Virus record (IMG/VR): IMGVR_UViG_3300022200_000031
Span: 1-64,000 of that record
DNA length: 64,000 bases
Source of the DNA: a virus
Reading direction: 5' to 3' (one strand)
The notes below the pieces were generated by a model that worked only from the letters and a program-made list of their open reading frames with translations, was not told where the DNA came from and did not search any database. The position numbers were made by a program, and so were the translations under genes. Below, in pieces: positions 1 through 64,000 of this stretch (positions are counted from its first letter, which is position 1; each line of letters starts with the position of its first letter).

Positions 1-156
1 AAAGACTTGAAAGTGGGTGATCGGTTCTTTGTGAATGGTAATCATTACAGCAAGCAAAGTTCTCGGACTGCGATGATGAATCAAGTTTTTGAGACAGACA
101 AACCTACTGGACAGTGGTTTTATTTTGGTGGGAAAGAAATTGTGAAGTTATTGTAA
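1..156 (+). CDS. 3' end of small hypothetical protein (5'-truncated)
   Basis: Open frame from base 1 (KDLKVGDRFFVNG...EIVKLL) to TAA at 154-156, followed by the next gene's RBS. Confidence 0.6.
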   Translation, partial: KDLKVGDRFFVNGNHYSKQSSRTAMMNQVFETDKPTGQWFYFGGKEIVKLL

Positions 157-167
157 GGAGAGAGATT

Positions 168-368
168 ATGAATGACTTTTACCGTTTGATCAAAGAGCGT
201 GTACAGGAAGCTGTGCAGCGTCCTGAGAACCTCAACGAAGATGGTTCTATCAACTGGAACTTCGTTGACGCTGATGTGTTCATGGAAACCAACCCAACCC
301 CAGACACCGTTGCTGCTTTCTACTATATGTTTGAGAAAGCATGTGCAGCTGTTGAAGGCTGTGCCTAA
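168..368 (+). CDS. hypothetical protein (NEDGSINWNFVDAD motif)
   Basis: ATG at 168 preceded by AAGGAGAGAGATT; start shortened from the ORF track. Confidence 0.7.
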   Translation: MNDFYRLIKERVQEAVQRPENLNEDGSINWNFVDADVFMETNPTPDTVAAFYYMFEKACAAVEGCA

Positions 369-607
369 TGTACTACTTCGAGACATGGCAGATCATAGTC
401 ATGCTGGTTGTATTTGCAATCGCCCTTCGCAGTACCTACGCATCTGGTTATAACGAGGGCCGTGTGATAGGTACCAATGAGGGAATCAATACCGTATTGA
501 CTACCCTGCATGTCAACAAGTTTGTTCATGTCGTCCAGGAGGGAGACGTGTACAAAGTCTATCCACTAGAGGAAGATAAAGAATCAGAAGGGGAGGATCA
601 GCACTAG
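368..607 (+). CDS. small membrane-anchored hypothetical protein
   Basis: N-terminal hydrophobic helix WQIIVMLVVFAIAL; TAATG coupling to the upstream gene. Confidence 0.65.
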   Translation: MYYFETWQIIVMLVVFAIALRSTYASGYNEGRVIGTNEGINTVLTTLHVNKFVHVVQEGDVYKVYPLEEDKESEGEDQH

Positions 608-617
608 TTTCTTTTAT

Positions 618-625
618 TATAAATA
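618..625 (+). promoter_or_regulatory. T4-type late promoter TATAAATA
   Basis: Exact consensus 27 nt upstream of ATG 652. Confidence 0.8.
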
Positions 626-651
626 GTACGGATTAAGCAAAAGGAATACTA

Positions 652-2022
652 ATGTTATCGTTTCGTACTTACCTAAAAGAGGCTGCTGATTCAATGCTTG
701 AAATAATTAAAGGACTCGACTTCACAATCAAATCTGCCAACGACAGAGAGATGGTTGTAATTGTTAAGGCCGCTGATCGTTTTGGAGCTAAGGCAGAACT
801 AGAAAAGATTCTAACCAAGTCCAAGATTGAATTCAAGGATGGTGTTAAGTCGTCTTCCTCTTCAGATATTAAGACTACTGACACGATCTATGATGGTAAG
901 AAGTATAGATTCTTCTACAAGCCAAAAGGTTCAGGTGGATCTGGTGCTGGTGCTGAGGTTACAGCATTGGGTGAATGCTTCCAAGCATATGCATGCTGCG
1001 CTCGTCAGCTGAACGGTCGTCCATTGGAGTCTGGTGAGGAAGTATTCGAGATTCTCGGTAAGGGTAATTCAAAACATATTGATGCTGATCGCACTCTTGA
1101 TCAGTGTCGTAAACTGGATGCAGAGTGGATCCATTCTGGTACAGTAATTGCAAATGCGTTCCATGGTGAGTTGGGCACAGGTCAATATAACTTCCATCGT
1201 GGATCAAAAATGGTTAGTATGATTGAGGCTGAGTACAACAGACTAAAGAAACAGGAAGGTATTAGACTCAATATCAATAAATGGAATCCAGCTGACATTT
1301 GGGTGGCTAAGGACGGATTTAAGTTTCCCACATCTAAGTGGACCTCCCTTGGAGAATACAACACGTGGATTCTTGAGCAATTCAAGGGTAAGAACTTACT
1401 AGGTGTTTCTCTGAAGAAGGTTCCATCTGGCAAACCTAAGAAAGAGATCTACAACGAGACTGCTAAAGGTCTCGATATTAAATTCCTTGACTATCAAATT
1501 GTTCCTGCACGCAAAGATTTCTTCGGAAGTGATTTATCGAAAGATGTTTATATCGATTACAAAGATCACGGTAAGAAGATGCGTATGCAGATTCGCACCT
1601 TCTCTGCTGGTATGTCTGGTTGGCAGGGTGAGATTAAAGGTGCAACTGCAGCTGGTGGTAAAGTAGGTGGTGGTAATCTTGAAGAGGCTATGACTCTAGC
1701 TGGTATTCCTCCTTCTGCGTTCATTGATCAGTCATCTGCAAAGGCGGTTGCTCGTGCTAGAACGAAGGCAGCCAATGTTAAGATGTTCACCGAGTTCTAC
1801 AAATATCTTTCAAAGGATAAAAGATCTATTCAGGCTCTGATCCCTGAGATTCAAACTGTTATAGAGAACAACAATGAGGGTTGGTTCTATAGCAAATTTC
1901 TTTCAATGCAGTATCTGTATGTTATTCTGAAGAGTGGCAAGCAAGATAAAGTAATGCAGAATATTGCTCGCATTGCTGCCTCCGCTACAGATGTATCATC
2001 AGTTTTTTACAAGTACAGCTAA
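652..2022 (+). CDS. putative capsid-packaged protein with restriction-endonuclease-like PD...SxK domain
   Basis: N-terminus MLSFRTYLKE resembles the capsid-targeting sequence; TALGEC / KWNPADIWV / GVSLKK motif arrangement. Confidence 0.6.
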   Translation: MLSFRTYLKEAADSMLEIIKGLDFTIKSANDREMVVIVKAADRFGAKAELEKILTKSKIEFKDGVKSSSSSDIKTTDTIYDGKKYRFFYKPKGSGGSGAGAEVTALGECFQAYACCARQLNGRPLESGEEVFEILGKGNSKHIDADRTLDQCRKLDAEWIHSGTVIANAFHGELGTGQYNFHRGSKMVSMIEAEYNRLKKQEGIRLNINKWNPADIWVAKDGFKFPTSKWTSLGEYNTWILEQFKGKNLLGVSLKKVPSGKPKKEIYNETAKGLDIKFLDYQIVPARKDFFGSDLSKDVYIDYKDHGKKMRMQIRTFSAGMSGWQGEIKGATAAGGKVGGGNLEEAMTLAGIPPSAFIDQSSAKAVARARTKAANVKMFTEFYKYLSKDKRSIQALIPEIQTVIENNNEGWFYSKFLSMQYLYVILKSGKQDKVMQNIARIAASATDVSSVFYKYS

Positions 2023-2023
2023 T

Positions 2024-3265
2024 ATGAAATCATTCAGTAATTACCTAACAGAAGAAAAGAACACTCATATGACTCACATTGAGGACCAGGTCCTTGATGG
2101 TGGTGTTAAGGGTGCCCGTGATGCTATCATGGCATTGCGTTCCCTAAGAGATATGTTGGCTGGCCATACAAAGGGTCATGTTGATGTAACTGTTAAGTGG
2201 GATGGAGCTCCAGCGGTCTTTGCTGGTATCGATCCAGGTGATGGTAAGTTCTTTGTTGCTAAGAAAGGCATCTTCAATAAGAGCCCTAAGGTTTACAAGA
2301 CCAATGCAGACATCGATGCTGACACCTCTGGTGATCTGAATGCCAAACTGAAAGTTGCATTGGCTGAATTATCCAAGCTGGGGATCAAGAGTGGCGTCTA
2401 TCAAGGAGACATTATGTTCACCCAGGCAGACCTTGCTGTTGAAGCAATTGATGGTGAGAAGTATGTTACATTCCATCCAAACACTATTCTGTATGCTGTT
2501 CCAGCAAACACTCCAGAAGCGGCCGCAATTAAGAAAGCAAAGATTGGTGTTGTGTGGCACACATACTACGATGGTAAGACCTTTGAGGGCATGAAAGCAT
2601 CCTATGGGGTTGATGTATCTAAGTTCCGTAAGGTATCATCTGTGTGGGCAGTGTCTGCCAATCTCCACGATCTATCCGGTACAGCAACACTAACAGCTAA
2701 AGAGACGAAAGAAGTGACAGCTGCTCTATCCGTTGCTGGTAAGATCTTCCAAAAGACAGCATCTAATATTCTAAAAGAGATTGAGACAAACAAAGAACTT
2801 AATCTACAGATCAATACGTTCAACAATACGTATGTTCGTCAGCGCATGAAGATTACCAATACCACCAAGCATGTGAAAGAACTCGAGCATTACATTACAG
2901 CAAAGTATGATCAAAAGATTGCTAGTATGAAGTCTCCTGCAGGAGCTAAGAAGTGGGAAGACGCAAAAGTAGAAGCCCTGAAGTTCTTCAAACGTCATTC
3001 TACTAATGAGATTGCTCAGGTATTTGAATTACAAAAAGCTATTGTTACCGCAAAAGAAATTATTATAAATAAGCTAAACAAGCTAAATAGAATGAGCACA
3101 TTTGTCAAGACCCACAATGGGTTTCGAGTTACCGGCGCAGAAGGCTTTGTAGCGATTGACAGATTGAGTGGTGGTGCAGTGAAGTTAGTTGATAGGCTTG
3201 AATTCTCAGCTAACAATTTTAGTACTGATGTAATTAAGGGATGGGACTCACCAAGTAGAGGCTAA
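2024..3265 (+). CDS. ligase-fold covalent nucleotidyltransferase (DUF6267-like), putative capsid-packaged
   Basis: Start MKSFSNYLTE; KWDG (motif I), QGD (III), EGFV (IV), VKLV (V). Confidence 0.7.
   Translation: MKSFSNYLTEEKNTHMTHIEDQVLDGGVKGARDAIMALRSLRDMLAGHTKGHVDVTVKWDGAPAVFAGIDPGDGKFFVAKKGIFNKSPKVYKTNADIDADTSGDLNAKLKVALAELSKLGIKSGVYQGDIMFTQADLAVEAIDGEKYVTFHPNTILYAVPANTPEAAAIKKAKIGVVWHTYYDGKTFEGMKASYGVDVSKFRKVSSVWAVSANLHDLSGTATLTAKETKEVTAALSVAGKIFQKTASNILKEIETNKELNLQINTFNNTYVRQRMKITNTTKHVKELEHYITAKYDQKIASMKSPAGAKKWEDAKVEALKFFKRHSTNEIAQVFELQKAIVTAKEIIINKLNKLNRMSTFVKTHNGFRVTGAEGFVAIDRLSGGAVKLVDRLEFSANNFSTDVIKGWDSPSRG
3064..3071 (+). promoter_or_regulatory. intragenic late promoter TATAAATA
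   Basis: Exact consensus about 200 nt upstream of ORF 3273. Confidence 0.55.
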
Positions 3266-3272
3266 ACAATTA

Positions 3273-4193
3273 ATGTTATCTTTCAAAGACTTTCTCGTCG
3301 TCGAACTGAAACCAGGCGAAGACGAATATATTAAATACCGCAACCAGAAGCGCCGCCGTGGTGCCATGGATGAATCTTTCACTGCCGATGTTATTCATGA
3401 GCTTCTTTCCGAAGAGAAAGATCTCAGCAAGCTAGTTGTACTTGCACGCCTCGGTCTTGTTGATAATGTCTCAAACTTCAAGCGCGTCCTCAAGAAGCTA
3501 GATTCAGAAAAGGTCCTCACCCCAGAAGAGCGTGAGGTCATCTATTCAACCTTCAATAAATTTGCTGAAATCGTAACAAACGATAATACCATCTACCAGA
3601 AGGTTCGTAAGATCGTCAAGGAAGGTACAGAAGAAGATCTGGCCGAGGGTCCTCTTGTTGTCACCAAAGCTCAGGCAAACAACATGCTGATGAACTTCAT
3701 CAGAGACGCTCTCAAGAATGGTAAGGAAGCTGATCTCGAGAAACTTGCTGCTGCAATTGGCAAGAAGATGACCGTTAAGGGTCAGAAAGTAGTCTTTGAG
3801 GGTGAAGAGATCAATGTAGACGAGTTGTTTGAAGCTGTCCTGGATATCCGTACTCGCATTAAGAAGAAGCAGCAGCTTCGTAAGATGAAGTCAAAGATTA
3901 AGATGGGTCGTCGCCGCGCAATGATGAAGAGAGCGAACCCAGAGAAATTAAAGCAGCGCGCTCAGAAGAGAGCTCGTATGGCTGTATTCAAAAAGCTAGC
4001 TAAGGGTAAGAGCAAAGATGAAATGTCTTACTCAGAGCGTAAACAAGTTGAAAAACGCGTTGAAGCAAAGAAGAGCCTGGTCAAGCGCCTAATGAAGAAG
4101 ATACTTCCAAAGGTGCGTAAGGACGATCAGACTCGTAAGCGTATTGTCGGTCCTGCACCAGATACTCAGGCCTCCAGACCATCTGCAAAGTGA
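3273..4193 (+). CDS. putative internal head protein with Lys/Arg-rich C-terminal half
   Basis: MLSFKDFL N-terminus; several xxE processing-type sites; very basic C-terminus. Confidence 0.6.
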   Translation: MLSFKDFLVVELKPGEDEYIKYRNQKRRRGAMDESFTADVIHELLSEEKDLSKLVVLARLGLVDNVSNFKRVLKKLDSEKVLTPEEREVIYSTFNKFAEIVTNDNTIYQKVRKIVKEGTEEDLAEGPLVVTKAQANNMLMNFIRDALKNGKEADLEKLAAAIGKKMTVKGQKVVFEGEEINVDELFEAVLDIRTRIKKKQQLRKMKSKIKMGRRRAMMKRANPEKLKQRAQKRARMAVFKKLAKGKSKDEMSYSERKQVEKRVEAKKSLVKRLMKKILPKVRKDDQTRKRIVGPAPDTQASRPSAK

Positions 4194-4199
4194 TTTATT

Positions 4200-5129
4200 A
4201 TGAAGAGTTTTTCCCAGTACATTACAGAAGCCAATAAAGAAGTTGTCTTTGCGTTTGGTAGATTCAATCCACCAACAATTGGTCATGAGAAGCTAATCGA
4301 TAAAGTAGCATCTGTTGCTCGTGGCAACAACTATAGAATCTATCCTTCTCATTCTTCTGATGGTAGTAAGAACCCGCTTGAGTTTACTCAGAAAGTGAAG
4401 TTCATGCGCAAGATGTTCTCCAAGCATGGAAGAAACATCATGGCGGATCAGGGAATCCGTAATGCATTTGATGCACTGGTTAAGTTGTATGACCAAGGGT
4501 TCAATAAAGTTACATTGGTTGCAGGTTCGGATAGAGTTACAGAATTCCAAACTGCCCTAAATAAGTATAACGGCAAGAAAGCCCGTCATGGTTTCTATAA
4601 CTTTGAGGGTGGCATTAATGTTGTCTCTGCTGGTGAAAGAGATCCAGATGCAGAAGGTGCAACTGGTATGAGCGCCTCTAAGATGAGAGCAGCTGCTGGT
4701 AAAGGAGACTTTGATGCATTTGCAAGAGGCTTGCCACCAAGTTATAAAGAAGGACAGGCATTGTTTAATGCTGTTCGTAAGGGGATGGGTCTGAAAGAAG
4801 AAACAGATATCCGTCGCCATGTAGAATTTGCACCGGTATCAGAGCAACGCGAAGCCTATGTTCAGGGCGAGTTGTTTGGTGTTGGTGATGTTGTTGTCAT
4901 TAAGGAATCAGAAGAAGTGGGCCAGGTAGTACTACTTGGTTCAAATTATGTTCTGGTTGAGATGGCGGATGGCAAAAAGGTTCGGAAGTGGCTTGATGCA
5001 GTTGAAAAGCTGGATGAGACTACAGAGAAGAAAGATATTAAAGAACAAAAGTCATTGGGTAAGTCCTATATGGCTACTAAGAAGAAAGAATCATATTCTT
5101 CATTTGCAGATTTCATAGGGAGAAAATAA
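4200..5129 (+). CDS. cytidylyltransferase-like / NMN adenylyltransferase-like (HxGH family) protein
   Basis: FGRFNPPTIGH, AGSDR and MSASKMR motifs; MKSFSQYITE N-terminus. Confidence 0.8.
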   Translation: MKSFSQYITEANKEVVFAFGRFNPPTIGHEKLIDKVASVARGNNYRIYPSHSSDGSKNPLEFTQKVKFMRKMFSKHGRNIMADQGIRNAFDALVKLYDQGFNKVTLVAGSDRVTEFQTALNKYNGKKARHGFYNFEGGINVVSAGERDPDAEGATGMSASKMRAAAGKGDFDAFARGLPPSYKEGQALFNAVRKGMGLKEETDIRRHVEFAPVSEQREAYVQGELFGVGDVVVIKESEEVGQVVLLGSNYVLVEMADGKKVRKWLDAVEKLDETTEKKDIKEQKSLGKSYMATKKKESYSSFADFIGRK

Positions 5130-6511
5130 TGGAGCGTTTTACCAACTATTATAGAGCCAAGGGTTCTTACTCGAAAGCGGGGTTTGAAGCCAAGAAGGCT
5201 GCCAAGGGTGATAAGTCAGAAGACCGTGAAGTCGGTACTGATTCTGTTGTGCAGCATTTTGCATCTATGACTCCTGGCCAAGATAGTTCGTGTACTGATG
5301 AGAAAGCTCCATATCCTCAGACCGAATCTGTTGATGAGGCTCTGGTAACAGATATGGATTCAATGATTGCAGCTAAGCTCGCCAAGTTGAAGAAGGCCGG
5401 CCGTATCAATCAATCCGAGTGGATGACACTGAATAAGATGCGTACATCTAATCCTAAAGGCGCTATGTCTCGTATTGATATGATGATGAAGCAAATGAAG
5501 GAAGATGTTGATCTCGATGAAGCATCTCATGTTGTTCACATCACCTCTACCGATAAGTCTGGTAAGAAGGAAATGCGTACAGGCCATGTAGTTGCACAGT
5601 CTAAGCAGTCTGCAATTAACATCGCTAAGAAGCACTATCAGGATCAAGGTCACACTATTCATGCTGTACACTATGGCACTAAGCGTACTCCTGTGAAGGA
5701 AGAAATTGAAGAGAAGACTCTTACTCCTGCCGAAATGAAGAAGCGCGAAGAAATTGCTCAGGCAATTGAAAAGGATCAACCTGATATGCCAATGGATAAG
5801 AAGATGGCTATTGCTACTGCTCAGGCTAAGAAGGTTGCAGAAGCGATGACTCCAGATCAGAAGGCAAAGCGCCTTTCAATGATCCGTAAAGCACACACAA
5901 AGGTTCAGAAGCGTGATGCTGCAGCACAGAAGCGTGCCGAGCGTGATGCTAAGCGTGGTATCAGTAAAGACCGTGACTACATGGATGAGTCTGTAAATGA
6001 ATTGCAGGAAGCAATGTCTCATGCAGAGAAGGTTAAGTTCCAGAAAGTTGGCATCGAGCTGAAGAAGTATGGTGCTACCAGTGGTGGTATCGACAAGAGA
6101 ACATTCCAAGACATTGGTCATATGTTTGACTTCCGCACTCGTACAGCAGATGGTGATGAGCCATCTAACCAACAGATTCTTAATGCAATCCTCCAGCAGG
6201 ATACAGATGTTCGTGATAAAATCATGGACATTGTCACCAACACGTTTGGTACCAAATGGCGCAGTACCCGTCCATCTACTAAAGAAATCTTTGGTAAATT
6301 TGGTGAGTCTGTTGAAACAGATAAGAATAAACCACCTTTTGATGGTCCATACAAAAAGCGTCCAGCTACCACAACCGATAAGTCTGGTGCTAAGCACACT
6401 CCATTGTCACGTGCTCGTCACCTGGCCCGCCAGGCTATGTTGAGACGTGAAGAACTGGAAGCACATGGTCCTGTTGAATTGAAAAGCTTCAAAGATATGT
6501 TGGAAAACTAA
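5129..6511 (+). CDS. modular putative internal head protein
   Basis: Modules separated by LDE/IEE/VAE/LQE-type sites typical of prohead-protease substrates. Confidence 0.55.
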   Translation: MERFTNYYRAKGSYSKAGFEAKKAAKGDKSEDREVGTDSVVQHFASMTPGQDSSCTDEKAPYPQTESVDEALVTDMDSMIAAKLAKLKKAGRINQSEWMTLNKMRTSNPKGAMSRIDMMMKQMKEDVDLDEASHVVHITSTDKSGKKEMRTGHVVAQSKQSAINIAKKHYQDQGHTIHAVHYGTKRTPVKEEIEEKTLTPAEMKKREEIAQAIEKDQPDMPMDKKMAIATAQAKKVAEAMTPDQKAKRLSMIRKAHTKVQKRDAAAQKRAERDAKRGISKDRDYMDESVNELQEAMSHAEKVKFQKVGIELKKYGATSGGIDKRTFQDIGHMFDFRTRTADGDEPSNQQILNAILQQDTDVRDKIMDIVTNTFGTKWRSTRPSTKEIFGKFGESVETDKNKPPFDGPYKKRPATTTDKSGAKHTPLSRARHLARQAMLRREELEAHGPVELKSFKDMLEN

Positions 6512-6526
6512 GAGGGCGTGGTAGTT

Positions 6527-6835
6527 ATGTCAACAACAGAAGACGTTTTAAAAGAGCATCTAAGAGTGGACGCTTCAAGATTAGATAGAATCGAAACTAA
6601 GATCGATAAGCTCGCCGAGACTGTTATTTCTCTTGCTCGTGCAGAGGAGAAACTAGTCGCGCTAGAAGCTGATCGTGAGAATATTCATCATCGACTTTCA
6701 AAGAATGAAGAAGCAATTGTTGCTATTAATTCAAAGGTTGATGAGAACGCAGTCACAGTTAAGGTGATCAATCGCCTTTTCTGGATTTTTGTAACAGTAG
6801 CAGCCGCCGCTGCAGTAGGAACATTACTTAATTAA
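6527..6835 (+). CDS. coiled-coil protein with C-terminal transmembrane helix (XhlA-like)
   Basis: RLDRIETKIDKL heptads plus LFWIFVTVAAAAAV. Confidence 0.6.
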   Translation: MSTTEDVLKEHLRVDASRLDRIETKIDKLAETVISLARAEEKLVALEADRENIHHRLSKNEEAIVAINSKVDENAVTVKVINRLFWIFVTVAAAAAVGTLLN

Positions 6836-6845
6836 GGAGACAATA

Positions 6846-7415
6846 ATGTCAGTAGATAAACAAATTCAGGCGGTGGCGAGAGCATATGTAGAAATGCTGG
6901 AAGCTGCCAAGAAGAAAGAAGTAGAAATTAAGATGGATCCAGTTGGCCAGGAAGATGGCGATGTGGATAATGATGGTGATAAGGACTCTTCTGATGAGTA
7001 CCTCAAGAATCGCCGCGATACCATTAAGAAAGCCAAGAAGACAGATGGTAAGTCTGGCGAAACAGAAATGCAGGAAAAAAGCTGCAAGCGTAAGATGGGT
7101 GAATCTTATGAAGGTGGTACTATCATCGATGTAGAAGATGATCGCTTTGCTGTGCTGTTCGATGACCGTGTTGAGTGGATTGAAGAAGCTAAACAGGGTC
7201 CTAAGGCTGATGAGCAAGAGAAGCTCGAACCAAAAGCAAAGGGCGAAAAAGACTTCAAAGATGCACACAAAGTTAGTGTAGGCAAAGACGAAGAAAAAGA
7301 ACACGAAGAAGATACAGCTAAGATGACTGCTGGTGTAAAGGCTGCTCCAAAACGTCCAGGTGACAAGGGTCAGACTGAACCAATGAAGTCAGTAGAGAAA
7401 ACAACGGGACAGTAA
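6846..7415 (+). CDS. hypothetical charged head-associated protein
   Basis: AAGGAG RBS; DPVGQEDGDVDNDGDKDSSDEYL motif recalled from T4-like phage head proteins. Confidence 0.6.
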   Translation: MSVDKQIQAVARAYVEMLEAAKKKEVEIKMDPVGQEDGDVDNDGDKDSSDEYLKNRRDTIKKAKKTDGKSGETEMQEKSCKRKMGESYEGGTIIDVEDDRFAVLFDDRVEWIEEAKQGPKADEQEKLEPKAKGEKDFKDAHKVSVGKDEEKEHEEDTAKMTAGVKAAPKRPGDKGQTEPMKSVEKTTGQ

Positions 7416-7416
7416 T

Positions 7417-7674
7417 ATGACGATCAATAAGTCGGGTTGGTTGAAAGACGCAATCGCAAAAGAAAACGGTTATTTCTCACCTAAGGGTGAGAAGCTCAAG
7501 GGTGGTAGATTAACACCTGAGCAAATTGCAGAGTGGAATGGTACAGAAGCTCCGGTAGTAGAAGAACAAGAGCCAGAGCAAGAAGAAAAGAAAGCTGCAC
7601 CTAAGAAGAAAGCTGCCAAGAAAAAGACCGCAGCTAAAAAGGAAAGCACTCTAGGAAAGCTGTTTAAGAAGTAA
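7417..7674 (+). CDS. hypothetical protein with Lys/Ala-rich tail
   Basis: Coupled ORF; KKAAPKKKAAKKK. Confidence 0.6.
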   Translation: MTINKSGWLKDAIAKENGYFSPKGEKLKGGRLTPEQIAEWNGTEAPVVEEQEPEQEEKKAAPKKKAAKKKTAAKKESTLGKLFKK

Positions 7675-7719
7675 GATAAATATCCTCATAGGGTGAATTG
7701 ATTTATTATAAGGATCTTT

Positions 7720-8088
7720 ATGAGGATATTTGATACTATTAATGATGAAAACTTTGAACTGTATGCTGCGAAACACTATGACAATCCACAGTGTGTGGAC
7801 ATAGAAGAGTTTCAGGCAGACCTTTGTAGGTTCAAGTACATCAAGAGATTGTTGGGTCGTTACGACTCATGTGGTGAACTTCAGGAACGGTTGATTCTCA
7901 ATCATATCATTGTTCTATTCAATGTGTTTGGTATTGAGGCGGCTAAGAAGATGCTACTGTTTAAGATTGACAGTAGGCACTACAGTGTTATTAAACCATT
8001 TTTAATTCTATTACATTATCTCAGGGAGGATGAATTAATTGATGTCCCTCTTGATGAGAATGTAGTCGCTAAATTGAGGAATATATGA
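7720..8088 (+). CDS. conserved T4-like phage hypothetical protein
   Basis: YAAKHYDNP / RFKYIKRL / ERLILNH motifs. Confidence 0.75.
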   Translation: MRIFDTINDENFELYAAKHYDNPQCVDIEEFQADLCRFKYIKRLLGRYDSCGELQERLILNHIIVLFNVFGIEAAKKMLLFKIDSRHYSVIKPFLILLHYLREDELIDVPLDENVVAKLRNI

Positions 8089-8666
8089 GCCTTACAGGTG
8101 CTGCAGACTTAATCTACACCTTCAGATTCCTGCGTCTGTTGACACAGAGCTGGGAGGATACTGCCGCATACAAGGCGGGGGTGATTGATAAGGATGGTAA
8201 TGCGCTCAAAAAACCCAATGAACTGAAGACAAAGGAAGAGAAGGATTCGTACACTCTGTTCCATAGATTGGTCTTCAATCTCAAACGCTTAATCAATAAA
8301 GTCCCTGGTGGCAAGTCAAAACTTGCATCCTATGCCGCAGCTCTATTTCTCATTAAGGAGCATACTGGGATGACAGAGGAACAACTGGCCAGAGCACTTT
8401 CTAAGGCTGGTTGGGAATCTGATGACACCAACCTAACCGAAAGCTGGTTGATGGATGGGGAAGCGTTAGGCCCTGGCAAGTACGTTCTGACTAATAATAT
8501 TGTATCCCCAGCCACAGGTGAGATGATTGCCGGTAAAGGTACATCGGTTGTTGTCTATGAGGATACACAACCAGTAGACACCCTATTCAATGCTCATGTA
8601 TATCAGGTTGAGCATCTACTGACTAGACAAAAAGTTTTTATTACTGTTGGAGATATTAAGCGATGA
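8085..8666 (+). CDS. conserved T4-like phage hypothetical protein
   Basis: FRFLRLLT / GVIDKDG / FHRLVFNLKRL / SYAAALFLIKE motifs. Confidence 0.75.
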   Translation: MSLTGAADLIYTFRFLRLLTQSWEDTAAYKAGVIDKDGNALKKPNELKTKEEKDSYTLFHRLVFNLKRLINKVPGGKSKLASYAAALFLIKEHTGMTEEQLARALSKAGWESDDTNLTESWLMDGEALGPGKYVLTNNIVSPATGEMIAGKGTSVVVYEDTQPVDTLFNAHVYQVEHLLTRQKVFITVGDIKR

Positions 8667-8908
8667 TTGCAACTACTATTACACATGAAGGTAAGGACTA
8701 TGATGTACGTGTGGTTGATGGAGAAATCGTTGTCTCTGAGTCAGGTTCGTGGTATAATATCCCTCTATCAGATAAACCAAAACTGAAAGAAATGGCAGCA
8801 AATGCTGTGGGTCAGGGTGGTGTGGATATGGCAGTAAATGCTGGCCAACGCCGCCTAAGAAAACAAGTGGTACGTCACTGGATGGATAAGTGGCAAAATA
8901 AATCATAA
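8663..8908 (+). CDS. hypothetical protein
   Basis: ATGA overlap with upstream gene. Confidence 0.55.
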   Translation: MIATTITHEGKDYDVRVVDGEIVVSESGSWYNIPLSDKPKLKEMAANAVGQGGVDMAVNAGQRRLRKQVVRHWMDKWQNKS

Positions 8909-8914
8909 TCTTTG

Positions 8915-8943
8915 TTGACATTCTCCGCGATGTCGTGTATGAT
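8915..8943 (+). promoter_or_regulatory. sigma70 promoter for nrdA
   Basis: TTGACA-17 nt-TATGAT. Confidence 0.8.
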
Positions 8944-8990
8944 ATATAACTCATACACAATAACAAATTTATTATAAGGTGAACTATTTA

Positions 8991-11279
8991 ATGAACGGGA
9001 TAACTGTCACTAAGCGTGATGGCCGCACTGAGCCATTCCAGCTCGATAAGATTCATAGAGTACTCTATTGGGCCACAGAAAATATCAACAATGTCTCAAT
9101 CTCAGAGATCGAACTCAAATCCAATATTCAGCTTTTTGACGGTATCCAAGGTGAACAGATTCACGAACTGTTGATCAAGTCCGCCGCCGATCTCATCTCC
9201 GAACATACTCCTAACTACCAGCATGTGGCTGCTCGTCTGGTCAACTATAAGATCCGTAAGGAAGTGTATGGTCAGCATGAGCCATGGCATCTAACCGACC
9301 TGATCAAAAAGAATGTAGAGCGTGGTGTGTATGACCCTGCTATTCTTGAATACTACACAGAAGAAGAGTTAGATGTACTCAACTCCCATATTAAGCACGA
9401 CCGTGATGATACATTCACCTATGTTGGTATGGAGCAGTTCCGTGGTAAGTATCTTGTTCAGAATCGCCTAAGCAAGCAGCTGTATGAAACTCCACAGATG
9501 CTGTTCATGATGGTAGCAGCAACTCTGTTCTCTCAGTATGACAAGGAAGAACGCCTCAAGTGGGTAAAGGACTTTTATGACGCTGTATCTAATTTCTACA
9601 TTTCTCTACCTACTCCTATTATGGCAGGCGTACGAACTCCTACGCGTCAGTTCAGCAGCTGCGTCCTCATTGAGTCAGGAGACTCACTCGATTCCATCAA
9701 CGCAACTGCAACGTCAATTGTTCGCTATATTTCTCGCAAGGCTGGCGTTGGTATTAGCGCTGGTGCTATTCGTGCAATCGATAGTCCAATTGGTGATGGT
9801 TCTGTTGTACACACAGGCCTAATCCCATTCCTAAAGTATTTCCAGTCAGCAGTTAAGTCTTGCTCGCAGGGTGGCGTTCGTGGTGGCGCCGCAACAATCT
9901 ACCTTCCTGCCTGGCATCTTGAATTTGAAGAATTAGTCGTGCTCAAGAATAATAAGGGCACCGATGAAACACGTATCCGCAATATGGATTACTGTTTCCA
10001 ATTTAATAAGGTACTGTATGAGCGACTGCTCAGCGGTGGTAACATCACTCTATTCTCTCCGAATGATGTTCCTGGACTTTATGATGCGTTTTACTCTGAC
10101 CAGGACGAATTCCGTCGCCTGTATGAGAAGTATGAGCGTAAGACCTCCATTCGTAAGAAGGTGATCCCAGCCATTGATCTGTTTACACAGTTTATTACTG
10201 AGCGTAAGGATACTGGCCGAATCTACCTACAGAATGTTGACCATGCAAATGAGCATGGTGCTTTTGATCCGAAGGTTGCTCCTATCCATCAGTCTAACCT
10301 CTGTTGTGAAATTGATCTACCAACCAAACCACTGAATGCATATGATGATCCAGAAGGTGAGATCTCATTGTGTACTCTTTCTGCAATCAACTGGGGACTT
10401 ATCAATGATCCAAGCGAATTTGAAAAATACTGCACACTTGCCGTACGTGCTCTCGACGCCCTACTCGATTACCAAGACTACCCTGTCGTGGCAGCAAAAC
10501 GGTCAACAGAGAACCGTCGTCCTCTCGGAGTTGGAATCATCAACCTTGCATACTTTTTGGCCAAGCGAGGACTTGCATACAATGAGCAAGCGCTTCCAGT
10601 TGTGGATGAATACGCCGAAGCGTGGTCCTATTACCTTATAAAGGCCTCAGCAGATCTTGCTCTCGAGAAGGGTGCATGTCTGAAGTCTGATGAGACCAAA
10701 TATGGTTTGGGCATCACTCCTAATATGACCTACAAGAAGGAAGTGGATGAATTGGTTCCACCAGCCAATCGTATGGACTGGACCTCTCTGCGCAACCAGA
10801 TGAACTTCTCTGGTATCCGTAACTCTACTCTGATGGCTCTGATGCCAGCAGAAACTTCTGCACAGATTTCCAATAGTACAAATGGTATTGAACCACCTCG
10901 TGCGTTAGTATCATACAAACAGTCTAAGGATGGTGTGATGGCACAGATTGTTCCTGGCTATCATCATCTGAAGAACAAGTATGATCTTCTATGGGATCAG
11001 AAGACCCCAGAAGGCTATCTAAAGATCTGTGCTGTACTACAGAAGTATATCGATCAGGGTATTTCCGTCAACACCTCTTACAATCCTGAGTTCTTTGAGG
11101 AAGGCAAAGTTCCTATGTCTCAGATGATTAAGGATATTGTGACCTTCTATAAGTACGGTGGCAAACAGCTGTATTACAACAACACCTATGATGGTGCTGG
11201 TGAATACAAAGAAGAAGATGATCCAATTATGCAAGCTGCTGAAGATGACGATAGTCATTGTGATAGCTGCACCATATAA
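8991..11279 (+). CDS. nrdA: ribonucleotide reductase class Ia alpha subunit
   Basis: ATP-cone VTKRDG, PTPIMAG, FSSC, SNLCCEI, LMPAETS, YY pair, C-terminal CDSC. Confidence 0.98.
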   Translation: MNGITVTKRDGRTEPFQLDKIHRVLYWATENINNVSISEIELKSNIQLFDGIQGEQIHELLIKSAADLISEHTPNYQHVAARLVNYKIRKEVYGQHEPWHLTDLIKKNVERGVYDPAILEYYTEEELDVLNSHIKHDRDDTFTYVGMEQFRGKYLVQNRLSKQLYETPQMLFMMVAATLFSQYDKEERLKWVKDFYDAVSNFYISLPTPIMAGVRTPTRQFSSCVLIESGDSLDSINATATSIVRYISRKAGVGISAGAIRAIDSPIGDGSVVHTGLIPFLKYFQSAVKSCSQGGVRGGAATIYLPAWHLEFEELVVLKNNKGTDETRIRNMDYCFQFNKVLYERLLSGGNITLFSPNDVPGLYDAFYSDQDEFRRLYEKYERKTSIRKKVIPAIDLFTQFITERKDTGRIYLQNVDHANEHGAFDPKVAPIHQSNLCCEIDLPTKPLNAYDDPEGEISLCTLSAINWGLINDPSEFEKYCTLAVRALDALLDYQDYPVVAAKRSTENRRPLGVGIINLAYFLAKRGLAYNEQALPVVDEYAEAWSYYLIKASADLALEKGACLKSDETKYGLGITPNMTYKKEVDELVPPANRMDWTSLRNQMNFSGIRNSTLMALMPAETSAQISNSTNGIEPPRALVSYKQSKDGVMAQIVPGYHHLKNKYDLLWDQKTPEGYLKICAVLQKYIDQGISVNTSYNPEFFEEGKVPMSQMIKDIVTFYKYGGKQLYYNNTYDGAGEYKEEDDPIMQAAEDDDSHCDSCTI

Positions 11280-11315
11280 TGTAGTGTAAAATATGGTGTG
11301 TAAGATTTAAAATAA

Positions 11316-11323
11316 TATAAATA
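11316..11323 (+). promoter_or_regulatory. late promoter for HNH endonuclease
   Basis: TATAAATA followed by AGGAG RBS. Confidence 0.75.
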
Positions 11324-11342
11324 GTCCATATAGGAGAATCAT

Positions 11343-11972
11343 ATGGACTATTTTAAACACTATAATCTATTAATTGAAAGAGCTAGAACCAGACAATTGA
11401 ATTGTTATGTGGAAACGCATCATATCATGCCCAAGTGTATGGGTGGGACCAATGATAGTGACAACTTGGTTGATCTCACCCCTGAGGAACATTATGTTGC
11501 GCATCAACTTCTTGCTAAGATGTACCCTAATCAAACAAAATTGAGTTATGCTGCAGCATGTATGGGATCTATTAGAGCCAATAACAAGTTGTATGGTTGG
11601 TTGAGAATTAGAATTTCAGATAACATGAAACAAAACAACCCAAATGCTGGTGGTGAAGCTAGGAGACGTTATAGTAGTAAATATGGAGCTCCAAACAAGG
11701 GCTATGTGCACACAGCTGCAACCAAGAAACTCCTCAGTGAACAGAGAATGGGGTCCAAGAATCCCAACGTTAGTGGACAAGCTAGGAAAACAACAACTTA
11801 CTTAGTGTCGGTGGCCACTGGAGATGTTATGGTTTATGATAGTTTAAAAGAAGCAGAGCGTGTAGTAGGCGCAAATCACGCTAGCGTGTGGAATAATAGA
11901 AAGATGGGAAAGCCCTATAAGGGTTACTATTGGTACGTTGGTAGTGAGTATAATCCGGATGGAGAATTATAA
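11343..11972 (+). mobile_element. mobE: free-standing HNH homing endonuclease, MobE-like, with NUMOD-type C-terminus
   Basis: ETHHIMPKCMGG..NLVDLTPEEHYVAH; located between nrdA and nrdB as T4 mobE is. Confidence 0.85.
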
Positions 11973-12481
11973 TGAGAAAATTATTTTTTATTTCACGCGA
12001 CAAAGAGTTGGCAATGATTCAGAAGTTGGCGTACGAAATTGATCGTACAGAAATCCATCCGGATCATACCTGCCTGTTGATGGTGTCACCCGACTACTCT
12101 GCAATTGCTGCTCAGATTCTGGCACACGAGCTGACCAAGGATCGTGATATGCTACACATCGAAGCGGTGCATGTACCATTCCCCGATGAAGATGATCGTT
12201 CATTCCTTGAGCGTTTTAGACGTGAATTCAGCACATATGGTAAAGAATTTAAAAACTTTGTACTTGTTGAAGCTGGAATCATTCGGGGGTATAATTGGCA
12301 GATGATCGTTGATGTTATGAGACAGCAAGGTGTCATGCCGGGTAACATCACTACTGTTGCTGTTTTTGAAAATGTTCATTCCATATATAAGTCAACATAT
12401 GTGGGTGAATACTATGATAATGAGACCCACGATCTGACGTATTGGTGGGAACGTCCTAATAAACATTGGGACAATTATTGA
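11972..12481 (+). CDS. phosphoribosyltransferase-fold hypothetical protein
   Basis: FVLVEAGIIRG resembles a degenerate PRPP-binding loop. Confidence 0.5.
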   Translation: MRKLFFISRDKELAMIQKLAYEIDRTEIHPDHTCLLMVSPDYSAIAAQILAHELTKDRDMLHIEAVHVPFPDEDDRSFLERFRREFSTYGKEFKNFVLVEAGIIRGYNWQMIVDVMRQQGVMPGNITTVAVFENVHSIYKSTYVGEYYDNETHDLTYWWERPNKHWDNY

Positions 12482-12490
12482 GGTTAAATA

Positions 12491-13630
12491 ATGTCTGTTT
12501 TTAAGCGTAAGGAAAAAAGCCATCTAGAATCAAAGATGTTCTTTGATGGTAGTGTTGATATCGCTCGGTATGATCATGTCAAGTATCCCAATCTGGATAA
12601 GTTGACTGATAAGATGCTTGGTTTCTTCTGGCGACCGGAAGAGATTGATATTGGTAAGGATAAGACCGACTTCTCCCGGTTGATGCCACATGAGCAGCAT
12701 ATCTTCACATCAAACCTTAAGCGTCAGATTCTGTTAGACTCTGTGCAGGGTAGAGCGCCTACAGAAGCGTTTCTACCCGCTGTATCCCTTCCAGAGCTTG
12801 AGCCACTGGTACAGACATGGGCGTTCATGGAAACGATTCATAGCCGCTCATACACGCATATCATCCGTAATATCTACGCAGATCCCTCTAAGGTGTTTGA
12901 TGATCTCATGAACATTGAAGAGATTGTTAACTGCGCAAAAGACATTAGTAAGTATTATGATGACTTCATTGAGTACAACAAGTACTATGATCTATTGGGT
13001 GAGGGACGCTTCCGCACAACAGATAAGGTGTCACAAGAGAAGCAGTATGTCACCATCGACAAGTATGAGTTGAAGAAGAAACTATGGCTTGCATTGAATA
13101 GCGTTAATGTGCTTGAGGGTGTTCGCTTCTATGTTTCATTTGCGTGCTCATGGGCATTTGCAGAATTGAAGAAGATGGAAGGTAATGCTAAGATCATTAA
13201 GTTCATTGCACGTGATGAGAATGTGCACTTAGCAATTACTCAGACTATCCTCAAAGCACTACCTAAAGATGATCCTGAGTTTGCAGAGATTGCAGAAGAG
13301 TGCCGTGATCAGGTAACAGAAATGTTTGTAGATGCTATCGATCAGGAGAAGAAGTGGGCAGATTACCTGTTTGCGGATGGATCCATGATTGGTCTTAATG
13401 CTAGACTACTGCACGACTACATAGAATGGATTGGAGCAAAGCGTATGAAGACATTAGGTTATACAGCGCCGTTCCACACATCACAAGCAAATCCACTACC
13501 ATGGACCGAACGATGGATTGGAGGGGGCAATGTTCAGGTTGCGCCTCAGGAGACAGAGATCAGTTCGTATGTTATTGGTGGTGTGAAACAAGACGTAAAC
13601 GAAGAAACATTTAAGGGGTTATCACTGTGA
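12491..13630 (+). CDS. nrdB: ribonucleotide reductase class Ia beta subunit
   Basis: FFWRPEE, ETIHSRSY, LEGVRFYVSF, RDENVH, APQETEISSY. Confidence 0.98.
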   Translation: MSVFKRKEKSHLESKMFFDGSVDIARYDHVKYPNLDKLTDKMLGFFWRPEEIDIGKDKTDFSRLMPHEQHIFTSNLKRQILLDSVQGRAPTEAFLPAVSLPELEPLVQTWAFMETIHSRSYTHIIRNIYADPSKVFDDLMNIEEIVNCAKDISKYYDDFIEYNKYYDLLGEGRFRTTDKVSQEKQYVTIDKYELKKKLWLALNSVNVLEGVRFYVSFACSWAFAELKKMEGNAKIIKFIARDENVHLAITQTILKALPKDDPEFAEIAEECRDQVTEMFVDAIDQEKKWADYLFADGSMIGLNARLLHDYIEWIGAKRMKTLGYTAPFHTSQANPLPWTERWIGGGNVQVAPQETEISSYVIGGVKQDVNEETFKGLSL

Positions 13631-13893
13631 TCGTAATCTATTCAAAAGACAACTGTCCTTTCTGCGAGAAGGCAAAGGCTCTCTGTGAGATGAAAGGATA
13701 TGAATATAAAACTAATAAGGTTGGTGTGGATGTGCAAATGGATGAATTCCAGGAGCTGTTCCCTACTGCACGTTCCGTACCACAGATTGTTTTCATGAAC
13801 CCAACCTGCGATGAAACAATTCATATTGGTGGATACACTGACCTAGAAGAGTGGAGCTCTGCGCGCGAAGCGTTGAAGGGTGTGACACTATGA
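13627..13893 (+). CDS. nrdC: glutaredoxin
   Basis: CPFC, SVPQI, IGGY. Confidence 0.93.
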   Translation: MIVIYSKDNCPFCEKAKALCEMKGYEYKTNKVGVDVQMDEFQELFPTARSVPQIVFMNPTCDETIHIGGYTDLEEWSSAREALKGVTL

Positions 13894-14015
13894 GTGAGTG
13901 TACAGCATGTGGCGTAGAATTCTCAGTTCGCTTCGAAGAGCCATCTTTAGAAGTGCGATATTGCCCACTCTGCGGCGAAGAACAAATAGAAGAGCTCGAT
14001 TTCGACGAAGAATAA
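13890..14015 (+). CDS. 41-aa zinc-ribbon protein (not in ORF track)
   Basis: MSECTACGVEF...YCPLCGEEQIEELDFDEE; ATGA overlap with glutaredoxin stop. Confidence 0.7.
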   Translation: MSECTACGVEFSVRFEEPSLEVRYCPLCGEEQIEELDFDEE

Positions 14016-14047
14016 ATAATTCCCAGACAACAACTGGGAATTATAAA

Positions 14048-14482
14048 ATGTGGTTATACAATGATAAAGAGTTTGATCCTGTTGACCTTGATCCAAAAGT
14101 ATGGTATGGTTTCGTATATCTGATTGAGAATAATGAGACGGGGAAAAAGTACATTGGCAAAAAGTTCTTCTGGGCAAAAAAGACGTACCAAAAGCTGGGT
14201 AAGAAAAGGCGTAAACTGGTTGAAAGTGACTGGAAGACCTATTATGGATCTTCGCCGAGACTTACTGAGGAAGTCCACAACCTGGGTACTGACAAATATA
14301 CCAGACACATACTCCATCTATGTCACACTAAAGCAGAATGCGCGTATATGGAGACTTACGAGCAGTTTGTTAGAGGTGCTATTGTACGCGACGATTATTA
14401 TAACGATTGGATTTCTTGTAAGATTACTGCTCGGCATGTAGATAAAATAAAAGATAGGTTACCACATAATGATGATACTTGA
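14048..14482 (+). CDS. denA: GIY-YIG endonuclease II-like
   Basis: GFVYLI..KKYIGKK, YYGSS, YYNDWI; probable start MWLYN at 14048. Confidence 0.8.
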   Translation: MWLYNDKEFDPVDLDPKVWYGFVYLIENNETGKKYIGKKFFWAKKTYQKLGKKRRKLVESDWKTYYGSSPRLTEEVHNLGTDKYTRHILHLCHTKAECAYMETYEQFVRGAIVRDDYYNDWISCKITARHVDKIKDRLPHNDDT

Positions 14483-15320
14483 TTGGAATGGACTAACGGT
14501 TGGTACAATTGTATCACAGAAGCTAGATTTGGATGAAGACATGATCCGTCATGTCGTATTGAATCAACTTAGAATGTACAACCACAAGTTCCGTAATGAA
14601 TACGGACAGATGGTTATTGCTTGCGAAGGTCGTTCCTGGCGCAAGAATGTATTCCCAAACTATAAAGCATCCCGTAAGAAGACACGAGATGATAATGCAG
14701 ATCATTGGGAAGAAGTGTTTCGTATTATTAATATGATCCGCGAGGAAATTGAAAACAACCTACCATACAAAGTGGTTCAGGTGGATGATGCAGAGGCAGA
14801 TGATATCATCGGTACTCTCGTTGAGATGACTCAGGAATTTGGTAAGCATGAGCCCGTGATGATTATCTCTAATGACAAGGACTTCCTCCAACTTCAGAAG
14901 TACTCCAATGTCAGACAATTCTCTCCAATGAAGAAGAAACTAATCGAGGAAAAGAACCCTCATCTGTTCCTACAGGAGCATATCATTAAGGGGGACTCGG
15001 GAGATGGTATTCCTAATATCCTATCTTCCGATGATGTGTTTATTACTGATGGGGAGCGCCAGACTCCTGTGCGCCAGAAGTTTGTTGATGAGGTTATTGC
15101 TGACCTCGATGATGGTGAGTTGTTGTATGCTGCCTCATGGTATCGTAATTATCAACGAAACAAACAATTGATCGACCTATCAGAAACTCCTGATGCCATC
15201 AAACAAAATATTATAAATACTTACAATGAAACTAAGGTCGCTCATAGATCAAAACTATTGAATTATTTAATCGCAAAACGCTGCAAGTTATTAATCGAGT
15301 CAATCGAGGAGTTCTACTAA
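14469..15320 (+). CDS. rnh: T4-type RNase H / 5'-3' exonuclease
   Basis: YKASR, EADDIIG, SNDKDFLQL, GDSGDGIPN. Confidence 0.93.
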   Translation: MMILDWNGLTVGTIVSQKLDLDEDMIRHVVLNQLRMYNHKFRNEYGQMVIACEGRSWRKNVFPNYKASRKKTRDDNADHWEEVFRIINMIREEIENNLPYKVVQVDDAEADDIIGTLVEMTQEFGKHEPVMIISNDKDFLQLQKYSNVRQFSPMKKKLIEEKNPHLFLQEHIIKGDSGDGIPNILSSDDVFITDGERQTPVRQKFVDEVIADLDDGELLYAASWYRNYQRNKQLIDLSETPDAIKQNIINTYNETKVAHRSKLLNYLIAKRCKLLIESIEEFY

Positions 15321-15321
15321 T

Positions 15322-15753
15322 ATGGGATTGATGGTACATGAGGTACTAGAGAAGGCTGCTGAGGCAGCTTCCCGCAAGGATAAGATTGCTGTGCTGCAGC
15401 GATACAATACACTTGCGTTGCGCGATATCTTGAAGGGATCATTTGATGATTCTATTCAATTCATCTTACCACCAGGAAAGCCTCCATACAGAGAAGATGA
15501 TGCACCAGCAGGGTATACAACTTCTTCTCTTCACAACCAGACCAAGAAGTTCCGTTACTTCATTAAGGGTGGTCCTGGTGAGAACCTACCTCCACACAAA
15601 CGGGAGCGTATGTTCATTGAGATCCTCGAGAGCGTTCATAAGAAGGAAGCTGAACTCGTTCTCATGATGAAGGATAAAAAGCTGGCTGGCGTGTACAAGG
15701 GGATAACTAAAAAGCTCGTCCAAGAAGTCTGGCCGAGATTGATTATTTCCTAA
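15322..15753 (+). CDS. conserved T4-like hypothetical protein (DUF6433-like)
   Basis: LPPGKPPY, KRERMFIEILESVH..EAE, KDK motifs; late promoter at 15212-15219. Confidence 0.7.
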   Translation: MGLMVHEVLEKAAEAASRKDKIAVLQRYNTLALRDILKGSFDDSIQFILPPGKPPYREDDAPAGYTTSSLHNQTKKFRYFIKGGPGENLPPHKRERMFIEILESVHKKEAELVLMMKDKKLAGVYKGITKKLVQEVWPRLIIS

Positions 15754-15810
15754 ATAAAGGCATGTATAGATACTTGTCCTCTCAAACACAATCTATCAAA
15801 TCTCTTTCCT

Positions 15811-15845
15811 AACCAGACCACGCTTGCGTGCGCTCTGGTTTTTTT
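15811..15845 (+). terminator. rho-independent terminator
   Basis: AACCAGA-CCACGC-TT-GCGTG-CGC-TCTGGTT followed by a T run. Confidence 0.7.
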
Positions 15846-15920
15846 ATGTCCCACTATAATAAGGAGGTGCCGTTGAAGAAAATAAATCGTCCTCAACTAA
15901 TATTAAAGGGAGATCAAGAG

Positions 15921-16100
15921 ATGACCATGAGTCAGTTAGAACGACTAAAAAAAGACGAGCGCGAATTGGGTCACTACCTAAAAAGACTTCAGAAAAAAGG
16001 TAAGACACGGATTGCGCGAACGATTCAGAAAAAGAAAGAGTTTCTAGCATCTAGAATTCAAGAGGTAGAGGAGATTTATATACAACGAACGGCAGCATAA
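15921..16100 (+). CDS. small basic hypothetical protein
   Basis: GGGAG RBS; QLERLKKD...LQKKGK. Confidence 0.6.
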   Translation: MTMSQLERLKKDERELGHYLKRLQKKGKTRIARTIQKKKEFLASRIQEVEEIYIQRTAA

Positions 16101-16106
16101 ATAAAG

Positions 16107-16135
16107 TTGACTTTGAGGTGAAGTTGTATTATAAT
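16107..16135 (+). promoter_or_regulatory. sigma70 promoter
   Basis: TTGACT-17 nt-TATAAT. Confidence 0.75.
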
Positions 16136-16160
16136 AAGCGAAATTAACACTGGATAGAAT

Positions 16161-16415
16161 ATGCCACTATACAATTACAAATGCACTAAGTGCGATCATA
16201 CTTTCGAGCAAGTACATAAGATGGATGATCGCAAGATCCCAGAAAACGAACCATGCCCCGCTTGCGGGGCAGAAGGTTCTATCCGCCAACAAATAGGAAC
16301 TCCTGGCTTTATATCAGATTCAAAGAGTCCTCTAACCAGAGCAGGTTCTGGATGGAAGGATGTTCTGAAGAGAGTTAAATCAGGTTCAGGAAGAGTTAAC
16401 TCAATCCATGACTAA
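16161..16415 (+). CDS. FmdB-family zinc-ribbon protein
   Basis: MPLYNYKCTKCDHTFE...CPACG. Confidence 0.85.
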   Translation: MPLYNYKCTKCDHTFEQVHKMDDRKIPENEPCPACGAEGSIRQQIGTPGFISDSKSPLTRAGSGWKDVLKRVKSGSGRVNSIHD

Positions 16416-17082
16416 AAGATTACGCCTTGATGACCTGCGGGTCATTGAACCGATCACTGCCTCCCAAGAAGAGGTATTCAAATCCTGGGAATCGGGAAAC
16501 AATCTAATACTAAGTGGTTCTGCTGGTTCAGGTAAGACATTCTTGGCAATGTCCCTGGCACTAGAGGATGCAATGAAAAGTGACACACCGATTGAGAATG
16601 TCACTATTGTTAGATCAGCAGTCCCCACTCGCGATGTTGGATTTTTACCAGGAACCATGGAAGAGAAGGAAGCGGCCTACCTTGCTCCGTACATTGCAAT
16701 CACAACCGAGTTGTTTGAAGATAAGGAAGCGTGGCAGAAGCTGTGTGCGCAGGGGATGGTTGACTTCCTCACTACCTCATACATCAGAGGTATTACAATC
16801 CAGGATAGTGTGGTTATCATTGATGAGATGCAGAACCTCACATTCCATGAATTAGATTCGGTCATCACACGATTGGGTAACAATTGCAGACTCATATTGT
16901 GTGGTGACTATTACCAGTCCGACTTCCATAAGGATGGGGACAAGAAGGGGATTCTAAAGTTCATTAACATTATAGAATCCATGAAGCGGTTCGACCATGT
17001 AGAGTTTACATGGGAGGACATTGTAAGATCAGGTCTCGTACGAGACTATATTATGACAAAGGAAATGATGAGAAATGGCTAA
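16408..17082 (+). CDS. phoH: PhoH-family ATPase
   Basis: GSAGSGKT, GFLPG, RG.T, IIDEMQN, GDYYQSD, DIVRSG. Confidence 0.95.
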   Translation: MTKRLRLDDLRVIEPITASQEEVFKSWESGNNLILSGSAGSGKTFLAMSLALEDAMKSDTPIENVTIVRSAVPTRDVGFLPGTMEEKEAAYLAPYIAITTELFEDKEAWQKLCAQGMVDFLTTSYIRGITIQDSVVIIDEMQNLTFHELDSVITRLGNNCRLILCGDYYQSDFHKDGDKKGILKFINIIESMKRFDHVEFTWEDIVRSGLVRDYIMTKEMMRNG

Positions 17083-17224
17083 GTACACTCGTTTTGATCC
17101 CAAGAACAAAAGAGCGCGCAAGGACAAATTCAAATCACAAAACTTGGGTAAGAAGATGCATGATCCTTCCACAAGGAAGCGATCAAGAGATTGGGTTGAT
17201 TATGATGCAGAGAAGGATGTTTGA
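17075..17224 (+). CDS. 49-aa basic protein (not in ORF track)
   Basis: MAKYTRFDPKNKRARKDK...; overlaps phoH stop and exonuclease start. Confidence 0.55.
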   Translation: MAKYTRFDPKNKRARKDKFKSQNLGKKMHDPSTRKRSRDWVDYDAEKDV

Positions 17225-17882
17225 GCATGTTGATGTTGATTTAGGTTATAACGATCTATCAGCTAAGACAACCGAACAGGGTAGGCGGTATGTAACGCCA
17301 GAGGGAAACAAGTATCCCTCCGTCACAACTGTTGTTTCAATCCTCACCGAACACCATATCCGTGAATGGCGGAATCGTGTTGGTGAGGAAGAAGCTAACC
17401 GTATATCCAGACATGCAAGTGCCAGAGGCACAAAAGTTCATGATGTACTTGAGAGGTATTTAAAAAATGATGAAGACTATTTGGATAAATGCAATCCGGT
17501 TGTTGTTTCTAATGTTAACTCTGTTGTACCTGTTCTCAATGAACATATAGGGAAGGTGTATGCACAGGAATTTGCTTTATACTCTGATCATCTTGGCCTT
17601 GCTGGCCGCGTGGACTGCATTGCAGAATGGGATGGTCGGCTGGCAGTAATTGACTTCAAGACTGCCAAGAAACATAAGAAGAAGGAATGGATTGAAAACT
17701 ACTTCATCCAGGAATCTGCTTATGCAATCATGTGGGAGGAACGAACGGGGGTACCTATCGTTGATCTCGTGACTGTGATTGCTGTTGATTATGATGAGCC
17801 CCAGGTGTTTATTGAACACAGGGACAATTGGGCTCCTAAATTAATTGAGACAATAAATGAATACAAACAACGAAAAGGCTAA
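17217..17882 (+). CDS. PD-(D/E)xK exonuclease (Cas4/lambda-exo-like)
   Basis: YPSVTT, RGTKVH, AGRVDC, IDFKT, Q..AY; probable start MFEHV. Confidence 0.88.
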   Translation: MFEHVDVDLGYNDLSAKTTEQGRRYVTPEGNKYPSVTTVVSILTEHHIREWRNRVGEEEANRISRHASARGTKVHDVLERYLKNDEDYLDKCNPVVVSNVNSVVPVLNEHIGKVYAQEFALYSDHLGLAGRVDCIAEWDGRLAVIDFKTAKKHKKKEWIENYFIQESAYAIMWEERTGVPIVDLVTVIAVDYDEPQVFIEHRDNWAPKLIETINEYKQRKG

Positions 17883-18021
17883 AGAAGCCTGGGATAATAT
17901 AAACTCTTGCTGCCAGACATTATGTCATAAGGATCCAGTGATTGACTATATTAAATATCTTGAACAACGAATTGAGGAGCTTGAAAATGGATCTACTGTC
18001 AGAACTGAACAAACAGGGTAA
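17857..18021 (+). CDS. 54-aa hypothetical protein (not in ORF track)
   Basis: MNTNNEKAKEAWDNINSCCQTLC..YIKYLEQRIEELE fills the gap between exonuclease and clpP. Confidence 0.45.
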   Translation: MNTNNEKAKEAWDNINSCCQTLCHKDPVIDYIKYLEQRIEELENGSTVRTEQTG

Positions 18022-18565
18022 TAACTATTACGCCAATCGTCCTCTGGGCAACCTTCATGAGTTTTATCTTACTGGAGATATCAAAGAAGCGGAACACTAC
18101 ACAGAGTGGTTTGATCATATTCGCCGAGCACAACAAACAGATATTGTAAAAGTTTATATTAATTCATTCGGCGGAGATCTATTCACTGCAATCCAGTTTA
18201 TGCGAGTAATGGGTGAATCTCAAGCAACAGTAATTTGTTCTGTTGAGGGAGCTTGTATGTCCGCAGCGACAATGATATTCTTATGTGCTGATGCATTTGA
18301 AATATCAGAACATTCTATGTTTATGTTCCATAATTATTCTGGTGGGGCATTTGGTAAAGGTGGGGAAATGATCGACCAATTAAATCATGAAAGAGAATGG
18401 TCGGAAAAACTATTAACTGGTGTTTATGAAGATTTCTTAACTAAAAAAGAAATTGATTCTATTCTAGATAATAAAGATATTTGGATGGATGGAGATGAAG
18501 TAGTTAATCGTTTAGAGAAAAAAGCGAAAAAAGTAAAAAGGAGTAATAAAAATGGCGAAGGGTAA
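17987..18565 (+). CDS. clpP: ClpP-like serine protease
   Basis: INSFGG, CMSAAT (Ser), FMFH (His), DIWM. Confidence 0.85.
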   Translation: MDLLSELNKQGNNYYANRPLGNLHEFYLTGDIKEAEHYTEWFDHIRRAQQTDIVKVYINSFGGDLFTAIQFMRVMGESQATVICSVEGACMSAATMIFLCADAFEISEHSMFMFHNYSGGAFGKGGEMIDQLNHEREWSEKLLTGVYEDFLTKKEIDSILDNKDIWMDGDEVVNRLEKKAKKVKRSNKNGEG

Positions 18566-18701
18566 ATCAGGTTCAGGTATTGCATGGCATCCGGAAAAGC
18601 ATAAAAAAGTAACTTCTATTGGTAATTCTCGATTTACGAGATATAATTCCAAGAATCATAAGAAACTTGGTAAAAAGATGTATCGCGGTCAGGGCCGCTA
18701 A
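18552..18701 (+). CDS. 49-aa basic protein ending YRGQGR (not in ORF track)
   Basis: AGGAG RBS; C-terminal KMYRGQGR motif recalled from small myophage proteins. Confidence 0.65.
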   Translation: MAKGKSGSGIAWHPEKHKKVTSIGNSRFTRYNSKNHKKLGKKMYRGQGR

Positions 18702-18747
18702 CTCCTTGATTTTTGGTCCCCCCGAATCAGGGGGTTACCAAATTCTA

Positions 18748-18814
18748 TTCCCGATCGGGAAGATTTTCCGGATTTTTGATGGATTTCGGCTAGAATCTTC
18801 CCGATCGGGAAGAT
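18748..18814. repeat. two copies of palindrome TTCCCGATCGGGAA; the second extends to the perfect 20-mer ATCTTCCCGATCGGGAAGAT
   Basis: Read directly: 18748-18761 and 18795-18814, centres 50 bp apart. Confidence 0.9.
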
Positions 18815-18877
18815 AATTTTCGATCAAATCCAGTGATGATCGATCAAAAATTGGAATCAAAAAACCAAAAATAATGG

Positions 18878-18924
18878 TTGTCTTTTTCTCAGAATGAGGG
18901 ATAATGACCCTGTCAATTGAGAGA
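18878..18924 (+). promoter_or_regulatory. early promoter 1
   Basis: TTGTCT-16 nt-GATAAT with upstream A-tracts; 24-bp ATAATGACCCTGTCAATTGAGAGA identical to 22885-22908. Confidence 0.75.
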
Positions 18925-18934
18925 GGACATCGTT

Positions 18935-19288
18935 ATGAAATATGTGAATTTTGTTACCACTGATGCTGAATTCAAGGGTGCTGTTGTTAAGCAGACCAAG
19001 ACTCACATCAGTATTGATATTGGTAATGGCATCGCTACCCTCCCACTCGAGGAAGGTACTATCCAAAAAGCACGCGCTCCACGAGCAAAGAAAGCTAATG
19101 CCGTGAAGACGGTTCGTGTTCCGCGTGTACGCACTTCTGGTCCTTCTAAGAAGGATGAGGCAATCAAGATCTACCGTGACAATGTAGATGCTGGTAAAGC
19201 TGTGATCATCGATATGTTCATGGCTAACCTTGGTATGTCTAAGGCTGGTGCTACTACTTACTTCTACAACTGCAAGAAAGCTATTTAA
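18935..19288 (+). CDS. early hypothetical protein with C-terminal HTH-like MSKAGATTYFYN
   Basis: GAGG RBS; first gene after early promoter 1. Confidence 0.7.
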   Translation: MKYVNFVTTDAEFKGAVVKQTKTHISIDIGNGIATLPLEEGTIQKARAPRAKKANAVKTVRVPRVRTSGPSKKDEAIKIYRDNVDAGKAVIIDMFMANLGMSKAGATTYFYNCKKAI

Positions 19289-19308
19289 TTATAAAAAGGA
19301 GAGAGATT

Positions 19309-19497
19309 ATGATTACAACTTATTATCCCGTAAAGGTCAAATTGAAAGTAGCTGACCGTCGTTACAAAACTGGCTATCGTGTCGACACTACTTCAGTGTA
19401 CGCACACTATAATCATCCGGGTCGATTCCATCCGGATCTGAATAAGGACATTGCCTGCATCGCAGCAACTTCTGGTAACATTTTGGAGCTTGTATAA
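19309..19497 (+). CDS. early hypothetical protein
   Basis: AAGGAGAGAGATT RBS; DRRYKTGYR motif. Confidence 0.65.
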   Translation: MITTYYPVKVKLKVADRRYKTGYRVDTTSVYAHYNHPGRFHPDLNKDIACIAATSGNILELV

Positions 19498-19679
19498 TGA
19501 CTGTCGATAAACTGATTGCGTCCCTGTCTCTGGAACAGCTGGACGAACTGGCAACTACTTTGGTCTGGCAACATGAAGGTGTTGCTGAGAAGCTGCATGA
19601 CTATATTGGCTATGCTCAGCAGGACAAACATCTTGTTGCGATGGAAGAAGACCGTCAGCGTTGGAGTGAATATCAATGA
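19497..19679 (+). CDS. hypothetical protein
   Basis: TAATG coupling. Confidence 0.6.
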   Translation: MTVDKLIASLSLEQLDELATTLVWQHEGVAEKLHDYIGYAQQDKHLVAMEEDRQRWSEYQ

Positions 19680-19873
19680 AAGCATTACTTGAAACAACTG
19701 ATTGGTCTAAGGCGGAATGTAATGTTCCAAACCATACCTATTATCTGAACGATGATGGTAAGCTGATAGCATACAAGAAGCGTGGCACTGACGAGGTGAT
19801 TACTTTCAAGAAGCCAAGGATGTTTGATCGTCGATATCGGACTTTCAAGACTGTTGACTTTGATCTCTTTTAG
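19676..19873 (+). CDS. hypothetical protein (ETTDW / PNHTY / FDRRYRTF family)
   Basis: ATGA coupling; motif recalled from T4-like phages. Confidence 0.65.
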   Translation: MKALLETTDWSKAECNVPNHTYYLNDDGKLIAYKKRGTDEVITFKKPRMFDRRYRTFKTVDFDLF

Positions 19874-19883
19874 GAGTATAATA

Positions 19884-20195
19884 ATGTCCATGGATCACAC
19901 ACAAGAACTTTTGACTATTACAATGGAAGAGTGCGGCGAGGTTATTCAGGCCGCCTCCAAAGTAATTCGTTTCGGAGTCTCACATGACAATCTTCTTCAT
20001 CTGGAGAAAGAAGTCGGTGACCTCTTTCAGATGTTTGATTTGATGCATGAGTATGATATGATCTCATGGACCAATGTTGAGCGATTCTCTCAGGCTAAGC
20101 GTGAGAAGTTGCGTAGGTACTCCAAGCTGGTTGATCCAGATGGAGATGCTTTTGTGGAAGAGTTTGGTGAGCAATTGGAGCTTGATTTAAAATGA
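19884..20195 (+). CDS. MazG-like all-alpha NTP pyrophosphatase
   Basis: MEECGEVIQAASK...LEKEVGDL (ExxE...ExxD). Confidence 0.7.
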   Translation: MSMDHTQELLTITMEECGEVIQAASKVIRFGVSHDNLLHLEKEVGDLFQMFDLMHEYDMISWTNVERFSQAKREKLRRYSKLVDPDGDAFVEEFGEQLELDLK

Positions 20196-20335
20196 GCAAA
20201 ACATTTATTGTGATTACTGGCATCCTTTACACCTATGTGTTCGTGGACCAATTTGTTAAAGGTAATCATGCTATGGGTATTGCGTATATGGGATACGCGT
20301 TTGCTAACATTGGTTTATGGATGGAAGTAGTATGA
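20192..20335 (+). CDS. 47-aa membrane protein (not in ORF track)
   Basis: MSKTFIVITGILYTYV...GYAFANIGLW; coupled start. Confidence 0.6.
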   Translation: MSKTFIVITGILYTYVFVDQFVKGNHAMGIAYMGYAFANIGLWMEVV

Positions 20336-20496
20336 ACGAAATTATTTCAGCAAAAGATGCTATCATTGCAATCTTTGCCACCGGTGCAGCCATCGGTATG
20401 GGCATTGGTGTAATCTGGGCATTCATTTCAGTTTTTGGCAGGGCCGCTCCTATTATTGCGATCCTTGCCTTCACAGCATTCTTATACTCAATGTAA
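20332..20496 (+). CDS. 54-aa two-TM membrane protein (not in ORF track)
   Basis: Hydrophobic ORF with ATGA coupling. Confidence 0.55.
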   Translation: MNEIISAKDAIIAIFATGAAIGMGIGVIWAFISVFGRAAPIIAILAFTAFLYSM

Positions 20497-20556
20497 TGGG
20501 TATAGAATAACCGTGTCATGGTGACACATTTGTTTAATGAAAAAGGAGACTATATT

Positions 20557-20826
20557 ATGTCAACATTTGTAAGTAAGAAGGCTAAGGCTATTGATTTGAT
20601 GGTAAACAAGGGCCTTGCATTGACCGAAGGTGAACTTGCTAACCGCCTTAACACCTCTGCTGCAGGTGCTCGTGGTGTAATCCGTCAGGTTCGTGCTGAA
20701 GGTTATGCTGTGTACAAGAACAAAGGTACTAAGGATGCGCAGGGTCGCACTCGTGCTGCTCGTTACCGTGTAGGCGCTCCAACCAAGGCGATGGTTGCTG
20801 CATACTACGCTGTGTTCGGTGCATAA
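20557..20826 (+). CDS. winged-helix DNA-binding protein of T4-like phages
   Basis: AAGGAG RBS; LTEGELANRL...VRAEGYAVY..RYRVGAPTKAMVA. Confidence 0.7.
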   Translation: MSTFVSKKAKAIDLMVNKGLALTEGELANRLNTSAAGARGVIRQVRAEGYAVYKNKGTKDAQGRTRAARYRVGAPTKAMVAAYYAVFGA

Positions 20827-20836
20827 GTAAATGCCT

Positions 20837-20857
20837 GCCCCCCTCGGGGGGCCTTTT
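20837..20857 (+). terminator. GC hairpin with T-tract
   Basis: GCCCCC-CTCG-GGGGGC-CTTTT, immediately before tRNA-Arg. Confidence 0.6.
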
Positions 20858-20934
20858 GTCCCCGTAGCTCAACTGGATAGAGCACCGACCTTCTAAGTCG
20901 GTGGTTGCAAGTTCGAGTCTTGCCGGGGGCGCCA
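20858..20934 (+). tRNA. tRNA-Arg(TCT)
   Basis: Cloverleaf; CCGAC-CTTCTAA-GTCGG; GTTCGAG; encoded CCA. Confidence 0.95.
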
Positions 20935-20950
20935 TTATAAGTATATACTT

Positions 20951-21026
20951 GCCGGTTTAGCACAGTTGGTAGTGCAACTGCCTTGTAAGCAGTAGGTCCG
21001 CGGTTCGAGTCCGTGAACCGGCACCA
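20951..21026 (+). tRNA. tRNA-Thr(TGT)
   Basis: ACTGC-CTTGTAA-GCAGT; T-loop; CCA. Confidence 0.95.
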
Positions 21027-21103
21027 CGGGGATTAGCTCAGCCTGGTAGAGCATCTGGTTTGGGACCAGAGGGTCGTAGGTTCGAATCCTGCATCCCCGA
21101 CCA
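21027..21103 (+). tRNA. tRNA-Pro(TGG)
   Basis: TCTGG-TTTGGGA-CCAGA; GGTTCGAATCC; CCA; zero spacer after tRNA-Thr. Confidence 0.95.
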
Positions 21104-21134
21104 ATTCGATCATCCGCGATTGGATGATAGGCAA

Positions 21135-21278
21135 GGGGCTCTAGCTGATCGGGGTTCCGAGCTGATGGTGAATCGACACCATAGTTGATCAGATATACCT
21201 ATGTTGGCTGTCGGCATAGGATGAATTCAAATCTCTTCGTTCCTTTAAGGCGAAACTGCGTGGAGATAGGGCAGCCCA
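21135..21278 (+). ncRNA. candidate multibranched stable RNA A
   Basis: Closing GGGCT/AGCCC, internal CTGATC/GATCAG, ATGGTG/CACCAT, CCTATG/CATAGG and ATCTC/GAGAT stems; ends CCA. Confidence 0.45.
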
Positions 21279-21316
21279 TTTTACAGAGCACATTATAACA
21301 ACTTTCGTGTGTTCTC

Positions 21317-21425
21317 TAAAGTGCGTTGGACTTGCTGGATAGGCATTAAGTTGTCGAAGGTGTGAAGCAGAATCTGATTCTGTGGACTGGTCTCTTTTGA
21401 GATTGCCTGAAACCAGCGCACTTTA
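21317..21425 (+). ncRNA. candidate structured RNA B
   Basis: 13-bp closing stem TAAAGTGCGTTGG/CCAGCGCACTTTA with internal hairpins. Confidence 0.5.
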
Positions 21426-21548
21426 TTATTAGTTACCTGTTTTTGGTGATGTCAGGTCTGTCGCCAGCAAGCACTATTAGCCACGATTCAGTTGCGTATG
21501 GAATAGTGCCCAAGAGCGAGATGCAGATAAAAACCATTTTAGATTTTT

Positions 21549-21623
21549 GCGGAAGTAACTCAATGGTAGAGTTTCTGCCTTCCAAGCAGAATGTTGCGAG
21601 TTCGAGTCTCGTCTTCCGCTCCA
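21549..21623 (+). tRNA. tRNA-Gly(TCC)
   Basis: TCTGC-CTTCCAA-GCAGA; GCGGAAG/CTTCCGC acceptor; TCCA end. Confidence 0.95.
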
Positions 21624-21626
21624 CAC

Positions 21627-21700
21627 AGTCCCGGAATGACTCTAAACTTGACCTGGTCGGAGCGAGCCCTGCATCCAGCTCAAGATGTAAAACTGAGCCC
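21627..21700 (+). ncRNA. candidate double-pseudoknot RNA (5' part reminiscent of the manA motif)
   Basis: AGTC/GACT hairpin whose CCGG loop can pair with TCGG; GCATC/GATGT plus GCTCA/TGAGC H-type pseudoknot. Confidence 0.4.
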
Positions 21701-21709
21701 TTTAACAAT

Positions 21710-21784
21710 GTCGTGATAGTGTAATTGGCAGCACAATAGTCTCCAAAACTATTAGTTGAGGTTCGAATCCTTGTCGCGGCGCCA
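21710..21784 (+). tRNA. tRNA-Trp(CCA)
   Basis: ATAGT-CTCCAAA-ACTAT; GGTTCGAATCC; GCCA end. Confidence 0.92.
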
Positions 21785-21797
21785 TACAGGAGTTGAT

Positions 21798-21941
21798 ATG
21801 GAATATCTTGACTTGCAGGTGATTGCCTTAAATCGTAAGTTGGTATTAAATGAAATACGAAAACTTATAGATAAGCGTGTTGCAGGATATGCAGAATTGA
21901 TTGAAGCTATTGATAAGGAGTTGAAGAAAGCAAATGCTTGA
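21798..21941 (+). CDS. small hypothetical protein
   Basis: AGGAG RBS before ATG 21798. Confidence 0.55.
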   Translation: MEYLDLQVIALNRKLVLNEIRKLIDKRVAGYAELIEAIDKELKKANA

Positions 21942-22119
21942 GCACATTGGTACTGTACGGAATCATTTATTTTATATCAACACTAAATACGGTACATACG
22001 CTGTCTACAAAGATGGTAAGTGCATAGCCAACCCTTCAACAATAGAAAGACTGTTTGACATCATGTCATCGGTTGGCAGAACAAGAAGACCTAACAACGA
22101 GAACTACGATGAGCTTTGA
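21934..22119 (+). CDS. hypothetical protein
   Basis: Overlapping coupling. Confidence 0.5.
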   Translation: MLEHIGTVRNHLFYINTKYGTYAVYKDGKCIANPSTIERLFDIMSSVGRTRRPNNENYDEL

Positions 22120-22354
22120 TTTCGATTTTGGCTTTACAGCTGTAGATGAAGATGAACTGGAGGTAGCCCAGCAAGCGGTTGCTGCATCTCAAACTGCTTC
22201 TGATACTGCTGATAAACTTAACAACCTATATAATGCAATTCTTCCATTGCTTTCAAACCTGAAGAAGAATCCAGAAAAGGATTATATCTTTTGGCCTAAC
22301 CGTGTTGCAAAAGTAGAAGAGTTTGAGGAGTACATTGCAAGCATAATCAAATGA
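22109..22354 (+). CDS. conserved T4-like hypothetical protein
   Basis: FDFGFTAVDEDEL / PLLSNLKKNPEKDYIFWPNR. Confidence 0.75.
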   Translation: MSFDFDFGFTAVDEDELEVAQQAVAASQTASDTADKLNNLYNAILPLLSNLKKNPEKDYIFWPNRVAKVEEFEEYIASIIK

Positions 22355-22815
22355 TCCAGTCGTTTGTAGCATTACTGCTTGCCTCTTTTATTATGATGTC
22401 TGATGATTTCACATTCAAAGAGTACATCCATTCCGATACCGCCAATCGGCTCGGTATCTCCAATGTGCCTGATGCTGAACAGGTTGCTCGAGCAAAACAA
22501 CTGTTCATGAAGGTAGTCCAACCAATCCGTGACAAATATGGTCCAGTCCAAATCACCAGTGGGTTCAGAAACAAAAAGTTGAATGATGCGGTCGGTGGTG
22601 TATCCGATTCTCAGCATATGACTGGTGAAGCAGTTGATCTCAAGATCAACGGAGTTGATCACTATCAAGTCTGTCAATGGATTCAGAATAATCTAATATT
22701 CGACCAATTAATCCTTGAACCGGGCTGGATTCATGTGTCATATTCTACCGTCAAAAACCGCAGAGAGACGTTGACGGTAAAACAAGGAGTTACATACTCC
22801 GGGCTGATCCGCTGA
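22351..22815 (+). CDS. peptidase M15A (Zn peptidoglycan peptidase), candidate endolysin
   Basis: ITSGFR, SQH..GEAVD, WIHVS; hydrophobic N-terminus. Confidence 0.85.
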   Translation: MIQSFVALLLASFIMMSDDFTFKEYIHSDTANRLGISNVPDAEQVARAKQLFMKVVQPIRDKYGPVQITSGFRNKKLNDAVGGVSDSQHMTGEAVDLKINGVDHYQVCQWIQNNLIFDQLILEPGWIHVSYSTVKNRRETLTVKQGVTYSGLIR

Positions 22816-22818
22816 TCG

Positions 22819-22908
22819 AAAATTTCTATCAAAAATCCCAAAATAATCCAAAATTAGCTGTTGCCTTTTAGCCCAGAATCTGATATAATGACCCTGTCAA
22901 TTGAGAGA
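22819..22908 (+). promoter_or_regulatory. early promoter 2 with phased A-tract UP element
   Basis: TTGCCT(22861)-17 nt-TATAAT(22884) with extended TG; A-tracts at 22819, 22831, 22840, 22850. Confidence 0.85.
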
Positions 22909-22925
22909 ACAACTGGAGAGAAATT

Positions 22926-23090
22926 ATGAGCAAAATGAGCAACAAAGTTCTTGAGATCCAAGAACTCCTCGAAACCTACTACGGTGCACCCAATGGTCTG
23001 ACTCTGGAAGAGATTGCCGAGAAGGCCGAAGTGCCTCTGGATTGGGTTGAGGTTGAATACGAAGCTATGATTGAAGATTTGTACGCGTAA
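22926..23090 (+). CDS. 54-aa early protein, HTH-like (not in ORF track)
   Basis: GGAGAG RBS; MSKMSNKVLEIQELL..LTLEEIAEKAEVPLDWV. Confidence 0.7.
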   Translation: MSKMSNKVLEIQELLETYYGAPNGLTLEEIAEKAEVPLDWVEVEYEAMIEDLYA

Positions 23091-23100
23091 GGAGAGAGAT

Positions 23101-23286
23101 ATGAATACACACGCCCTTTTAAATGATTTGATTCAAAAACAGTACGATGCACACAAGACCTATGCTTACACAGCTGGGTACATGCAGACCACTGTCGATT
23201 GGATGTTAATGGATATGCCTAAGAAGGCTCGTGAAAAGTGGATCAACCAGTTCAAGACTGATCTGGCTCGTCTGCAAGGAGTTTAA
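23101..23286 (+). CDS. early hypothetical protein
   Basis: AAGGAGAGAGAT RBS; YAYTAGYMQ motif. Confidence 0.65.
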   Translation: MNTHALLNDLIQKQYDAHKTYAYTAGYMQTTVDWMLMDMPKKAREKWINQFKTDLARLQGV

Positions 23287-23288
23287 TC

Positions 23289-23456
23289 ATGCGTGGTTCA
23301 ATTCGAATTGTTCTTGGTTTGGTAATGTTTTGGTTTGCTGTTATTGGCATGATGAGTGCTACTGAAGCATGGCAGTGGATTGTTTCTGCTGTGATGGTAT
23401 TACCGATCAGTGTATTGGTGATCTACTCTGTGTTTGAAGAATACTTGGAGAAGTAA
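23289..23456 (+). CDS. 55-aa two-TM membrane protein (not in ORF track)
   Basis: MRGSIRIVLGLVMFWFAVIG... Confidence 0.55.
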   Translation: MRGSIRIVLGLVMFWFAVIGMMSATEAWQWIVSAVMVLPISVLVIYSVFEEYLEK

Positions 23457-23457
23457 G

Positions 23458-23616
23458 ATGATGGATTGGCGTGAATATGCACTTGAGTCTGTTGACATGG
23501 GAATCATTAGCAAGGATGCTTTAATCTTGGCCTGTATCCAATATATGAGCCAGGATGAGGTCCGTGATATGTTAGTGATTAATGAATTTATTCCTGAAGA
23601 GGAGGAAGCAGCATGA
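23458..23616 (+). CDS. hypothetical protein
   Basis: ACIQYMSQDEVRDML..NEF motif. Confidence 0.6.
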   Translation: MMDWREYALESVDMGIISKDALILACIQYMSQDEVRDMLVINEFIPEEEEAA

Positions 23617-23879
23617 CATTCTCGACCCAAAGCTCGAGCAAGGCTCGTTTGAAGAACGACACTCTTGGAGATGAAGCACTCAAGCAGTTGTACACTAACT
23701 ACGAAGTACTTGGCGTAGAGGAGTTTCGTGAATTCTGTATTAGTATGGTTCAGTCTGGTGGTGGTCATCAACCAACCAAGGACAAGTTGATTAATGCGAT
23801 TCGTACTACGAACGCCAAGCAAGTTATGATGAAGAAGGCTCAGGACTTCACTCTGGCTGGAATGGGGTTGGGTGTATGA
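23613..23879 (+). CDS. hypothetical protein
   Basis: ATGA coupling. Confidence 0.6.
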   Translation: MTFSTQSSSKARLKNDTLGDEALKQLYTNYEVLGVEEFREFCISMVQSGGGHQPTKDKLINAIRTTNAKQVMMKKAQDFTLAGMGLGV

Positions 23880-24097
23880 GTAACCAGCGTCCAGGAAAGT
23901 GGAAGCCAGCTGCCCTTGATGGGGGTAGCCTGACTGGTGGACCTATGCGCCAACTTGAGTTCTTCAAAGGATGTAAGGAAGTCCTCGAGCGCTATGGCCA
24001 TGAGGAAGCTGCTTTTTATTTTGAGCAGTGTGAGTCATGGATCCGTGAGGGTAAGGACTTATTTCATGAGAAACCATCAAAGGTGTTAGGTGTTTAG
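23876..24097 (+). CDS. hypothetical protein
   Basis: ATGA coupling; MSNQRPGKWKPA. Confidence 0.6.
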   Translation: MSNQRPGKWKPAALDGGSLTGGPMRQLEFFKGCKEVLERYGHEEAAFYFEQCESWIREGKDLFHEKPSKVLGV

Positions 24098-24287
24098 ACA
24101 TAGAACGAATGGGTACCGTGTACTCCTTTCTAAAGACAGAAAGGAGCATACATGGGATTATGATCGATTGTGGGAAGCAGAGAACCATTATCAGCAGTTG
24201 ACTGATTATGATGTTTGTATGATACTAGCGCTTTCACCAATCAATGTGAAACTTGTACAGGAGAAGAGGAATGCCACAGTTGCGTAA
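24090..24287 (+). CDS. hypothetical protein
   Basis: Coupled ORF. Confidence 0.45.
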   Translation: MFRHRTNGYRVLLSKDRKEHTWDYDRLWEAENHYQQLTDYDVCMILALSPINVKLVQEKRNATVA

Positions 24288-24459
24288 GAAGTTAAGCTAC
24301 AAGAGTAAGAAACTTGTTAAGAATATGAATGAGGACCAGCGCCTAATGAAATCAATGGGTGCATTCTCAGAAGAGTCAATGTATATGAGTGACTATGAGG
24401 TCAAAGAAGTTATCCGTAACGAATTTGGCTTTGGTGAAGGCTTTAATAGTGATTGGTGA
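24271..24459 (+). CDS. hypothetical protein
   Basis: GAGG RBS before ATG 24271. Confidence 0.5.
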   Translation: MPQLRKKLSYKSKKLVKNMNEDQRLMKSMGAFSEESMYMSDYEVKEVIRNEFGFGEGFNSDW

Positions 24460-24462
24460 TTT

Positions 24463-24960
24463 ATGAAAGTTTATATTGGACCGTTCCCCGAAGATGTTAA
24501 TGAAGATCGTGTAGAAGAGATTGAGATCCATGACTACGATACATGGTCCATGGACTACACTCTTGCTCTGATCATCCTTCCAATGCTTCGTCAGCTTCAC
24601 CTGACCAAGCATGGAGCTCCGTATGTAGATCCGGATGATGTTCCGATCACATACAAGCCGACAGATGCTCCCTCCGATGATAATAATTGGGTGGACAATA
24701 CTCACTTCCGTCGCTGGGACTGGGTGCTGGGTGAAATGATCTTTGCATTTGAGAACAAGGTTGCTGATGATTGGGAAGATCAGTTCTGGACTGGTGAGCA
24801 TGACTACCAGTGGAAGGAGCTGGAGGATGGAACCTCTGAGATGTACGAAGGTCCGAACCATACAGCTAAGTGCGACTGGGAAGGACGAGCTAAGTACCAA
24901 AAGCGAATCACTAATGGGTTCCGTCTGTTTGGTAAGTACTATGAAAACCTTTGGGATTAA
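24463..24960 (+). CDS. conserved phage hypothetical protein
   Basis: MKVYIGP / DTWSMDYTLA / RWDWVLGEMIFAF / GFRLFGKYY..LWD. Confidence 0.75.
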   Translation: MKVYIGPFPEDVNEDRVEEIEIHDYDTWSMDYTLALIILPMLRQLHLTKHGAPYVDPDDVPITYKPTDAPSDDNNWVDNTHFRRWDWVLGEMIFAFENKVADDWEDQFWTGEHDYQWKELEDGTSEMYEGPNHTAKCDWEGRAKYQKRITNGFRLFGKYYENLWD

Positions 24961-24962
24961 TT

Positions 24963-25166
24963 ATGGACAGTGTATATATGACTATTCACAACTGTTTGTT
25001 CGATGGTGAAAAACTAGCTAAGATGAAACAAGTAACTCGCCTGGAAGTTATTGATGACACAGGACGAGCCTACACTAAGTACCTCAAAGATGGTGAGAGT
25101 GTCCAGTACAGCCTCCAGGATGATAATCGTACACTAAAGGTGTTCATTGGTAAGGATGAATTATGA
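24963..25166 (+). CDS. hypothetical protein
   Basis: VTRLEVIDDTGRAY..SLQDDNRTLKVF. Confidence 0.6.
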   Translation: MDSVYMTIHNCLFDGEKLAKMKQVTRLEVIDDTGRAYTKYLKDGESVQYSLQDDNRTLKVFIGKDEL

Positions 25167-25341
25167 ACAGAGTACCAGAATGAAACAGATACTCGCACAC
25201 ATCCTGTTCTTTATTGGCGATAAGATCTCATACCCAATGGCAAAGTATGATCTTGGATGGGTGTATCCAATCTACAACTGGTGTATGATCAAGTCTGGTG
25301 AGTTTGATGTGAAGGAAAAGATATGGTCAAAAACTTCATAA
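25156..25341 (+). CDS. hypothetical membrane protein
   Basis: Coupled ORF; YPIYNWCM. Confidence 0.5.
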   Translation: MNYEQSTRMKQILAHILFFIGDKISYPMAKYDLGWVYPIYNWCMIKSGEFDVKEKIWSKTS

Positions 25342-25511
25342 ACTGGTTGAAATATTCTGGTGTATGGTGTACAATTATACTCAATCCTTTCCACTGGAGT
25401 TTCAGTTGGGAGGTAGTGAAGCAGGATCCCCTAAATCCAAAAATGACACAGTTGGATTTTAAACTAGGCCCCGTGCGTTTGTTGATTGTGTTTGATAATG
25501 GAGAATGGTAA
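25323..25511 (+). CDS. hypothetical protein
   Basis: NWLKYSG..NPFHW. Confidence 0.5.
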   Translation: MVKNFINWLKYSGVWCTIILNPFHWSFSWEVVKQDPLNPKMTQLDFKLGPVRLLIVFDNGEW

Positions 25512-25513
25512 TA

Positions 25514-25795
25514 ATGATTAATATGAAACCGATTCAAATGGTATCTGCCCTACGCCAGGGTGTATGTAATGTTCAATTCACAAAGGTGGATGGTGAACAT
25601 CGTGATATGGATTGTACACTGAACTTCAGTCGTATTCCTACTGATAAGGTTCCAAAGACTCAACAGGAAGCACAGGATCTATCTGAGCAGTCAGCACTGA
25701 GAGTGTTTGATGTTAACAAAGGGGAATGGAGATCATTCCGTATCGCCAACGTCAATGCATTCAAGGTGAAAGAACTTGTCGAGACGCCGAACTGA
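25514..25795 (+). CDS. WYL/SH3-like fold protein
   Basis: V.FTKVDG..R.M.CTL and VFDVNKGEWRSFR. Confidence 0.75.
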   Translation: MINMKPIQMVSALRQGVCNVQFTKVDGEHRDMDCTLNFSRIPTDKVPKTQQEAQDLSEQSALRVFDVNKGEWRSFRIANVNAFKVKELVETPN

Positions 25796-26078
25796 TCCAC
25801 TAACCAGAAATGAATTGTTTGATATGCTGAGCGATAAGGTGTGTACTATAAGATACTCACCACCTCGCTCAACAGCAAAGACGATTCGAGCAACACTAAA
25901 GCATGAATGGATTAAAAAGCTAGATAACTTCCCTATCGGATTTGAGTCTATTAGGGAATGTGCTCTTTTTGATCTCCATAGTGTAAATGTGCTTGACATT
26001 GATTCAAATAGATGGGAAAATATCCCTGTAAATAAGATTATCGATTTCATTGTTCCAGGAGATGATAGTGGCTATTAG
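25776..26078 (+). CDS. divergent WYL/SH3-like paralogue
   Basis: IRATLK and VLDIDSNRWENI parallel the upstream gene. Confidence 0.5.
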   Translation: MSRRRTDPLTRNELFDMLSDKVCTIRYSPPRSTAKTIRATLKHEWIKKLDNFPIGFESIRECALFDLHSVNVLDIDSNRWENIPVNKIIDFIVPGDDSGY

Positions 26079-26553
26079 AAAGAAGCGCAAGATGACCCCC
26101 GAGCAGAAAGCTGCTGCAGTTGAACGCCTTGCCAAAGCTCGTGAGAAGCGCCTGAAGGCAAATCCACCCGAGTATAAAAACATTGCTGATTCTGTTTTAG
26201 CGCTCCCAGAGGATCATCCTCTATCAATGCAAAAGGTCAAGCAGTGGATCAAGACTCAGAAAGACCTTTTGGCCGCTGAGAAGAGATCAGTGCGTTCTGA
26301 TCCTAAGCGTGGTGAGGCCAAGACTCTTGCCATCTCTGGTTATATTAACAACATGGAGGCCTACCTTCGTCATGGGGACTGGCAGGATCTCTTCTGGGGT
26401 GAGTATGCAGAGAACAAAATGGGTCATGTATGTACTCATCCGTCCTATGATAAGAATGGTGAGATCCAGCGTACAGTTGGTGTGTACTATAAGGATCTGG
26501 GCATGGAATGGACACATGGAATGGACCAAATGAATAGAGCTCGTAACAAATGA
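26068..26553 (+). CDS. conserved hypothetical protein upstream of gene 33
   Basis: MTPEQKAAAVERLAKARE; YLRHGDW. Confidence 0.65.
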   Translation: MAIRKKRKMTPEQKAAAVERLAKAREKRLKANPPEYKNIADSVLALPEDHPLSMQKVKQWIKTQKDLLAAEKRSVRSDPKRGEAKTLAISGYINNMEAYLRHGDWQDLFWGEYAENKMGHVCTHPSYDKNGEIQRTVGVYYKDLGMEWTHGMDQMNRARNK

Positions 26554-26789
26554 TGGACCTAGAAAACAAAATAATTACCAAGAAAAGATTTAGTGATGCT
26601 GTCGAGCAGTTGGTTGTACGTCATAAGCTGCCTTTCATGGAAGCAGTAATTGAGGTATGTGACAGCACCGGAATTGATCCAGCTGATGTGAAACGATTGC
26701 TTTCTGATTCAATTACCAATAAGATTGAGGCAGAGGCAATGAACCTGAATATGATTCCGAAGACCAATGAACTACCGTTCGACGATTAA
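26550..26789 (+). CDS. 33: late transcription coactivator gp33
   Basis: FS..VE..V, KIEAEAMNLNMI; synteny 33-59-32. Confidence 0.85.
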   Translation: MMDLENKIITKKRFSDAVEQLVVRHKLPFMEAVIEVCDSTGIDPADVKRLLSDSITNKIEAEAMNLNMIPKTNELPFDD

Positions 26790-26793
26790 CATA

Positions 26794-27396
26794 ATGGAAC
26801 CGTTTGAGGCCTATAAACTCTACCAGGCAGTGAAGTTACATTTTGATAGTGATAGTTATGATGCCGTCAAGTATAATTACAAGACGTCAGCTAAGGCTCA
26901 GGCTTTTTTTAAGAGGAAGGACAAATACTTCTTTGCGAAACTGGCCAAGAAGTATCCTAAGCAGAATCAATTGGTAGAGTACCTCGTGGCCCAGTTCACC
27001 AATGGATCCAAATGGGTTGGTGATATGGTTGATGAGGGAGGTGAGAAGAATTATCTCAACTGGCAAAAACATATACAAAGTCTGGGGTATGAATTCCAAA
27101 AAGATCTAAATACCCTTAGTACATGGTGCAATGCTGAACAACGACAGTTTGATGACCTCCTGACGGTCAGAGATAATCAGTACCCAGTAGTAGTGACCTT
27201 GTACTCTCGATCTGAGATCACGTTAGCGACAGTAGTGATACTAAATAAGCTGACGGGGTTTCTTGATAAAGCGAACAAAGAAGTTCGCGACCCTATTCTT
27301 TGGCCAGACCTTTATAGGAAGCTAAAGAAGACTGAACCTTTTATAGATGTGGATCTCAATAAAATGAGAAAAGCTGTTGTCAAAGAGTTCAGTTAG
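26794..27396 (+). CDS. 59: helicase loader gp59
   Basis: KLHF..YD..KY, RKDKYFF.KL; synteny. Confidence 0.9.
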   Translation: MEPFEAYKLYQAVKLHFDSDSYDAVKYNYKTSAKAQAFFKRKDKYFFAKLAKKYPKQNQLVEYLVAQFTNGSKWVGDMVDEGGEKNYLNWQKHIQSLGYEFQKDLNTLSTWCNAEQRQFDDLLTVRDNQYPVVVTLYSRSEITLATVVILNKLTGFLDKANKEVRDPILWPDLYRKLKKTEPFIDVDLNKMRKAVVKEFS

Positions 27397-27405
27397 TAGT
27401 ATAAT
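27377..27405 (+). promoter_or_regulatory. sigma70 promoter for gene 32
   Basis: TTGTCA-17 nt-TATAAT. Confidence 0.75.
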
Positions 27406-27470
27406 AGACGCATACATTATGAAGAAAGTGGACAACATAGTAATACAACGCATATACAAGGAGACAAATT

Positions 27471-28379
27471 ATGTCATTTGATGCACTCAAGCGCTCTCGC
27501 GGCGCATCCGTAAACGACCTTCTCGCTGCTGCCGATAAACTCACTGGTGGTACTCAACAAGAGAAGAAATCCTATGTCGATGATCGTATCTGGAAGCCAA
27601 CTGTAGATAAGGCCGGTAATGGTTACGCTGTAATCCGTTTCCTCCCTGCTGCGGAAGGTGAAGACCTCCCTTGGGCTCGTTATTGGGATCATGCATTCCA
27701 GGGTCCAACCGGTCAGTGGTACATCGAAAACTCTCTGACCTCTATTGGTCAGAATGATCCAGTATCAGAACTTAACTCTAAGCTCTGGAACACTGGTCTT
27801 GATGACGATAAGGCAACGGTTCGCAAGCAGAAGCGCCGTCTTAATTATGTCACAAATATTATGGTTCTTTCAGATCCAGGTAATCCTGAAAACGAAGGCA
27901 AGGTCTTCCTCTACAAGTTTGGTAAGAAGATCTATGACATGATCATGGATGTCATGCAGCCACAGTTCCAGGACGAGCAACCGGTTAATCCGTTTGACTT
28001 CTGGGAAGGTGCTGACTTCAAACTGAAGATCCGTAAGGTAGAAGGCTATCGTAACTACGATAAGTCTGAGTTTGCTTCTCCATCAGCTCTGATGGGTGGT
28101 GATGATTCTAAGCTCGAGCAGGTGTACAAATCGTTGTACTCTCTGAAGGAGTTCACTGATCCAGCAAACTATAAGTCATACGACGAGTTGAAACAGAAGC
28201 TCGATCGTGTACTGGGTGGTGTTGCAGCTCCAGTAACAACTGCAGAAGCAGTTGCATTGGACACTACAGCAGAGGCTCCAGTCATGCGTGAGGCACCTCA
28301 GCCAGTAGTAGCAACTGCTAATGATGAGGATGACGATGACACTCTGAGTTATTTCGCTAAACTAGCTAATGAGGGCTAA
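27471..28379 (+). CDS. 32: single-stranded DNA-binding protein gp32
   Basis: GNGYAVIRFLP, WYIENS, GKKI, YDKSEF, acidic tail DDTLSYFAKLA. Confidence 0.97.
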   Translation: MSFDALKRSRGASVNDLLAAADKLTGGTQQEKKSYVDDRIWKPTVDKAGNGYAVIRFLPAAEGEDLPWARYWDHAFQGPTGQWYIENSLTSIGQNDPVSELNSKLWNTGLDDDKATVRKQKRRLNYVTNIMVLSDPGNPENEGKVFLYKFGKKIYDMIMDVMQPQFQDEQPVNPFDFWEGADFKLKIRKVEGYRNYDKSEFASPSALMGGDDSKLEQVYKSLYSLKEFTDPANYKSYDELKQKLDRVLGGVAAPVTTAEAVALDTTAEAPVMREAPQPVVATANDEDDDDTLSYFAKLANEG

Positions 28380-28387
28380 GAAAGAGA

Positions 28388-28410
28388 AGCCCCCGAAAGG
28401 GGGCTTTTTT
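28388..28410. terminator. terminator between convergent gene 32 and tail genes
   Basis: AAGCCCCC-GAAA-GGGGGCTTTTTT. Confidence 0.9.
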
Positions 28411-28411
28411 A

Positions 28412-30073
28412 TTATGGGGCTGTCATCATACTTTCGTAAGAAGGACCTGGGGCAGCCTTCTTTGCACCCCCACTTCTTACATTGACAGATCCCGTAGAGC
28501 TGCTGTTACTCACATTGTTGGTTGTTGATGGAGCATTGATAATCACTGGAGCTGATTTACTCTTCATGTTGGCATTAGCATCCTGTGCTGCATCCAACTG
28601 AGCACCTGTTTGATTTGGAATAGGTTGAGCATCATCACTATTGAACCATCCCTTAATAGTTTCCCAACCACTCTGAGGAACATTTGGTGCAGGAGAGGAC
28701 ATTCCTGTGTTGCTGGTATCGTTCATGTTGCTTTCAGAACCAGAACCACCTTCTGACATATCTGGTGCCAGACCAGCCCACTTCAGACCCTTGCGAACAG
28801 AAACCGGCAGAGACATATAGATGTTCTCCCAAGAGAAAGTTTCATCCATCCATGTCTGGAAATCATCCCACCAACCAAACAAGGCATCACCAAGTCCACC
28901 TGCCCAATCTTTGAGATCAGTCCACTGCTTCTTGAGATTCTCCCATGAGAATGTTTCAGCAAACCAATCAATTACACCATCCACTGTATCAAAGATACCT
29001 TGGATTAGGTCATTAATTAATTCCTCGAAGGAGAATGAATCAAGCCACTTCTCTGCATCCTTGAAACCCAGCTTACCGAGAACCCAGGAGATCAGGCTCT
29101 TACCAAGATCCATGATGCCACCAACAAGGTTACCAACCAAGCCACCGAAGAATGCTCCGAGCTTAGAAATGAATCCACCTTCTTTATTCCAGGCAGCAAT
29201 TGCACCCTGCACTGTGGCAATGATTACTGTGATAGGCCAAGCAATCTTACTTGCAAGTTTGCCAAAGAAACCAAACGCTTTTGAGAACCCAGCAAAGTAC
29301 TTGCTGATGCTGGCAGTCATCTTTGACATCTTGCCAACGGTGCCCGTCATCTTCTTGAAGATGTAGATTGTAGGGCGGAAGAATCTATACAATGAGTTCA
29401 TCCAACCCCTGAACATATTGATCCCCTTGAGGACCAGTTGACCAGCTTTTGATTTGCCAAGAGAAGAAAACATCTTACTGATGCTCGTTCCTAGAGACTT
29501 GAAACCACTCTTGACAAGAGAGAAAAAGTCCTTACCAAGACCTTTCAATGCCTTGCCTAGTTCAATCACAAATGTCTTGAGGAAGATATATCCAAGTCTG
29601 AATGATCTGGTAATGTATCCAAGATACTTGTTAGTCTTCATGGATGCTTTGAGAATACGGCTACCCATCTTCTCCATTGTTGTAATAGATTTAAGAGAGA
29701 ACGCTTTCCATCCCTTGTACCATCCTTTCAGACCACCCACAATAGTACCAAGAGTACCAGCAAGCATCAGGCCCCAGCCAGCAATACCAAAGCCTTCTTC
29801 AGGTTTGGCATCCCCACCTTTGTCTTTTGGTTTGAGATCATGTAAAGCATCCAACATCTTCTCATTGAAGATCTGTTGTTCACGAGTCGCTTCGAGCTTA
29901 GCTAATGCATCACCAGTGACAGCAATGATAAGGTTTTCAAACTTCTCTTCGACCATATCATGAAACATATCAAGATACTCAACAGCCAGGTTGCTGTTGG
30001 CGCGCATGATCCCAAGATTCTCATTTGCAATCTCAAGTTCAAGTGTTACATCTGCTAATGTTGCTGCTGCCAT
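28412..30073 (-). CDS. 29: tape measure / baseplate hub protein (gp29-like)
   Basis: Amphipathic Gly/Phe/Trp-periodic helices; C-terminal PVIINAPSTTNN; follows 26-51. Confidence 0.65.
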   Translation of the reverse strand: MAAATLADVTLELEIANENLGIMRANSNLAVEYLDMFHDMVEEKFENLIIAVTGDALAKLEATREQQIFNEKMLDALHDLKPKDKGGDAKPEEGFGIAGWGLMLAGTLGTIVGGLKGWYKGWKAFSLKSITTMEKMGSRILKASMKTNKYLGYITRSFRLGYIFLKTFVIELGKALKGLGKDFFSLVKSGFKSLGTSISKMFSSLGKSKAGQLVLKGINMFRGWMNSLYRFFRPTIYIFKKMTGTVGKMSKMTASISKYFAGFSKAFGFFGKLASKIAWPITVIIATVQGAIAAWNKEGGFISKLGAFFGGLVGNLVGGIMDLGKSLISWVLGKLGFKDAEKWLDSFSFEELINDLIQGIFDTVDGVIDWFAETFSWENLKKQWTDLKDWAGGLGDALFGWWDDFQTWMDETFSWENIYMSLPVSVRKGLKWAGLAPDMSEGGSGSESNMNDTSNTGMSSPAPNVPQSGWETIKGWFNSDDAQPIPNQTGAQLDAAQDANANMKSKSAPVIINAPSTTNNVSNSSSTGSVNVRSGGAKKAAPGPSYESMMTAP

Positions 30074-30211
30074 TTAGTGTCTCTGCTTTGCTGCCTTCAT
30101 ACGTTCGTTTTCTGCCTTAATATGTTCCACGAGCATGGAAACATATATTTCCCTCTCCCATGGCATCATATTTTCCAATTCGGTTAAACTATACTGATGA
30201 TTCTGCATCAT
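30074..30211 (-). CDS. 51: baseplate hub assembly protein gp51 (possibly also made as a gp26-gp51 frameshift fusion)
   Basis: MMQNHQYSLTELENMMPWEREIYV. Confidence 0.85.
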   Translation of the reverse strand: MMQNHQYSLTELENMMPWEREIYVSMLVEHIKAENERMKAAKQRH

Positions 30212-30258
30212 CTGAAAGTTCACCTTGTAGTGGTTTACGAGGTTATCGTGGGAGAGGC

Positions 30259-30987
30259 CTAGGAGAAAAAATTCTGTAGACCCTCTACATGACGCTCGTT
30301 GTGATGACCACACTTGTCACAATCAAATACAATATCAGTATTGATTGAAGGAACTTCATTTGCAAATCCTGACAGAGCAGCAAACTGCTGTGCATTCATT
30401 GACTCAATGAAATCCAGTAACTCTTTCTTGGTATGATCCTTTGCATACAAAGTTTCATCACCGTAAAAAATAACATCGATCGATGCAATAATGGTTTCAA
30501 ACAACTGGTCTACTCTACTAGCCTCACTATTTGTGTCTCTAGTATGCTTCATAGTATCCATTGCATCTGCAACCGTTGGATACTTCATCTGAATAGACAG
30601 GTTATCACTAACCTTAACCAGCAAGTCCTTTTTACCTTGCATCTTCGGAGCTTCGATTGCAGCCAGATTAACGGTCACATCATTAAGCTCTTCACACTTC
30701 TCACACTTAAAGCGAATGTCAGTGGTTTCACCAACACTCTTTGATCTTAGCTGTAAGAAAATATACTCAAGATCAAATGGTGTGATATTCTTTGCATTGA
30801 GAGCACCATCAGTACAGCTACCAATTGTGTCAACCAATGCTTTTGTAATATTAACTTCGTCCTGTGACTCCAATGCAATCATCAGGACCTTTTCTTCTTT
30901 AACCAAGTATGGTCTAAATTGTACCACCTCACCACTCGATGGTACAGTCATACTATACTTCGGTGATGCTAAATTAGGCAATGCCAT
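30259..30987 (-). CDS. 26: baseplate hub assembly protein gp26
   Basis: MALP, FRPYLVKEEK, DLEYIFLQLRSKSVGE, two CxxC, EGLQNFF. Confidence 0.92.
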   Translation of the reverse strand: MALPNLASPKYSMTVPSSGEVVQFRPYLVKEEKVLMIALESQDEVNITKALVDTIGSCTDGALNAKNITPFDLEYIFLQLRSKSVGETTDIRFKCEKCEELNDVTVNLAAIEAPKMQGKKDLLVKVSDNLSIQMKYPTVADAMDTMKHTRDTNSEASRVDQLFETIIASIDVIFYGDETLYAKDHTKKELLDFIESMNAQQFAALSGFANEVPSINTDIVFDCDKCGHHNERHVEGLQNFFS

Positions 30988-31007
30988 ATCAATTCACTCC
31001 TTATAAA

Positions 31008-31709
31008 TTAGAAGAACGCGGAAGCCAATCCTCCCATAACGCTGTTCTTCGCCATGTCAAACAAGCCTTCAACTAATCCAGCTTCTTCCCAATAATCATA
31101 TGCAATAGTAACAGTTGCAGTAGCAACACTATTTTCCATACTATTACCTAGTTGTACACTATTTAGTCCAATAGGATAAGCATTTCTGAGTTTGATGCTC
31201 TTCACTGGAACAAAGTTAACACCACCCATCTGCTGAATAGTAATGTCGGAGGTGTAGTTGTTCTTGAATCCAAACGTGTAGAAGTTATCGTCCTGCTTCT
31301 GTACAACAAGATCCATCCATGATTGCCAGTAGCTCCATGCATAGTAATCGTTTGTTAGATTAAACGTCATTGTTACATCTTCATCAATGAACGCATTTGG
31401 TTTCTTAATACCACGAACAGATGTATAATGTTCCTGAGTGGTAATCTGGCGACCTGGAATGTTAACTGACTCACATAGCAGGAACATATCTCTAGGATCA
31501 TTAATAAACGATTTAAGACTGAACGATCCACCAGAGATCAGCGAGCGAGCCGCATTACCTGCAATCGATGCAAAGTCTGTATTGATCAGTCCACCCAGAC
31601 CACTATTACCTGGATGTGAAACATATATCGCAAATCTATTAGGGCGAGCTGCGCCACCTCTTCTTGTAATAGTCGATTTAAGTGTATCGACGTCCGCTGG
31701 CATTGTCAT
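31008..31709 (-). CDS. 54: baseplate tail-tube initiator gp54
   Basis: ARPNRF, CESVNIPGRQI, AYPI (tube-fold). Confidence 0.75.
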   Translation of the reverse strand: MTMPADVDTLKSTITRRGGAARPNRFAIYVSHPGNSGLGGLINTDFASIAGNAARSLISGGSFSLKSFINDPRDMFLLCESVNIPGRQITTQEHYTSVRGIKKPNAFIDEDVTMTFNLTNDYYAWSYWQSWMDLVVQKQDDNFYTFGFKNNYTSDITIQQMGGVNFVPVKSIKLRNAYPIGLNSVQLGNSMENSVATATVTIAYDYWEEAGLVEGLFDMAKNSVMGGLASAFF

Positions 31710-32293
31710 AATAGCATCTCTCTTGAATCTCTCCAGACCTTAGAAGCAGTTGCCTTCTGGAACTGGTGAACTGGTAAAAATGTTGCAATTTCCCAATCTG
31801 GTGGATCAATCTTCACGATCTTACTATCCACATGCGATGTTAGATAGCGATGATAGCATGGTTTAAAGTATCTCAACTTCCTCACTGATTTAATAATCTG
31901 GTAACGAGCACTGAAGCGAGAGGCCTCTGTGATGTTACTATCTGTTGTTCCCATCAGAGCATCAAGAAACTTGGCTCTGAGTTTCATTGGGAGGTAATGG
32001 AGATTGATACCATAAAACCCATTGGGTGCTTTATCGGCAAGAATAATTAATGGAAAAGCATCGTAGTATGGTAGCTTCTCTCTTAATTTTGGATCATAGA
32101 AAAACATATACATATCCCCAAGACGAGGACGTGCAACCTTCTCTGTGGATGGATCTTTCAGCAACTTATGCCTATTGATGTCCTTCAGACTACGAAGTTT
32201 GTCTTGGAACCATTGGCGCGACTCCTTTGTGCGTGGAGTGATGCCAGCACGGAACGCCTCTGCTTCTAATGTTTTAAATAATGATTCTGCCAT
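31706..32293 (-). CDS. 2: DNA end protector gp2
   Basis: YDPK, LPYYD.FPL, GINLHYLP, FLP. Confidence 0.93.
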   Translation of the reverse strand: MAESLFKTLEAEAFRAGITPRTKESRQWFQDKLRSLKDINRHKLLKDPSTEKVARPRLGDMYMFFYDPKLREKLPYYDAFPLIILADKAPNGFYGINLHYLPMKLRAKFLDALMGTTDSNITEASRFSARYQIIKSVRKLRYFKPCYHRYLTSHVDSKIVKIDPPDWEIATFLPVHQFQKATASKVWRDSREMLL

Positions 32294-32298
32294 AGATG

Positions 32299-32306
32299 TA
32301 TTTATA
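32299..32306 (-). promoter_or_regulatory. late promoter for the gene 2 operon
   Basis: TATTTATA on + strand (TATAAATA on -) just upstream of gene 2. Confidence 0.75.
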
Positions 32307-32308
32307 TG

Positions 32309-32337
32309 TTGACCTTCAATTGGTTTGGCAGTATAAT
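32309..32337 (+). promoter_or_regulatory. sigma70 promoter antisense to gene 4
   Basis: TTGACC-17 nt-TATAAT followed by G-tract GGAGGGGGGTGGG. Confidence 0.65.
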
Positions 32338-32364
32338 CCTACTGCCGCCGGAGGGGGGTGGGTA

Positions 32365-32808
32365 TTAGGCTAGCACCTTAATGTTAAGGGACTTCAATGT
32401 GTTCTCTGTCCATATCTGGAACTCCACATTATTGTCCATTGCAAACTCTCTTGCAGCGTGCCACTTTGATTGGTTCTTTGCATAGGTTAGAGACTCAGTG
32501 ATGAATCGCTTGGTACGCTTTTTAGGAGTTTTTGGAGGCTTGGTCTCACGGTCAGGTTTAATCTCAACGAGGTATCTTTTACCGTTGGCCAGTTTGAAGT
32601 AGATGTCGATGAAGTATCTATGACGCTTTTTATCAGTGGCACAGATGTATGGAATAACGATCTCCTCACTGTTCCACTCAATAACATCTGGATTATTCTC
32701 GAGCCATTTGAATACCTGGCGTTCCCATAATGATCTGTAAACCACCTTATCCGGATCGCCAACATACTTCTTCTTGTTTTTAACTTTATACTTTCCTTTG
32801 TAAGCCAT
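32365..32808 (-). CDS. 4: head completion nuclease gp4
   Basis: KYVGD, YRSLWE, WNSEE, VEIKP, NQSKW. Confidence 0.95.
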   Translation of the reverse strand: MAYKGKYKVKNKKKYVGDPDKVVYRSLWERQVFKWLENNPDVIEWNSEEIVIPYICATDKKRHRYFIDIYFKLANGKRYLVEIKPDRETKPPKTPKKRTKRFITESLTYAKNQSKWHAAREFAMDNNVEFQIWTENTLKSLNIKVLA

Positions 32809-32815
32809 ATAAATA
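32808..32815 (+). promoter_or_regulatory. late promoter for the baseplate operon
   Basis: TATAAATA overlapping the gene 4 start codon, upstream of gene 48. Confidence 0.75.
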
Positions 32816-32847
32816 CCTAAGAAACTTTCACTTTGGAGTTATAGATT

Positions 32848-33759
32848 ATGGCACTCACACAACTGCCTGATATTACATTAGATCCAATTGTTGTCACAGC
32901 AAAGAGATCTCCTGCCACCAGATTCATTTATCCATCCAATACTGGTAATGGTGGAGCGCCATTTATTCTATTTACCCGTCACAAACCAGTGTATGATGGC
33001 CAGGCAACAGATACGAAGCAGAAGCAATCTACTGCTATTACAGAACTATCTAGTATAGCTATGTATATCCCCATCAACCTGTCGGTTAGTGATAGTCAGC
33101 AATATGAGAATGCTGAATCAGGCATGATTGGTAATATTGTGAATGCAGCAATGAGTGGTGATCGCTCAATGATGGATCTTCTCCCTGAGGACTTTGATCT
33201 TGAGAACCCAGACATCTCTTCAATGCTGACAGCAGCGGGTCCAGGATTAACAGCAGCCGCATCCGGTGGTTTGGCTAAGGTGTTTGGCGGTTCGACATTT
33301 GGATCAGTATTGACAGGTGGTGGTATTCTTACTGGAGCCAGTAAAGCAGCTCAGGAAGCACGAAAGAGTACTCAGGCAACAATGAACCCAAGACAATTTG
33401 CATTATTTAAACAACCTAATATGAGATCGTTCTCGTTTGACTTTAGGTTTATCCCAGAGAGTGCTGGTGAATCAGACTCTGTTGTTAATATCATTAAAGA
33501 GTTTCGTACAGCAATGTATCCTGAGTTATCCAGTTCTGGCTTTGCATACACATTCCCGGATGCATTTGATATCTCATTTGAGAATGCAGCTGATATGATC
33601 AAGATTCCAGAGGTTGTATGCACCAGTGCAACTGTAACATACAACCCTAACGCTATGTCGTACTTCACACAGAACAGACGCCCTGTAGAAATTAATCTCT
33701 CACTTCAGTTCCAGGAACTGCAACCTATTCACAGAGAGATGGTCGAGAGAGGTTATTAA
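32848..33759 (+). CDS. 48: baseplate tail-tube cap gp48
   Basis: NP...LF..P..RSFSFDFRFIP.S..ES, LQFQEL. Confidence 0.85.
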   Translation: MALTQLPDITLDPIVVTAKRSPATRFIYPSNTGNGGAPFILFTRHKPVYDGQATDTKQKQSTAITELSSIAMYIPINLSVSDSQQYENAESGMIGNIVNAAMSGDRSMMDLLPEDFDLENPDISSMLTAAGPGLTAAASGGLAKVFGGSTFGSVLTGGGILTGASKAAQEARKSTQATMNPRQFALFKQPNMRSFSFDFRFIPESAGESDSVVNIIKEFRTAMYPELSSSGFAYTFPDAFDISFENAADMIKIPEVVCTSATVTYNPNAMSYFTQNRRPVEINLSLQFQELQPIHREMVERGY

Positions 33760-33760
33760 T

Positions 33761-34492
33761 ATGTACTTCAGATATTTTCCAAGAATTGATTATGATATTT
33801 ACGGCACAGGTGCCACTGTTAACATTCCAGCATTTACCTCCTTTGCTACAATCAGAGCCAGAAACCTTATTGATAATGTAGCATTCTATTCATACTACAC
33901 TGTGGCGGATGGTGAACGACCAGATAATGTATCACAGACCCTATATGGTACACCTAAGTATTACTGGACGTTCTTCATGATTAATGAGAGTCTGGTGAAC
34001 TACTATGATGATTGGCCGAAGGGTACTAACTTCCTAAAAGATTGGATCGACGCAAGATACAGCACAATTGCAGCAGTGACCTCCGCCCAGGGTGGTACGG
34101 ACGATATCATTTATGGTAAGTTCAATATTGGGGAGATTGTGGTTGGTCAGATTTCTGGTGCCACAGGATATGTTGTGGCTAAGTACCCAACAGATGGATA
34201 CGTGGAGATTCAGCCTATCAGTGGAACATTCCTGGGTCAGGAAGGTATTCAGGGAATTGACTCACAGGACTTCTTGTCTACAGAAAAGATCGTACCTAAG
34301 TCAATGGCTCCTCATCACCATATTGACATTTCAACTGGTGAGACAACTATTCGCCGTACAGCAGGTACAAGAGCAGTATCATTCTATGAGTATGAGCAAG
34401 AGAAAGATATTGAGAGAGCCCGTATTCGTGTAATCAAACCAGAATACATTAGACGTGTTGTTGATGATTTCATTAGAGAAATAGGTAAGTAA
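33761..34492 (+). CDS. 53: baseplate wedge gp53
   Basis: YFRYFP.IDY, LysM-like GERPD.VS..LYG...YYW, IRVIKPEY. Confidence 0.88.
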   Translation: MYFRYFPRIDYDIYGTGATVNIPAFTSFATIRARNLIDNVAFYSYYTVADGERPDNVSQTLYGTPKYYWTFFMINESLVNYYDDWPKGTNFLKDWIDARYSTIAAVTSAQGGTDDIIYGKFNIGEIVVGQISGATGYVVAKYPTDGYVEIQPISGTFLGQEGIQGIDSQDFLSTEKIVPKSMAPHHHIDISTGETTIRRTAGTRAVSFYEYEQEKDIERARIRVIKPEYIRRVVDDFIREIGK

Positions 34493-34495
34493 ATT

Positions 34496-35767
34496 ATGTC
34501 AGATTCAGCGGCCCCAAAGGTCCTTGACTTTCTTGAGGTTAGTCTTCTCACATATAACGGTAAGGCATTTGACATTACTGATAATGTGGCAGAATTCAAC
34601 TTGTATGAGGACATTGATAGTTTCTTCATACATGGGGAGATGACTGTATTTGACAACTCTGCTATTCTATTCGACTTTCCATTTATTGGCCAGGAAGCAA
34701 TCACCATTCGTTTTAAGCGGGTAGGAGATCTGACACAAATTGTAGAGCGCCAGTTCTTCGTTACAGGGGTGAATAATATCAGTCGTGTAAATGAACAAGC
34801 CGCCTCATTCATGCTAACTCTGGTTAGTTACTATCAGATCCTCAACTCACAAAAGACATTCTCGCGTTCGTATAGTGGCCTGAACACAGACATCATCAGT
34901 AAGATCTACAAGGATGCTTTTGATAGGGACTTAGATGAGGTATCAGAGGGTGGTACATCTCACAATGTAGTTATTCCATATAGTAAGCCATACGCAGCAA
35001 TTAAAACACTACTTCAATCAACCTATGCAACAGATCGCACTCCATTGTATCTGTTTGAGACCCTATATGACAATCAGGTAGTACTGAAGTCCTGGGGTGA
35101 TATGATGGGGGCTGATGTTGATGAAGAACTTGGTGATATGGGAAATGTTACTCCATTCAGTTTAGCCAACAAGGGTGCGGATGGTAAAGCAACACGTGAG
35201 GCAACTCAATGGCAGACTCGATTCGAGTTCATTAAGGTTAAAAAGGCATACGACTCATTCAATGATATCGCACAAGGCAACCTGAACCATCAGATTAATA
35301 CTGTTGATATCTCCCGCAAGAATTATTCTGAGTCTGTGTTTGATTATACAAAGAACGCAATGCCTCTAATGAATGATTATGTTCAGCAAGATATGCGCGA
35401 TGGGATTACAAAGTATTCCCGCATGAGATTACAAAAGACAAATGATATGGCATATCAGAACCTACCTGTTCTTAATAGTGCCACCCCACAATCACTTTCT
35501 GCGTTTGGTTCATATAGCAGAAGAAGAGAAACTACAGTTCTGCAAGCAATCGGTCCGGGCATGGAAAGATTGAGATGTGGTAGATGTGTATGGGTGGATA
35601 TGCCATTGTATATGCCAATGCACTCACAAGGTGATGAGGAATTGGATCTATACACATCAGGTAAATATCTGGTTAGTGCTATTTGCCATACATACACAAA
35701 GCAGAAGTATGAAGTGACCGTTGAATTGGTTCGAGATGGCTATAATAAAAATGCGGAGATTAAATAA
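34496..35767 (+). CDS. baseplate hub protein (gp27-like)
   Basis: LYEDI, P.IGQE, YLFET, SGKYLV.AI.H; position before gene 5. Confidence 0.6.
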   Translation: MSDSAAPKVLDFLEVSLLTYNGKAFDITDNVAEFNLYEDIDSFFIHGEMTVFDNSAILFDFPFIGQEAITIRFKRVGDLTQIVERQFFVTGVNNISRVNEQAASFMLTLVSYYQILNSQKTFSRSYSGLNTDIISKIYKDAFDRDLDEVSEGGTSHNVVIPYSKPYAAIKTLLQSTYATDRTPLYLFETLYDNQVVLKSWGDMMGADVDEELGDMGNVTPFSLANKGADGKATREATQWQTRFEFIKVKKAYDSFNDIAQGNLNHQINTVDISRKNYSESVFDYTKNAMPLMNDYVQQDMRDGITKYSRMRLQKTNDMAYQNLPVLNSATPQSLSAFGSYSRRRETTVLQAIGPGMERLRCGRCVWVDMPLYMPMHSQGDEELDLYTSGKYLVSAICHTYTKQKYEVTVELVRDGYNKNAEIK

Positions 35768-36978
35768 TGTTTTATATTGGTGTTGTTGAAGACAGAGATG
35801 ATCCAAAGCAAATGGGTCGAGTGCGTGTTCGTGTGATGGGAATCCATTCACAGAACATTACAGAGGTACCAACCGACACACTCCCATGGGCAACTGTACT
35901 GCTTCCAACCACTTCTCCTTCAGTATCAGGGGTTGGTCATAACTCATTCCTGGTAACAGGATCGTGGGTTGGAGTCATGTTTAACGACCAATACATGCAA
36001 GACCCAATTGTGATTGGTACCATTCCAGGATACCCAGATCAGAAGTTGTCTCCATCTGTCGGGTTCTCAGATCCTACTGGTGTGTATCCCAAATGGACAG
36101 GGGACTCTGATGTATCCTACTCAGCACGGGGTAGTCAATTTACCAACTCTCAATCATACGCAAACAAGACTCGTTTAAGAGATGGTGGGCCAGACATACA
36201 AGTTGCCATTCCTCCAAAGGTTACTTCGGTTCAGAAAGACAAGGATGATGCATACTATCAACAGAAGCCATGGAATGAACCACCAGTATCAGACAATCAC
36301 TCTCCATCATATCCAGATAATCATGTATATGAAACAGAGACAGGTCATCTATTAGAGTTTGATGACACTGCCAACAATAGAAGATATCATCGCTACCATC
36401 CAGCTGGTTCGTTTGAAGAGATCTATGATGATGGAACCCGATTGATTAAAGTGGTTGGTCAGGATTATGAGATGATCCTCAATGGTAAGAATATGTATGT
36501 CAGCGGCAATCTTAATGTTACTGTTACTGGCAATATGCGTCAGTTGGTATATGGTAACTACCATCTTGAGGTGGAGAAAGATTACACAATTAATGTCAAG
36601 GGATCTATTCAACAAAAGGTTGGTGGTAACTGGGAAGCTGAGATCGTCAAGAATCGCGCATTCAATGTTGGTGCTAATGATAACCTAACGGTTATGCAGA
36701 ACCAAGTTGTTACTGTGATGGGGGATAAGGATGATACCATTGAGGGTAATTATGGAATTACCACAACTGGTAACTTTGACTCGACTACATTCTCCAAGAT
36801 GTCATTGTTTGCAACAAATAATATGAGTCAGACAACTCTTGCTGCCCTGAATGTAACAGCACAGGGTGACATCACTACAGAGACCCCAGCAAATGTTAAT
36901 GAAACGTTTGGTGGTAATCAAACAACAGCAATTACGGGCAACCTAGATGTGGATGCTGCTCGTATTGATCTAAACTAA
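35767..36978 (+). CDS. 5: baseplate central spike gp5 (OB fold plus beta-helix, no lysozyme domain)
   Basis: GVVEDRDDP..GRVRVR, LPWA, YP.NHV.ET..GH..EFDDT, VxG repeats, IDLN end. Confidence 0.9.
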   Translation: MFYIGVVEDRDDPKQMGRVRVRVMGIHSQNITEVPTDTLPWATVLLPTTSPSVSGVGHNSFLVTGSWVGVMFNDQYMQDPIVIGTIPGYPDQKLSPSVGFSDPTGVYPKWTGDSDVSYSARGSQFTNSQSYANKTRLRDGGPDIQVAIPPKVTSVQKDKDDAYYQQKPWNEPPVSDNHSPSYPDNHVYETETGHLLEFDDTANNRRYHRYHPAGSFEEIYDDGTRLIKVVGQDYEMILNGKNMYVSGNLNVTVTGNMRQLVYGNYHLEVEKDYTINVKGSIQQKVGGNWEAEIVKNRAFNVGANDNLTVMQNQVVTVMGDKDDTIEGNYGITTTGNFDSTTFSKMSLFATNNMSQTTLAALNVTAQGDITTETPANVNETFGGNQTTAITGNLDVDAARIDLN

Positions 36979-36988
36979 GGAGTAAATG

Positions 36989-38197
36989 ATGGCTGGTTGT
37001 GAAGGCAGTAATCCATTACTAGATGCAGCTAAAGATATCAAAGGTGGCATCAAAGACCTTATGGAACAGGGTTCCAGTGCGCTAGGTGATCTCACATCAT
37101 CGGTTAGTGACTTGACATCAAAGCTCGGTGAGTTCAAACCAGAACTCCCAGAAAACGCTAAGCTGGCCGACTTTATTGATAAGATGAAGAACTCCGAGAC
37201 GGCTCAGGAATTTGCTGCTGCTAAGGCAGAGATGACAGAGAAGTTTGGTGAGGCGTGGGATGGAATGAATGATGAGTTAAAGAAACTTGGTATTGATTCA
37301 TTTCCTCCAACGTATGATGAGACGTCAACCTTTCTTTCAAATGAAACAGGAATTGATATGGGCGCTCTTGCATCTGGAGATTTCTCAAGTCTTGAAGCAT
37401 ATCACGCAAAGATGTGTGAACCAGTATGGGATGACAACTTAGGTGAGTACGTTACTCCTGATGGTTGTACTCCTGGTGCACTTCCAGACATTAATGGTAT
37501 TCTATCAGGAGACTTCTCTTCCCTGGGTTTTGAAATGCCAGCAGATACCAATGCATTATGTGATGCCATTCCAAAGCTGGAAGAGGTGGAAGTAGAAGAG
37601 CAGAAGAAGAATGATGCTGGTGAGTATGTTACAGTTAAGGTTAAAAAGCCATTTGAATTTCCTGACTTCTCTAAGGTAGCAACGGAAGTCCCTGCCACCC
37701 CTCCAGGTCAGGTTAAGTCATCCATCAGTGAGTACATTGAGGCTGTAGGCTACTACCAGGAAGCGAAGAAAGAAAGAGCAAAACACATCGATGATAACTA
37801 TCACAACAAGATCATACCATACCTCAAATCTATTGGTGAGTGGCCAGACAAAGAAGCTGTATCGGAAAGAGTATACAAAGAAGAAAGAGATAGAATCATC
37901 CGTGAGGCATCCCGTGCGTTCCTCTATATGGTAAGACCATATATGGCAGAAGTTGTTGGGCTCACTTATGATGAGTATCTGATCAGAACAAAGAAGACCC
38001 AGGACTACTCAGCAATCAAACTGGAGAAGTTTGTGGCCAAGTACTATGATTCTGTTGGCCTTGGTGGATCTTATTATTTTGATTACCTTGTTGAAGCATA
38101 TAATGGCCTGAATCAAACCTCACTGGACTTTAATACAATGTTCAAGAATTACATTATCAATAAGTATCCAGAGAATGAAGATGGGAGCTTCTTCTAA
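36989..38197 (+). CDS. hypothetical protein between gp5 and PAAR
   Basis: AAGGAG RBS; internal SGDFSSL repeat. Confidence 0.6.
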   Translation: MAGCEGSNPLLDAAKDIKGGIKDLMEQGSSALGDLTSSVSDLTSKLGEFKPELPENAKLADFIDKMKNSETAQEFAAAKAEMTEKFGEAWDGMNDELKKLGIDSFPPTYDETSTFLSNETGIDMGALASGDFSSLEAYHAKMCEPVWDDNLGEYVTPDGCTPGALPDINGILSGDFSSLGFEMPADTNALCDAIPKLEEVEVEEQKKNDAGEYVTVKVKKPFEFPDFSKVATEVPATPPGQVKSSISEYIEAVGYYQEAKKERAKHIDDNYHNKIIPYLKSIGEWPDKEAVSERVYKEERDRIIREASRAFLYMVRPYMAEVVGLTYDEYLIRTKKTQDYSAIKLEKFVAKYYDSVGLGGSYYFDYLVEAYNGLNQTSLDFNTMFKNYIINKYPENEDGSFF

Positions 38198-38466
38198 TGC
38201 CAGGAGTGTGTAGAGTAGGAGTGGATAGTGCTGGTGGCACGATTACAGGAATGATTCAGGATGGCAGTGTTAATGCAAACGGATCACCTGTATCGGTACA
38301 TGGTGATCCTGTAGCTGGCCACGGTCTTCCTCCACATGCTGCACCAACAATGGTTGCGGGATCAAATAATGTGTTTGTTAATGGCATTGCTGTGTGTAAT
38401 GCTGGTGATCAGGCAACATGCGGACACCCTGCATCTGGCAGTGGAAATGTTAATGTTGGTGATTAA
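38197..38466 (+). CDS. 5.4: PAAR spike tip protein
   Basis: GS.NVFVNG, GD..TCGH..SGS.NV.VG. Confidence 0.9.
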   Translation: MPGVCRVGVDSAGGTITGMIQDGSVNANGSPVSVHGDPVAGHGLPPHAAPTMVAGSNNVFVNGIAVCNAGDQATCGHPASGSGNVNVGD

Positions 38467-38470
38467 GAGG

Positions 38471-38478
38471 TATAAATA
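38471..38478 (+). promoter_or_regulatory. late promoter
   Basis: TATAAATA before gene 25. Confidence 0.7.
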
Positions 38479-38483
38479 ACCCT

Positions 38484-38897
38484 ATGAACAACAAACCAGC
38501 ACTAGCATCAAGAGAACAAGTTTATTCGGACTTTGATTTGAGATTCATCCCAAATCCGAATACGGGTGACATCGCTCTAAAAAAAGATATTGCTGCAGTG
38601 AAGCAAAGTGTTCTGAATATTCTAACAACGAATCATGGCGAGAAACCTTTCCGTCCGTTCTTTGGTGGGAATCTAAGAGCTTATCTCTTTGAGAACTTTG
38701 ATGAGGTTCAGGTAGCCATCATCAGAAAGAATATTAGAAATACATTAACAAACCACGAACCAAGAGTTGCTGTGATCAGCGTTGATGTTGAGGACCTATC
38801 CTACAGAAATGCATTACAGATTACTGTTGAGTTTATAATTAAATCTCCAACACAGCAACAAGCCTCAGTGAGCTTTGTTGTAGAACGAGTAAGGTAA
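38484..38897 (+). CDS. 25: baseplate wedge gp25
   Basis: YSDFDL, GEKPFRPFFG, EPRV, ERVR. Confidence 0.93.
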   Translation: MNNKPALASREQVYSDFDLRFIPNPNTGDIALKKDIAAVKQSVLNILTTNHGEKPFRPFFGGNLRAYLFENFDEVQVAIIRKNIRNTLTNHEPRVAVISVDVEDLSYRNALQITVEFIIKSPTQQQASVSFVVERVR

Positions 38898-38900
38898 GCC

Positions 38901-40760
38901 ATGGCAAACGAACAACGAAGATTGAATGTATCAGAACTTGACTTTGACCAGATCAAAGAAAACCTCATTACATTTCTTAAGGATCAGGATGTACTAGCGG
39001 ACTACAATTATGATGGTAGTGCAATCAACACCATTATCGATCTGTTCTCGTATGTCACACACTATAACGCGTTCAATGCAAACGTTGCTCTGAATGAGAC
39101 ATTCCTTGACTCTGCACAACTGAGACAATCTGTTGTATCCCACGCTAAGTTGTTGGGGTACACTCCTCGTTCCGCATATGCACCAAGAGCATTTGTTGAT
39201 GTACAGCTAAACAATCCAACAGGTGTTCTGAACATTGATGGATCATACAGAAATCTAACTATGGAACGTGGCACTCATTTCACCACACTGATTGAGGGTA
39301 CCACATACGACTTCGTAAACACAACCACAATCGTTACCGGTCGTAATGCAGCTGGTAAGTATGTATTTGAGAACGTTGAACTACTGCAAGGTAAATATCA
39401 AACATCAAAGTACATCTTTGATGTTGCAACTGATGAAAAGTTTAAGATTCCTTATGAGAATGCAGTTACATCATCCCTGATTGTTACTGTCTTCGAATCC
39501 CCAACATCCAATGAATCAGAAACATTCGTTGCTGCTCCTATCCTTACCTCGATTGATTCCGATACTGCTGTGTACTGGCTACAGGAAGCGCAGGATGGTT
39601 TCTATGAGATTTATTTTGGTGATGGCATTATTGGTAAGAAACTAACTGATGGTAACCTCATTCAGATTGAATACATCGTTACAGATATTGATGCTGCAAA
39701 CGGTGCATCAACATTTACTTTATCAGATACTATTGAAGGTAACTCAGATGCAACTATTACAACGATCACCAGAGCATCAGGTGGTTCTGCAAGAGAGGAC
39801 CTTGCATCTGTAAAGTTCAATGCTCCTCTTTCTTTTGTGGCACAGAACCGAGCAGTAACTCCAGATGATTATAAATCAATCATCCTATCTAACTACGCTA
39901 ACGTTGATGCAATCTCTGTGTGGGGTGGGGAAGACAACAATCCACCAGACTACGGCAAGGTGTACATCTCTATTGCGCCAAAGGATTCTGAAACACTTCC
40001 TCAGGTGGAGAAAGATTACATTATTGCTCAATACCTTAAGCCAAAGAATGTGGTATCCATTACCCCTACAATTGTAGATCCAACGTACACTTATATTTTC
40101 CTTGAAGTATTCTTCAAGTATAACCCAAACATCACTAACCTTTCTTCGGATGCATTGGCCAACAAGGTAAGAGAAACTATTACATTGTACAACAATGATG
40201 AATTGAAGAGATTTGATGGTGTGTTCAGACACTCAAACCTCCTTCGCCAAATTGACATTACAGATGTATCAATTATCAACTCAACTGTTCGTGTGTATGT
40301 ACAGAAGCGTTTGGTACCAGAAGTAAATGTAGAGAAGCGCTATGACATCTACTTCTCTGGTCCATTGTATATTTCTGACTCAAATGAACAGATTATTGAG
40401 TCAACTGAATTTACATATCTCAACCAGTTGTGTCACCTGAAGGATATTGTGGTTGGTGGTGTACGCCGTCTGCAAATTGTATCCGGTAACGGTACAAATG
40501 AAATTATCCTGAACTCTGATGTTGGATATGTTGATGAGGCTAACGGCCATGTTGCTCTAGTTGGTTTTAATCCTTCTTCATTTGTGGGAGATTACATGAC
40601 CATTACAGCATCTCCGAACTCTAATGATATTGCACCTAAGCGCAATGAACTTCTAATTATTCTTAGTGATGATACTGAGATTACTGGTGAAGTTGATACA
40701 ATGGTTACTGGTGGTACATCTGCCGGTGTGAACTACACGACGACTCCAAGACATGGCTAG
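38901..40760 (+). CDS. 6: baseplate wedge gp6
   Basis: LDFDQIK, FLDSAQLR, FGDG..G, QNRAVT..DY, WGGE..P.YGKV. Confidence 0.95.
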   Translation: MANEQRRLNVSELDFDQIKENLITFLKDQDVLADYNYDGSAINTIIDLFSYVTHYNAFNANVALNETFLDSAQLRQSVVSHAKLLGYTPRSAYAPRAFVDVQLNNPTGVLNIDGSYRNLTMERGTHFTTLIEGTTYDFVNTTTIVTGRNAAGKYVFENVELLQGKYQTSKYIFDVATDEKFKIPYENAVTSSLIVTVFESPTSNESETFVAAPILTSIDSDTAVYWLQEAQDGFYEIYFGDGIIGKKLTDGNLIQIEYIVTDIDAANGASTFTLSDTIEGNSDATITTITRASGGSAREDLASVKFNAPLSFVAQNRAVTPDDYKSIILSNYANVDAISVWGGEDNNPPDYGKVYISIAPKDSETLPQVEKDYIIAQYLKPKNVVSITPTIVDPTYTYIFLEVFFKYNPNITNLSSDALANKVRETITLYNNDELKRFDGVFRHSNLLRQIDITDVSIINSTVRVYVQKRLVPEVNVEKRYDIYFSGPLYISDSNEQIIESTEFTYLNQLCHLKDIVVGGVRRLQIVSGNGTNEIILNSDVGYVDEANGHVALVGFNPSSFVGDYMTITASPNSNDIAPKRNELLIILSDDTEITGEVDTMVTGGTSAGVNYTTTPRHG

Positions 40761-41994
40761 TAGTTTCGAAAAACATAAGAACCACCCTCATATTGCATCC
40801 ATTGTCAAGGATGTCTTTCCTGACAATGTTGCGTATGATAATCCTGAGCTTGTGCAGTTTGCATTTAAGCTTCTGGAGTCTATGGAGGAGATCAATAAAT
40901 CTTCCTACTATATCAACAGAGTTAATCTCCTTAGAGACATTGATGAGACCGACAACGGTTTCCTTACTCTACTGCAGGCAGAATTGGGTGCACCAATTCC
41001 GCAGATCTTTGCTGCGGACCCAAGACTATTATATAAACACTTAACAGAGCTGTATAAGTCACGTGGTACCCCCGACTCAATCAAAGCATTCTTTCGCTTA
41101 CTGTATGCGGATGAAGTTGAAATCTACTTCCCAAAAGAGGATATGTTTATCCCATCGGATGGTAGATACTATGATCAGACCGCAGATGTAGAAGCAAACA
41201 CGGCTCTATACACTCCGTTATATACATACACAATTGCATCTGTCACCAACACAGTCACTGGTGCTGATGACATTGGTCGTGTAATGAAGTTTGACAACCC
41301 ACTTGTGTATGTCAATGATGTTAAGAGGTCTCTATATACTATTAACACCACACCTAACTACTCAACAGGTAAGTTAGAGTACTCTATTGTATTCCCTTCT
41401 GATCTTTCGGCGGGAGATGTGGTGAAGATTTATCGTACAGGTGCGTTCACTACTAATGATGGCTTCCTGGATGATTATAAGAAACTACAAGATTCGTTCT
41501 TCTATCAAAAATTCTCATATGTACTCCGCACAGGTACAAACGCAGATGTATGGAAGAATGCATTTAACAGATTGGTTCACCCAGCTGGTTTCATCTTCTT
41601 TGGTGAAATCTTACTGCTGATTGAACTTCTGAAACAAGGTGCACCAAACCCACAACCTGGATATCAGATTAGTGGTCTCCCATTCCCAATTGTTATCAAC
41701 CCTGTCGATACAGGCGTTACATTTGTTAAGGCAAGAAGCATTGCCTACGGTACAAATGCAGATGTTGGTGACTATCATATGCAGGCAGGTACAAACAGTG
41801 TATTGGCCTCGTTCTGGGAAAAAGAGTACAAGCAAGAGTTGCACACCAACCTATTTGGTCCAGCTGAATACTTTGAACGATTTAAGTTCATGATGGATTA
41901 TCCAATTAGTGATTTTGCAAATTATACAACTCTTGATGCTATAAATAAGATTATCGATGTCAATATGAGTTCGACAATTGAATTATCAAACTAG
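40753..41994 (+). CDS. 7: baseplate wedge gp7-like
   Basis: YKSRGT..S..FFR.LY, LQDS.FYQ.FSY, VHPAG. Confidence 0.8.
   Translation: MASSFEKHKNHPHIASIVKDVFPDNVAYDNPELVQFAFKLLESMEEINKSSYYINRVNLLRDIDETDNGFLTLLQAELGAPIPQIFAADPRLLYKHLTELYKSRGTPDSIKAFFRLLYADEVEIYFPKEDMFIPSDGRYYDQTADVEANTALYTPLYTYTIASVTNTVTGADDIGRVMKFDNPLVYVNDVKRSLYTINTTPNYSTGKLEYSIVFPSDLSAGDVVKIYRTGAFTTNDGFLDDYKKLQDSFFYQKFSYVLRTGTNADVWKNAFNRLVHPAGFIFFGEILLLIELLKQGAPNPQPGYQISGLPFPIVINPVDTGVTFVKARSIAYGTNADVGDYHMQAGTNSVLASFWEKEYKQELHTNLFGPAEYFERFKFMMDYPISDFANYTTLDAINKIIDVNMSSTIELSN
41940..41947 (+). promoter_or_regulatory. late promoter
   Basis: TATAAATA before gene 8. Confidence 0.7.
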
Positions 41995-42007
41995 GAGCAA
42001 CTAAGTA

Positions 42008-43342
42008 ATGACCGCCATTGTAACCAACCAATTCAGACTGAATGCAGCCAAGGAGTTTGAAGACGATCTGTCAAACAATTCAAACTACTATCTGTTTATT
42101 GGCCGTTCAGAATCGTGGGCATCAGATACAAATCCAGATGTTCCATACGACAACACCTTCGTCACGTATACTGACGCATGGCAGCGTATGACCGCATTGA
42201 AGCAGCTGACAGACACAGATATTACATATGCATCTGTTCGCTATCAGTGGATCTCAGGTCAGACCTATACTGCATACGATGATCGTGATGATGCATTGGA
42301 AGGCAAGCAGTACTATGTTATCTCTGATAACAACAACGTGTATCTCTGTCTGAAGTCGGGTGGCTCATCTACTAAGAACCCTGACGTTGCTGGTATTACA
42401 ACCAACGGCATTATTGATTACACGGGTGATGATGGTTATATCTGGAAGTACTTGTATACAGTATCTACTGATGACTCAAACAAGTTCCTTACATCTGCAT
42501 TTATTCCTGTTCGTTATCTGAGTGCAGATCCTGGCGCGACTGCTGACGCTGCTCTCCAGAACCAATGGGACGTTCAACAGAATGCTGTAGATGGTGCAAT
42601 CTATAATGTTAAAATCACCGCTGGCGGTACTGGATACACTTCTGCTCCTACTGTATCCATCTCTGGTGATGGTTCTAGCTTCGCTGCGACCGCTCAAATT
42701 ACTGGTGGTGTAGTAACAAATATTGTTGTCACCAATCCTGGTTCAGGGTATAATCAAGCTAAGATTACCATCTCTGGTGGTAGTGGTGCTGGTGCAACTG
42801 CATATGCTGTACTTGGTCCAAAAGGTGGATTTGGTGCAGACCCAAGACAAGATCTAAGAGCACACTTCATTTCAATGAACTCTCGTTTGGTTTACGCCGA
42901 TGGTGGTGGTGACTTCATTGTAGGCAATGACTTCCGTCAGATTGGTATTATCCGTAACCCATACAACTGGAGTACAACTACTGTTGCAACCGCTGAAACG
43001 TTGTCTGCTACGGCGTCCCTTGAAGTGGCATTGGGTGCCTCATTCACAGTGGATTCAACTATTGAGGGGACTGTAACAGGTGCCAAGGGTATCGTTGATA
43101 GCTATGATAGTGTTAATGGTATTATTCGTTACCACCAGACAGAAGCAACTGGCTACGATGCATTTACAACTTCCGACTTCATTAGATTGGAAGGGGATGC
43201 TGGTGCTGGTGTAGATTGTACTGCGGTAAATAACCCTGAAGTGCAGCCTTACTCTGGTGAGATTGTATTCCTGGAAAATAGAACACCTGTTAACCGTGCA
43301 TCGGATCAGATTGAAACAATCAAATTAGTACTTGAATTTTAA
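42008..43342 (+). CDS. 8: baseplate wedge gp8
   Basis: YLFIGR, DGYIWKYLY, FRQIGII.NP, ENR.P..R..DQ.E.IKLVLEF. Confidence 0.9.
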   Translation: MTAIVTNQFRLNAAKEFEDDLSNNSNYYLFIGRSESWASDTNPDVPYDNTFVTYTDAWQRMTALKQLTDTDITYASVRYQWISGQTYTAYDDRDDALEGKQYYVISDNNNVYLCLKSGGSSTKNPDVAGITTNGIIDYTGDDGYIWKYLYTVSTDDSNKFLTSAFIPVRYLSADPGATADAALQNQWDVQQNAVDGAIYNVKITAGGTGYTSAPTVSISGDGSSFAATAQITGGVVTNIVVTNPGSGYNQAKITISGGSGAGATAYAVLGPKGGFGADPRQDLRAHFISMNSRLVYADGGGDFIVGNDFRQIGIIRNPYNWSTTTVATAETLSATASLEVALGASFTVDSTIEGTVTGAKGIVDSYDSVNGIIRYHQTEATGYDAFTTSDFIRLEGDAGAGVDCTAVNNPEVQPYSGEIVFLENRTPVNRASDQIETIKLVLEF

Positions 43343-43353
43343 GGGTTTAAAAC

Positions 43354-46300
43354 ATGGCAATTAAGTTTAACGTAGAGCCGTATTATGACGACTTTGAAAC
43401 CGCAACAGCGGTCGATGGTTTATCTCCACAGGAGAAGTACCATCGAATTCTTTTCCGCCCTGGGCATGCGGTTCAGGCTCGTGAGCTTACACAGATTCAG
43501 TCCATGTTGCAACATCAGGTTACCTCAATGGGTAACCACTTCTTCGAAGAAGGTTCAATGGTCATTCCTGGCCATGTGTCATTTGAAGGTAAACTCGACT
43601 ATATTAAATTAAGCAGCCTTTCTGGTATTCCACAGGCAGCTAGCTATCCTTCAACCGATGAAGGTCAGGCACAATATGAAGCTGCATTTGAAGCATTCTT
43701 TGATAATCAGGTAGGTAATGTATACACTGGTGGCACTACTGGTATTACTGCTCGTGTTGTTAAGGTGCTCCCTGCTGAAGGCACAGATCCAGTCACAATG
43801 TATGTTAAGTATTTGTCAGCTGGTTCTAGTGGCGAAACGGTATTTGATGATGGTGAAACTTTAACAGCAACAGCAGATAGCACGACATACACAGCTGTAG
43901 CTGCTGCTTCTGCATCTACTGGTTTTGGTTCAGCGGCATTCGTCGAGCGTGGTATCTACTACCTCAAAGGCAACTTTGTTATCGTTCAGAATGGTTCATT
44001 GATTCTTGACAAGTATGATGTAAACCCATCTTACGATGTTGGTTTGCAGATCACTGAATCAATTGTTGATTCTGCAACAGACCCATCACTGAATGATAAT
44101 GCAAATGGTACTTCAAACTATGCAGCACCTGGCGCACATCGTTATCAGATTAAGTCGGAACTGGTAAAGCAAGCGGTTGGTGGTACCACTATTGAGAACT
44201 TCCTCCTCCTTATCCGAGTTGAAGAAGGTTCTATTGCACAGAAAGTTCGCACAACAGATTACAGTGTCATTGAAGAAACACTGGCACGCAGAACATTTGA
44301 TGAATCTGGTAACTACACCGTTCGTCCATTTATGGTTAATGTACGCGAGCATACAGATGTCAACACCCCAGGCGATGATGCAAAACTTGCTCTTGGCATT
44401 GAACCATCAAAGGCTTATGTTCGCGGTTATGAGATTGAAACTCTTTCAACCACATACGTTAATGTAGATAAGGCTCGCGACTCCACCCTATTTGAGGCAG
44501 CATCTGTTCCAATGTTGATTGGTAACTATGTTACTATTGAAAATGTAGAAGGTATTCCTGATATCCAAACCTTTGAGCGCATGGAAATCCATTCTTCTAC
44601 AGGTGGTGCGGGTGGTATTATCGGTTATGCTAGAGCTCGTTCTTATGTCTACGCTGGCTCTGGTGAGTATCGTATCTACTTGTTTGACATTCAAATGTCA
44701 TCGGGGTACACTTTTGCGGAATATGCTAAGTCATTCAAACTTGCATCTACTCCAGAATTTATTGCAGATATTATCCTTGATGGTAGCGGCAAGGCTATTA
44801 TTCAGGAACCAACTCGTAACACAATGGTATTTCCACTACCATTTAATCGTGTTAAGACTTGTGACTCTCAGCCAGATGGTGTTGCAGATGATTTCAATTA
44901 TGTTTATTTCTGCAACCGTTATCTTGGTTCATCTCCTGTATCATCAGGTGAAGCAGTGTTCGCAACAGTTGGCTCTAATGAGCTGCTGGAACCATTTGAT
45001 GATGAGAACTGGATTCTTACTGTAGCATCTGGTGCAAACAGTGGTGATATTGTACCTCTTTCAACTGGCAGTGTTACAATTGCAACCAATTCCGAATCAG
45101 TAACCATCTCAGGCCTTGGTGCTTACGAAGGTAATAATGTTAAACTGATTGCTGGTGTCAAGCGTACATTGAACCAGAAAGCTAAATCATTGACCACATC
45201 TGGTAACGACAACATTCATCTATTCTCAATTGCATCTCCTACAGGTGATGATCAATTGGGCTTTGCAGATGGCTACAAACTTCATGCAGTTTATATGTCT
45301 GCAAATATGTCTACTCCAGCAACGGTTAATGATGATGATGTGTCAGAGTACTACGACTTTGACAACGGTCAGAGAGACAACTTCTATGACCTGGCGCGCC
45401 TGAAGCTCAAACCAACAACAGCGTTCCGTCCTACCGGCCAGCTGCTTGTTAAGTATGAATACTACACACATGGTGGTGGTGACTTCTTTACTATTGATTC
45501 GTATGACAACTTGGAAGATTCAACTGGTCATACTGTTTCATATGAAGACATCCCAGCATTCGTATCAAAGTCTACTGGCCAGTCCATCGAACTGCGTTCA
45601 GCAATTGACTTCCGTCCTCGCGTATCTAATGCGGGTAATAACTTTACCGGTACTGGTGCTCAGGTTTCTGTATGCCCAGAACCACTAACTACCTTCACAA
45701 CCGATGTACAGTATTATCTGAACCGTATTGATAAGGTGTACATTGATAAGGATGGTAACTTTGGTGTTGTTAAGGGTGTTCCAGCTGTTGAGCCAGAACT
45801 ACCAGATGATCCAAAGGATGCAATGGTTCTCTATCATGTATTTGTTCCTGCATATACACTGACTCCAGAAGAAGTTGTGATCGATATGATCGACAACAAG
45901 CGTTACACAATGCGTGATATTGGTAAGCTGGAAAAGAGAATTAATACCCTTGAGTATTACACATCCCTTTCTCTCCTTGAGAAGGAAGCTGCTGACAAGC
46001 AGATTGTGGATCCAACTACTCAGGTACAGAGACTGAAGGCTGGCTTCCTTGTAGATTCATTTGCATCTCACAACGTTGGTAATGTAACCAGCCCAGAGTA
46101 TAGATGCTCAATTGATCGCGCTAATCGCAGATTGCGTCCTTCATTCTCCGAAGACAATGTACGCCTTCTGTACAACTCCACACTCTCTTCCAACGTCCAG
46201 AAGACAGGTGATCTGATTACCCTACCATACACTGAAACTCCTCTGTTCTATCAGAGTCAGGCGTCTGGTCAAATCAATGTAAACCCATTTGATGTATTCT

Positions 46301-48759
46301 CATGGGGCGGTACTGTTGAACTCTCCCCCACATCAGATGAATGGAAAGATACAACTCGCCGCCCAGCAGTTGTTGTGGACCAGGAAGGTGTATACGATGC
46401 AATGCTTGGTATCATTAACGAGACTGATGCGTTGGGTACTGTATGGGGGGAATGGCAGACTAACTGGACCGGTGTAAGTATTAGTACATCTACACAAGCG
46501 TTTGGTAATGGTTCACGTCGTGGTTGGGGTAACCGTATCCAAACTACTACTACAACCACTACTACCACAGGCCAATCACGTCAGGGTATTGAAACCTCTG
46601 TTGTACCTGATACAATCAACACCAATATTGGTGATCGTGTAGTTGAGGTCAACTTTGCACCATTCATTCGCTCTCGTCTGGTTAGCTTCAAGGCAACACG
46701 TCTGAAGCCTAACACTGAAATGTTTGCGTTCTTTGATGGTGTGGCTGTTACTCCATTTGTTCGTCAGGAATCTACATTTACAAAGTATACAGATGGAGAC
46801 AATCCAACCGTAAATGGTAAGAACCTCCTTACTGCGCACCCAGATGGTGCTACAACTCTAACCACTAATGCAGCGGGTGAGTTGATTGGTTCGTTCTTCA
46901 TTCCTAATAGTGACGCACTAAACTTTAAGACTGGTACACGTATCTTCCGTCTATGCGATGATCCATCAAACAATGAGGTCAATACTACAACATTTGCAGA
47001 AGCAGCGTACAATGCCAAAGGCCTGATTGAGACCAAAGAGAATGTAACAATCTCTACTCGTGTTCCACTGATCGAGCGTCGTGAAGTTTCTGGTAACCGT
47101 ATTATCAGTAACACACGCAACAACACTTCTGCATCATGGTATGATCCACTTGCTCAATCATTCATGGTTGATTTGGATGGTGGTGCATTTATTACATCAC
47201 TGGATCTGTTCTTCCACAAGAAGGCATCTGACATTCCTGTTACTGTACAGATTCGTGAGATGAACCAGGGTCTGCCAACTCAGACTATCGTACCGTTTGG
47301 TGAGGTAACTCTGAACCCTGCTGACGTCAATGTGGTAGATCTTACCTCTTCAAATCCTGATCCTAATCAGGTGACTACATTCACATTCCCATCTCCTGTA
47401 TACCTACAGCAAAACCAAGAATACTGTTTTGTTATTATGGCTAATACAAATGAGTATGAAGTGTGGTATGCAGAGATTGGTGAGAATAACTATATTACCG
47501 GCGAGCGTATTTCTAAGCAGCCTTATGCTGGTGTATTGTTCAAATCACAGAATGCTTCTACTTGGTCTCCTGATCAGAATAAGGATATCAAGTTCCGTAT
47601 GAAGCGTGCTGACTTTAATATTGATAATCCTGGTACTGTGGTAATGAATAACGGTTCTGTTCAGGAACGCAAACTGATTAAAAACCCATTTAGCACTACC
47701 AGCGGTTCTAGTCTGGTCCGTGTAGCACATCGTAACCATCACTTCTATGAAGAAACCAACAGTATTCCTTCATATGTAACTATCAGTGGTGCTACAGATG
47801 TCAACGGTATCCCAGCGGCCACAATGAACGCAACCCACCAGGTTCAGGGTGTTGAGATGGATTCATACCTGATTGATGTTGGTGTGAATGCAACTGGTAC
47901 TGGTATTGATGGTGGTACAGATGTTACTGTTACAGAGAACCAAGGTTTCAATACATTCTACACATTCCTGCAGCATCTGAATCTTCCTGGTACCAATTCC
48001 ACATGGGGTGTTCGTACCTGTACTGGTATGAGTCTTGGTGCTACCAGCCCAACTCCATATGTGGTTGATTCCGCGTACACTCCTGTGATTGTTAATCAGA
48101 ACTACACATTAGACGCACCAAAGGTAATTGCTTCAGATGACAACGAACAGCAGGGTAAGTCATTCTACCTGAGAGGTTCACTTGTATCCACTAAGGATAA
48201 TATCTCTCCTGTGATTGACCTTGAACGTGCATCCGTATATACGATTTCCAACAGAATTAATAACCCTGTGGGTGACAATCCAAGTACGACTGGTCCTTCC
48301 GATGCATTCATTGATGCACTTGGTAATGTATGGCCATCTGATAACAGCAATCCTAACAATGCACCTACAGGATTTAACTATGTTGCTGACTTCGGTACAG
48401 AAGCAACAACTGATGTTGGTTCGACTGCAGCGAAGTATGTTACTAAGGCTGTGTCGTTGGCAGAGTCTGCTGATGGCTTAAGAATCTTCTTAGATGTTAA
48501 CAAGCCATCAAGAACTTATGTTGACTTGATGTATAAGGCAGTTAACGCAGAAGAAGAAATTGCAACTACTGATTGGACTCTTGCTACTCCTAGCGAACCA
48601 ATTCCTTATGCGGACGACAACACCTACCGTGAGGTTGAATGGGAAATTGATCCTCCTGGTGTGTTCAATGTATTCCAGCTTAAGATTGTTCTGAGAAGTA
48701 GTAATTCATCACAGATTCCAACCATTAAGGATCTGAGATCAATCGCACTAGTACCATGA
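43354..48759 (+). CDS. large baseplate/virion structural protein (VrlC / DUF4815-like)
   Basis: NVEPYYDDF, LFRPG.AVQARELTQ, APGAHR, RYTMRDIG.LEKRI..LEYYT, DPLAQSF. Confidence 0.85.
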   Translation: MAIKFNVEPYYDDFETATAVDGLSPQEKYHRILFRPGHAVQARELTQIQSMLQHQVTSMGNHFFEEGSMVIPGHVSFEGKLDYIKLSSLSGIPQAASYPSTDEGQAQYEAAFEAFFDNQVGNVYTGGTTGITARVVKVLPAEGTDPVTMYVKYLSAGSSGETVFDDGETLTATADSTTYTAVAAASASTGFGSAAFVERGIYYLKGNFVIVQNGSLILDKYDVNPSYDVGLQITESIVDSATDPSLNDNANGTSNYAAPGAHRYQIKSELVKQAVGGTTIENFLLLIRVEEGSIAQKVRTTDYSVIEETLARRTFDESGNYTVRPFMVNVREHTDVNTPGDDAKLALGIEPSKAYVRGYEIETLSTTYVNVDKARDSTLFEAASVPMLIGNYVTIENVEGIPDIQTFERMEIHSSTGGAGGIIGYARARSYVYAGSGEYRIYLFDIQMSSGYTFAEYAKSFKLASTPEFIADIILDGSGKAIIQEPTRNTMVFPLPFNRVKTCDSQPDGVADDFNYVYFCNRYLGSSPVSSGEAVFATVGSNELLEPFDDENWILTVASGANSGDIVPLSTGSVTIATNSESVTISGLGAYEGNNVKLIAGVKRTLNQKAKSLTTSGNDNIHLFSIASPTGDDQLGFADGYKLHAVYMSANMSTPATVNDDDVSEYYDFDNGQRDNFYDLARLKLKPTTAFRPTGQLLVKYEYYTHGGGDFFTIDSYDNLEDSTGHTVSYEDIPAFVSKSTGQSIELRSAIDFRPRVSNAGNNFTGTGAQVSVCPEPLTTFTTDVQYYLNRIDKVYIDKDGNFGVVKGVPAVEPELPDDPKDAMVLYHVFVPAYTLTPEEVVIDMIDNKRYTMRDIGKLEKRINTLEYYTSLSLLEKEAADKQIVDPTTQVQRLKAGFLVDSFASHNVGNVTSPEYRCSIDRANRRLRPSFSEDNVRLLYNSTLSSNVQKTGDLITLPYTETPLFYQSQASGQINVNPFDVFSWGGTVELSPTSDEWKDTTRRPAVVVDQEGVYDAMLGIINETDALGTVWGEWQTNWTGVSISTSTQAFGNGSRRGWGNRIQTTTTTTTTTGQSRQGIETSVVPDTINTNIGDRVVEVNFAPFIRSRLVSFKATRLKPNTEMFAFFDGVAVTPFVRQESTFTKYTDGDNPTVNGKNLLTAHPDGATTLTTNAAGELIGSFFIPNSDALNFKTGTRIFRLCDDPSNNEVNTTTFAEAAYNAKGLIETKENVTISTRVPLIERREVSGNRIISNTRNNTSASWYDPLAQSFMVDLDGGAFITSLDLFFHKKASDIPVTVQIREMNQGLPTQTIVPFGEVTLNPADVNVVDLTSSNPDPNQVTTFTFPSPVYLQQNQEYCFVIMANTNEYEVWYAEIGENNYITGERISKQPYAGVLFKSQNASTWSPDQNKDIKFRMKRADFNIDNPGTVVMNNGSVQERKLIKNPFSTTSGSSLVRVAHRNHHFYEETNSIPSYVTISGATDVNGIPAATMNATHQVQGVEMDSYLIDVGVNATGTGIDGGTDVTVTENQGFNTFYTFLQHLNLPGTNSTWGVRTCTGMSLGATSPTPYVVDSAYTPVIVNQNYTLDAPKVIASDDNEQQGKSFYLRGSLVSTKDNISPVIDLERASVYTISNRINNPVGDNPSTTGPSDAFIDALGNVWPSDNSNPNNAPTGFNYVADFGTEATTDVGSTAAKYVTKAVSLAESADGLRIFLDVNKPSRTYVDLMYKAVNAEEEIATTDWTLATPSEPIPYADDNTYREVEWEIDPPGVFNVFQLKIVLRSSNSSQIPTIKDLRSIALVP

Positions 48760-48971
48760 TAGATCATAAGATGATCCCTGTTGAAGATCATCCAAATCTT
48801 TTCAGGGATCCAGTTACAAATGCGATTATAAATATGGATACAAGATCTGCTGCGTCTAACAGAAATGCTAGAATGAAAGCAAAGCAACGCGATGAGGACA
48901 TTGAAAACCTCAAGAATGATATGGCAGAAATTAAAGAATTATTGACCCAACTTTTAGCGAGTAAGAACTAA
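48756..48971 (+). CDS. small coiled-coil conserved protein
   Basis: L.RD..T.AIIN, EIKELL. Confidence 0.7.
   Translation: MIDHKMIPVEDHPNLFRDPVTNAIINMDTRSAASNRNARMKAKQRDEDIENLKNDMAEIKELLTQLLASKN
48827..48834 (+). promoter_or_regulatory. late promoter upstream of the fibre and modification island
   Basis: TATAAATA. Confidence 0.65.
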
Positions 48972-51886
48972 TGGCAATTGTTATCGTACCAAACACAGAC
49001 ACTTTTAACCAATGGCGTGTAAAGACAAACACCATTGGTTCAGGTGTTGGTGACCTTTCTACTCTGATCAATGATGCTGTTCTAACATATACAGGTCTTA
49101 CTGGCCAGAATGAAGGAACATTCACTGGTACGCCTGCCACATTCACAATTGTGAATAATCAGGGTACATATGAAGTAACCGTTACCAATGGTGGTGATGG
49201 ATACGCAGTTGGTGATACTGTGTTGATCACCGGTGGCCAGATCGGTGGTGTTGATGGTGTAAATGATGCAACGATCACTGTTGCGACTGTTGACGCACTT
49301 GGAGTTGGTGAGGTACAGACTGCTACTGTAGCTGGTACAACCACCGCTAACCTCGTTGCACAGGTAAACAACCTTAGAGATGATGTGGGTGACACCAACA
49401 CTGCACTACAAACTAATGCTGCTCAGGTACGCGATGCGATTAACGAATTTGAAGAAGTATTGAGAGGTGCTGGTGCCAATAACTACACCCTCAACACAGA
49501 TGCTGACAACTTGGTTGCTGCTATCAATGAGCTGGAAACAGCAGTTCGTGGCACTAATATAGATTACAACCTTGATACCACATCTAATGATTTGGTATCT
49601 GCAATCAATGAATTCCAAGCTGAGTTGGGTCTGGTAGAGAGTTTTGATGCCACAGGCACTTCTCCTATTGCGGACGCTAATCACACAATTACGTACGTTA
49701 ATATTGGATCGACGTTCGAGGCCGCTGTTAATGCACTGAAAGATAAAGTCGACTACCATTCAGATGAACTTGGTGGTAAGATGTCTGCAGACTATGATGG
49801 TCCTGAGACAAACCATATGGATGCGCTGAACGCATTGTACAATGCATCTTCTCTTGGTACCTTGGATAATACATACGTTCGTCGTTCTGGTACTCTTGAC
49901 ATGACTGGTATGTTCCAGCTTCATCAGGATGGTATCACTTCAAACGCAAACAGCATGCTTCTGAAGACTGGTGCTGCTGATGTGACTGCTATTACAATCA
50001 GTGCAACAAATCAAAATGTTGGTATTGGCGGTGGTGTTGGCACACAGAAGTTAAAGGTTACTGGTGGTGTTAATGCTACCACTGGTTTCTATTATAATGG
50101 AGATGATACAGACACCCGTTATATCCGTGCTGATGTTGGCTCTGCACAGACCCTTGAAATTGATACGACGGTTACTGCATCCATTAATCTCGATCCTGGT
50201 GCAGGTGAAACAGTAACAATTGATGGTTCAATTGTTGCTAGTGATAGCTATACTTTCCTTGAATGGTTCCAGGACACAGTTGGTGATATGTTTACCGGTA
50301 ACCAGGAGTCTGGTGGTATCAGTGGTGTATACAATGATGGTACTGGCAAGATCACTCTTGCAATTGCAGATGATGGCCACAACCACGTCGTAAGTAATAT
50401 TGATGATTTCGATAACGAAGTTAAGGATCGTGCTGCAGCAATGATCACAGGTGCTACTCACTCTGGTCTTGCTACAACATACGATAATGTAAATAATCGC
50501 CTCACATTCAATGTCAATGACCCTGTTCTAACTATCTCTGGTGAAGCAACTGGTTCAGCCACAATGACTAACCTTAGTAACACCACTATTAGTGTTACCC
50601 TGGATCAGGAAGTCATTCAGGACAAAGCAGCACCATTACTGTCTAATGGTGTTCATACTGGTCTGTCTGCTACTTATGATGATGCAAACAACCGTATCAA
50701 TCTTGCATTGACTGCTGACCCAACTATTGCACTTTCTGGTGATGTATCAGGTTCGGTAACCCTTACCAACCTTGGTACCCAGACATTTACAATTAATGCT
50801 GTAGTTGCTGATGATAGCCACAATCACGTTATTGGTAATATTGACAACTTCACTGAAGAAGTACAAGACATTGTTGGTGCCATGGTTGCTCCAACAAACG
50901 TTGAATCTGGTATTACTGTAACATACGATGACAATACTGGTAAGTTGAACTTTGATGTTAATGATCCTACCATTACATTGAATGGGGATGTAACGGGTTC
51001 TGCTACAATGTCGAACCTTGGTTCAATGACCATCACTACTACTATCGTCAACGATTCACACACCCATGATGATCGTTACTATACAGAATCGGAAGCAGAT
51101 AGTCGCTTCTTTAATGTGTCTGGTGACACTATCACTGGTAGCTGCACTGTGCAGGGTGATATTTACCTGGGTTCAGGTGCTTCATCCTCGCTCCAACATT
51201 TCTGGGACAATAACAGTAGCACCTGGCGTACATTCCAATACGATCAGAGCAACTGGTATGTTGAAGATGATGGCGGCACAAACCGTCTGTTGGTTCATGC
51301 TGGTAACCTAGGTTCATTTACATTCCCATCTGCATCAAACGCGAACACCCTTGATGGTATTGACTCCTCACAGTTCCTGCGTTCAGATGCAAATGACACT
51401 GCAACCGGTAACCTAACCACTTCTCACTTATATGCTAGATCCAATGGTGCATATGATCTTGGTACAGGTACAGTAAGATATCGTACAATGTATGCTGGTA
51501 CATTTAACGGTACAGCAACCACCGCACAATACGCTGACTTGGCAGAGAAATACCTTGCTGATGGTGAATATGTTGCCGGTACTGTTATTGCGGTAGGTGG
51601 TGAAGCTGAAGTGACTGCCGCCACGGACGAAATTGCCCATTCAGTGATTGGTGTTGTATCAGAGAATCCAGCATTCCGAATGAATGAAGATCTCGAGAAT
51701 GGTACCTACATTGCACTGAAGGGACGTGTTCCTGTCCGCGTACAGGGAGATGTTAAGAAGGGGGACCGTTTGGTTGCCTCATCAACTCCAGGTGTAGCTG
51801 AAGCAAATAATGCTATGGGAATGTGGTCATTTGCTGTTGCCTTAACAGACAAAGTAGGGGATACTGTAGAAGCTGTTATTCTTTAA
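48971..51886 (+). CDS. tail/neck fibre with repeats, HxH motifs and C-terminal peptidase G2-type autocleaving chaperone
   Basis: TDTFNQWRVKTN start; LVAAINE repeats; HNH/HTH doublets; ADLAEKY...IGVVS.NP...GRVPV..KGD. Confidence 0.82.
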   Translation: MAIVIVPNTDTFNQWRVKTNTIGSGVGDLSTLINDAVLTYTGLTGQNEGTFTGTPATFTIVNNQGTYEVTVTNGGDGYAVGDTVLITGGQIGGVDGVNDATITVATVDALGVGEVQTATVAGTTTANLVAQVNNLRDDVGDTNTALQTNAAQVRDAINEFEEVLRGAGANNYTLNTDADNLVAAINELETAVRGTNIDYNLDTTSNDLVSAINEFQAELGLVESFDATGTSPIADANHTITYVNIGSTFEAAVNALKDKVDYHSDELGGKMSADYDGPETNHMDALNALYNASSLGTLDNTYVRRSGTLDMTGMFQLHQDGITSNANSMLLKTGAADVTAITISATNQNVGIGGGVGTQKLKVTGGVNATTGFYYNGDDTDTRYIRADVGSAQTLEIDTTVTASINLDPGAGETVTIDGSIVASDSYTFLEWFQDTVGDMFTGNQESGGISGVYNDGTGKITLAIADDGHNHVVSNIDDFDNEVKDRAAAMITGATHSGLATTYDNVNNRLTFNVNDPVLTISGEATGSATMTNLSNTTISVTLDQEVIQDKAAPLLSNGVHTGLSATYDDANNRINLALTADPTIALSGDVSGSVTLTNLGTQTFTINAVVADDSHNHVIGNIDNFTEEVQDIVGAMVAPTNVESGITVTYDDNTGKLNFDVNDPTITLNGDVTGSATMSNLGSMTITTTIVNDSHTHDDRYYTESEADSRFFNVSGDTITGSCTVQGDIYLGSGASSSLQHFWDNNSSTWRTFQYDQSNWYVEDDGGTNRLLVHAGNLGSFTFPSASNANTLDGIDSSQFLRSDANDTATGNLTTSHLYARSNGAYDLGTGTVRYRTMYAGTFNGTATTAQYADLAEKYLADGEYVAGTVIAVGGEAEVTAATDEIAHSVIGVVSENPAFRMNEDLENGTYIALKGRVPVRVQGDVKKGDRLVASSTPGVAEANNAMGMWSFAVALTDKVGDTVEAVIL

Positions 51887-51895
51887 GGAGCTTCT

Positions 51896-52645
51896 ATGAT
51901 TGGTATTGTTGGTTATGGATTTGTGGGTAAGGCTGTCGAATACGGCTTTAGCAAAACAGATCATTTTATTGTCGACCCCCTACATTTTCCAGAACACTCT
52001 CTAGCTGATCTAGTTGAGCACAATCCCGAAGCGATCTTTGTGTGTGTTCCTACTGATGATGGGGATCAGTTTGCTACATTAACTGATACTCTTGATCAGA
52101 TTGCAGGTCTAGGCTACAAGGGTATTGTAGTAGTCAAATCTACTGTTCTTCCAAAGTACCTTGAGGGGTACAATGTTGTCTACAATCCTGAGTTTCTTTC
52201 TCGCCGTACTGCATTTGAAGATTTTGTAAAACCACACGTCTTAGTGATTGGTGGCCAGCAATCTAAAGCAAAGCGTGTATTGGAAATGTATATGAACTAC
52301 TCTGATGTTCGTTGTGATAACATCTTCCTCACTTCAGTTAATGCTGCCTCAATGGTTAAATATATGTTCAACACATACTATGCAACCAAACTAACCTTCA
52401 TGAATCAGATGTATGATGTGGCGCAGCAGGCTGGTGTACATTGGAATGATATCAAACAGATTCTTGGAAAACATCCATGGGTAGGAACATATCATCTTGA
52501 TGTCCCTGGTTATGAGGGGCGAGGTTTTAGTGGTCCATGTCTTCCCAAGGATACAAAAGCCCTTGCTGCTGAATATGATGTTGAATTGCTACATAAGGTG
52601 TTGGAGTTAAACGACAAATACCGAGATGAAAACTCTACTAGTTGA
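51896..52645 (+). CDS. ugd: UDP-glucose/GDP-mannose dehydrogenase family, lacking the C-terminal domain
   Basis: GYGFVG, CVPT, KSTV, NPEFL, GFSGPCLPKD. Confidence 0.88.
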   Translation: MIGIVGYGFVGKAVEYGFSKTDHFIVDPLHFPEHSLADLVEHNPEAIFVCVPTDDGDQFATLTDTLDQIAGLGYKGIVVVKSTVLPKYLEGYNVVYNPEFLSRRTAFEDFVKPHVLVIGGQQSKAKRVLEMYMNYSDVRCDNIFLTSVNAASMVKYMFNTYYATKLTFMNQMYDVAQQAGVHWNDIKQILGKHPWVGTYHLDVPGYEGRGFSGPCLPKDTKALAAEYDVELLHKVLELNDKYRDENSTS

Positions 52646-53630
52646 ACTTTCAGAACAATGCAATCTCGATTGCTCGTACTGTGGTGTAAACAAAAGATCA
52701 AAACAGAAAGTAAATCTTGATCATGTTCTCGAGCAGTATAGTCTCCTGCGTTCAAAATACCCCGACGAGAAAATAAAGATAGACTTCTTCGGTGGTGAAC
52801 CTTTGTTGCAGCTTGATAGAATTAAGTCTATTATTGAGGCTACAGAGAACGACCCCAATCTTGAATATTTTATGCCAACTAATGGTCTTGTTTTAACACA
52901 AGAAATGGCGGATTATCTGATATCAAAGAATGTAAGAATGTCACTATCGTTTGATGGACTCTGGCAGGACGACAACCGAAAGCAATTATCCGGTAACGGC
53001 ACTCTCACCAAGTATATGGCAAAGAGTGATCTATTTAAGTCTCTCCCACTAGAATGTCATACTATGATCACTAGGGGAAACTATAATCTTCTTGAAAACC
53101 ACCTTTTTATCCAGGACTTAATCGGAAAAAATTCCGATCAAACGCTTGTCCGTGACAGAAATATATGGGATAATGACAGTGTAGATAAACTAAAGGCTGG
53201 TATCACTGAGTTGTTTGAGTGGTATAAAAGACATCCAGAAAAAGAGATGCCGGGGTTGATTAAACATTACCTTAGCCATATAGTAAGGTATAAGTATAAG
53301 AAGGTAGAGCTGAATACCTGTGGTGCTGGTGAGAAGATGATCACCGTTGCAGACGAAGACAAGGTTCTTCCCTGCGGTAGGTTTAGAAACGAACCAGACA
53401 CTATTGCTAGTATTCCTATCTACACAAAAATGTCTGAGTGTGAGACATGCGAAGTGAGACACTACTGTAAGAAGGGGTGTCTGTATGAACAGATACACAA
53501 CGGTGGACCTATTAAGGAGCTGTGTGACATCTACAAGCATATCTACTCAGAAGAATTTAATATGATCAAACAGTTGAAGAATGATCAGCACTTTGTAGGT
53601 GTATTGAAAAAGGAAATTATGGATGCTTGA
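52626..53630 (+). CDS. radical SAM/SPASM protein (peptide maturase / anSME-like)
   Basis: CNLDCSYC, FFGGEP, TNG, SFDG; CGAG..PC and CETC..YCKKGC. Confidence 0.9.
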   Translation: MKTLLVELSEQCNLDCSYCGVNKRSKQKVNLDHVLEQYSLLRSKYPDEKIKIDFFGGEPLLQLDRIKSIIEATENDPNLEYFMPTNGLVLTQEMADYLISKNVRMSLSFDGLWQDDNRKQLSGNGTLTKYMAKSDLFKSLPLECHTMITRGNYNLLENHLFIQDLIGKNSDQTLVRDRNIWDNDSVDKLKAGITELFEWYKRHPEKEMPGLIKHYLSHIVRYKYKKVELNTCGAGEKMITVADEDKVLPCGRFRNEPDTIASIPIYTKMSECETCEVRHYCKKGCLYEQIHNGGPIKELCDIYKHIYSEEFNMIKQLKNDQHFVGVLKKEIMDA

Positions 53631-53841
53631 TGATAAAGACAAAGCGAATGCATCGTTGTTTAATGCTGCTGCCCATCTAACAGAGGCAGCAAAGTATATG
53701 TCTGACATGGATAAGGGGATCTCACTAAAGATCTTTGCCATGGCAGATAAGATCCTTTCCATTATTGATGCCCCCCAACCAAAGTTATCAAATAAAGAAC
53801 TGGATGATATTCTGGAGGAGATTCTAAATGCAGAAGACTAG
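53623..53841 (+). CDS. small helical hypothetical protein in the rSAM cluster
   Basis: Overlaps both flanking rSAM genes. Confidence 0.6.
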   Translation: MLDDKDKANASLFNAAAHLTEAAKYMSDMDKGISLKIFAMADKILSIIDAPQPKLSNKELDDILEEILNAED

Positions 53842-54964
53842 AGGACCGCTGGTAATTGAGCTGACTACCAGTGCATTATGTGATCTGAATTGCACATATT
53901 GCTTTGAGGGTGAGAAGGTTAACAAGCAGAGGCTTGAGGACTTTGACACACTGTATGCTAGGATTGATGAACTAACTAGTGACCCATGGTTTAAAGAAAA
54001 CTACAATGGATTCACATTCTCATTTTGGGGCGGTGAACCGACACTTAACCACGAGTATATTGTCAAAGTAATCAATCACTTCAAGGACCATCCTGCAGTA
54101 GGTCAGTTTCATATCTACACCAATGGTTTCAACTTCAAGAATATGAGTCGAATTATTGATAATGTAGACACAACCAAACTGCATATTCAAGTTTCATATG
54201 ACGGTCAAATTACTAATGATATTTTCAGATTGACGAACAAAGGAACCTCCACAACTGAACAAGTACTAAATACCTTTGACAAATTGGCCAAAAGAGGTAT
54301 TGATCTTGCAATAAAGAGTACACTACCCACTACTTCTATTTTTAGTCTGTATGATACATGGCTAGAATTTGAAGGTTTGGTTAATAAATATAAGGATTAC
54401 CCAAACGTAAAAATTAACTTTGCGCCAACGATTGAGTATGCTATGGGACACACACCATTTGGTGGGGAAACGGATCATGCAGTTGCAAAGTTTGAAAAGC
54501 AGATGAAAAAGATCGCCAAAAAGGAGATCGAATTCTACAAGGAGCATGGAAGGTTCTTGTGCTCATGGTTTGGTAGCTCTGATAGTAAGACAAACTGTAC
54601 TGCTGGAGCTAGTATGATGGCAGTAGATGTGGACGGTGGAGTGTATGCTTGCCATGGTGCTCTCTACTCTCCTCAGAAGGAAGACATGAAATCAGCAACG
54701 ATTTTCGATAATGATTTCACTGTTAAGGTAAAAGACTTTGCGGACAAGCATGTTCCTGCAAGGCATAGGATTAATGACATCTGTAAGGGATGTGTTGCAA
54801 CATACTGTGCTGTATGCCCTGTTGCGGTATATGACGCAAGTAAGAAGGTTGACCATCTAGATAGATGGACAGATAGATGTGTGAATGGGTTGTGTAAGTT
54901 CTATAAGGCGTTTGGGCGATTAGATAGAGCTGTACAGCACCATATAAACAACTTGGAGAAGTGA
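53828..54964 (+). CDS. radical SAM/SPASM protein
   Basis: CDLNCTYC, FWGGEP, TNG, SYDG; CTAG..ACH and CKGC..YCAVCP..C. Confidence 0.9.
   Translation: MQKTRGPLVIELTTSALCDLNCTYCFEGEKVNKQRLEDFDTLYARIDELTSDPWFKENYNGFTFSFWGGEPTLNHEYIVKVINHFKDHPAVGQFHIYTNGFNFKNMSRIIDNVDTTKLHIQVSYDGQITNDIFRLTNKGTSTTEQVLNTFDKLAKRGIDLAIKSTLPTTSIFSLYDTWLEFEGLVNKYKDYPNVKINFAPTIEYAMGHTPFGGETDHAVAKFEKQMKKIAKKEIEFYKEHGRFLCSWFGSSDSKTNCTAGASMMAVDVDGGVYACHGALYSPQKEDMKSATIFDNDFTVKVKDFADKHVPARHRINDICKGCVATYCAVCPVAVYDASKKVDHLDRWTDRCVNGLCKFYKAFGRLDRAVQHHINNLEK
54943..54950 (+). promoter_or_regulatory. late promoter variant TATAAACA
   Basis: One mismatch from consensus, 16 nt upstream of ATG 54966, GGAG RBS between. Confidence 0.4.
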
Positions 54965-54965
54965 T

Positions 54966-55652
54966 ATGACAGTAGGTGTAGTTGACGCTGGTGATAATTG
55001 TACAGCAGCACATTGTATCAATCATGGTACAGGTACCACCACGTGTGTTGAACACCGCAGTACATGCTCAACCAACCGTGCATTGACATTCTCTGACTTT
55101 GCTCAGGGTGGCAACATTACTGCTACCCAGGTAGAGGAAATGAGAGTCAAGATTCGTGATGAGTTGGCTAGATACAACCTTCATGCTAACTACAACTACA
55201 CATTGTACCAGCCAACAGCTATTGGTGCTGGTGGTATTGTGGATGACACTCACTATAACAACCTGAATGATATGATCCGTCAGGCCTACGGTTCCGATAT
55301 CAATAAGGCTGCGGGTCAGCTGATTGATGATGCAGATTGGGATAACTTGATCTCATACTATAATGTGGTTCGCCAAAACTGCATCTGTAACACCGACTGC
55401 TCATGTAATAATGTGTGTGCGTGCCACAATGATTGTGATTGTAACTACAGCGATGAAAGACTGAAGGAGAATATTAAGTATCTTGGTCTGGTAAGTGATC
55501 TGAAAGTGTACAGCTTCAATTATATCTGGAACAAAGCAGAAGAGATGATTGGTGTGATGGCTCAGGATCTCATTGGTACCAAGTATGAGGATGCTCTTCG
55601 TAAAGACATTAACGGATACTACATGGTAGATTATAGTAGGTTGCCACTCTAA
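54966..55652 (+). CDS. Cys-rich fibre-like protein with peptidase S74 intramolecular chaperone; candidate rSAM substrate
   Basis: CICNTDCSCNNVCACHNDCDCNY followed by SDERLKENI..Y.FNY.W..GVMAQD..GYYMVDYS. Confidence 0.8.
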   Translation: MTVGVVDAGDNCTAAHCINHGTGTTTCVEHRSTCSTNRALTFSDFAQGGNITATQVEEMRVKIRDELARYNLHANYNYTLYQPTAIGAGGIVDDTHYNNLNDMIRQAYGSDINKAAGQLIDDADWDNLISYYNVVRQNCICNTDCSCNNVCACHNDCDCNYSDERLKENIKYLGLVSDLKVYSFNYIWNKAEEMIGVMAQDLIGTKYEDALRKDINGYYMVDYSRLPL

Positions 55653-56398
55653 TGGAAAAGACAATTACTAAAATCAATGAGGTTCTGTCTGAAAAGTTTG
55701 ACAGAGGTATCTCAATCAGAGTCACCAACACTCTCAGTATTCCTCCAATGGATGATGATAGTCAGTTCTCCATTAAATTTAAGTTTACTGTAAATGGTGC
55801 TGGGTACCGTGGATGGTATCTATCCAACACCGATCGTGCTGAGATAAATGAATTTGTGTATGACACCCTGCACGATGATGTGTTTGTTCTGCCTAATCTA
55901 GTGGACTTTGATGGTAAGTGTTATGCCTTGGTTGGTGATGGTATGATTACTGTTGAGCGTGAAACTAAGGTTCTTATGACCAACGATGTAGCGCCATCCT
56001 CAATTGTAGAGCTGCATGAAATGCTTGAGGACATTGATGTGTCGTCTATTGATATGTCGGATGTATATGACAGACAGGTTGGTTACAACTTCAGTGATGA
56101 AGAATGTATGCTGATGTATACCAACATCCCTGGTAATGTTCTCAGTGATGGTAGCGGTCGTTATACACTAATTGACTTAGATGTATTTAATATTCTCCCA
56201 ACGCGTTTCAAATATTGTCCTGCATTCTCTCTTCTATGTGATAGGATTGGTTTTAAGCAGTCTCGCCTTGAGGGATTCTGCGATAAGTATAATCTGGACC
56301 CTGAGATGTTCCTTTCCAACTACAAGCAGTTTCTTCAATTTGAGAAGGACATGGGTTCTGATGATGAAAAAATGATGGAGATTTTAACGGAGAAATAA
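55652..56398 (+). CDS. hypothetical protein, possible degenerate kinase-like fold
   Basis: TNIPGNVL...YTLIDLD. Confidence 0.5.
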   Translation: MEKTITKINEVLSEKFDRGISIRVTNTLSIPPMDDDSQFSIKFKFTVNGAGYRGWYLSNTDRAEINEFVYDTLHDDVFVLPNLVDFDGKCYALVGDGMITVERETKVLMTNDVAPSSIVELHEMLEDIDVSSIDMSDVYDRQVGYNFSDEECMLMYTNIPGNVLSDGSGRYTLIDLDVFNILPTRFKYCPAFSLLCDRIGFKQSRLEGFCDKYNLDPEMFLSNYKQFLQFEKDMGSDDEKMMEILTEK

Positions 56399-56400
56399 TT

Positions 56401-57003
56401 ATGATGGTATATGATTTAGCTATTGTGGAGGACCATGGTCACCACTATAGAGTGATTGGTACAACAAAGAATACATTAGACCGTATGGCCGGTGAAGACT
56501 ATATTAAAGTGTCATCGATGGCGTATGAAATGATTTGGCCTGCATTGCGAGATGGTAAGGAAGTAAGACTTCCTAAGGTTCTCCATACCAATGAAGTACT
56601 TCCCGGTGAAGTACAAATTATCGAACATAGTCCTGATGATGCAGATGCAGCACGCACTGCAGCACTGATCAAGGTACGCTCGCTTGTTGTCCCAGAGATG
56701 ACTAAAGAGTCAGGATTCACTCTTTATAACTTCATGATGATGAATAATGAGTTGGCAAGTGAAGGATACTTCATTACTAATAATAATCGTGAAGAAAAGT
56801 ACATTGAGATCATCGAAACAGGCAATGAAAGGCTAATTGAAACCCTTGAGATGTACCTAGAAGCTAAGGATACCCTTGACCGGGCGGCCTCAATGAAAGT
56901 TCGGTTGGATAAGTTCCGTAAAGAAATCGGCCGAATGGATGCTGTAGATGATATTAAGACGGCTACCGACAATTTCTTGGCTACATTCTATACCTCAAAG
57001 TAA
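56401..57003 (+). CDS. hypothetical protein in the rSAM cluster
   Basis: GGAG RBS; full-length ORF in the operon. Confidence 0.65.
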   Translation: MMVYDLAIVEDHGHHYRVIGTTKNTLDRMAGEDYIKVSSMAYEMIWPALRDGKEVRLPKVLHTNEVLPGEVQIIEHSPDDADAARTAALIKVRSLVVPEMTKESGFTLYNFMMMNNELASEGYFITNNNREEKYIEIIETGNERLIETLEMYLEAKDTLDRAASMKVRLDKFRKEIGRMDAVDDIKTATDNFLATFYTSK

Positions 57004-57008
57004 TATGA

Positions 57009-57824
57009 ATGTCCGCTGTTGTATATCACTCAAACGATCATAAGAAGATCAATGGTACTCTCTTCTATTGTTTTGAGTACTATGTACTGCTAAAAAGATA
57101 CATTCCAGGCCTGCAGTATATCCTTCTCAATACTTCCGATGAAGATCTTCAATGGATGAAATCTATCTTTATTGAGAAGTATAACTTTGATCATGCTTAT
57201 CTTAATGACATCACTAACCTAACAAGGCTTACAGATTTTGTTAGGTTGTCGGTTGATAATGTTCTAATCCTTGATATTCATACTTATAGTAGAGTAAAGG
57301 ACTTTCTCGGAAAGGCTCGATCAGTTCGTGTGTATAGTAATGAGGAGCACAACTACCTGAACGCTAAACCCCATCATGTGTTCTATGGGTTCTACGACTA
57401 TCAGACATTCAATAAAAAAACTAGAATCAAATTATATGCTGACATACACAAGAGGTTTCCTAATAAAAGAAACAAAGTGTTTGTTACGTCATTAAATGCA
57501 GACAATGATTATATTGTCAATCAGTTAGGATTAGATCCATCGAAGGTATTTGTAAAAAATCTAAACAGTCACAATGAGAATATGTATGAACAGGTTGGTG
57601 AGATGATCTACTGGCATAGTTCACATACAGATACAAATAACCGAGCAATAGTGGAGGCATACATCCATGATATTCCTCTGACCATACACTTCAATGGACA
57701 CTATCATGATAGCATCTATGAGAGATCTAACACCATTGCTAATGGTGGTTTGCAGGAAATGTTTCTTGATCAGTCTGATATACTAATACAGGACTTCATT
57801 AATGATTGTACAAATACCAAGTAA
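57009..57824 (+). CDS. divergent GT-B glycosyltransferase-like protein
   Basis: DTNNRAIVEAYIHDIPL resembles the EX7E motif; NGTLFYCFEYY shared with the next gene. Confidence 0.5.
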   Translation: MSAVVYHSNDHKKINGTLFYCFEYYVLLKRYIPGLQYILLNTSDEDLQWMKSIFIEKYNFDHAYLNDITNLTRLTDFVRLSVDNVLILDIHTYSRVKDFLGKARSVRVYSNEEHNYLNAKPHHVFYGFYDYQTFNKKTRIKLYADIHKRFPNKRNKVFVTSLNADNDYIVNQLGLDPSKVFVKNLNSHNENMYEQVGEMIYWHSSHTDTNNRAIVEAYIHDIPLTIHFNGHYHDSIYERSNTIANGGLQEMFLDQSDILIQDFINDCTNTK

Positions 57825-58701
57825 GTATGAGCTCTGCCTAACCTACTCTTGGGGTCCTATCGATCAGGGTATGTGTGGACACATATTTGAGTGTATTGAA
57901 TACTACTTCATTCTGAAAGAACATTACAGTGTGTGTATATTCATTCCTGAGCCACTCAGCAAGAAGTTCATAGAGGATACTGTTAGGGACAAGTATGATT
58001 TCACAGAAGAGGAAACAACGGACCTTTTCGATAATACTATCTTTGGCAATCATCCTAAGATTCTGAAGGGAAGTAATGTACTGTTAACGGATGCTGGGTT
58101 TGGAAAGATGACTAACAGACATCTATTGTTTGATAACATCATGGCTTTTCCATGCGCCGATATGTCATTCAAACAAATGGAAGGTATTACTGTATTCCAG
58201 GATGACCGCATGTATGGTACGGATGCCAAATGCACAACCCATCACTATGTAAAAAAGATTCTACTAGATCGTTATAAGACAATTGGTGATAGTGTTATTG
58301 ATACTAACCTTGTATATGCTACTAAGAATGCAAGAGGGCTTGATGAGTCCATCTACACAGAGTTGGAGCAGTACCCAGGAAACTTTCTGCTGTTGACTAA
58401 TACAGAGATTAAGGGTATACTATCCGATCGTTATACACAGGAAGAGATGCCTGTGAAGAATCTATTTGAGAAGTTTAGTACATACATCTATACTCCTGTA
58501 GGAAAGAAGTATGATTGCAGTCCTAGATTCTTGGTAGAATGCAAGCACTATGGTAAAAATGTTATATTCCATAACATTGACTATTGGGATGTTGATCATG
58601 GTTTGAAGTGGAGAGTCTATGACATCGAGTACGATTATGATTCACTACTTCTTAGATCGGATGATAGTATCATAGAATTAATAGGAGACATCATTGGATA
58701 A
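57802..58701 (+). CDS. divergent GT-B glycosyltransferase-like protein
   Basis: DCSPRFLVECKHYGKNV; CGHIFECIEYY. Confidence 0.5.
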   Translation: MIVQIPSKYELCLTYSWGPIDQGMCGHIFECIEYYFILKEHYSVCIFIPEPLSKKFIEDTVRDKYDFTEEETTDLFDNTIFGNHPKILKGSNVLLTDAGFGKMTNRHLLFDNIMAFPCADMSFKQMEGITVFQDDRMYGTDAKCTTHHYVKKILLDRYKTIGDSVIDTNLVYATKNARGLDESIYTELEQYPGNFLLLTNTEIKGILSDRYTQEEMPVKNLFEKFSTYIYTPVGKKYDCSPRFLVECKHYGKNVIFHNIDYWDVDHGLKWRVYDIEYDYDSLLLRSDDSIIELIGDIIG

Positions 58702-59296
58702 TTATTGTCTCACTGTAACATATAAATGTCAGTGGCATTGCCCATACTGCATTACTGATACACACTCTAAGAGTATAGAGTATGATCAGGTACTAGACAA
58801 CATTAAAAGGATACCCGATCGTGCTCATGTCTCCCTTAGTGGCGGAGAACCTGGTATGTTACCAACAGGAAAGATCATAGAGGTTATTAATAGACTGCGT
58901 GAGAAGCAATGTGTGGTACAGGTTAATAGCAATGGGTTGATTTTTAAAAGACCCGCTATTGTTGATATGGTGGACTTCATCTTCTACCATTGCAGTGAGA
59001 ACCTGGATATTGATGATGAGGTTGTAAAGGATTACCCTGATAAGACTCAGTACATGGTAGTTGTAACAGACAACAACATTGATAAACTCAGATCATTTTT
59101 GGATAAGCATAATGATATTCATATATCAATTTATGCAGCTAAAGAGGTCCCTGTCAATGGTAAGGTTGGCGAACATCTCAGTAAAAAGAACGCTATCAGA
59201 CTCGTGCGTGAGTTTAAGGATTACATCAAACCAGATGAGGTTCCACACATCCTAAATTTCAATGAGTATACTTTGCAGACAGAACACATTAAATGA
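58694..59296 (+). CDS. short radical SAM protein
   Basis: CQWHCPYC, SGGEP, SNG. Confidence 0.88.
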   Translation: MDNYCLTVTYKCQWHCPYCITDTHSKSIEYDQVLDNIKRIPDRAHVSLSGGEPGMLPTGKIIEVINRLREKQCVVQVNSNGLIFKRPAIVDMVDFIFYHCSENLDIDDEVVKDYPDKTQYMVVVTDNNIDKLRSFLDKHNDIHISIYAAKEVPVNGKVGEHLSKKNAIRLVREFKDYIKPDEVPHILNFNEYTLQTEHIK

Positions 59297-60297
59297 TTAA
59301 TAATTATACATTTCCTTTAATTGATAAAGATGAACCTATATGTCAGCGCGCTAAACTTGACACAGGGACTTTCTGTAATTATGAGTGTTCTTTTTGTTAC
59401 TATATTGATCGCCTGCATGAGAAGACAGATCTGGATGTGGTAAAACAGCGTGTGGATTATATCTATGAATGTGGTATCCGCGAAGTAGATCTTAGTGGGG
59501 GTGAATCTTCTGTCCGTACTGATTGGTTTGAGCTGCTGGACTATTGTAAGTCAAAGGAAATGTCAGTCAGTACGGTGACTAACGGATACAAGTTTGCTGA
59601 CCATGATTTTATGAAAAAGTCAAAGGAGCATGGATTGCAGGAGATTCTGTTTAGTGTACATGGGCCCAATAATGACATCCATGATCTTGTAGTTGGAAGA
59701 AAAGGAGCATTTAAGCGAATCATTAAAGCAATTGAGAATGCCCATGATCTAGGAATACTGGTTCGTATCAATTATGTTGTTAATCAACATAGCTACAGTC
59801 TAACAGATGAGTTTGTGTGCATGGTTGATCAGGTGAAGCCATATGAACTGAACTTTCTCACACTAAACTTCTTTGGTTCCGCTAACGAGTATCTACCATA
59901 CAAACTGTCTACTACTCATATCAAACACTGCATTGATATTGTTGACGTTCCTATTATTAATGTAAGGTATGTACCATATTGCTATATGGAAGGGTACGAG
60001 AAGTATGTCTGCAACACGTTCCAGCATATCTATGACAGATACGATTGGAATATGGCAGTGTATGATCAAAGAATAGATCCGGAAGTGTATAAAAAAGATC
60101 CTCTGGATGCATTATATAAGCAAGCGCAGGAAGACCGTAAGCGCATGTACTATAAACCAGAACAATGCAAGGGATGTAAGCATCTCCTAATATGTGATGG
60201 GTTGGAGAATGTAGTTCATGATGATGTAATGCCAACAGAAGGACCAGTGGTGAAGGAGATCAATCACTACAGGAAGGAATACTATGCCAAAGTATAG
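59293..60297 (+). CDS. radical SAM protein with C-terminal CxxCx5C
   Basis: CNYECSFC, SGGE, TNG, SVHG; CKGCKHLLICDG. Confidence 0.9.
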   Translation: MINNYTFPLIDKDEPICQRAKLDTGTFCNYECSFCYYIDRLHEKTDLDVVKQRVDYIYECGIREVDLSGGESSVRTDWFELLDYCKSKEMSVSTVTNGYKFADHDFMKKSKEHGLQEILFSVHGPNNDIHDLVVGRKGAFKRIIKAIENAHDLGILVRINYVVNQHSYSLTDEFVCMVDQVKPYELNFLTLNFFGSANEYLPYKLSTTHIKHCIDIVDVPIINVRYVPYCYMEGYEKYVCNTFQHIYDRYDWNMAVYDQRIDPEVYKKDPLDALYKQAQEDRKRMYYKPEQCKGCKHLLICDGLENVVHDDVMPTEGPVVKEINHYRKEYYAKV

Positions 60298-60910
60298 TAT
60301 TCTAATTCCCACTCATAATAGACCTGAACTGTTTCAGAGATGTATTGCCAGTGTACAGAGAGGTATGCTTGGTGCTGACTACGAGATTATAGTTAATAAT
60401 GATTCACGAGATATTGAGGAAGTAGAAAGATATAACATTAAGTACTACTACATGCGCAATGATAATCTTGGTATGATATACAAGTTTCTATTTGATAGAG
60501 CAAACGGTGAGTATGTGTACTACATGGAAGATGATGATATTATGGATCCAAACTTCTATGAGCGCATTAAGTTATTCAACGAGGATATTATGTTTGGCAA
60601 CTATGTTCCTTTTGAATGGAATAAGTCATTCATTGAGTATATGAGATCAAGACCACAATCATCAAAGGAAGATTTCCTGGAAACATTTGATCCACACCAT
60701 TTCCAACTGTGCCAGATTATGTTTCGGAAATCTGCATTGGCAGACGCTGATTTTCCTACCGACAACAACCTACAGAATGATTTCCTTTTATTTGAGAGAC
60801 TGCAGGGTTCGTTTAGAGTAGTAAACAACTTCTTCTATAAACAAACAATTGATGGTGGTGATAATATTAGCTTCAGCTACCTCAATAAGGATCCAAGATG
60901 GACTTCATAA
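60284..60910 (+). CDS. GT2 (GT-A) glycosyltransferase
   Basis: SILIPTHNR, IIVNND, GEYV.YMEDDD. Confidence 0.85.
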   Translation: MPKYSILIPTHNRPELFQRCIASVQRGMLGADYEIIVNNDSRDIEEVERYNIKYYYMRNDNLGMIYKFLFDRANGEYVYYMEDDDIMDPNFYERIKLFNEDIMFGNYVPFEWNKSFIEYMRSRPQSSKEDFLETFDPHHFQLCQIMFRKSALADADFPTDNNLQNDFLLFERLQGSFRVVNNFFYKQTIDGGDNISFSYLNKDPRWTS

Positions 60911-61818
60911 AGGTATCTGGTGTAGATCATTATGAACAGAGATTGTATGTTCATTGGGATGTAACTACTATTTGTGAGTACAAATGTTCCTACTGTTATG
61001 CTCGCAAACAATACAAGGATCAATGGAATCGTCCTGGAAACTGGGAGGATCACAAATACATTATTGACGAGTTGAGTAAGAGTACACTCCCTGTGTTTCT
61101 TGGTCTCCTTGGTGGAGAACCAACATCCCATCAGAGATACTTTACTTTACTTGATATGATTAATGAGAAAGTACTAACTCATCCAGACTCCAGAATGTAT
61201 ATTACAACCAATGGAGCCAAGAGTACAGAGTTCTTTGATAAGCATAAGACATCTAACGGTAAAACTTATTTCCTTTGGAGTCTCCACCCTGAGTATGCAG
61301 ACTTCGATACATTCTATAACAATGTTCAATTGATGAACAGCAAAGGATACAAAACAAAGATAAATTTGATGCTTCATCCTGGCAAAAGATACTGGGAAAG
61401 ACAAAAGGAATGGTATTATCAGCTATCGGAGCTCCACTATGCTATACTACATCCTCATTTCATCTATCATGGGTTTGATAAGGATGTGAAGTATACAGAT
61501 GAATTCTTTGAGGAGTTTAACTTCCTACAGGATCAGAGAATAAAGGAATTTGTGTTTGAGGATAGTGTAGGAGAGAGTTATATACTTTCCGACTATGAGA
61601 TATTCAAGGGTGGGCATAACCAGTTCAAGGGCTGGCAGTGTTGGCATAATAATTTCGAGATTAGGAATGATGGGTTGATATCCGATCAATGTTTTGATAG
61701 GCAGGGTAGACAAATCACAAAGGACTTCTTTAAGAATATTACAGAGATCGTACCCAGAGTATGTCCACACAACTATTGTAGCTGTGATGGCCTAATGAAG
61801 ATTAGGAAAGAAAAATGA
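60898..61818 (+). CDS. radical SAM protein
   Basis: CEYKCSYC, LGGEP, TTNG, SLHP; C-terminal CPHNYCSC. Confidence 0.9.
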   Translation: MDFIKVSGVDHYEQRLYVHWDVTTICEYKCSYCYARKQYKDQWNRPGNWEDHKYIIDELSKSTLPVFLGLLGGEPTSHQRYFTLLDMINEKVLTHPDSRMYITTNGAKSTEFFDKHKTSNGKTYFLWSLHPEYADFDTFYNNVQLMNSKGYKTKINLMLHPGKRYWERQKEWYYQLSELHYAILHPHFIYHGFDKDVKYTDEFFEEFNFLQDQRIKEFVFEDSVGESYILSDYEIFKGGHNQFKGWQCWHNNFEIRNDGLISDQCFDRQGRQITKDFFKNITEIVPRVCPHNYCSCDGLMKIRKEK

Positions 61819-62708
61819 AAATAATGAATGCTACACGTGAGTACGATGTCCACATCTGTTACGATATTACACTAGCATGCAACAATAGATGTGAGTACTG
61901 CTACTGCCTGGATGACCTTGACAATAAGAAGAAATGGAATGAGGAAACATTCCAACTATTCAAACAGGAACTTGCTAAGCTAACAGATTATAGGGTTCGT
62001 GTGTCTCTTGTGGGTGGAGAACCCCTAGTAATACATGACAAACTACATCGTGTTAAAGAATTACCAATTAGTAGCCTGCAGATCATTAGTAATCTCAACT
62101 TCCCCGAAAGAAACTTTGAAAAGATCCTGACCAATGTAGTGGATGTAAATCCCAACCTACTTGCTGTGTCATGGCACCCATCCTCCAAACTGGATGATGT
62201 TAGAAGGAATATCCTGAAGGCAAAAGAGGCTGGTTTAAATGTAGTGATATCATATCTACTTGATCAGGATAACCTGGATGAGATCTGGGAGGAGGCACAT
62301 TGGGCATTGAATAATGAAATCTGGTTTGTTGTAGACATCATACATACTAATGGGGAAGATAGATTTAAGGATAAACGAAACGCCAAGTATGTTAAACTAC
62401 TCCATCTATCCCAGAGACTGCCCGTAGATCTGCAGATCATTGATCCACTAACAGTTACTATTGATGAAAGCATCTACGATCAGGTTGATATGATGCTGCT
62501 GGATATGAAAGACATCTCTAAGCGATACTACACACAATGTAAACACACTGCATTGGATGTACATTATGATGGTAGCTATGATGTACAATGTAGTCATCCA
62601 TACTCAGGTCATCTGAAGGATGGACTTGAGATCAGAAGCGTGTTTTGTGACAATCACACATGCGATAAAAATGTTACAACTTATAAGAGACTACTAAGAC
62701 GTAAATGA
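61815..62708 (+). CDS. radical SAM protein
   Basis: CNNRCEYC, VGGEP, SWH. Confidence 0.88.
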   Translation: MKIMNATREYDVHICYDITLACNNRCEYCYCLDDLDNKKKWNEETFQLFKQELAKLTDYRVRVSLVGGEPLVIHDKLHRVKELPISSLQIISNLNFPERNFEKILTNVVDVNPNLLAVSWHPSSKLDDVRRNILKAKEAGLNVVISYLLDQDNLDEIWEEAHWALNNEIWFVVDIIHTNGEDRFKDKRNAKYVKLLHLSQRLPVDLQIIDPLTVTIDESIYDQVDMMLLDMKDISKRYYTQCKHTALDVHYDGSYDVQCSHPYSGHLKDGLEIRSVFCDNHTCDKNVTTYKRLLRRK

Positions 62709-63622
62709 CCAAGATAATGAACGCCCACAATGAATATGTTGTGGACCTACACTATGATATTACATTGGCATGCAACAACCGTTGTAGTTACTGCTATGCC
62801 CTGGATTATCTTGACAACAAGAAGAAGTTTAATGAGGAAACATTTGGCCAGTTAAAGGAAGCGTTGGTACAGTTCCGGAAAGATAATCCTGAGTACAAGA
62901 TAAGGCTAACATTGTTGGGCGGTGATCCTTTTGTGATTGAGAACTTTAGTAGAGTGAAGGAACTTCCTGTTGATAGCGTTGAGATCTTATCCAACCTCAA
63001 CTTTCCCAAGAGACACATTGATAAGATAATGCCAACTCTGCAGAGCATGAAATGTTTTGTCGCTGCATCATGGCATGAATCATCTGATATTGAATTGGTG
63101 AAATCAAATGTCCTAAGAATGAAGGGGGAGGGTATTGATATTGGTATTTCCTTCCTTCTTGATGATAAGAATCTCCCGTGGGTGTACGAACATGCCCTCT
63201 GGGCAATCGGTAATGACATTCCCTTTGATGTGGATATTATACGCGACAAAGATAATAATGATTTATTTACTGACACAGATGATGCTCGGTATGGGTCAAT
63301 GTTAATTAACTCCAGGCGACTACTTGTGTCCTCTGCAGGTGAGGAAGTGTACAACACTATTGACGATCGTCATTTTAATGTATATGATATGTACAAGTAT
63401 GATCTAAAGAATATCTCCAGTCAATACTATACAGAATGTAAACTATCTGCTCTGGCAGTTAGATATGATGGTACAATCAACTCCCAGTGTGGCTACCATT
63501 ACAAAGATCACATATCTAACGGATTAAAGATCCCCAAAGTTTTTTGTGATAATAGGACATGCTATTGCAACACCACCACATACAAAAGACTCCTAAGACC
63601 AAAAGCGGGTGCCAAGGTATGA
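62705..63622 (+). CDS. radical SAM protein, paralogue of the upstream gene
   Basis: CNNRCSYC, LGGDP, SWH. Confidence 0.88.
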   Translation: MTKIMNAHNEYVVDLHYDITLACNNRCSYCYALDYLDNKKKFNEETFGQLKEALVQFRKDNPEYKIRLTLLGGDPFVIENFSRVKELPVDSVEILSNLNFPKRHIDKIMPTLQSMKCFVAASWHESSDIELVKSNVLRMKGEGIDIGISFLLDDKNLPWVYEHALWAIGNDIPFDVDIIRDKDNNDLFTDTDDARYGSMLINSRRLLVSSAGEEVYNTIDDRHFNVYDMYKYDLKNISSQYYTECKLSALAVRYDGTINSQCGYHYKDHISNGLKIPKVFCDNRTCYCNTTTYKRLLRPKAGAKV

Positions 63623-64000
63623 TGCTAGAATGGGAATGCATCCTAGAGTGCAACTACAAGTGCTCATATTGCTGTAGGTTTAATGGACCGGCTGGTGTGA
63701 CTGGTCCTATACGATACGAGAAGGATAAGGAGAAGGTTTTTGCTTTCCTTAGTAATCTGAAAGAAAAGTATCCAGACTCAGAGTTGTTTGTCTTTGGTGG
63801 GGAACCTTTCGTTCATCCATTCATTGAGGATATTGTTGCTCATCTTAATAGAATACAGATGCCATTTGTTATACAATCTAATTTCACATTATATGAAAGG
63901 ATGTATAATCTACTAAAGAAGGAAAACTATCCCCTACAGATATCTCTTCATCCAGATGATATACAGGATGAGGAAGAGATGCTCAGACAGCTGGCAGTGT
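63619..64000 (+). CDS. radical SAM protein (3'-truncated, not in ORF track)
   Basis: MMLEWECILECNYKCSYCC...FGGEPF...SLHP, open to the window end. Confidence 0.85.
   Translation, partial: MMLEWECILECNYKCSYCCRFNGPAGVTGPIRYEKDKEKVFAFLSNLKEKYPDSELFVFGGEPFVHPFIEDIVAHLNRIQMPFVIQSNFTLYERMYNLLKKENYPLQISLHPDDIQDEEEMLRQLAV

What the first reader, a model, noticed from the sequence alone, without database searches (positions are those of the whole stretch)
52626..57003. Candidate phage RiPP-like system: two rSAM/SPASM maturases beside a (CxCxxx)4 protein fused to an S74 self-cleaving chaperone
Seen: two SPASM-type radical SAM genes and a 72-aa spacer gene are followed directly by a 228-aa ORF. That ORF has four N-terminal Cys and three G-x-x-I/V...N/E-L repeats (GGNITATQVEEM, GGIVDDTHYNNL, GQLIDDADWDNL). 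It then carries CIC-NTD-CSC-NNV-CAC-HND-CDC-NY (55380-55448) immediately before SDERLK. Established: SDxxxK is the Ser/Lys autocleavage site of peptidase S74 chaperones, which trimerise fibres and spikes and then cut themselves off. rSAM/SPASM enzymes such as CteB and PapB cross-link Cys sulfur to Asp/Asn/Thr carbons in ranthipeptides. Inference: the mature product is a trimeric virion appendage ending in an Asn/Asp/Thr-interleaved Cys array that the neighbouring enzymes cross-link. The S74 domain would take the place of the usual leader peptide and peptidase. I know of no characterised system that joins RiPP chemistry to a virion fibre.
Basis: partly seen in the sequence, partly recalled or inferred. 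Interest (0 to 1): 0.92.

Follow-up and report, generated by a model that had tools for sequence, protein, structure and literature searches.

The report
Radical-SAM cassette for cysteine-array phage protein
An uncultured T4-like water phage encodes, just after its tail-fibre gene, a small self-cleaving protein that ends in eight strictly conserved cysteines; its gene always lies next to two iron-sulfur "radical SAM" enzymes of the cysteine-stapling kind, so the phage probably modifies one of its own particle proteins chemically, which no paper I found describes.

Summary
All four ORFs exist at the stated coordinates. Both enzymes have the CxxxCxxC radical-SAM motif and a conserved seven-Cys SPASM motif. 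The 228-aa protein carries (CxCNxx)4 at residues 139-161, directly before an S74 Ser162/Lys167 site.

The array is invariant in relatives that are only 35-55% identical overall. In non-redundant related loci with enough flank, all 30 array genes have SPASM radical-SAM genes directly upstream. None of 19 array-less S74 proteins does. The reverse search holds for 21 of 23 loci.

The unit is larger than reported. A conserved core adds a small acidic helper (the "72-aa spacer"), p200, one or two GT-B glycosyltransferase-like proteins and further radical-SAM genes, probably in one late operon with the fibre gene. ORF 55652-56398 is a non-conserved insertion.

New here: cultured Campylobacter phages (CPt10, CP220, IBB_35) carry a heptad-array homologue near an rSAM2 homologue. 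Published virion proteomics lists that protein (2.6% coverage).

The chemistry (thioether cross-links), the trimer and the virion location of this protein remain inferred. This scan has flagged the same kind of system on other DNA. I found no paper describing it.

The parts
48827..48834 (+). T4-type late promoter motif TATAAATA, 137 bp upstream of the fibre gene
   Evidence: 9 matches in the window against 3.5 expected, and at least five lie just upstream of + strand ORF starts. There is none inside 48971-64000, where genes abut or overlap. Inference: one late operon.
48971..51886 (+). Tail fibre protein (971 aa) with three HxH motifs (GHNHV, SHNHV, SHTHD)
   Evidence: PHROG hits to the long tail fibre distal subunit. 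HxH lies at residues 470, 617 and 697. The protein has only 1 Cys in 971 residues.
51896..52645 (+). Short nucleotide-sugar dehydrogenase-like protein (249 aa, no C-terminal domain)
   Evidence: Pfam UDPG_MGDP_dh central and N domains. It matches positions 76-298 of the 413-position NCBIfam model. A homologue is present upstream in 19 of 30 related loci.
52626..53630 (+). rSAM1: radical SAM/SPASM enzyme without an RRE
   Evidence: Radical_SAM at 54.2 bits. Best NCBIfam hit is PapB at 113.7 bits (cut-off 340), then QhpD at 85.5 bits. CteB (5WGG) at E 1e-15, with the match starting at CteB residue 97. C12/16/19 and seven SPASM Cys are conserved.
53623..53841 (+). s72: small acidic helical helper protein, no Cys
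   Evidence: Conserved between the two enzymes in 12 of 15 hexad-class loci. Weak homology to CP220 gp020, pairwise E 1e-5, in the same neighbourhood. No Pfam RRE/PqqD hit.
53828..54964 (+). rSAM2: radical SAM/SPASM enzyme without an RRE
   Evidence: Radical_SAM at 45.7 bits. PapB at 87.4 bits and CXXX-repeat maturase TIGR04115 at 63.6 bits. 30% identity and E 7e-50 to the rSAM of Campylobacter phage IBB_35 gene 3-5. The invariant Cys pattern is shown.
54943..54950 (+). Near-consensus late promoter TATAAACA, 16 nt before the ATG (weak)
   Evidence: The count in the window is at chance level (4 against 3.5), so this is only a lead.
54966..55652 (+). Precursor of the cysteine-array protein (228 aa)
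   Evidence: More than 150 homologues found. 78 clusters at 50% identity match at E<=1e-30. It has 12 Cys, whereas the large structural proteins nearby have almost none.
54999..55067 (+). N-terminal Cys/His cluster (C12, C17, C27, C34)
   Evidence: Consensus MACxGxxCxxxxTGTTTCxxHRxxCSTNR in the hexad class. It is absent from most heptad-class members. AF2 gives it low confidence.
55098..55376 (+). Helical middle domain (three strand-plus-helix repeats)
   Evidence: In the AF2 model this part has pLDDT about 78-93 and helices at 53-70, 94-108 and 122-137. No informative structural match was found.
55380..55448 (+). (CxCNxx)4 cysteine array, residues 139-161
   Evidence: Invariant columns in alignment A1. 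DNA read. Not a tandem DNA repeat. AF2 pLDDT is about 40.
55449..55649 (+). S74 intramolecular chaperone with Ser162/Lys167 autocleavage dyad
   Evidence: PF13884 at 31.8 bits against a cut-off of 22. S162 and K167 are invariant. AF2 confidence is high here.
55652..56398 (+). p248: non-conserved insertion, not part of the system
   Evidence: Found in 0 of 38 non-redundant related loci. No family hit.
56401..57003 (+). p200: conserved partner of unknown function, no Cys
   Evidence: Lies directly downstream of the array gene (or of its split chaperone ORF) in 37 of 38 loci. Matches phrog_25260. The Atlas search gave no reliable fold.
57009..57824 (+). p271: conserved in the hexad class; possibly related to p299
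   Evidence: Present in 19 of 19 hexad loci and 1 of 19 heptad loci. One ORF in L061 matches both p271 (4e-12) and p299 (6e-5).
57802..58701 (+). p299: GT-B-fold glycosyltransferase-like protein
   Evidence: AF2 pLDDT 92.6 and pTM 0.90. Nearly all listed Foldseek hits are GT-B glycosyltransferases, such as BshA, 8xsg, PimA and HMW1C/NGT, best E 4e-4. Present in 37 of 38 loci.
58694..59296 (+). rSAM3: small radical SAM protein (200 aa)
   Evidence: Pfam Radical_SAM. Weak HxsC and NrdG hits. Present as 2-5 paralogues in most hexad-class loci with enough downstream sequence.
59293..60297 (+). rSAM4: radical SAM protein (334 aa), core member
   Evidence: Radical_SAM at 77.3 bits. MoaA, HxsC, NirJ and BlsE-like hits, all far below their cut-offs. 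Present in 36 of 38 loci.
60284..60910 (+). GT2 glycosyltransferase (208 aa)
   Evidence: PF00535 at 56.8 bits. Present in 15 of 19 heptad-class loci and 1 of 19 hexad-class loci.
60898..63622 (+). Three further radical SAM paralogues (306, 297 and 305 aa)
   Evidence: Pfam Radical_SAM and Fer4_12. Only weak, non-specific NCBIfam hits.

Best explanation
This is a phage-encoded protein-maturation cassette that is probably expressed late together with the tail-fibre gene.

The 228-aa precursor has an ordinary C-terminal S74 chaperone. By analogy with characterised S74 proteins, that domain trimerises the protein and then cuts itself off between Tyr161 and Ser162. The 161-residue mature chain would then end in the (CxCNxx)4 array, giving 24 Cys per trimer end.

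The two RRE-less SPASM radical-SAM enzymes encoded directly upstream act on that array. Most probably they join Cys sulfur to carbon atoms of neighbouring residues, giving sactionine- or ranthionine-type thioethers. Asn, Asp and Thr are the candidate acceptors. The result would be redox-inert staples in a protein that must survive outside the cell.

The small acidic helper s72 probably substitutes for the missing substrate-recognition domain. p200, the GT-B-like proteins p271 and p299, and rSAM4 belong to the same conserved unit and probably add further steps, possibly glycosylation.

Shown: the gene content, the motifs, the conservation and the strict two-way gene linkage. Inferred: the trimer, the cleavage, the thioether chemistry, the order of events, the virion location and the roles of the helper proteins.
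For: (1) Family assignment. Both enzymes have the radical-SAM motif and a conserved seven-Cys SPASM motif. Their best NCBIfam hits are Cys-thioether maturases: PapB for both, then QhpD for rSAM1 and the CXXX-repeat maturase for rSAM2. The closest solved structure is CteB.

(2) Linkage. In non-redundant loci with enough flank, 20 of 20 hexad arrays have two such genes upstream, and 18 of 18 heptad arrays have two or three. None of 19 S74 proteins without an array has any.

(3) Reverse test. 21 of 23 loci with strong rSAM2 relatives have a Cys-repeat ORF within 6 kb. About half of the weaker relatives sit near other Cys-repeat proteins.

(4) No other candidate substrate. The genes abut or overlap, so there is no room for a small precursor gene. 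The array protein is the only Cys-rich non-enzyme in the island; the fibre has 1 Cys in 971 residues.

(5) Selection acts on the peptide. The array is invariant at 35-55% overall identity and is not a DNA repeat.

(6) Precedent. SPASM radical-SAM enzymes install thioethers on whole proteins, as CrpC does on CrpA (PMC13692751).

(7) Particle protein. The gene lies in the fibre module of a T4-like phage, downstream of a late-promoter motif. The heptad-array homologue of Campylobacter phage IBB_35 (gene 3-9) is on the published list of virion proteins (PMC3322345). Its neighbour, gene 3-5, is an rSAM2 homologue at E 7e-50.
Against: There is no chemical evidence of any kind. Both enzymes score far below every curated family cut-off: 114 and 87 bits against 340 for PapB. 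The reaction therefore cannot be read off from family membership. anSME-like and other chemistries score in the same range for rSAM2.

The linked loci are related phages that inherited one cassette. The counts are therefore not independent events; effectively there are two clades plus the Campylobacter phages.

CxC motifs spaced like this also resemble metal-thiolate ligands, and this phage's own fibre uses HxH motifs. AF2 gives the array low confidence.

The virion evidence comes from another phage, at 2.6% sequence coverage, for a protein without S74. The island holds at least five further radical-SAM genes and sugar enzymes whose substrates are unknown, so the two SPASM enzymes could in principle serve another pathway.
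Confidence: 0.55

Rival explanations
1. Same substrate, different chemistry. The SPASM enzymes act on the array but do not make Cys-to-carbon thioethers. Possibilities include oxidation of Cys to formylglycine or dehydroalanine (anSME-like), Cys-Tyr or Cys-His links, C-C cross-links, epimerisation, or preparing Cys or Asn for glycosylation by the conserved GT-B or GT2 proteins (S- or N-linked sugars).
For: rSAM2 aligns over its full length to the anaerobic sulfatase maturase model, residues 13-362 against model positions 6-349 of 363. All curated thioether families are missed by a wide margin. GT-B-like p299 is as tightly linked as the enzymes, in 37 of 38 loci. A GT2 and a sugar-dehydrogenase-like gene are also present. 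Asn follows the second Cys in most repeat units of both classes, and N-x-C and N-Y-S sequon-like triplets occur.
Against: The highest-scoring models for both enzymes are thioether formers. The anSME recognition motif (C/S-x-P/A-x-R; my own knowledge) is absent from the array. GT-B is a generic fold, and nothing ties p299 to this protein rather than to the fibre or to a host glycan.
Confidence: 0.2
2. A structural cysteine ladder without enzymatic modification. The CxC pairs point into the trimer axis and bind metal ions, as HxH motifs do in T4 gp37 and gp12, or they form interchain disulfides. The neighbouring radical-SAM enzymes then work on something else, such as a sugar nucleotide, the long fibre or a host molecule.
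For: CxC spacing places both thiols on one face of a strand (reasoning from the sequence). The adjacent fibre uses HxH motifs. The island is rich in sugar-related and non-SPASM radical-SAM genes whose substrates are unknown. Metallothionein-like Cys spacing (my own knowledge).
Against: This reading does not explain why SPASM-type enzymes are found upstream of every array gene and of none of 19 array-less S74 proteins. It does not explain why strong rSAM2 relatives almost always have a Cys-repeat neighbour. It does not explain why the number of SPASM genes tracks the array type. No metallothionein or metal-binding family hit was found.
Confidence: 0.15
3. Not a virion part. The matured, cleaved product could be an intracellular or released effector, a large RiPP-like product (for example against competitors or host defences) that merely borrows an S74 module for folding and release.
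For: The protein is small (161 aa mature). No search found the array on a long fibre of more than 400 aa with S74. No fold match to known fibre domains was found. The virion evidence is indirect.
Against: The gene lies directly after the fibre gene, probably in one late operon. The S74 part matches PHROG families annotated as virion structural and DNA-ejection proteins. The Campylobacter phage homologue was reported in particles.
Confidence: 0.12

Closest known systems
CrpC/CrpA of Methanococcus voltae (SPASM radical SAM enzyme installing ranthionine cross-links on a Cys-rich protein; PMC13692751)
   Same: A SPASM radical-SAM enzyme is encoded next to a whole protein, not a short peptide, with repeated Cys motifs near its C-terminus. 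A second small partner protein lies in the cluster. The enzymes are closer to PapB-type than to sactipeptide enzymes.
   Different: CrpC has an N-terminal RRE, and the phage enzymes have none. The CrpA repeat is 17 residues with C-x-x-Q/D, whereas here it is 6 residues with CxCN. CrpA has no S74 domain and no phage or fibre context. Family TIGR04463 is not among the 25 best NCBIfam hits shown. The chemistry here is untested.
PapB/PapA (freyrasin) ranthipeptide system, NCBIfam NF047865
   Same: It is the best-scoring curated model for both enzymes. It has several Cys per substrate, with Asp or Glu acceptors C-terminal to each Cys (PMC12373016).
   Different: The scores are 114 and 87 bits against a cut-off of 340, so these enzymes are not members. 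The substrate is a 228-aa protein with an autoproteolytic chaperone rather than a leader-core peptide. There are two or three enzymes per substrate.
CteB/CteA (SCIFF thioether synthase; PDB 5WGG, 5WHY)
   Same: It is the closest solved structure by sequence, at E 1e-15 and 1e-6. It has the same radical-SAM plus SPASM architecture.
   Different: The matches start at CteB residue 97-103, so the RRE domain is missing. The TIGR03974 scores are 62 and 47 bits against a cut-off of 425.
QhpD/QhpC of quinohaemoprotein amine dehydrogenase (TIGR03906)
   Same: It is the second-best model for rSAM1. It is a precedent for a radical-SAM enzyme that cross-links Cys to Asp or Glu inside a small protein subunit (my own knowledge).
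   Different: The score is 85.5 bits against a cut-off of 453. There is no CTQ or dehydrogenase context.
C-terminal intramolecular chaperone (Peptidase_S74) of endosialidases, T5 L-shaped fibre and related fibres
   Same: The Pfam hit is above the cut-off, the Ser-x4-Lys dyad is invariant, and the domain lies at the extreme C-terminus of a protein in a tail-fibre module.
   Different: Here it follows a Cys array rather than the triple beta-helix or coiled coil seen in characterised S74 fibres (my own knowledge). In 7 of 63 relatives the gene stops about 10 residues after the cleavage motif, and in four inspected loci the rest of the chaperone is a separate ORF.
Firehammervirus Campylobacter phages (CP220, CPt10, IBB_35): 11-12 unexplained radical SAM genes (PMC2853527, PMC3322345)
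   Same: They have homologues of rSAM1 (27% identity, next to a sugar dehydrogenase and an s72-like gene) and of rSAM2 (30% identity, E 7e-50). They also have a 534-aa protein with seven CTCDCNY units 2.3 kb from the rSAM2 homologue.
   Different: The array lies in the middle of a larger protein and is followed by dispersed CxC motifs, with no S74. The genes are scattered rather than in one cassette.

Membership tests
Radical SAM superfamily (PF04055) | CxxxCxxC cluster motif and a Pfam score above the gathering cut-off | tested here: met
   rSAM1 scores 54.2 bits and rSAM2 45.7 bits against 29.5. C12/16/19 and C18/22/25 are conserved in 39 of 42 and 62 of 63 relatives.
SPASM domain (PF13186) | Seven-Cys motif for two auxiliary 4Fe-4S clusters (C-x9-15-G-x4-C ... 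CxxCx5Cx3C ... C) | tested here: met
   rSAM1 has C232, C250, C272, C275, C281, C285 and C300, conserved in 38-42 of 42 relatives. rSAM2 has C257, C275, C319, C322, C327, C330 and C356, with spacing CxxCx4CxxC, invariant in alignment A3.
SPASM domain (PF13186) | Pfam model score above the gathering cut-off | tested here: inconclusive
   rSAM2 scores 14.1 bits against 21.5. rSAM1 has no hit at E<=0.1. The motif is present but the model is not reached.
PapB-family ranthipeptide maturase (NF047865) | Score above the curated equivalog cut-off (340 bits) | tested here: not met
   113.7 and 87.4 bits. It is the best hit, but these enzymes are not members.
SCIFF maturase CteB type (TIGR03974) | Curated cut-off of 425 bits and an N-terminal RRE domain | tested here: not met
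   62.5 and 47.2 bits. The alignment to 5WGG starts at residue 97-103, and the radical-SAM motif starts at residue 12 or 18 of the phage enzymes.
QhpD (TIGR03906) | Curated cut-off of 453 bits | tested here: not met
   85.5 bits for rSAM1 and 45.7 bits for rSAM2.
CrpC family (TIGR04463) | Match to the family model | tested here: inconclusive
   The family is not among the 25 best NCBIfam rows shown for either enzyme. Lower rows were not displayed.
Peptidase_S74 intramolecular chaperone (PF13884) | Pfam score above the cut-off | tested here: met
   31.8 bits against 22, at residues 162-203.
Peptidase_S74 intramolecular chaperone (PF13884) | Catalytic Ser and Lys five residues apart | tested here: met
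   S162 and K167 are invariant in 49 sequences.
Peptidase_S74 intramolecular chaperone (PF13884) | Trimerisation and self-cleavage | not testable with these tools
   This needs expression and SDS-PAGE or MS. The complex-prediction job gave no verdict (see Tried and rejected).
RiPP (leader-core peptide with RRE-dependent maturase) | Short precursor with an N-terminal leader recognised by an RRE domain | tested here: not met
   The precursor has 228 aa and a folded helical domain. The enzymes have no RRE. s72 has no PqqD/RRE hit. The system is RiPP-like in logic only.
GT-B glycosyltransferases (p299) | Two Rossmann-like domains matching solved GT-B enzymes | tested here: met
   The AF2 model has pLDDT 92.6. 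Nearly all listed Foldseek hits are GT-B enzymes, best E 4e-4 and TM 0.44-0.52. There is no Pfam or NCBIfam hit, and activity is untested.

The most novel reading that the evidence does not exclude
Phages cross-link the free C-terminal end of a trimeric particle protein enzymatically. Position-specific SPASM radical-SAM enzymes, about one per cysteine position in the repeat (two for CxCNxx, three for CTCNCNY), would build a ladder of thioether staples. GT-B enzymes may add sugars. This would be the first enzyme-installed covalent cross-linking of a virion appendage. It would also explain the radical-SAM gene expansions in Campylobacter T4-like phages, unexplained since 2010.
Probability: 0.4. 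Interest if true: 0.9.

Novelty: new variant of a known kind. Interest (0 to 1): 0.8.

Why it matters
If the inference holds, RiPP-type radical chemistry is used on a phage structural protein rather than on a secreted peptide. That would add a new kind of virion maturation step. It would provide a large, diverse set of RRE-less SPASM enzymes with protein substrates. It would also give a rationale for the many radical-SAM genes in T4-like phages of aquatic bacteria and of Campylobacter. The system is directly testable, because cultured Campylobacter phages (CP220, CPt10, IBB_35 and others) carry a homologous array protein and enzyme. The window's own proteins can also be co-expressed in E. coli under anaerobic conditions.

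Tried and rejected
- The complex prediction of three copies of the precursor (alignment A1) gave no verdict, score 0.00. It is not used as evidence either way.
- The AF2 monomer model of the precursor gave no informative match with Foldseek/PDB (best E 0.39) or VIA-align wide (best Z 5.5, generic helical bundles). A profile search of PDB sequences found nothing relevant.
- Megablast of the region against phage records found nothing.
- tblastn of the precursor against phage records found only S74-level hits, in Brucella and Microcystis phages. It missed the Campylobacter array proteins, which have no S74; BLAST's low-complexity filter may also have masked the array.
- The single-protein scan of IMG/VR found nothing. 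The alignment-based scans worked.
- The genome-contig scan gave one locus only, a 3.9-kb contig binned as a Thermoplasmata MAG, with an array gene and two radical-SAM genes.
- The search for proteins longer than 400 aa with array plus S74 returned only S74-only proteins.
- The Atlas search for p200 gave no reliable fold; the best row was a tail assembly chaperone at TM 0.29-0.38.
- TRF found no DNA tandem repeat in the array.
- The sigma-70 promoter scan was at chance level (52 against 53.9). Terminator-like sites were 14 against 8.1 expected, and I did not examine them further.
Contexts came from the search for related loci instead.
- I considered and rejected p248 as a system member (0 of 38 loci).
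- I considered and rejected s72 as the substrate (it has no Cys).
- I considered and rejected a hidden small precursor gene (there is no intergenic space).
- 'One enzyme per Cys position' is kept only as a suggestion. The counts (20 of 20 and 17 of 18, with L061 the exception) come from two related clades.

Full report
WHAT IS THERE

The window is the first 64 kb of a 78.8-kb IMG/VR viral contig, estimated at about 46% complete. The phage is T4-like. It has gp6, gp8, gp5 and gp32 domains, class I ribonucleotide reductase and five tRNA genes. By gp6, its nearest cultured relatives are Methylophilales phage Melnitz (42% identity) and the Pelagibacter phages Mosig and HTVC008M.

The ORFs named in the finding exist exactly as described. 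These are rSAM1 (52626-53630), a 72-aa gene (53623-53841), rSAM2 (53828-54964) and a 228-aa gene (54966-55652).

THE ENZYMES

Both enzymes exceed Pfam's Radical_SAM cut-off. Both begin almost directly with CxxxCxxC. Both carry seven further C-terminal cysteines in the SPASM pattern, conserved across 42 and 63 non-redundant relatives.

Their best curated matches are Cys-thioether maturases. PapB is best for both, at 113.7 and 87.4 bits. QhpD follows for rSAM1, and the CXXX-repeat maturase for rSAM2. All are far below the family cut-offs, so these enzymes belong to none of those families.

The closest solved structure is the SCIFF maturase CteB. The alignments start at CteB residue 97-103, which means the phage enzymes lack the N-terminal peptide-recognition (RRE) domain.

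THE ARRAY PROTEIN

The 228-aa protein hits Peptidase_S74 above the cut-off at residues 162-203. The DNA at 55380-55448 encodes CIC NTD CSC NNV CAC HND CDC NY, followed by SDERLK.

In 49 aligned homologues with 35% mean column identity, eight positions of the array plus Y161, S162, D163, L166 and K167 are invariant. The array uses mixed Cys codons and is not a DNA tandem repeat. It is therefore held by selection on the peptide.

It gives low confidence for the N-terminal Cys/His cluster and for the array.

IS THE LINKAGE REAL?

The family is sizeable. There are more than 150 clusters at 90% identity in one search, and 78 clusters at 50% identity at E<=1e-30 in an exhaustive search.

I fetched 61 IMG/VR loci, 80 metagenome loci and one genome locus. 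I annotated them by phmmer with the window's own proteins. The arrays fall into two classes:
- Hexad class, CxCNxx x4, with 8 Cys. The window belongs here.
- Heptad class, CTCNCNY x4 or more, with 12 or more Cys.

After removing near-duplicates, the counts are as follows:
- 20 of 20 hexad genes with at least 2.5 kb upstream have exactly two SPASM radical-SAM genes there.
- 17 of 18 heptad genes with at least 4.5 kb upstream have three, and the other (L061) has two.
- None of 19 S74 proteins without an array has any. One further row, L062, was a split-gene artefact.

The reverse test used a profile of rSAM2 relatives against IMG/VR. Of 23 loci with strong relatives, 21 have a Cys-repeat ORF within 6 kb. 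One of the two exceptions has only 1.9 kb downstream. About half of the weaker relatives sit beside other kinds of Cys-repeat proteins.

These phages are related, however, so the counts are not independent events.

THE REAL UNIT IS LARGER

Gene order is conserved: fibre, short sugar-dehydrogenase-like gene, rSAM1, s72, rSAM2, array protein, p200, p271, p299, rSAM4, then several small rSAM3 paralogues or a GT2 plus further radical-SAM genes.

In non-redundant loci with enough flank, p200 occurs in 37 of 38, p299 in 37 of 38 and rSAM4 in 36 of 38. p271 is found in the hexad class only (19 of 19). GT2 is mainly in the heptad class (15 of 19). The ORF at 55652-56398 occurs in 0 of 38 and is an insertion peculiar to this phage. 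A 402-kb contig carries the same core from rSAM1 through p299, with no dehydrogenase-like gene in the 3.6 kb I examined upstream of its array gene.

p299 gives a confident model (pLDDT 92.6). Nearly all of its listed Foldseek matches are GT-B glycosyltransferases, among them protein glycosyltransferases such as HMW1C/NGT and Gtf3.

The window holds at least seven radical-SAM genes between 52.6 and 63.6 kb. Genes abut or overlap from 48971 onward. A T4-type late promoter motif, TATAAATA, lies 137 bp before the fibre gene, and there is none inside the island. This suggests one late operon. A one-mismatch motif sits 16 nt before the array gene, but such motifs occur at chance frequency.

The array protein is the only Cys-rich non-enzyme in the island. 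The fibre has 1 Cys in 971 residues and the 1801-aa protein has 7.

In 7 of 63 non-redundant members the protein stops about 10 residues after SDxRLK. In the four such loci I inspected with a downstream ORF (L061, L090, L092, L103), an 84-103-aa ORF directly downstream encodes most of the rest of the chaperone; L083 has no such ORF. L062 has the same layout.

In Campylobacter phages the array protein has no S74. S74 is therefore an exchangeable folding and release module. It is not a stand-in for a leader peptide.

The small helper varies in size: 72-87 aa in most hexad-class loci, 101-170 aa in others. It is always acidic and helical. It has a weak homologue in CP220 (gp020, pairwise E 1e-5), which carries a short C-terminal Cys tail and lies between a sugar-dehydrogenase gene and an rSAM1 homologue.

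A CULTURED RELATIVE

One locus from the reverse scan matches Campylobacter phage CPt10 in contig length (175,720 bp), and its gene layout agrees with the CPt10 record. Its gp145 (534 aa, annotated only as a hypothetical protein with 21-bp repeats) contains seven CTCDCNY units preceded by the same kind of helix as the heptad class, with pairwise E 5e-14. It lies 2.3 kb upstream of an rSAM2 homologue.

The homologue in phage vB_CcoM-IBB_35 is gene 3-9 (60,318 Da). It is listed among the 38 proteins identified by ESI-MS/MS in the mature particle, at 2.6% coverage (PMC3322345, supplementary tables). The neighbouring gene 3-5 is 30% identical to the window's rSAM2, with E 7e-50.

The CP220/CPt10 genome paper reported 11-12 radical-SAM genes as highly unusual and offered only a metabolic guess (PMC2853527). 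These phages are a practical test bed.

HOW IT MOST LIKELY WORKS

Shown: the motifs, the conservation and the two-way linkage.

From established knowledge of S74 domains: trimerisation, then self-cleavage at the Ser, leaving the array as the free C-terminus.

From family resemblance and precedent: SPASM radical-SAM enzymes join Cys sulfur to carbon atoms of nearby residues, and they do so on whole proteins as well as peptides (CrpC/CrpA, PMC13692751; PapB, PMC12373016).

Inferred: the two enzymes staple the array. The helper substitutes for the missing RRE. The GT-B proteins and further radical-SAM enzymes add other steps. The product sits on the particle.

I cannot tell whether modification precedes or follows trimerisation and cleavage.

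The match between the number of SPASM genes (2 or 3) and the number of Cys per repeat (2 or 3) hints at one enzyme per Cys position. It rests on two clades and has one exception.

RIVALS

- The same substrate with other chemistry, such as formylglycine, other cross-links or glycosylation.
- A metal- or disulfide-held ladder, with the enzymes serving another pathway.
- A non-virion effector.

The linkage data argue most strongly against the second. The first cannot be separated from the main reading without mass spectrometry.

NOVELTY

Four full-text searches found no paper linking radical-SAM enzymes to a phage structural protein.

Earlier notes of this scan describe the same kind of system on other DNA and on this genome. 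I took two leads from them, the CrpC paper and the TATAAACA motif, and checked both myself.

I class the finding as a new variant of a known kind: protein-level radical-SAM cysteine modification, here in phages and coupled to an S74 module.

TOOL NOTES

The complex prediction returned no verdict.

Noticed in passing
window 50378-50386, 50819-50827, 51059-51067 (in ORF 48971-51886): The 971-aa tail fibre has three HxH motifs in repeated contexts (DDGHNHV, DDSHNHV, NDSHTHD). They resemble the metal-binding HxH motifs of T4 gp37 and gp12 (my own knowledge). The protein has only one Cys.
   Followed up: partly
window 51896-52645: The 'UDP-glucose dehydrogenase' is a short form (249 aa) covering only model positions 76-298 of 413. 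It lacks the C-terminal domain. A homologue is present upstream in 19 of 30 related cassettes, and a short sugar-dehydrogenase gene (256 aa) lies in the corresponding CP220 neighbourhood.
   Followed up: partly
window 55652-56398: This 248-aa ORF lies between the array gene and p200. It has no family hit and no counterpart in 38 related loci, so it is a lineage-specific insertion of unknown function.
   Followed up: partly
L061:9590-10471, L062:9524-10398, L090:2896-3677, L092:5995-6769, L103:5989-6860: Split S74 chaperone. The array protein stops about 10 residues after SDxRLK. An 84-103-aa ORF that abuts, overlaps or lies a few bases downstream encodes most of the rest of the chaperone. It is unknown whether the two act in trans or are joined by frameshifting.
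   Followed up: partly
L221:2068-3672 (Campylobacter phage CPt10 gp145) and L222:4501-6105 (IBB_35 gene 3-9): A 534-aa protein has seven CTCDCNY units followed by about 200 residues with dispersed [VT]CxC[ND] motifs and no S74. It is annotated as hypothetical, or as 'N-acetylneuraminate pyruvate lyase' in CP21. It is reported in IBB_35 virions at 2.6% coverage.
   Followed up: partly
L063:7470-7847 (CP220 gp020): This is a weak homologue of the 72-aa helper (pairwise E 1e-5). It has an extra C-terminal tail, KCDHESCGC, and lies between a sugar-dehydrogenase gene and an rSAM1 homologue. It could itself be a substrate in those phages.
   Followed up: no
L163:9804-12368: One IMG/VR contig carries four tandem paralogous heptad-array genes (190-237 aa) after three SPASM radical-SAM genes.
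   Followed up: no
L017-L025 (for example L017:1502-5854): Relatives of the window's 1801-aa protein (43354-48759) in other phages end in their own S74 domain without a Cys array. The window's copy has no SDxxLK site.
   Followed up: no
L036, L037, L047 (627-aa ORFs): These S74 proteins have six irregularly spaced Cys just before SDERVK and no radical-SAM neighbour. They are a different, probably disulfide-type, Cys-rich end.
   Followed up: no
window 20858-21784: A cluster of five tRNA genes (Arg-TCT, Thr-TGT, Pro-TGG, Gly-TCC, Trp-CCA).
   Followed up: no
L144 (contig JAEHCK010000229.1, binned as a Thermoplasmata MAG): A 3.9-kb contig holds a heptad-type array gene and two SPASM radical-SAM genes. 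It is probably a viral fragment binned with an archaeal MAG.
   Followed up: no
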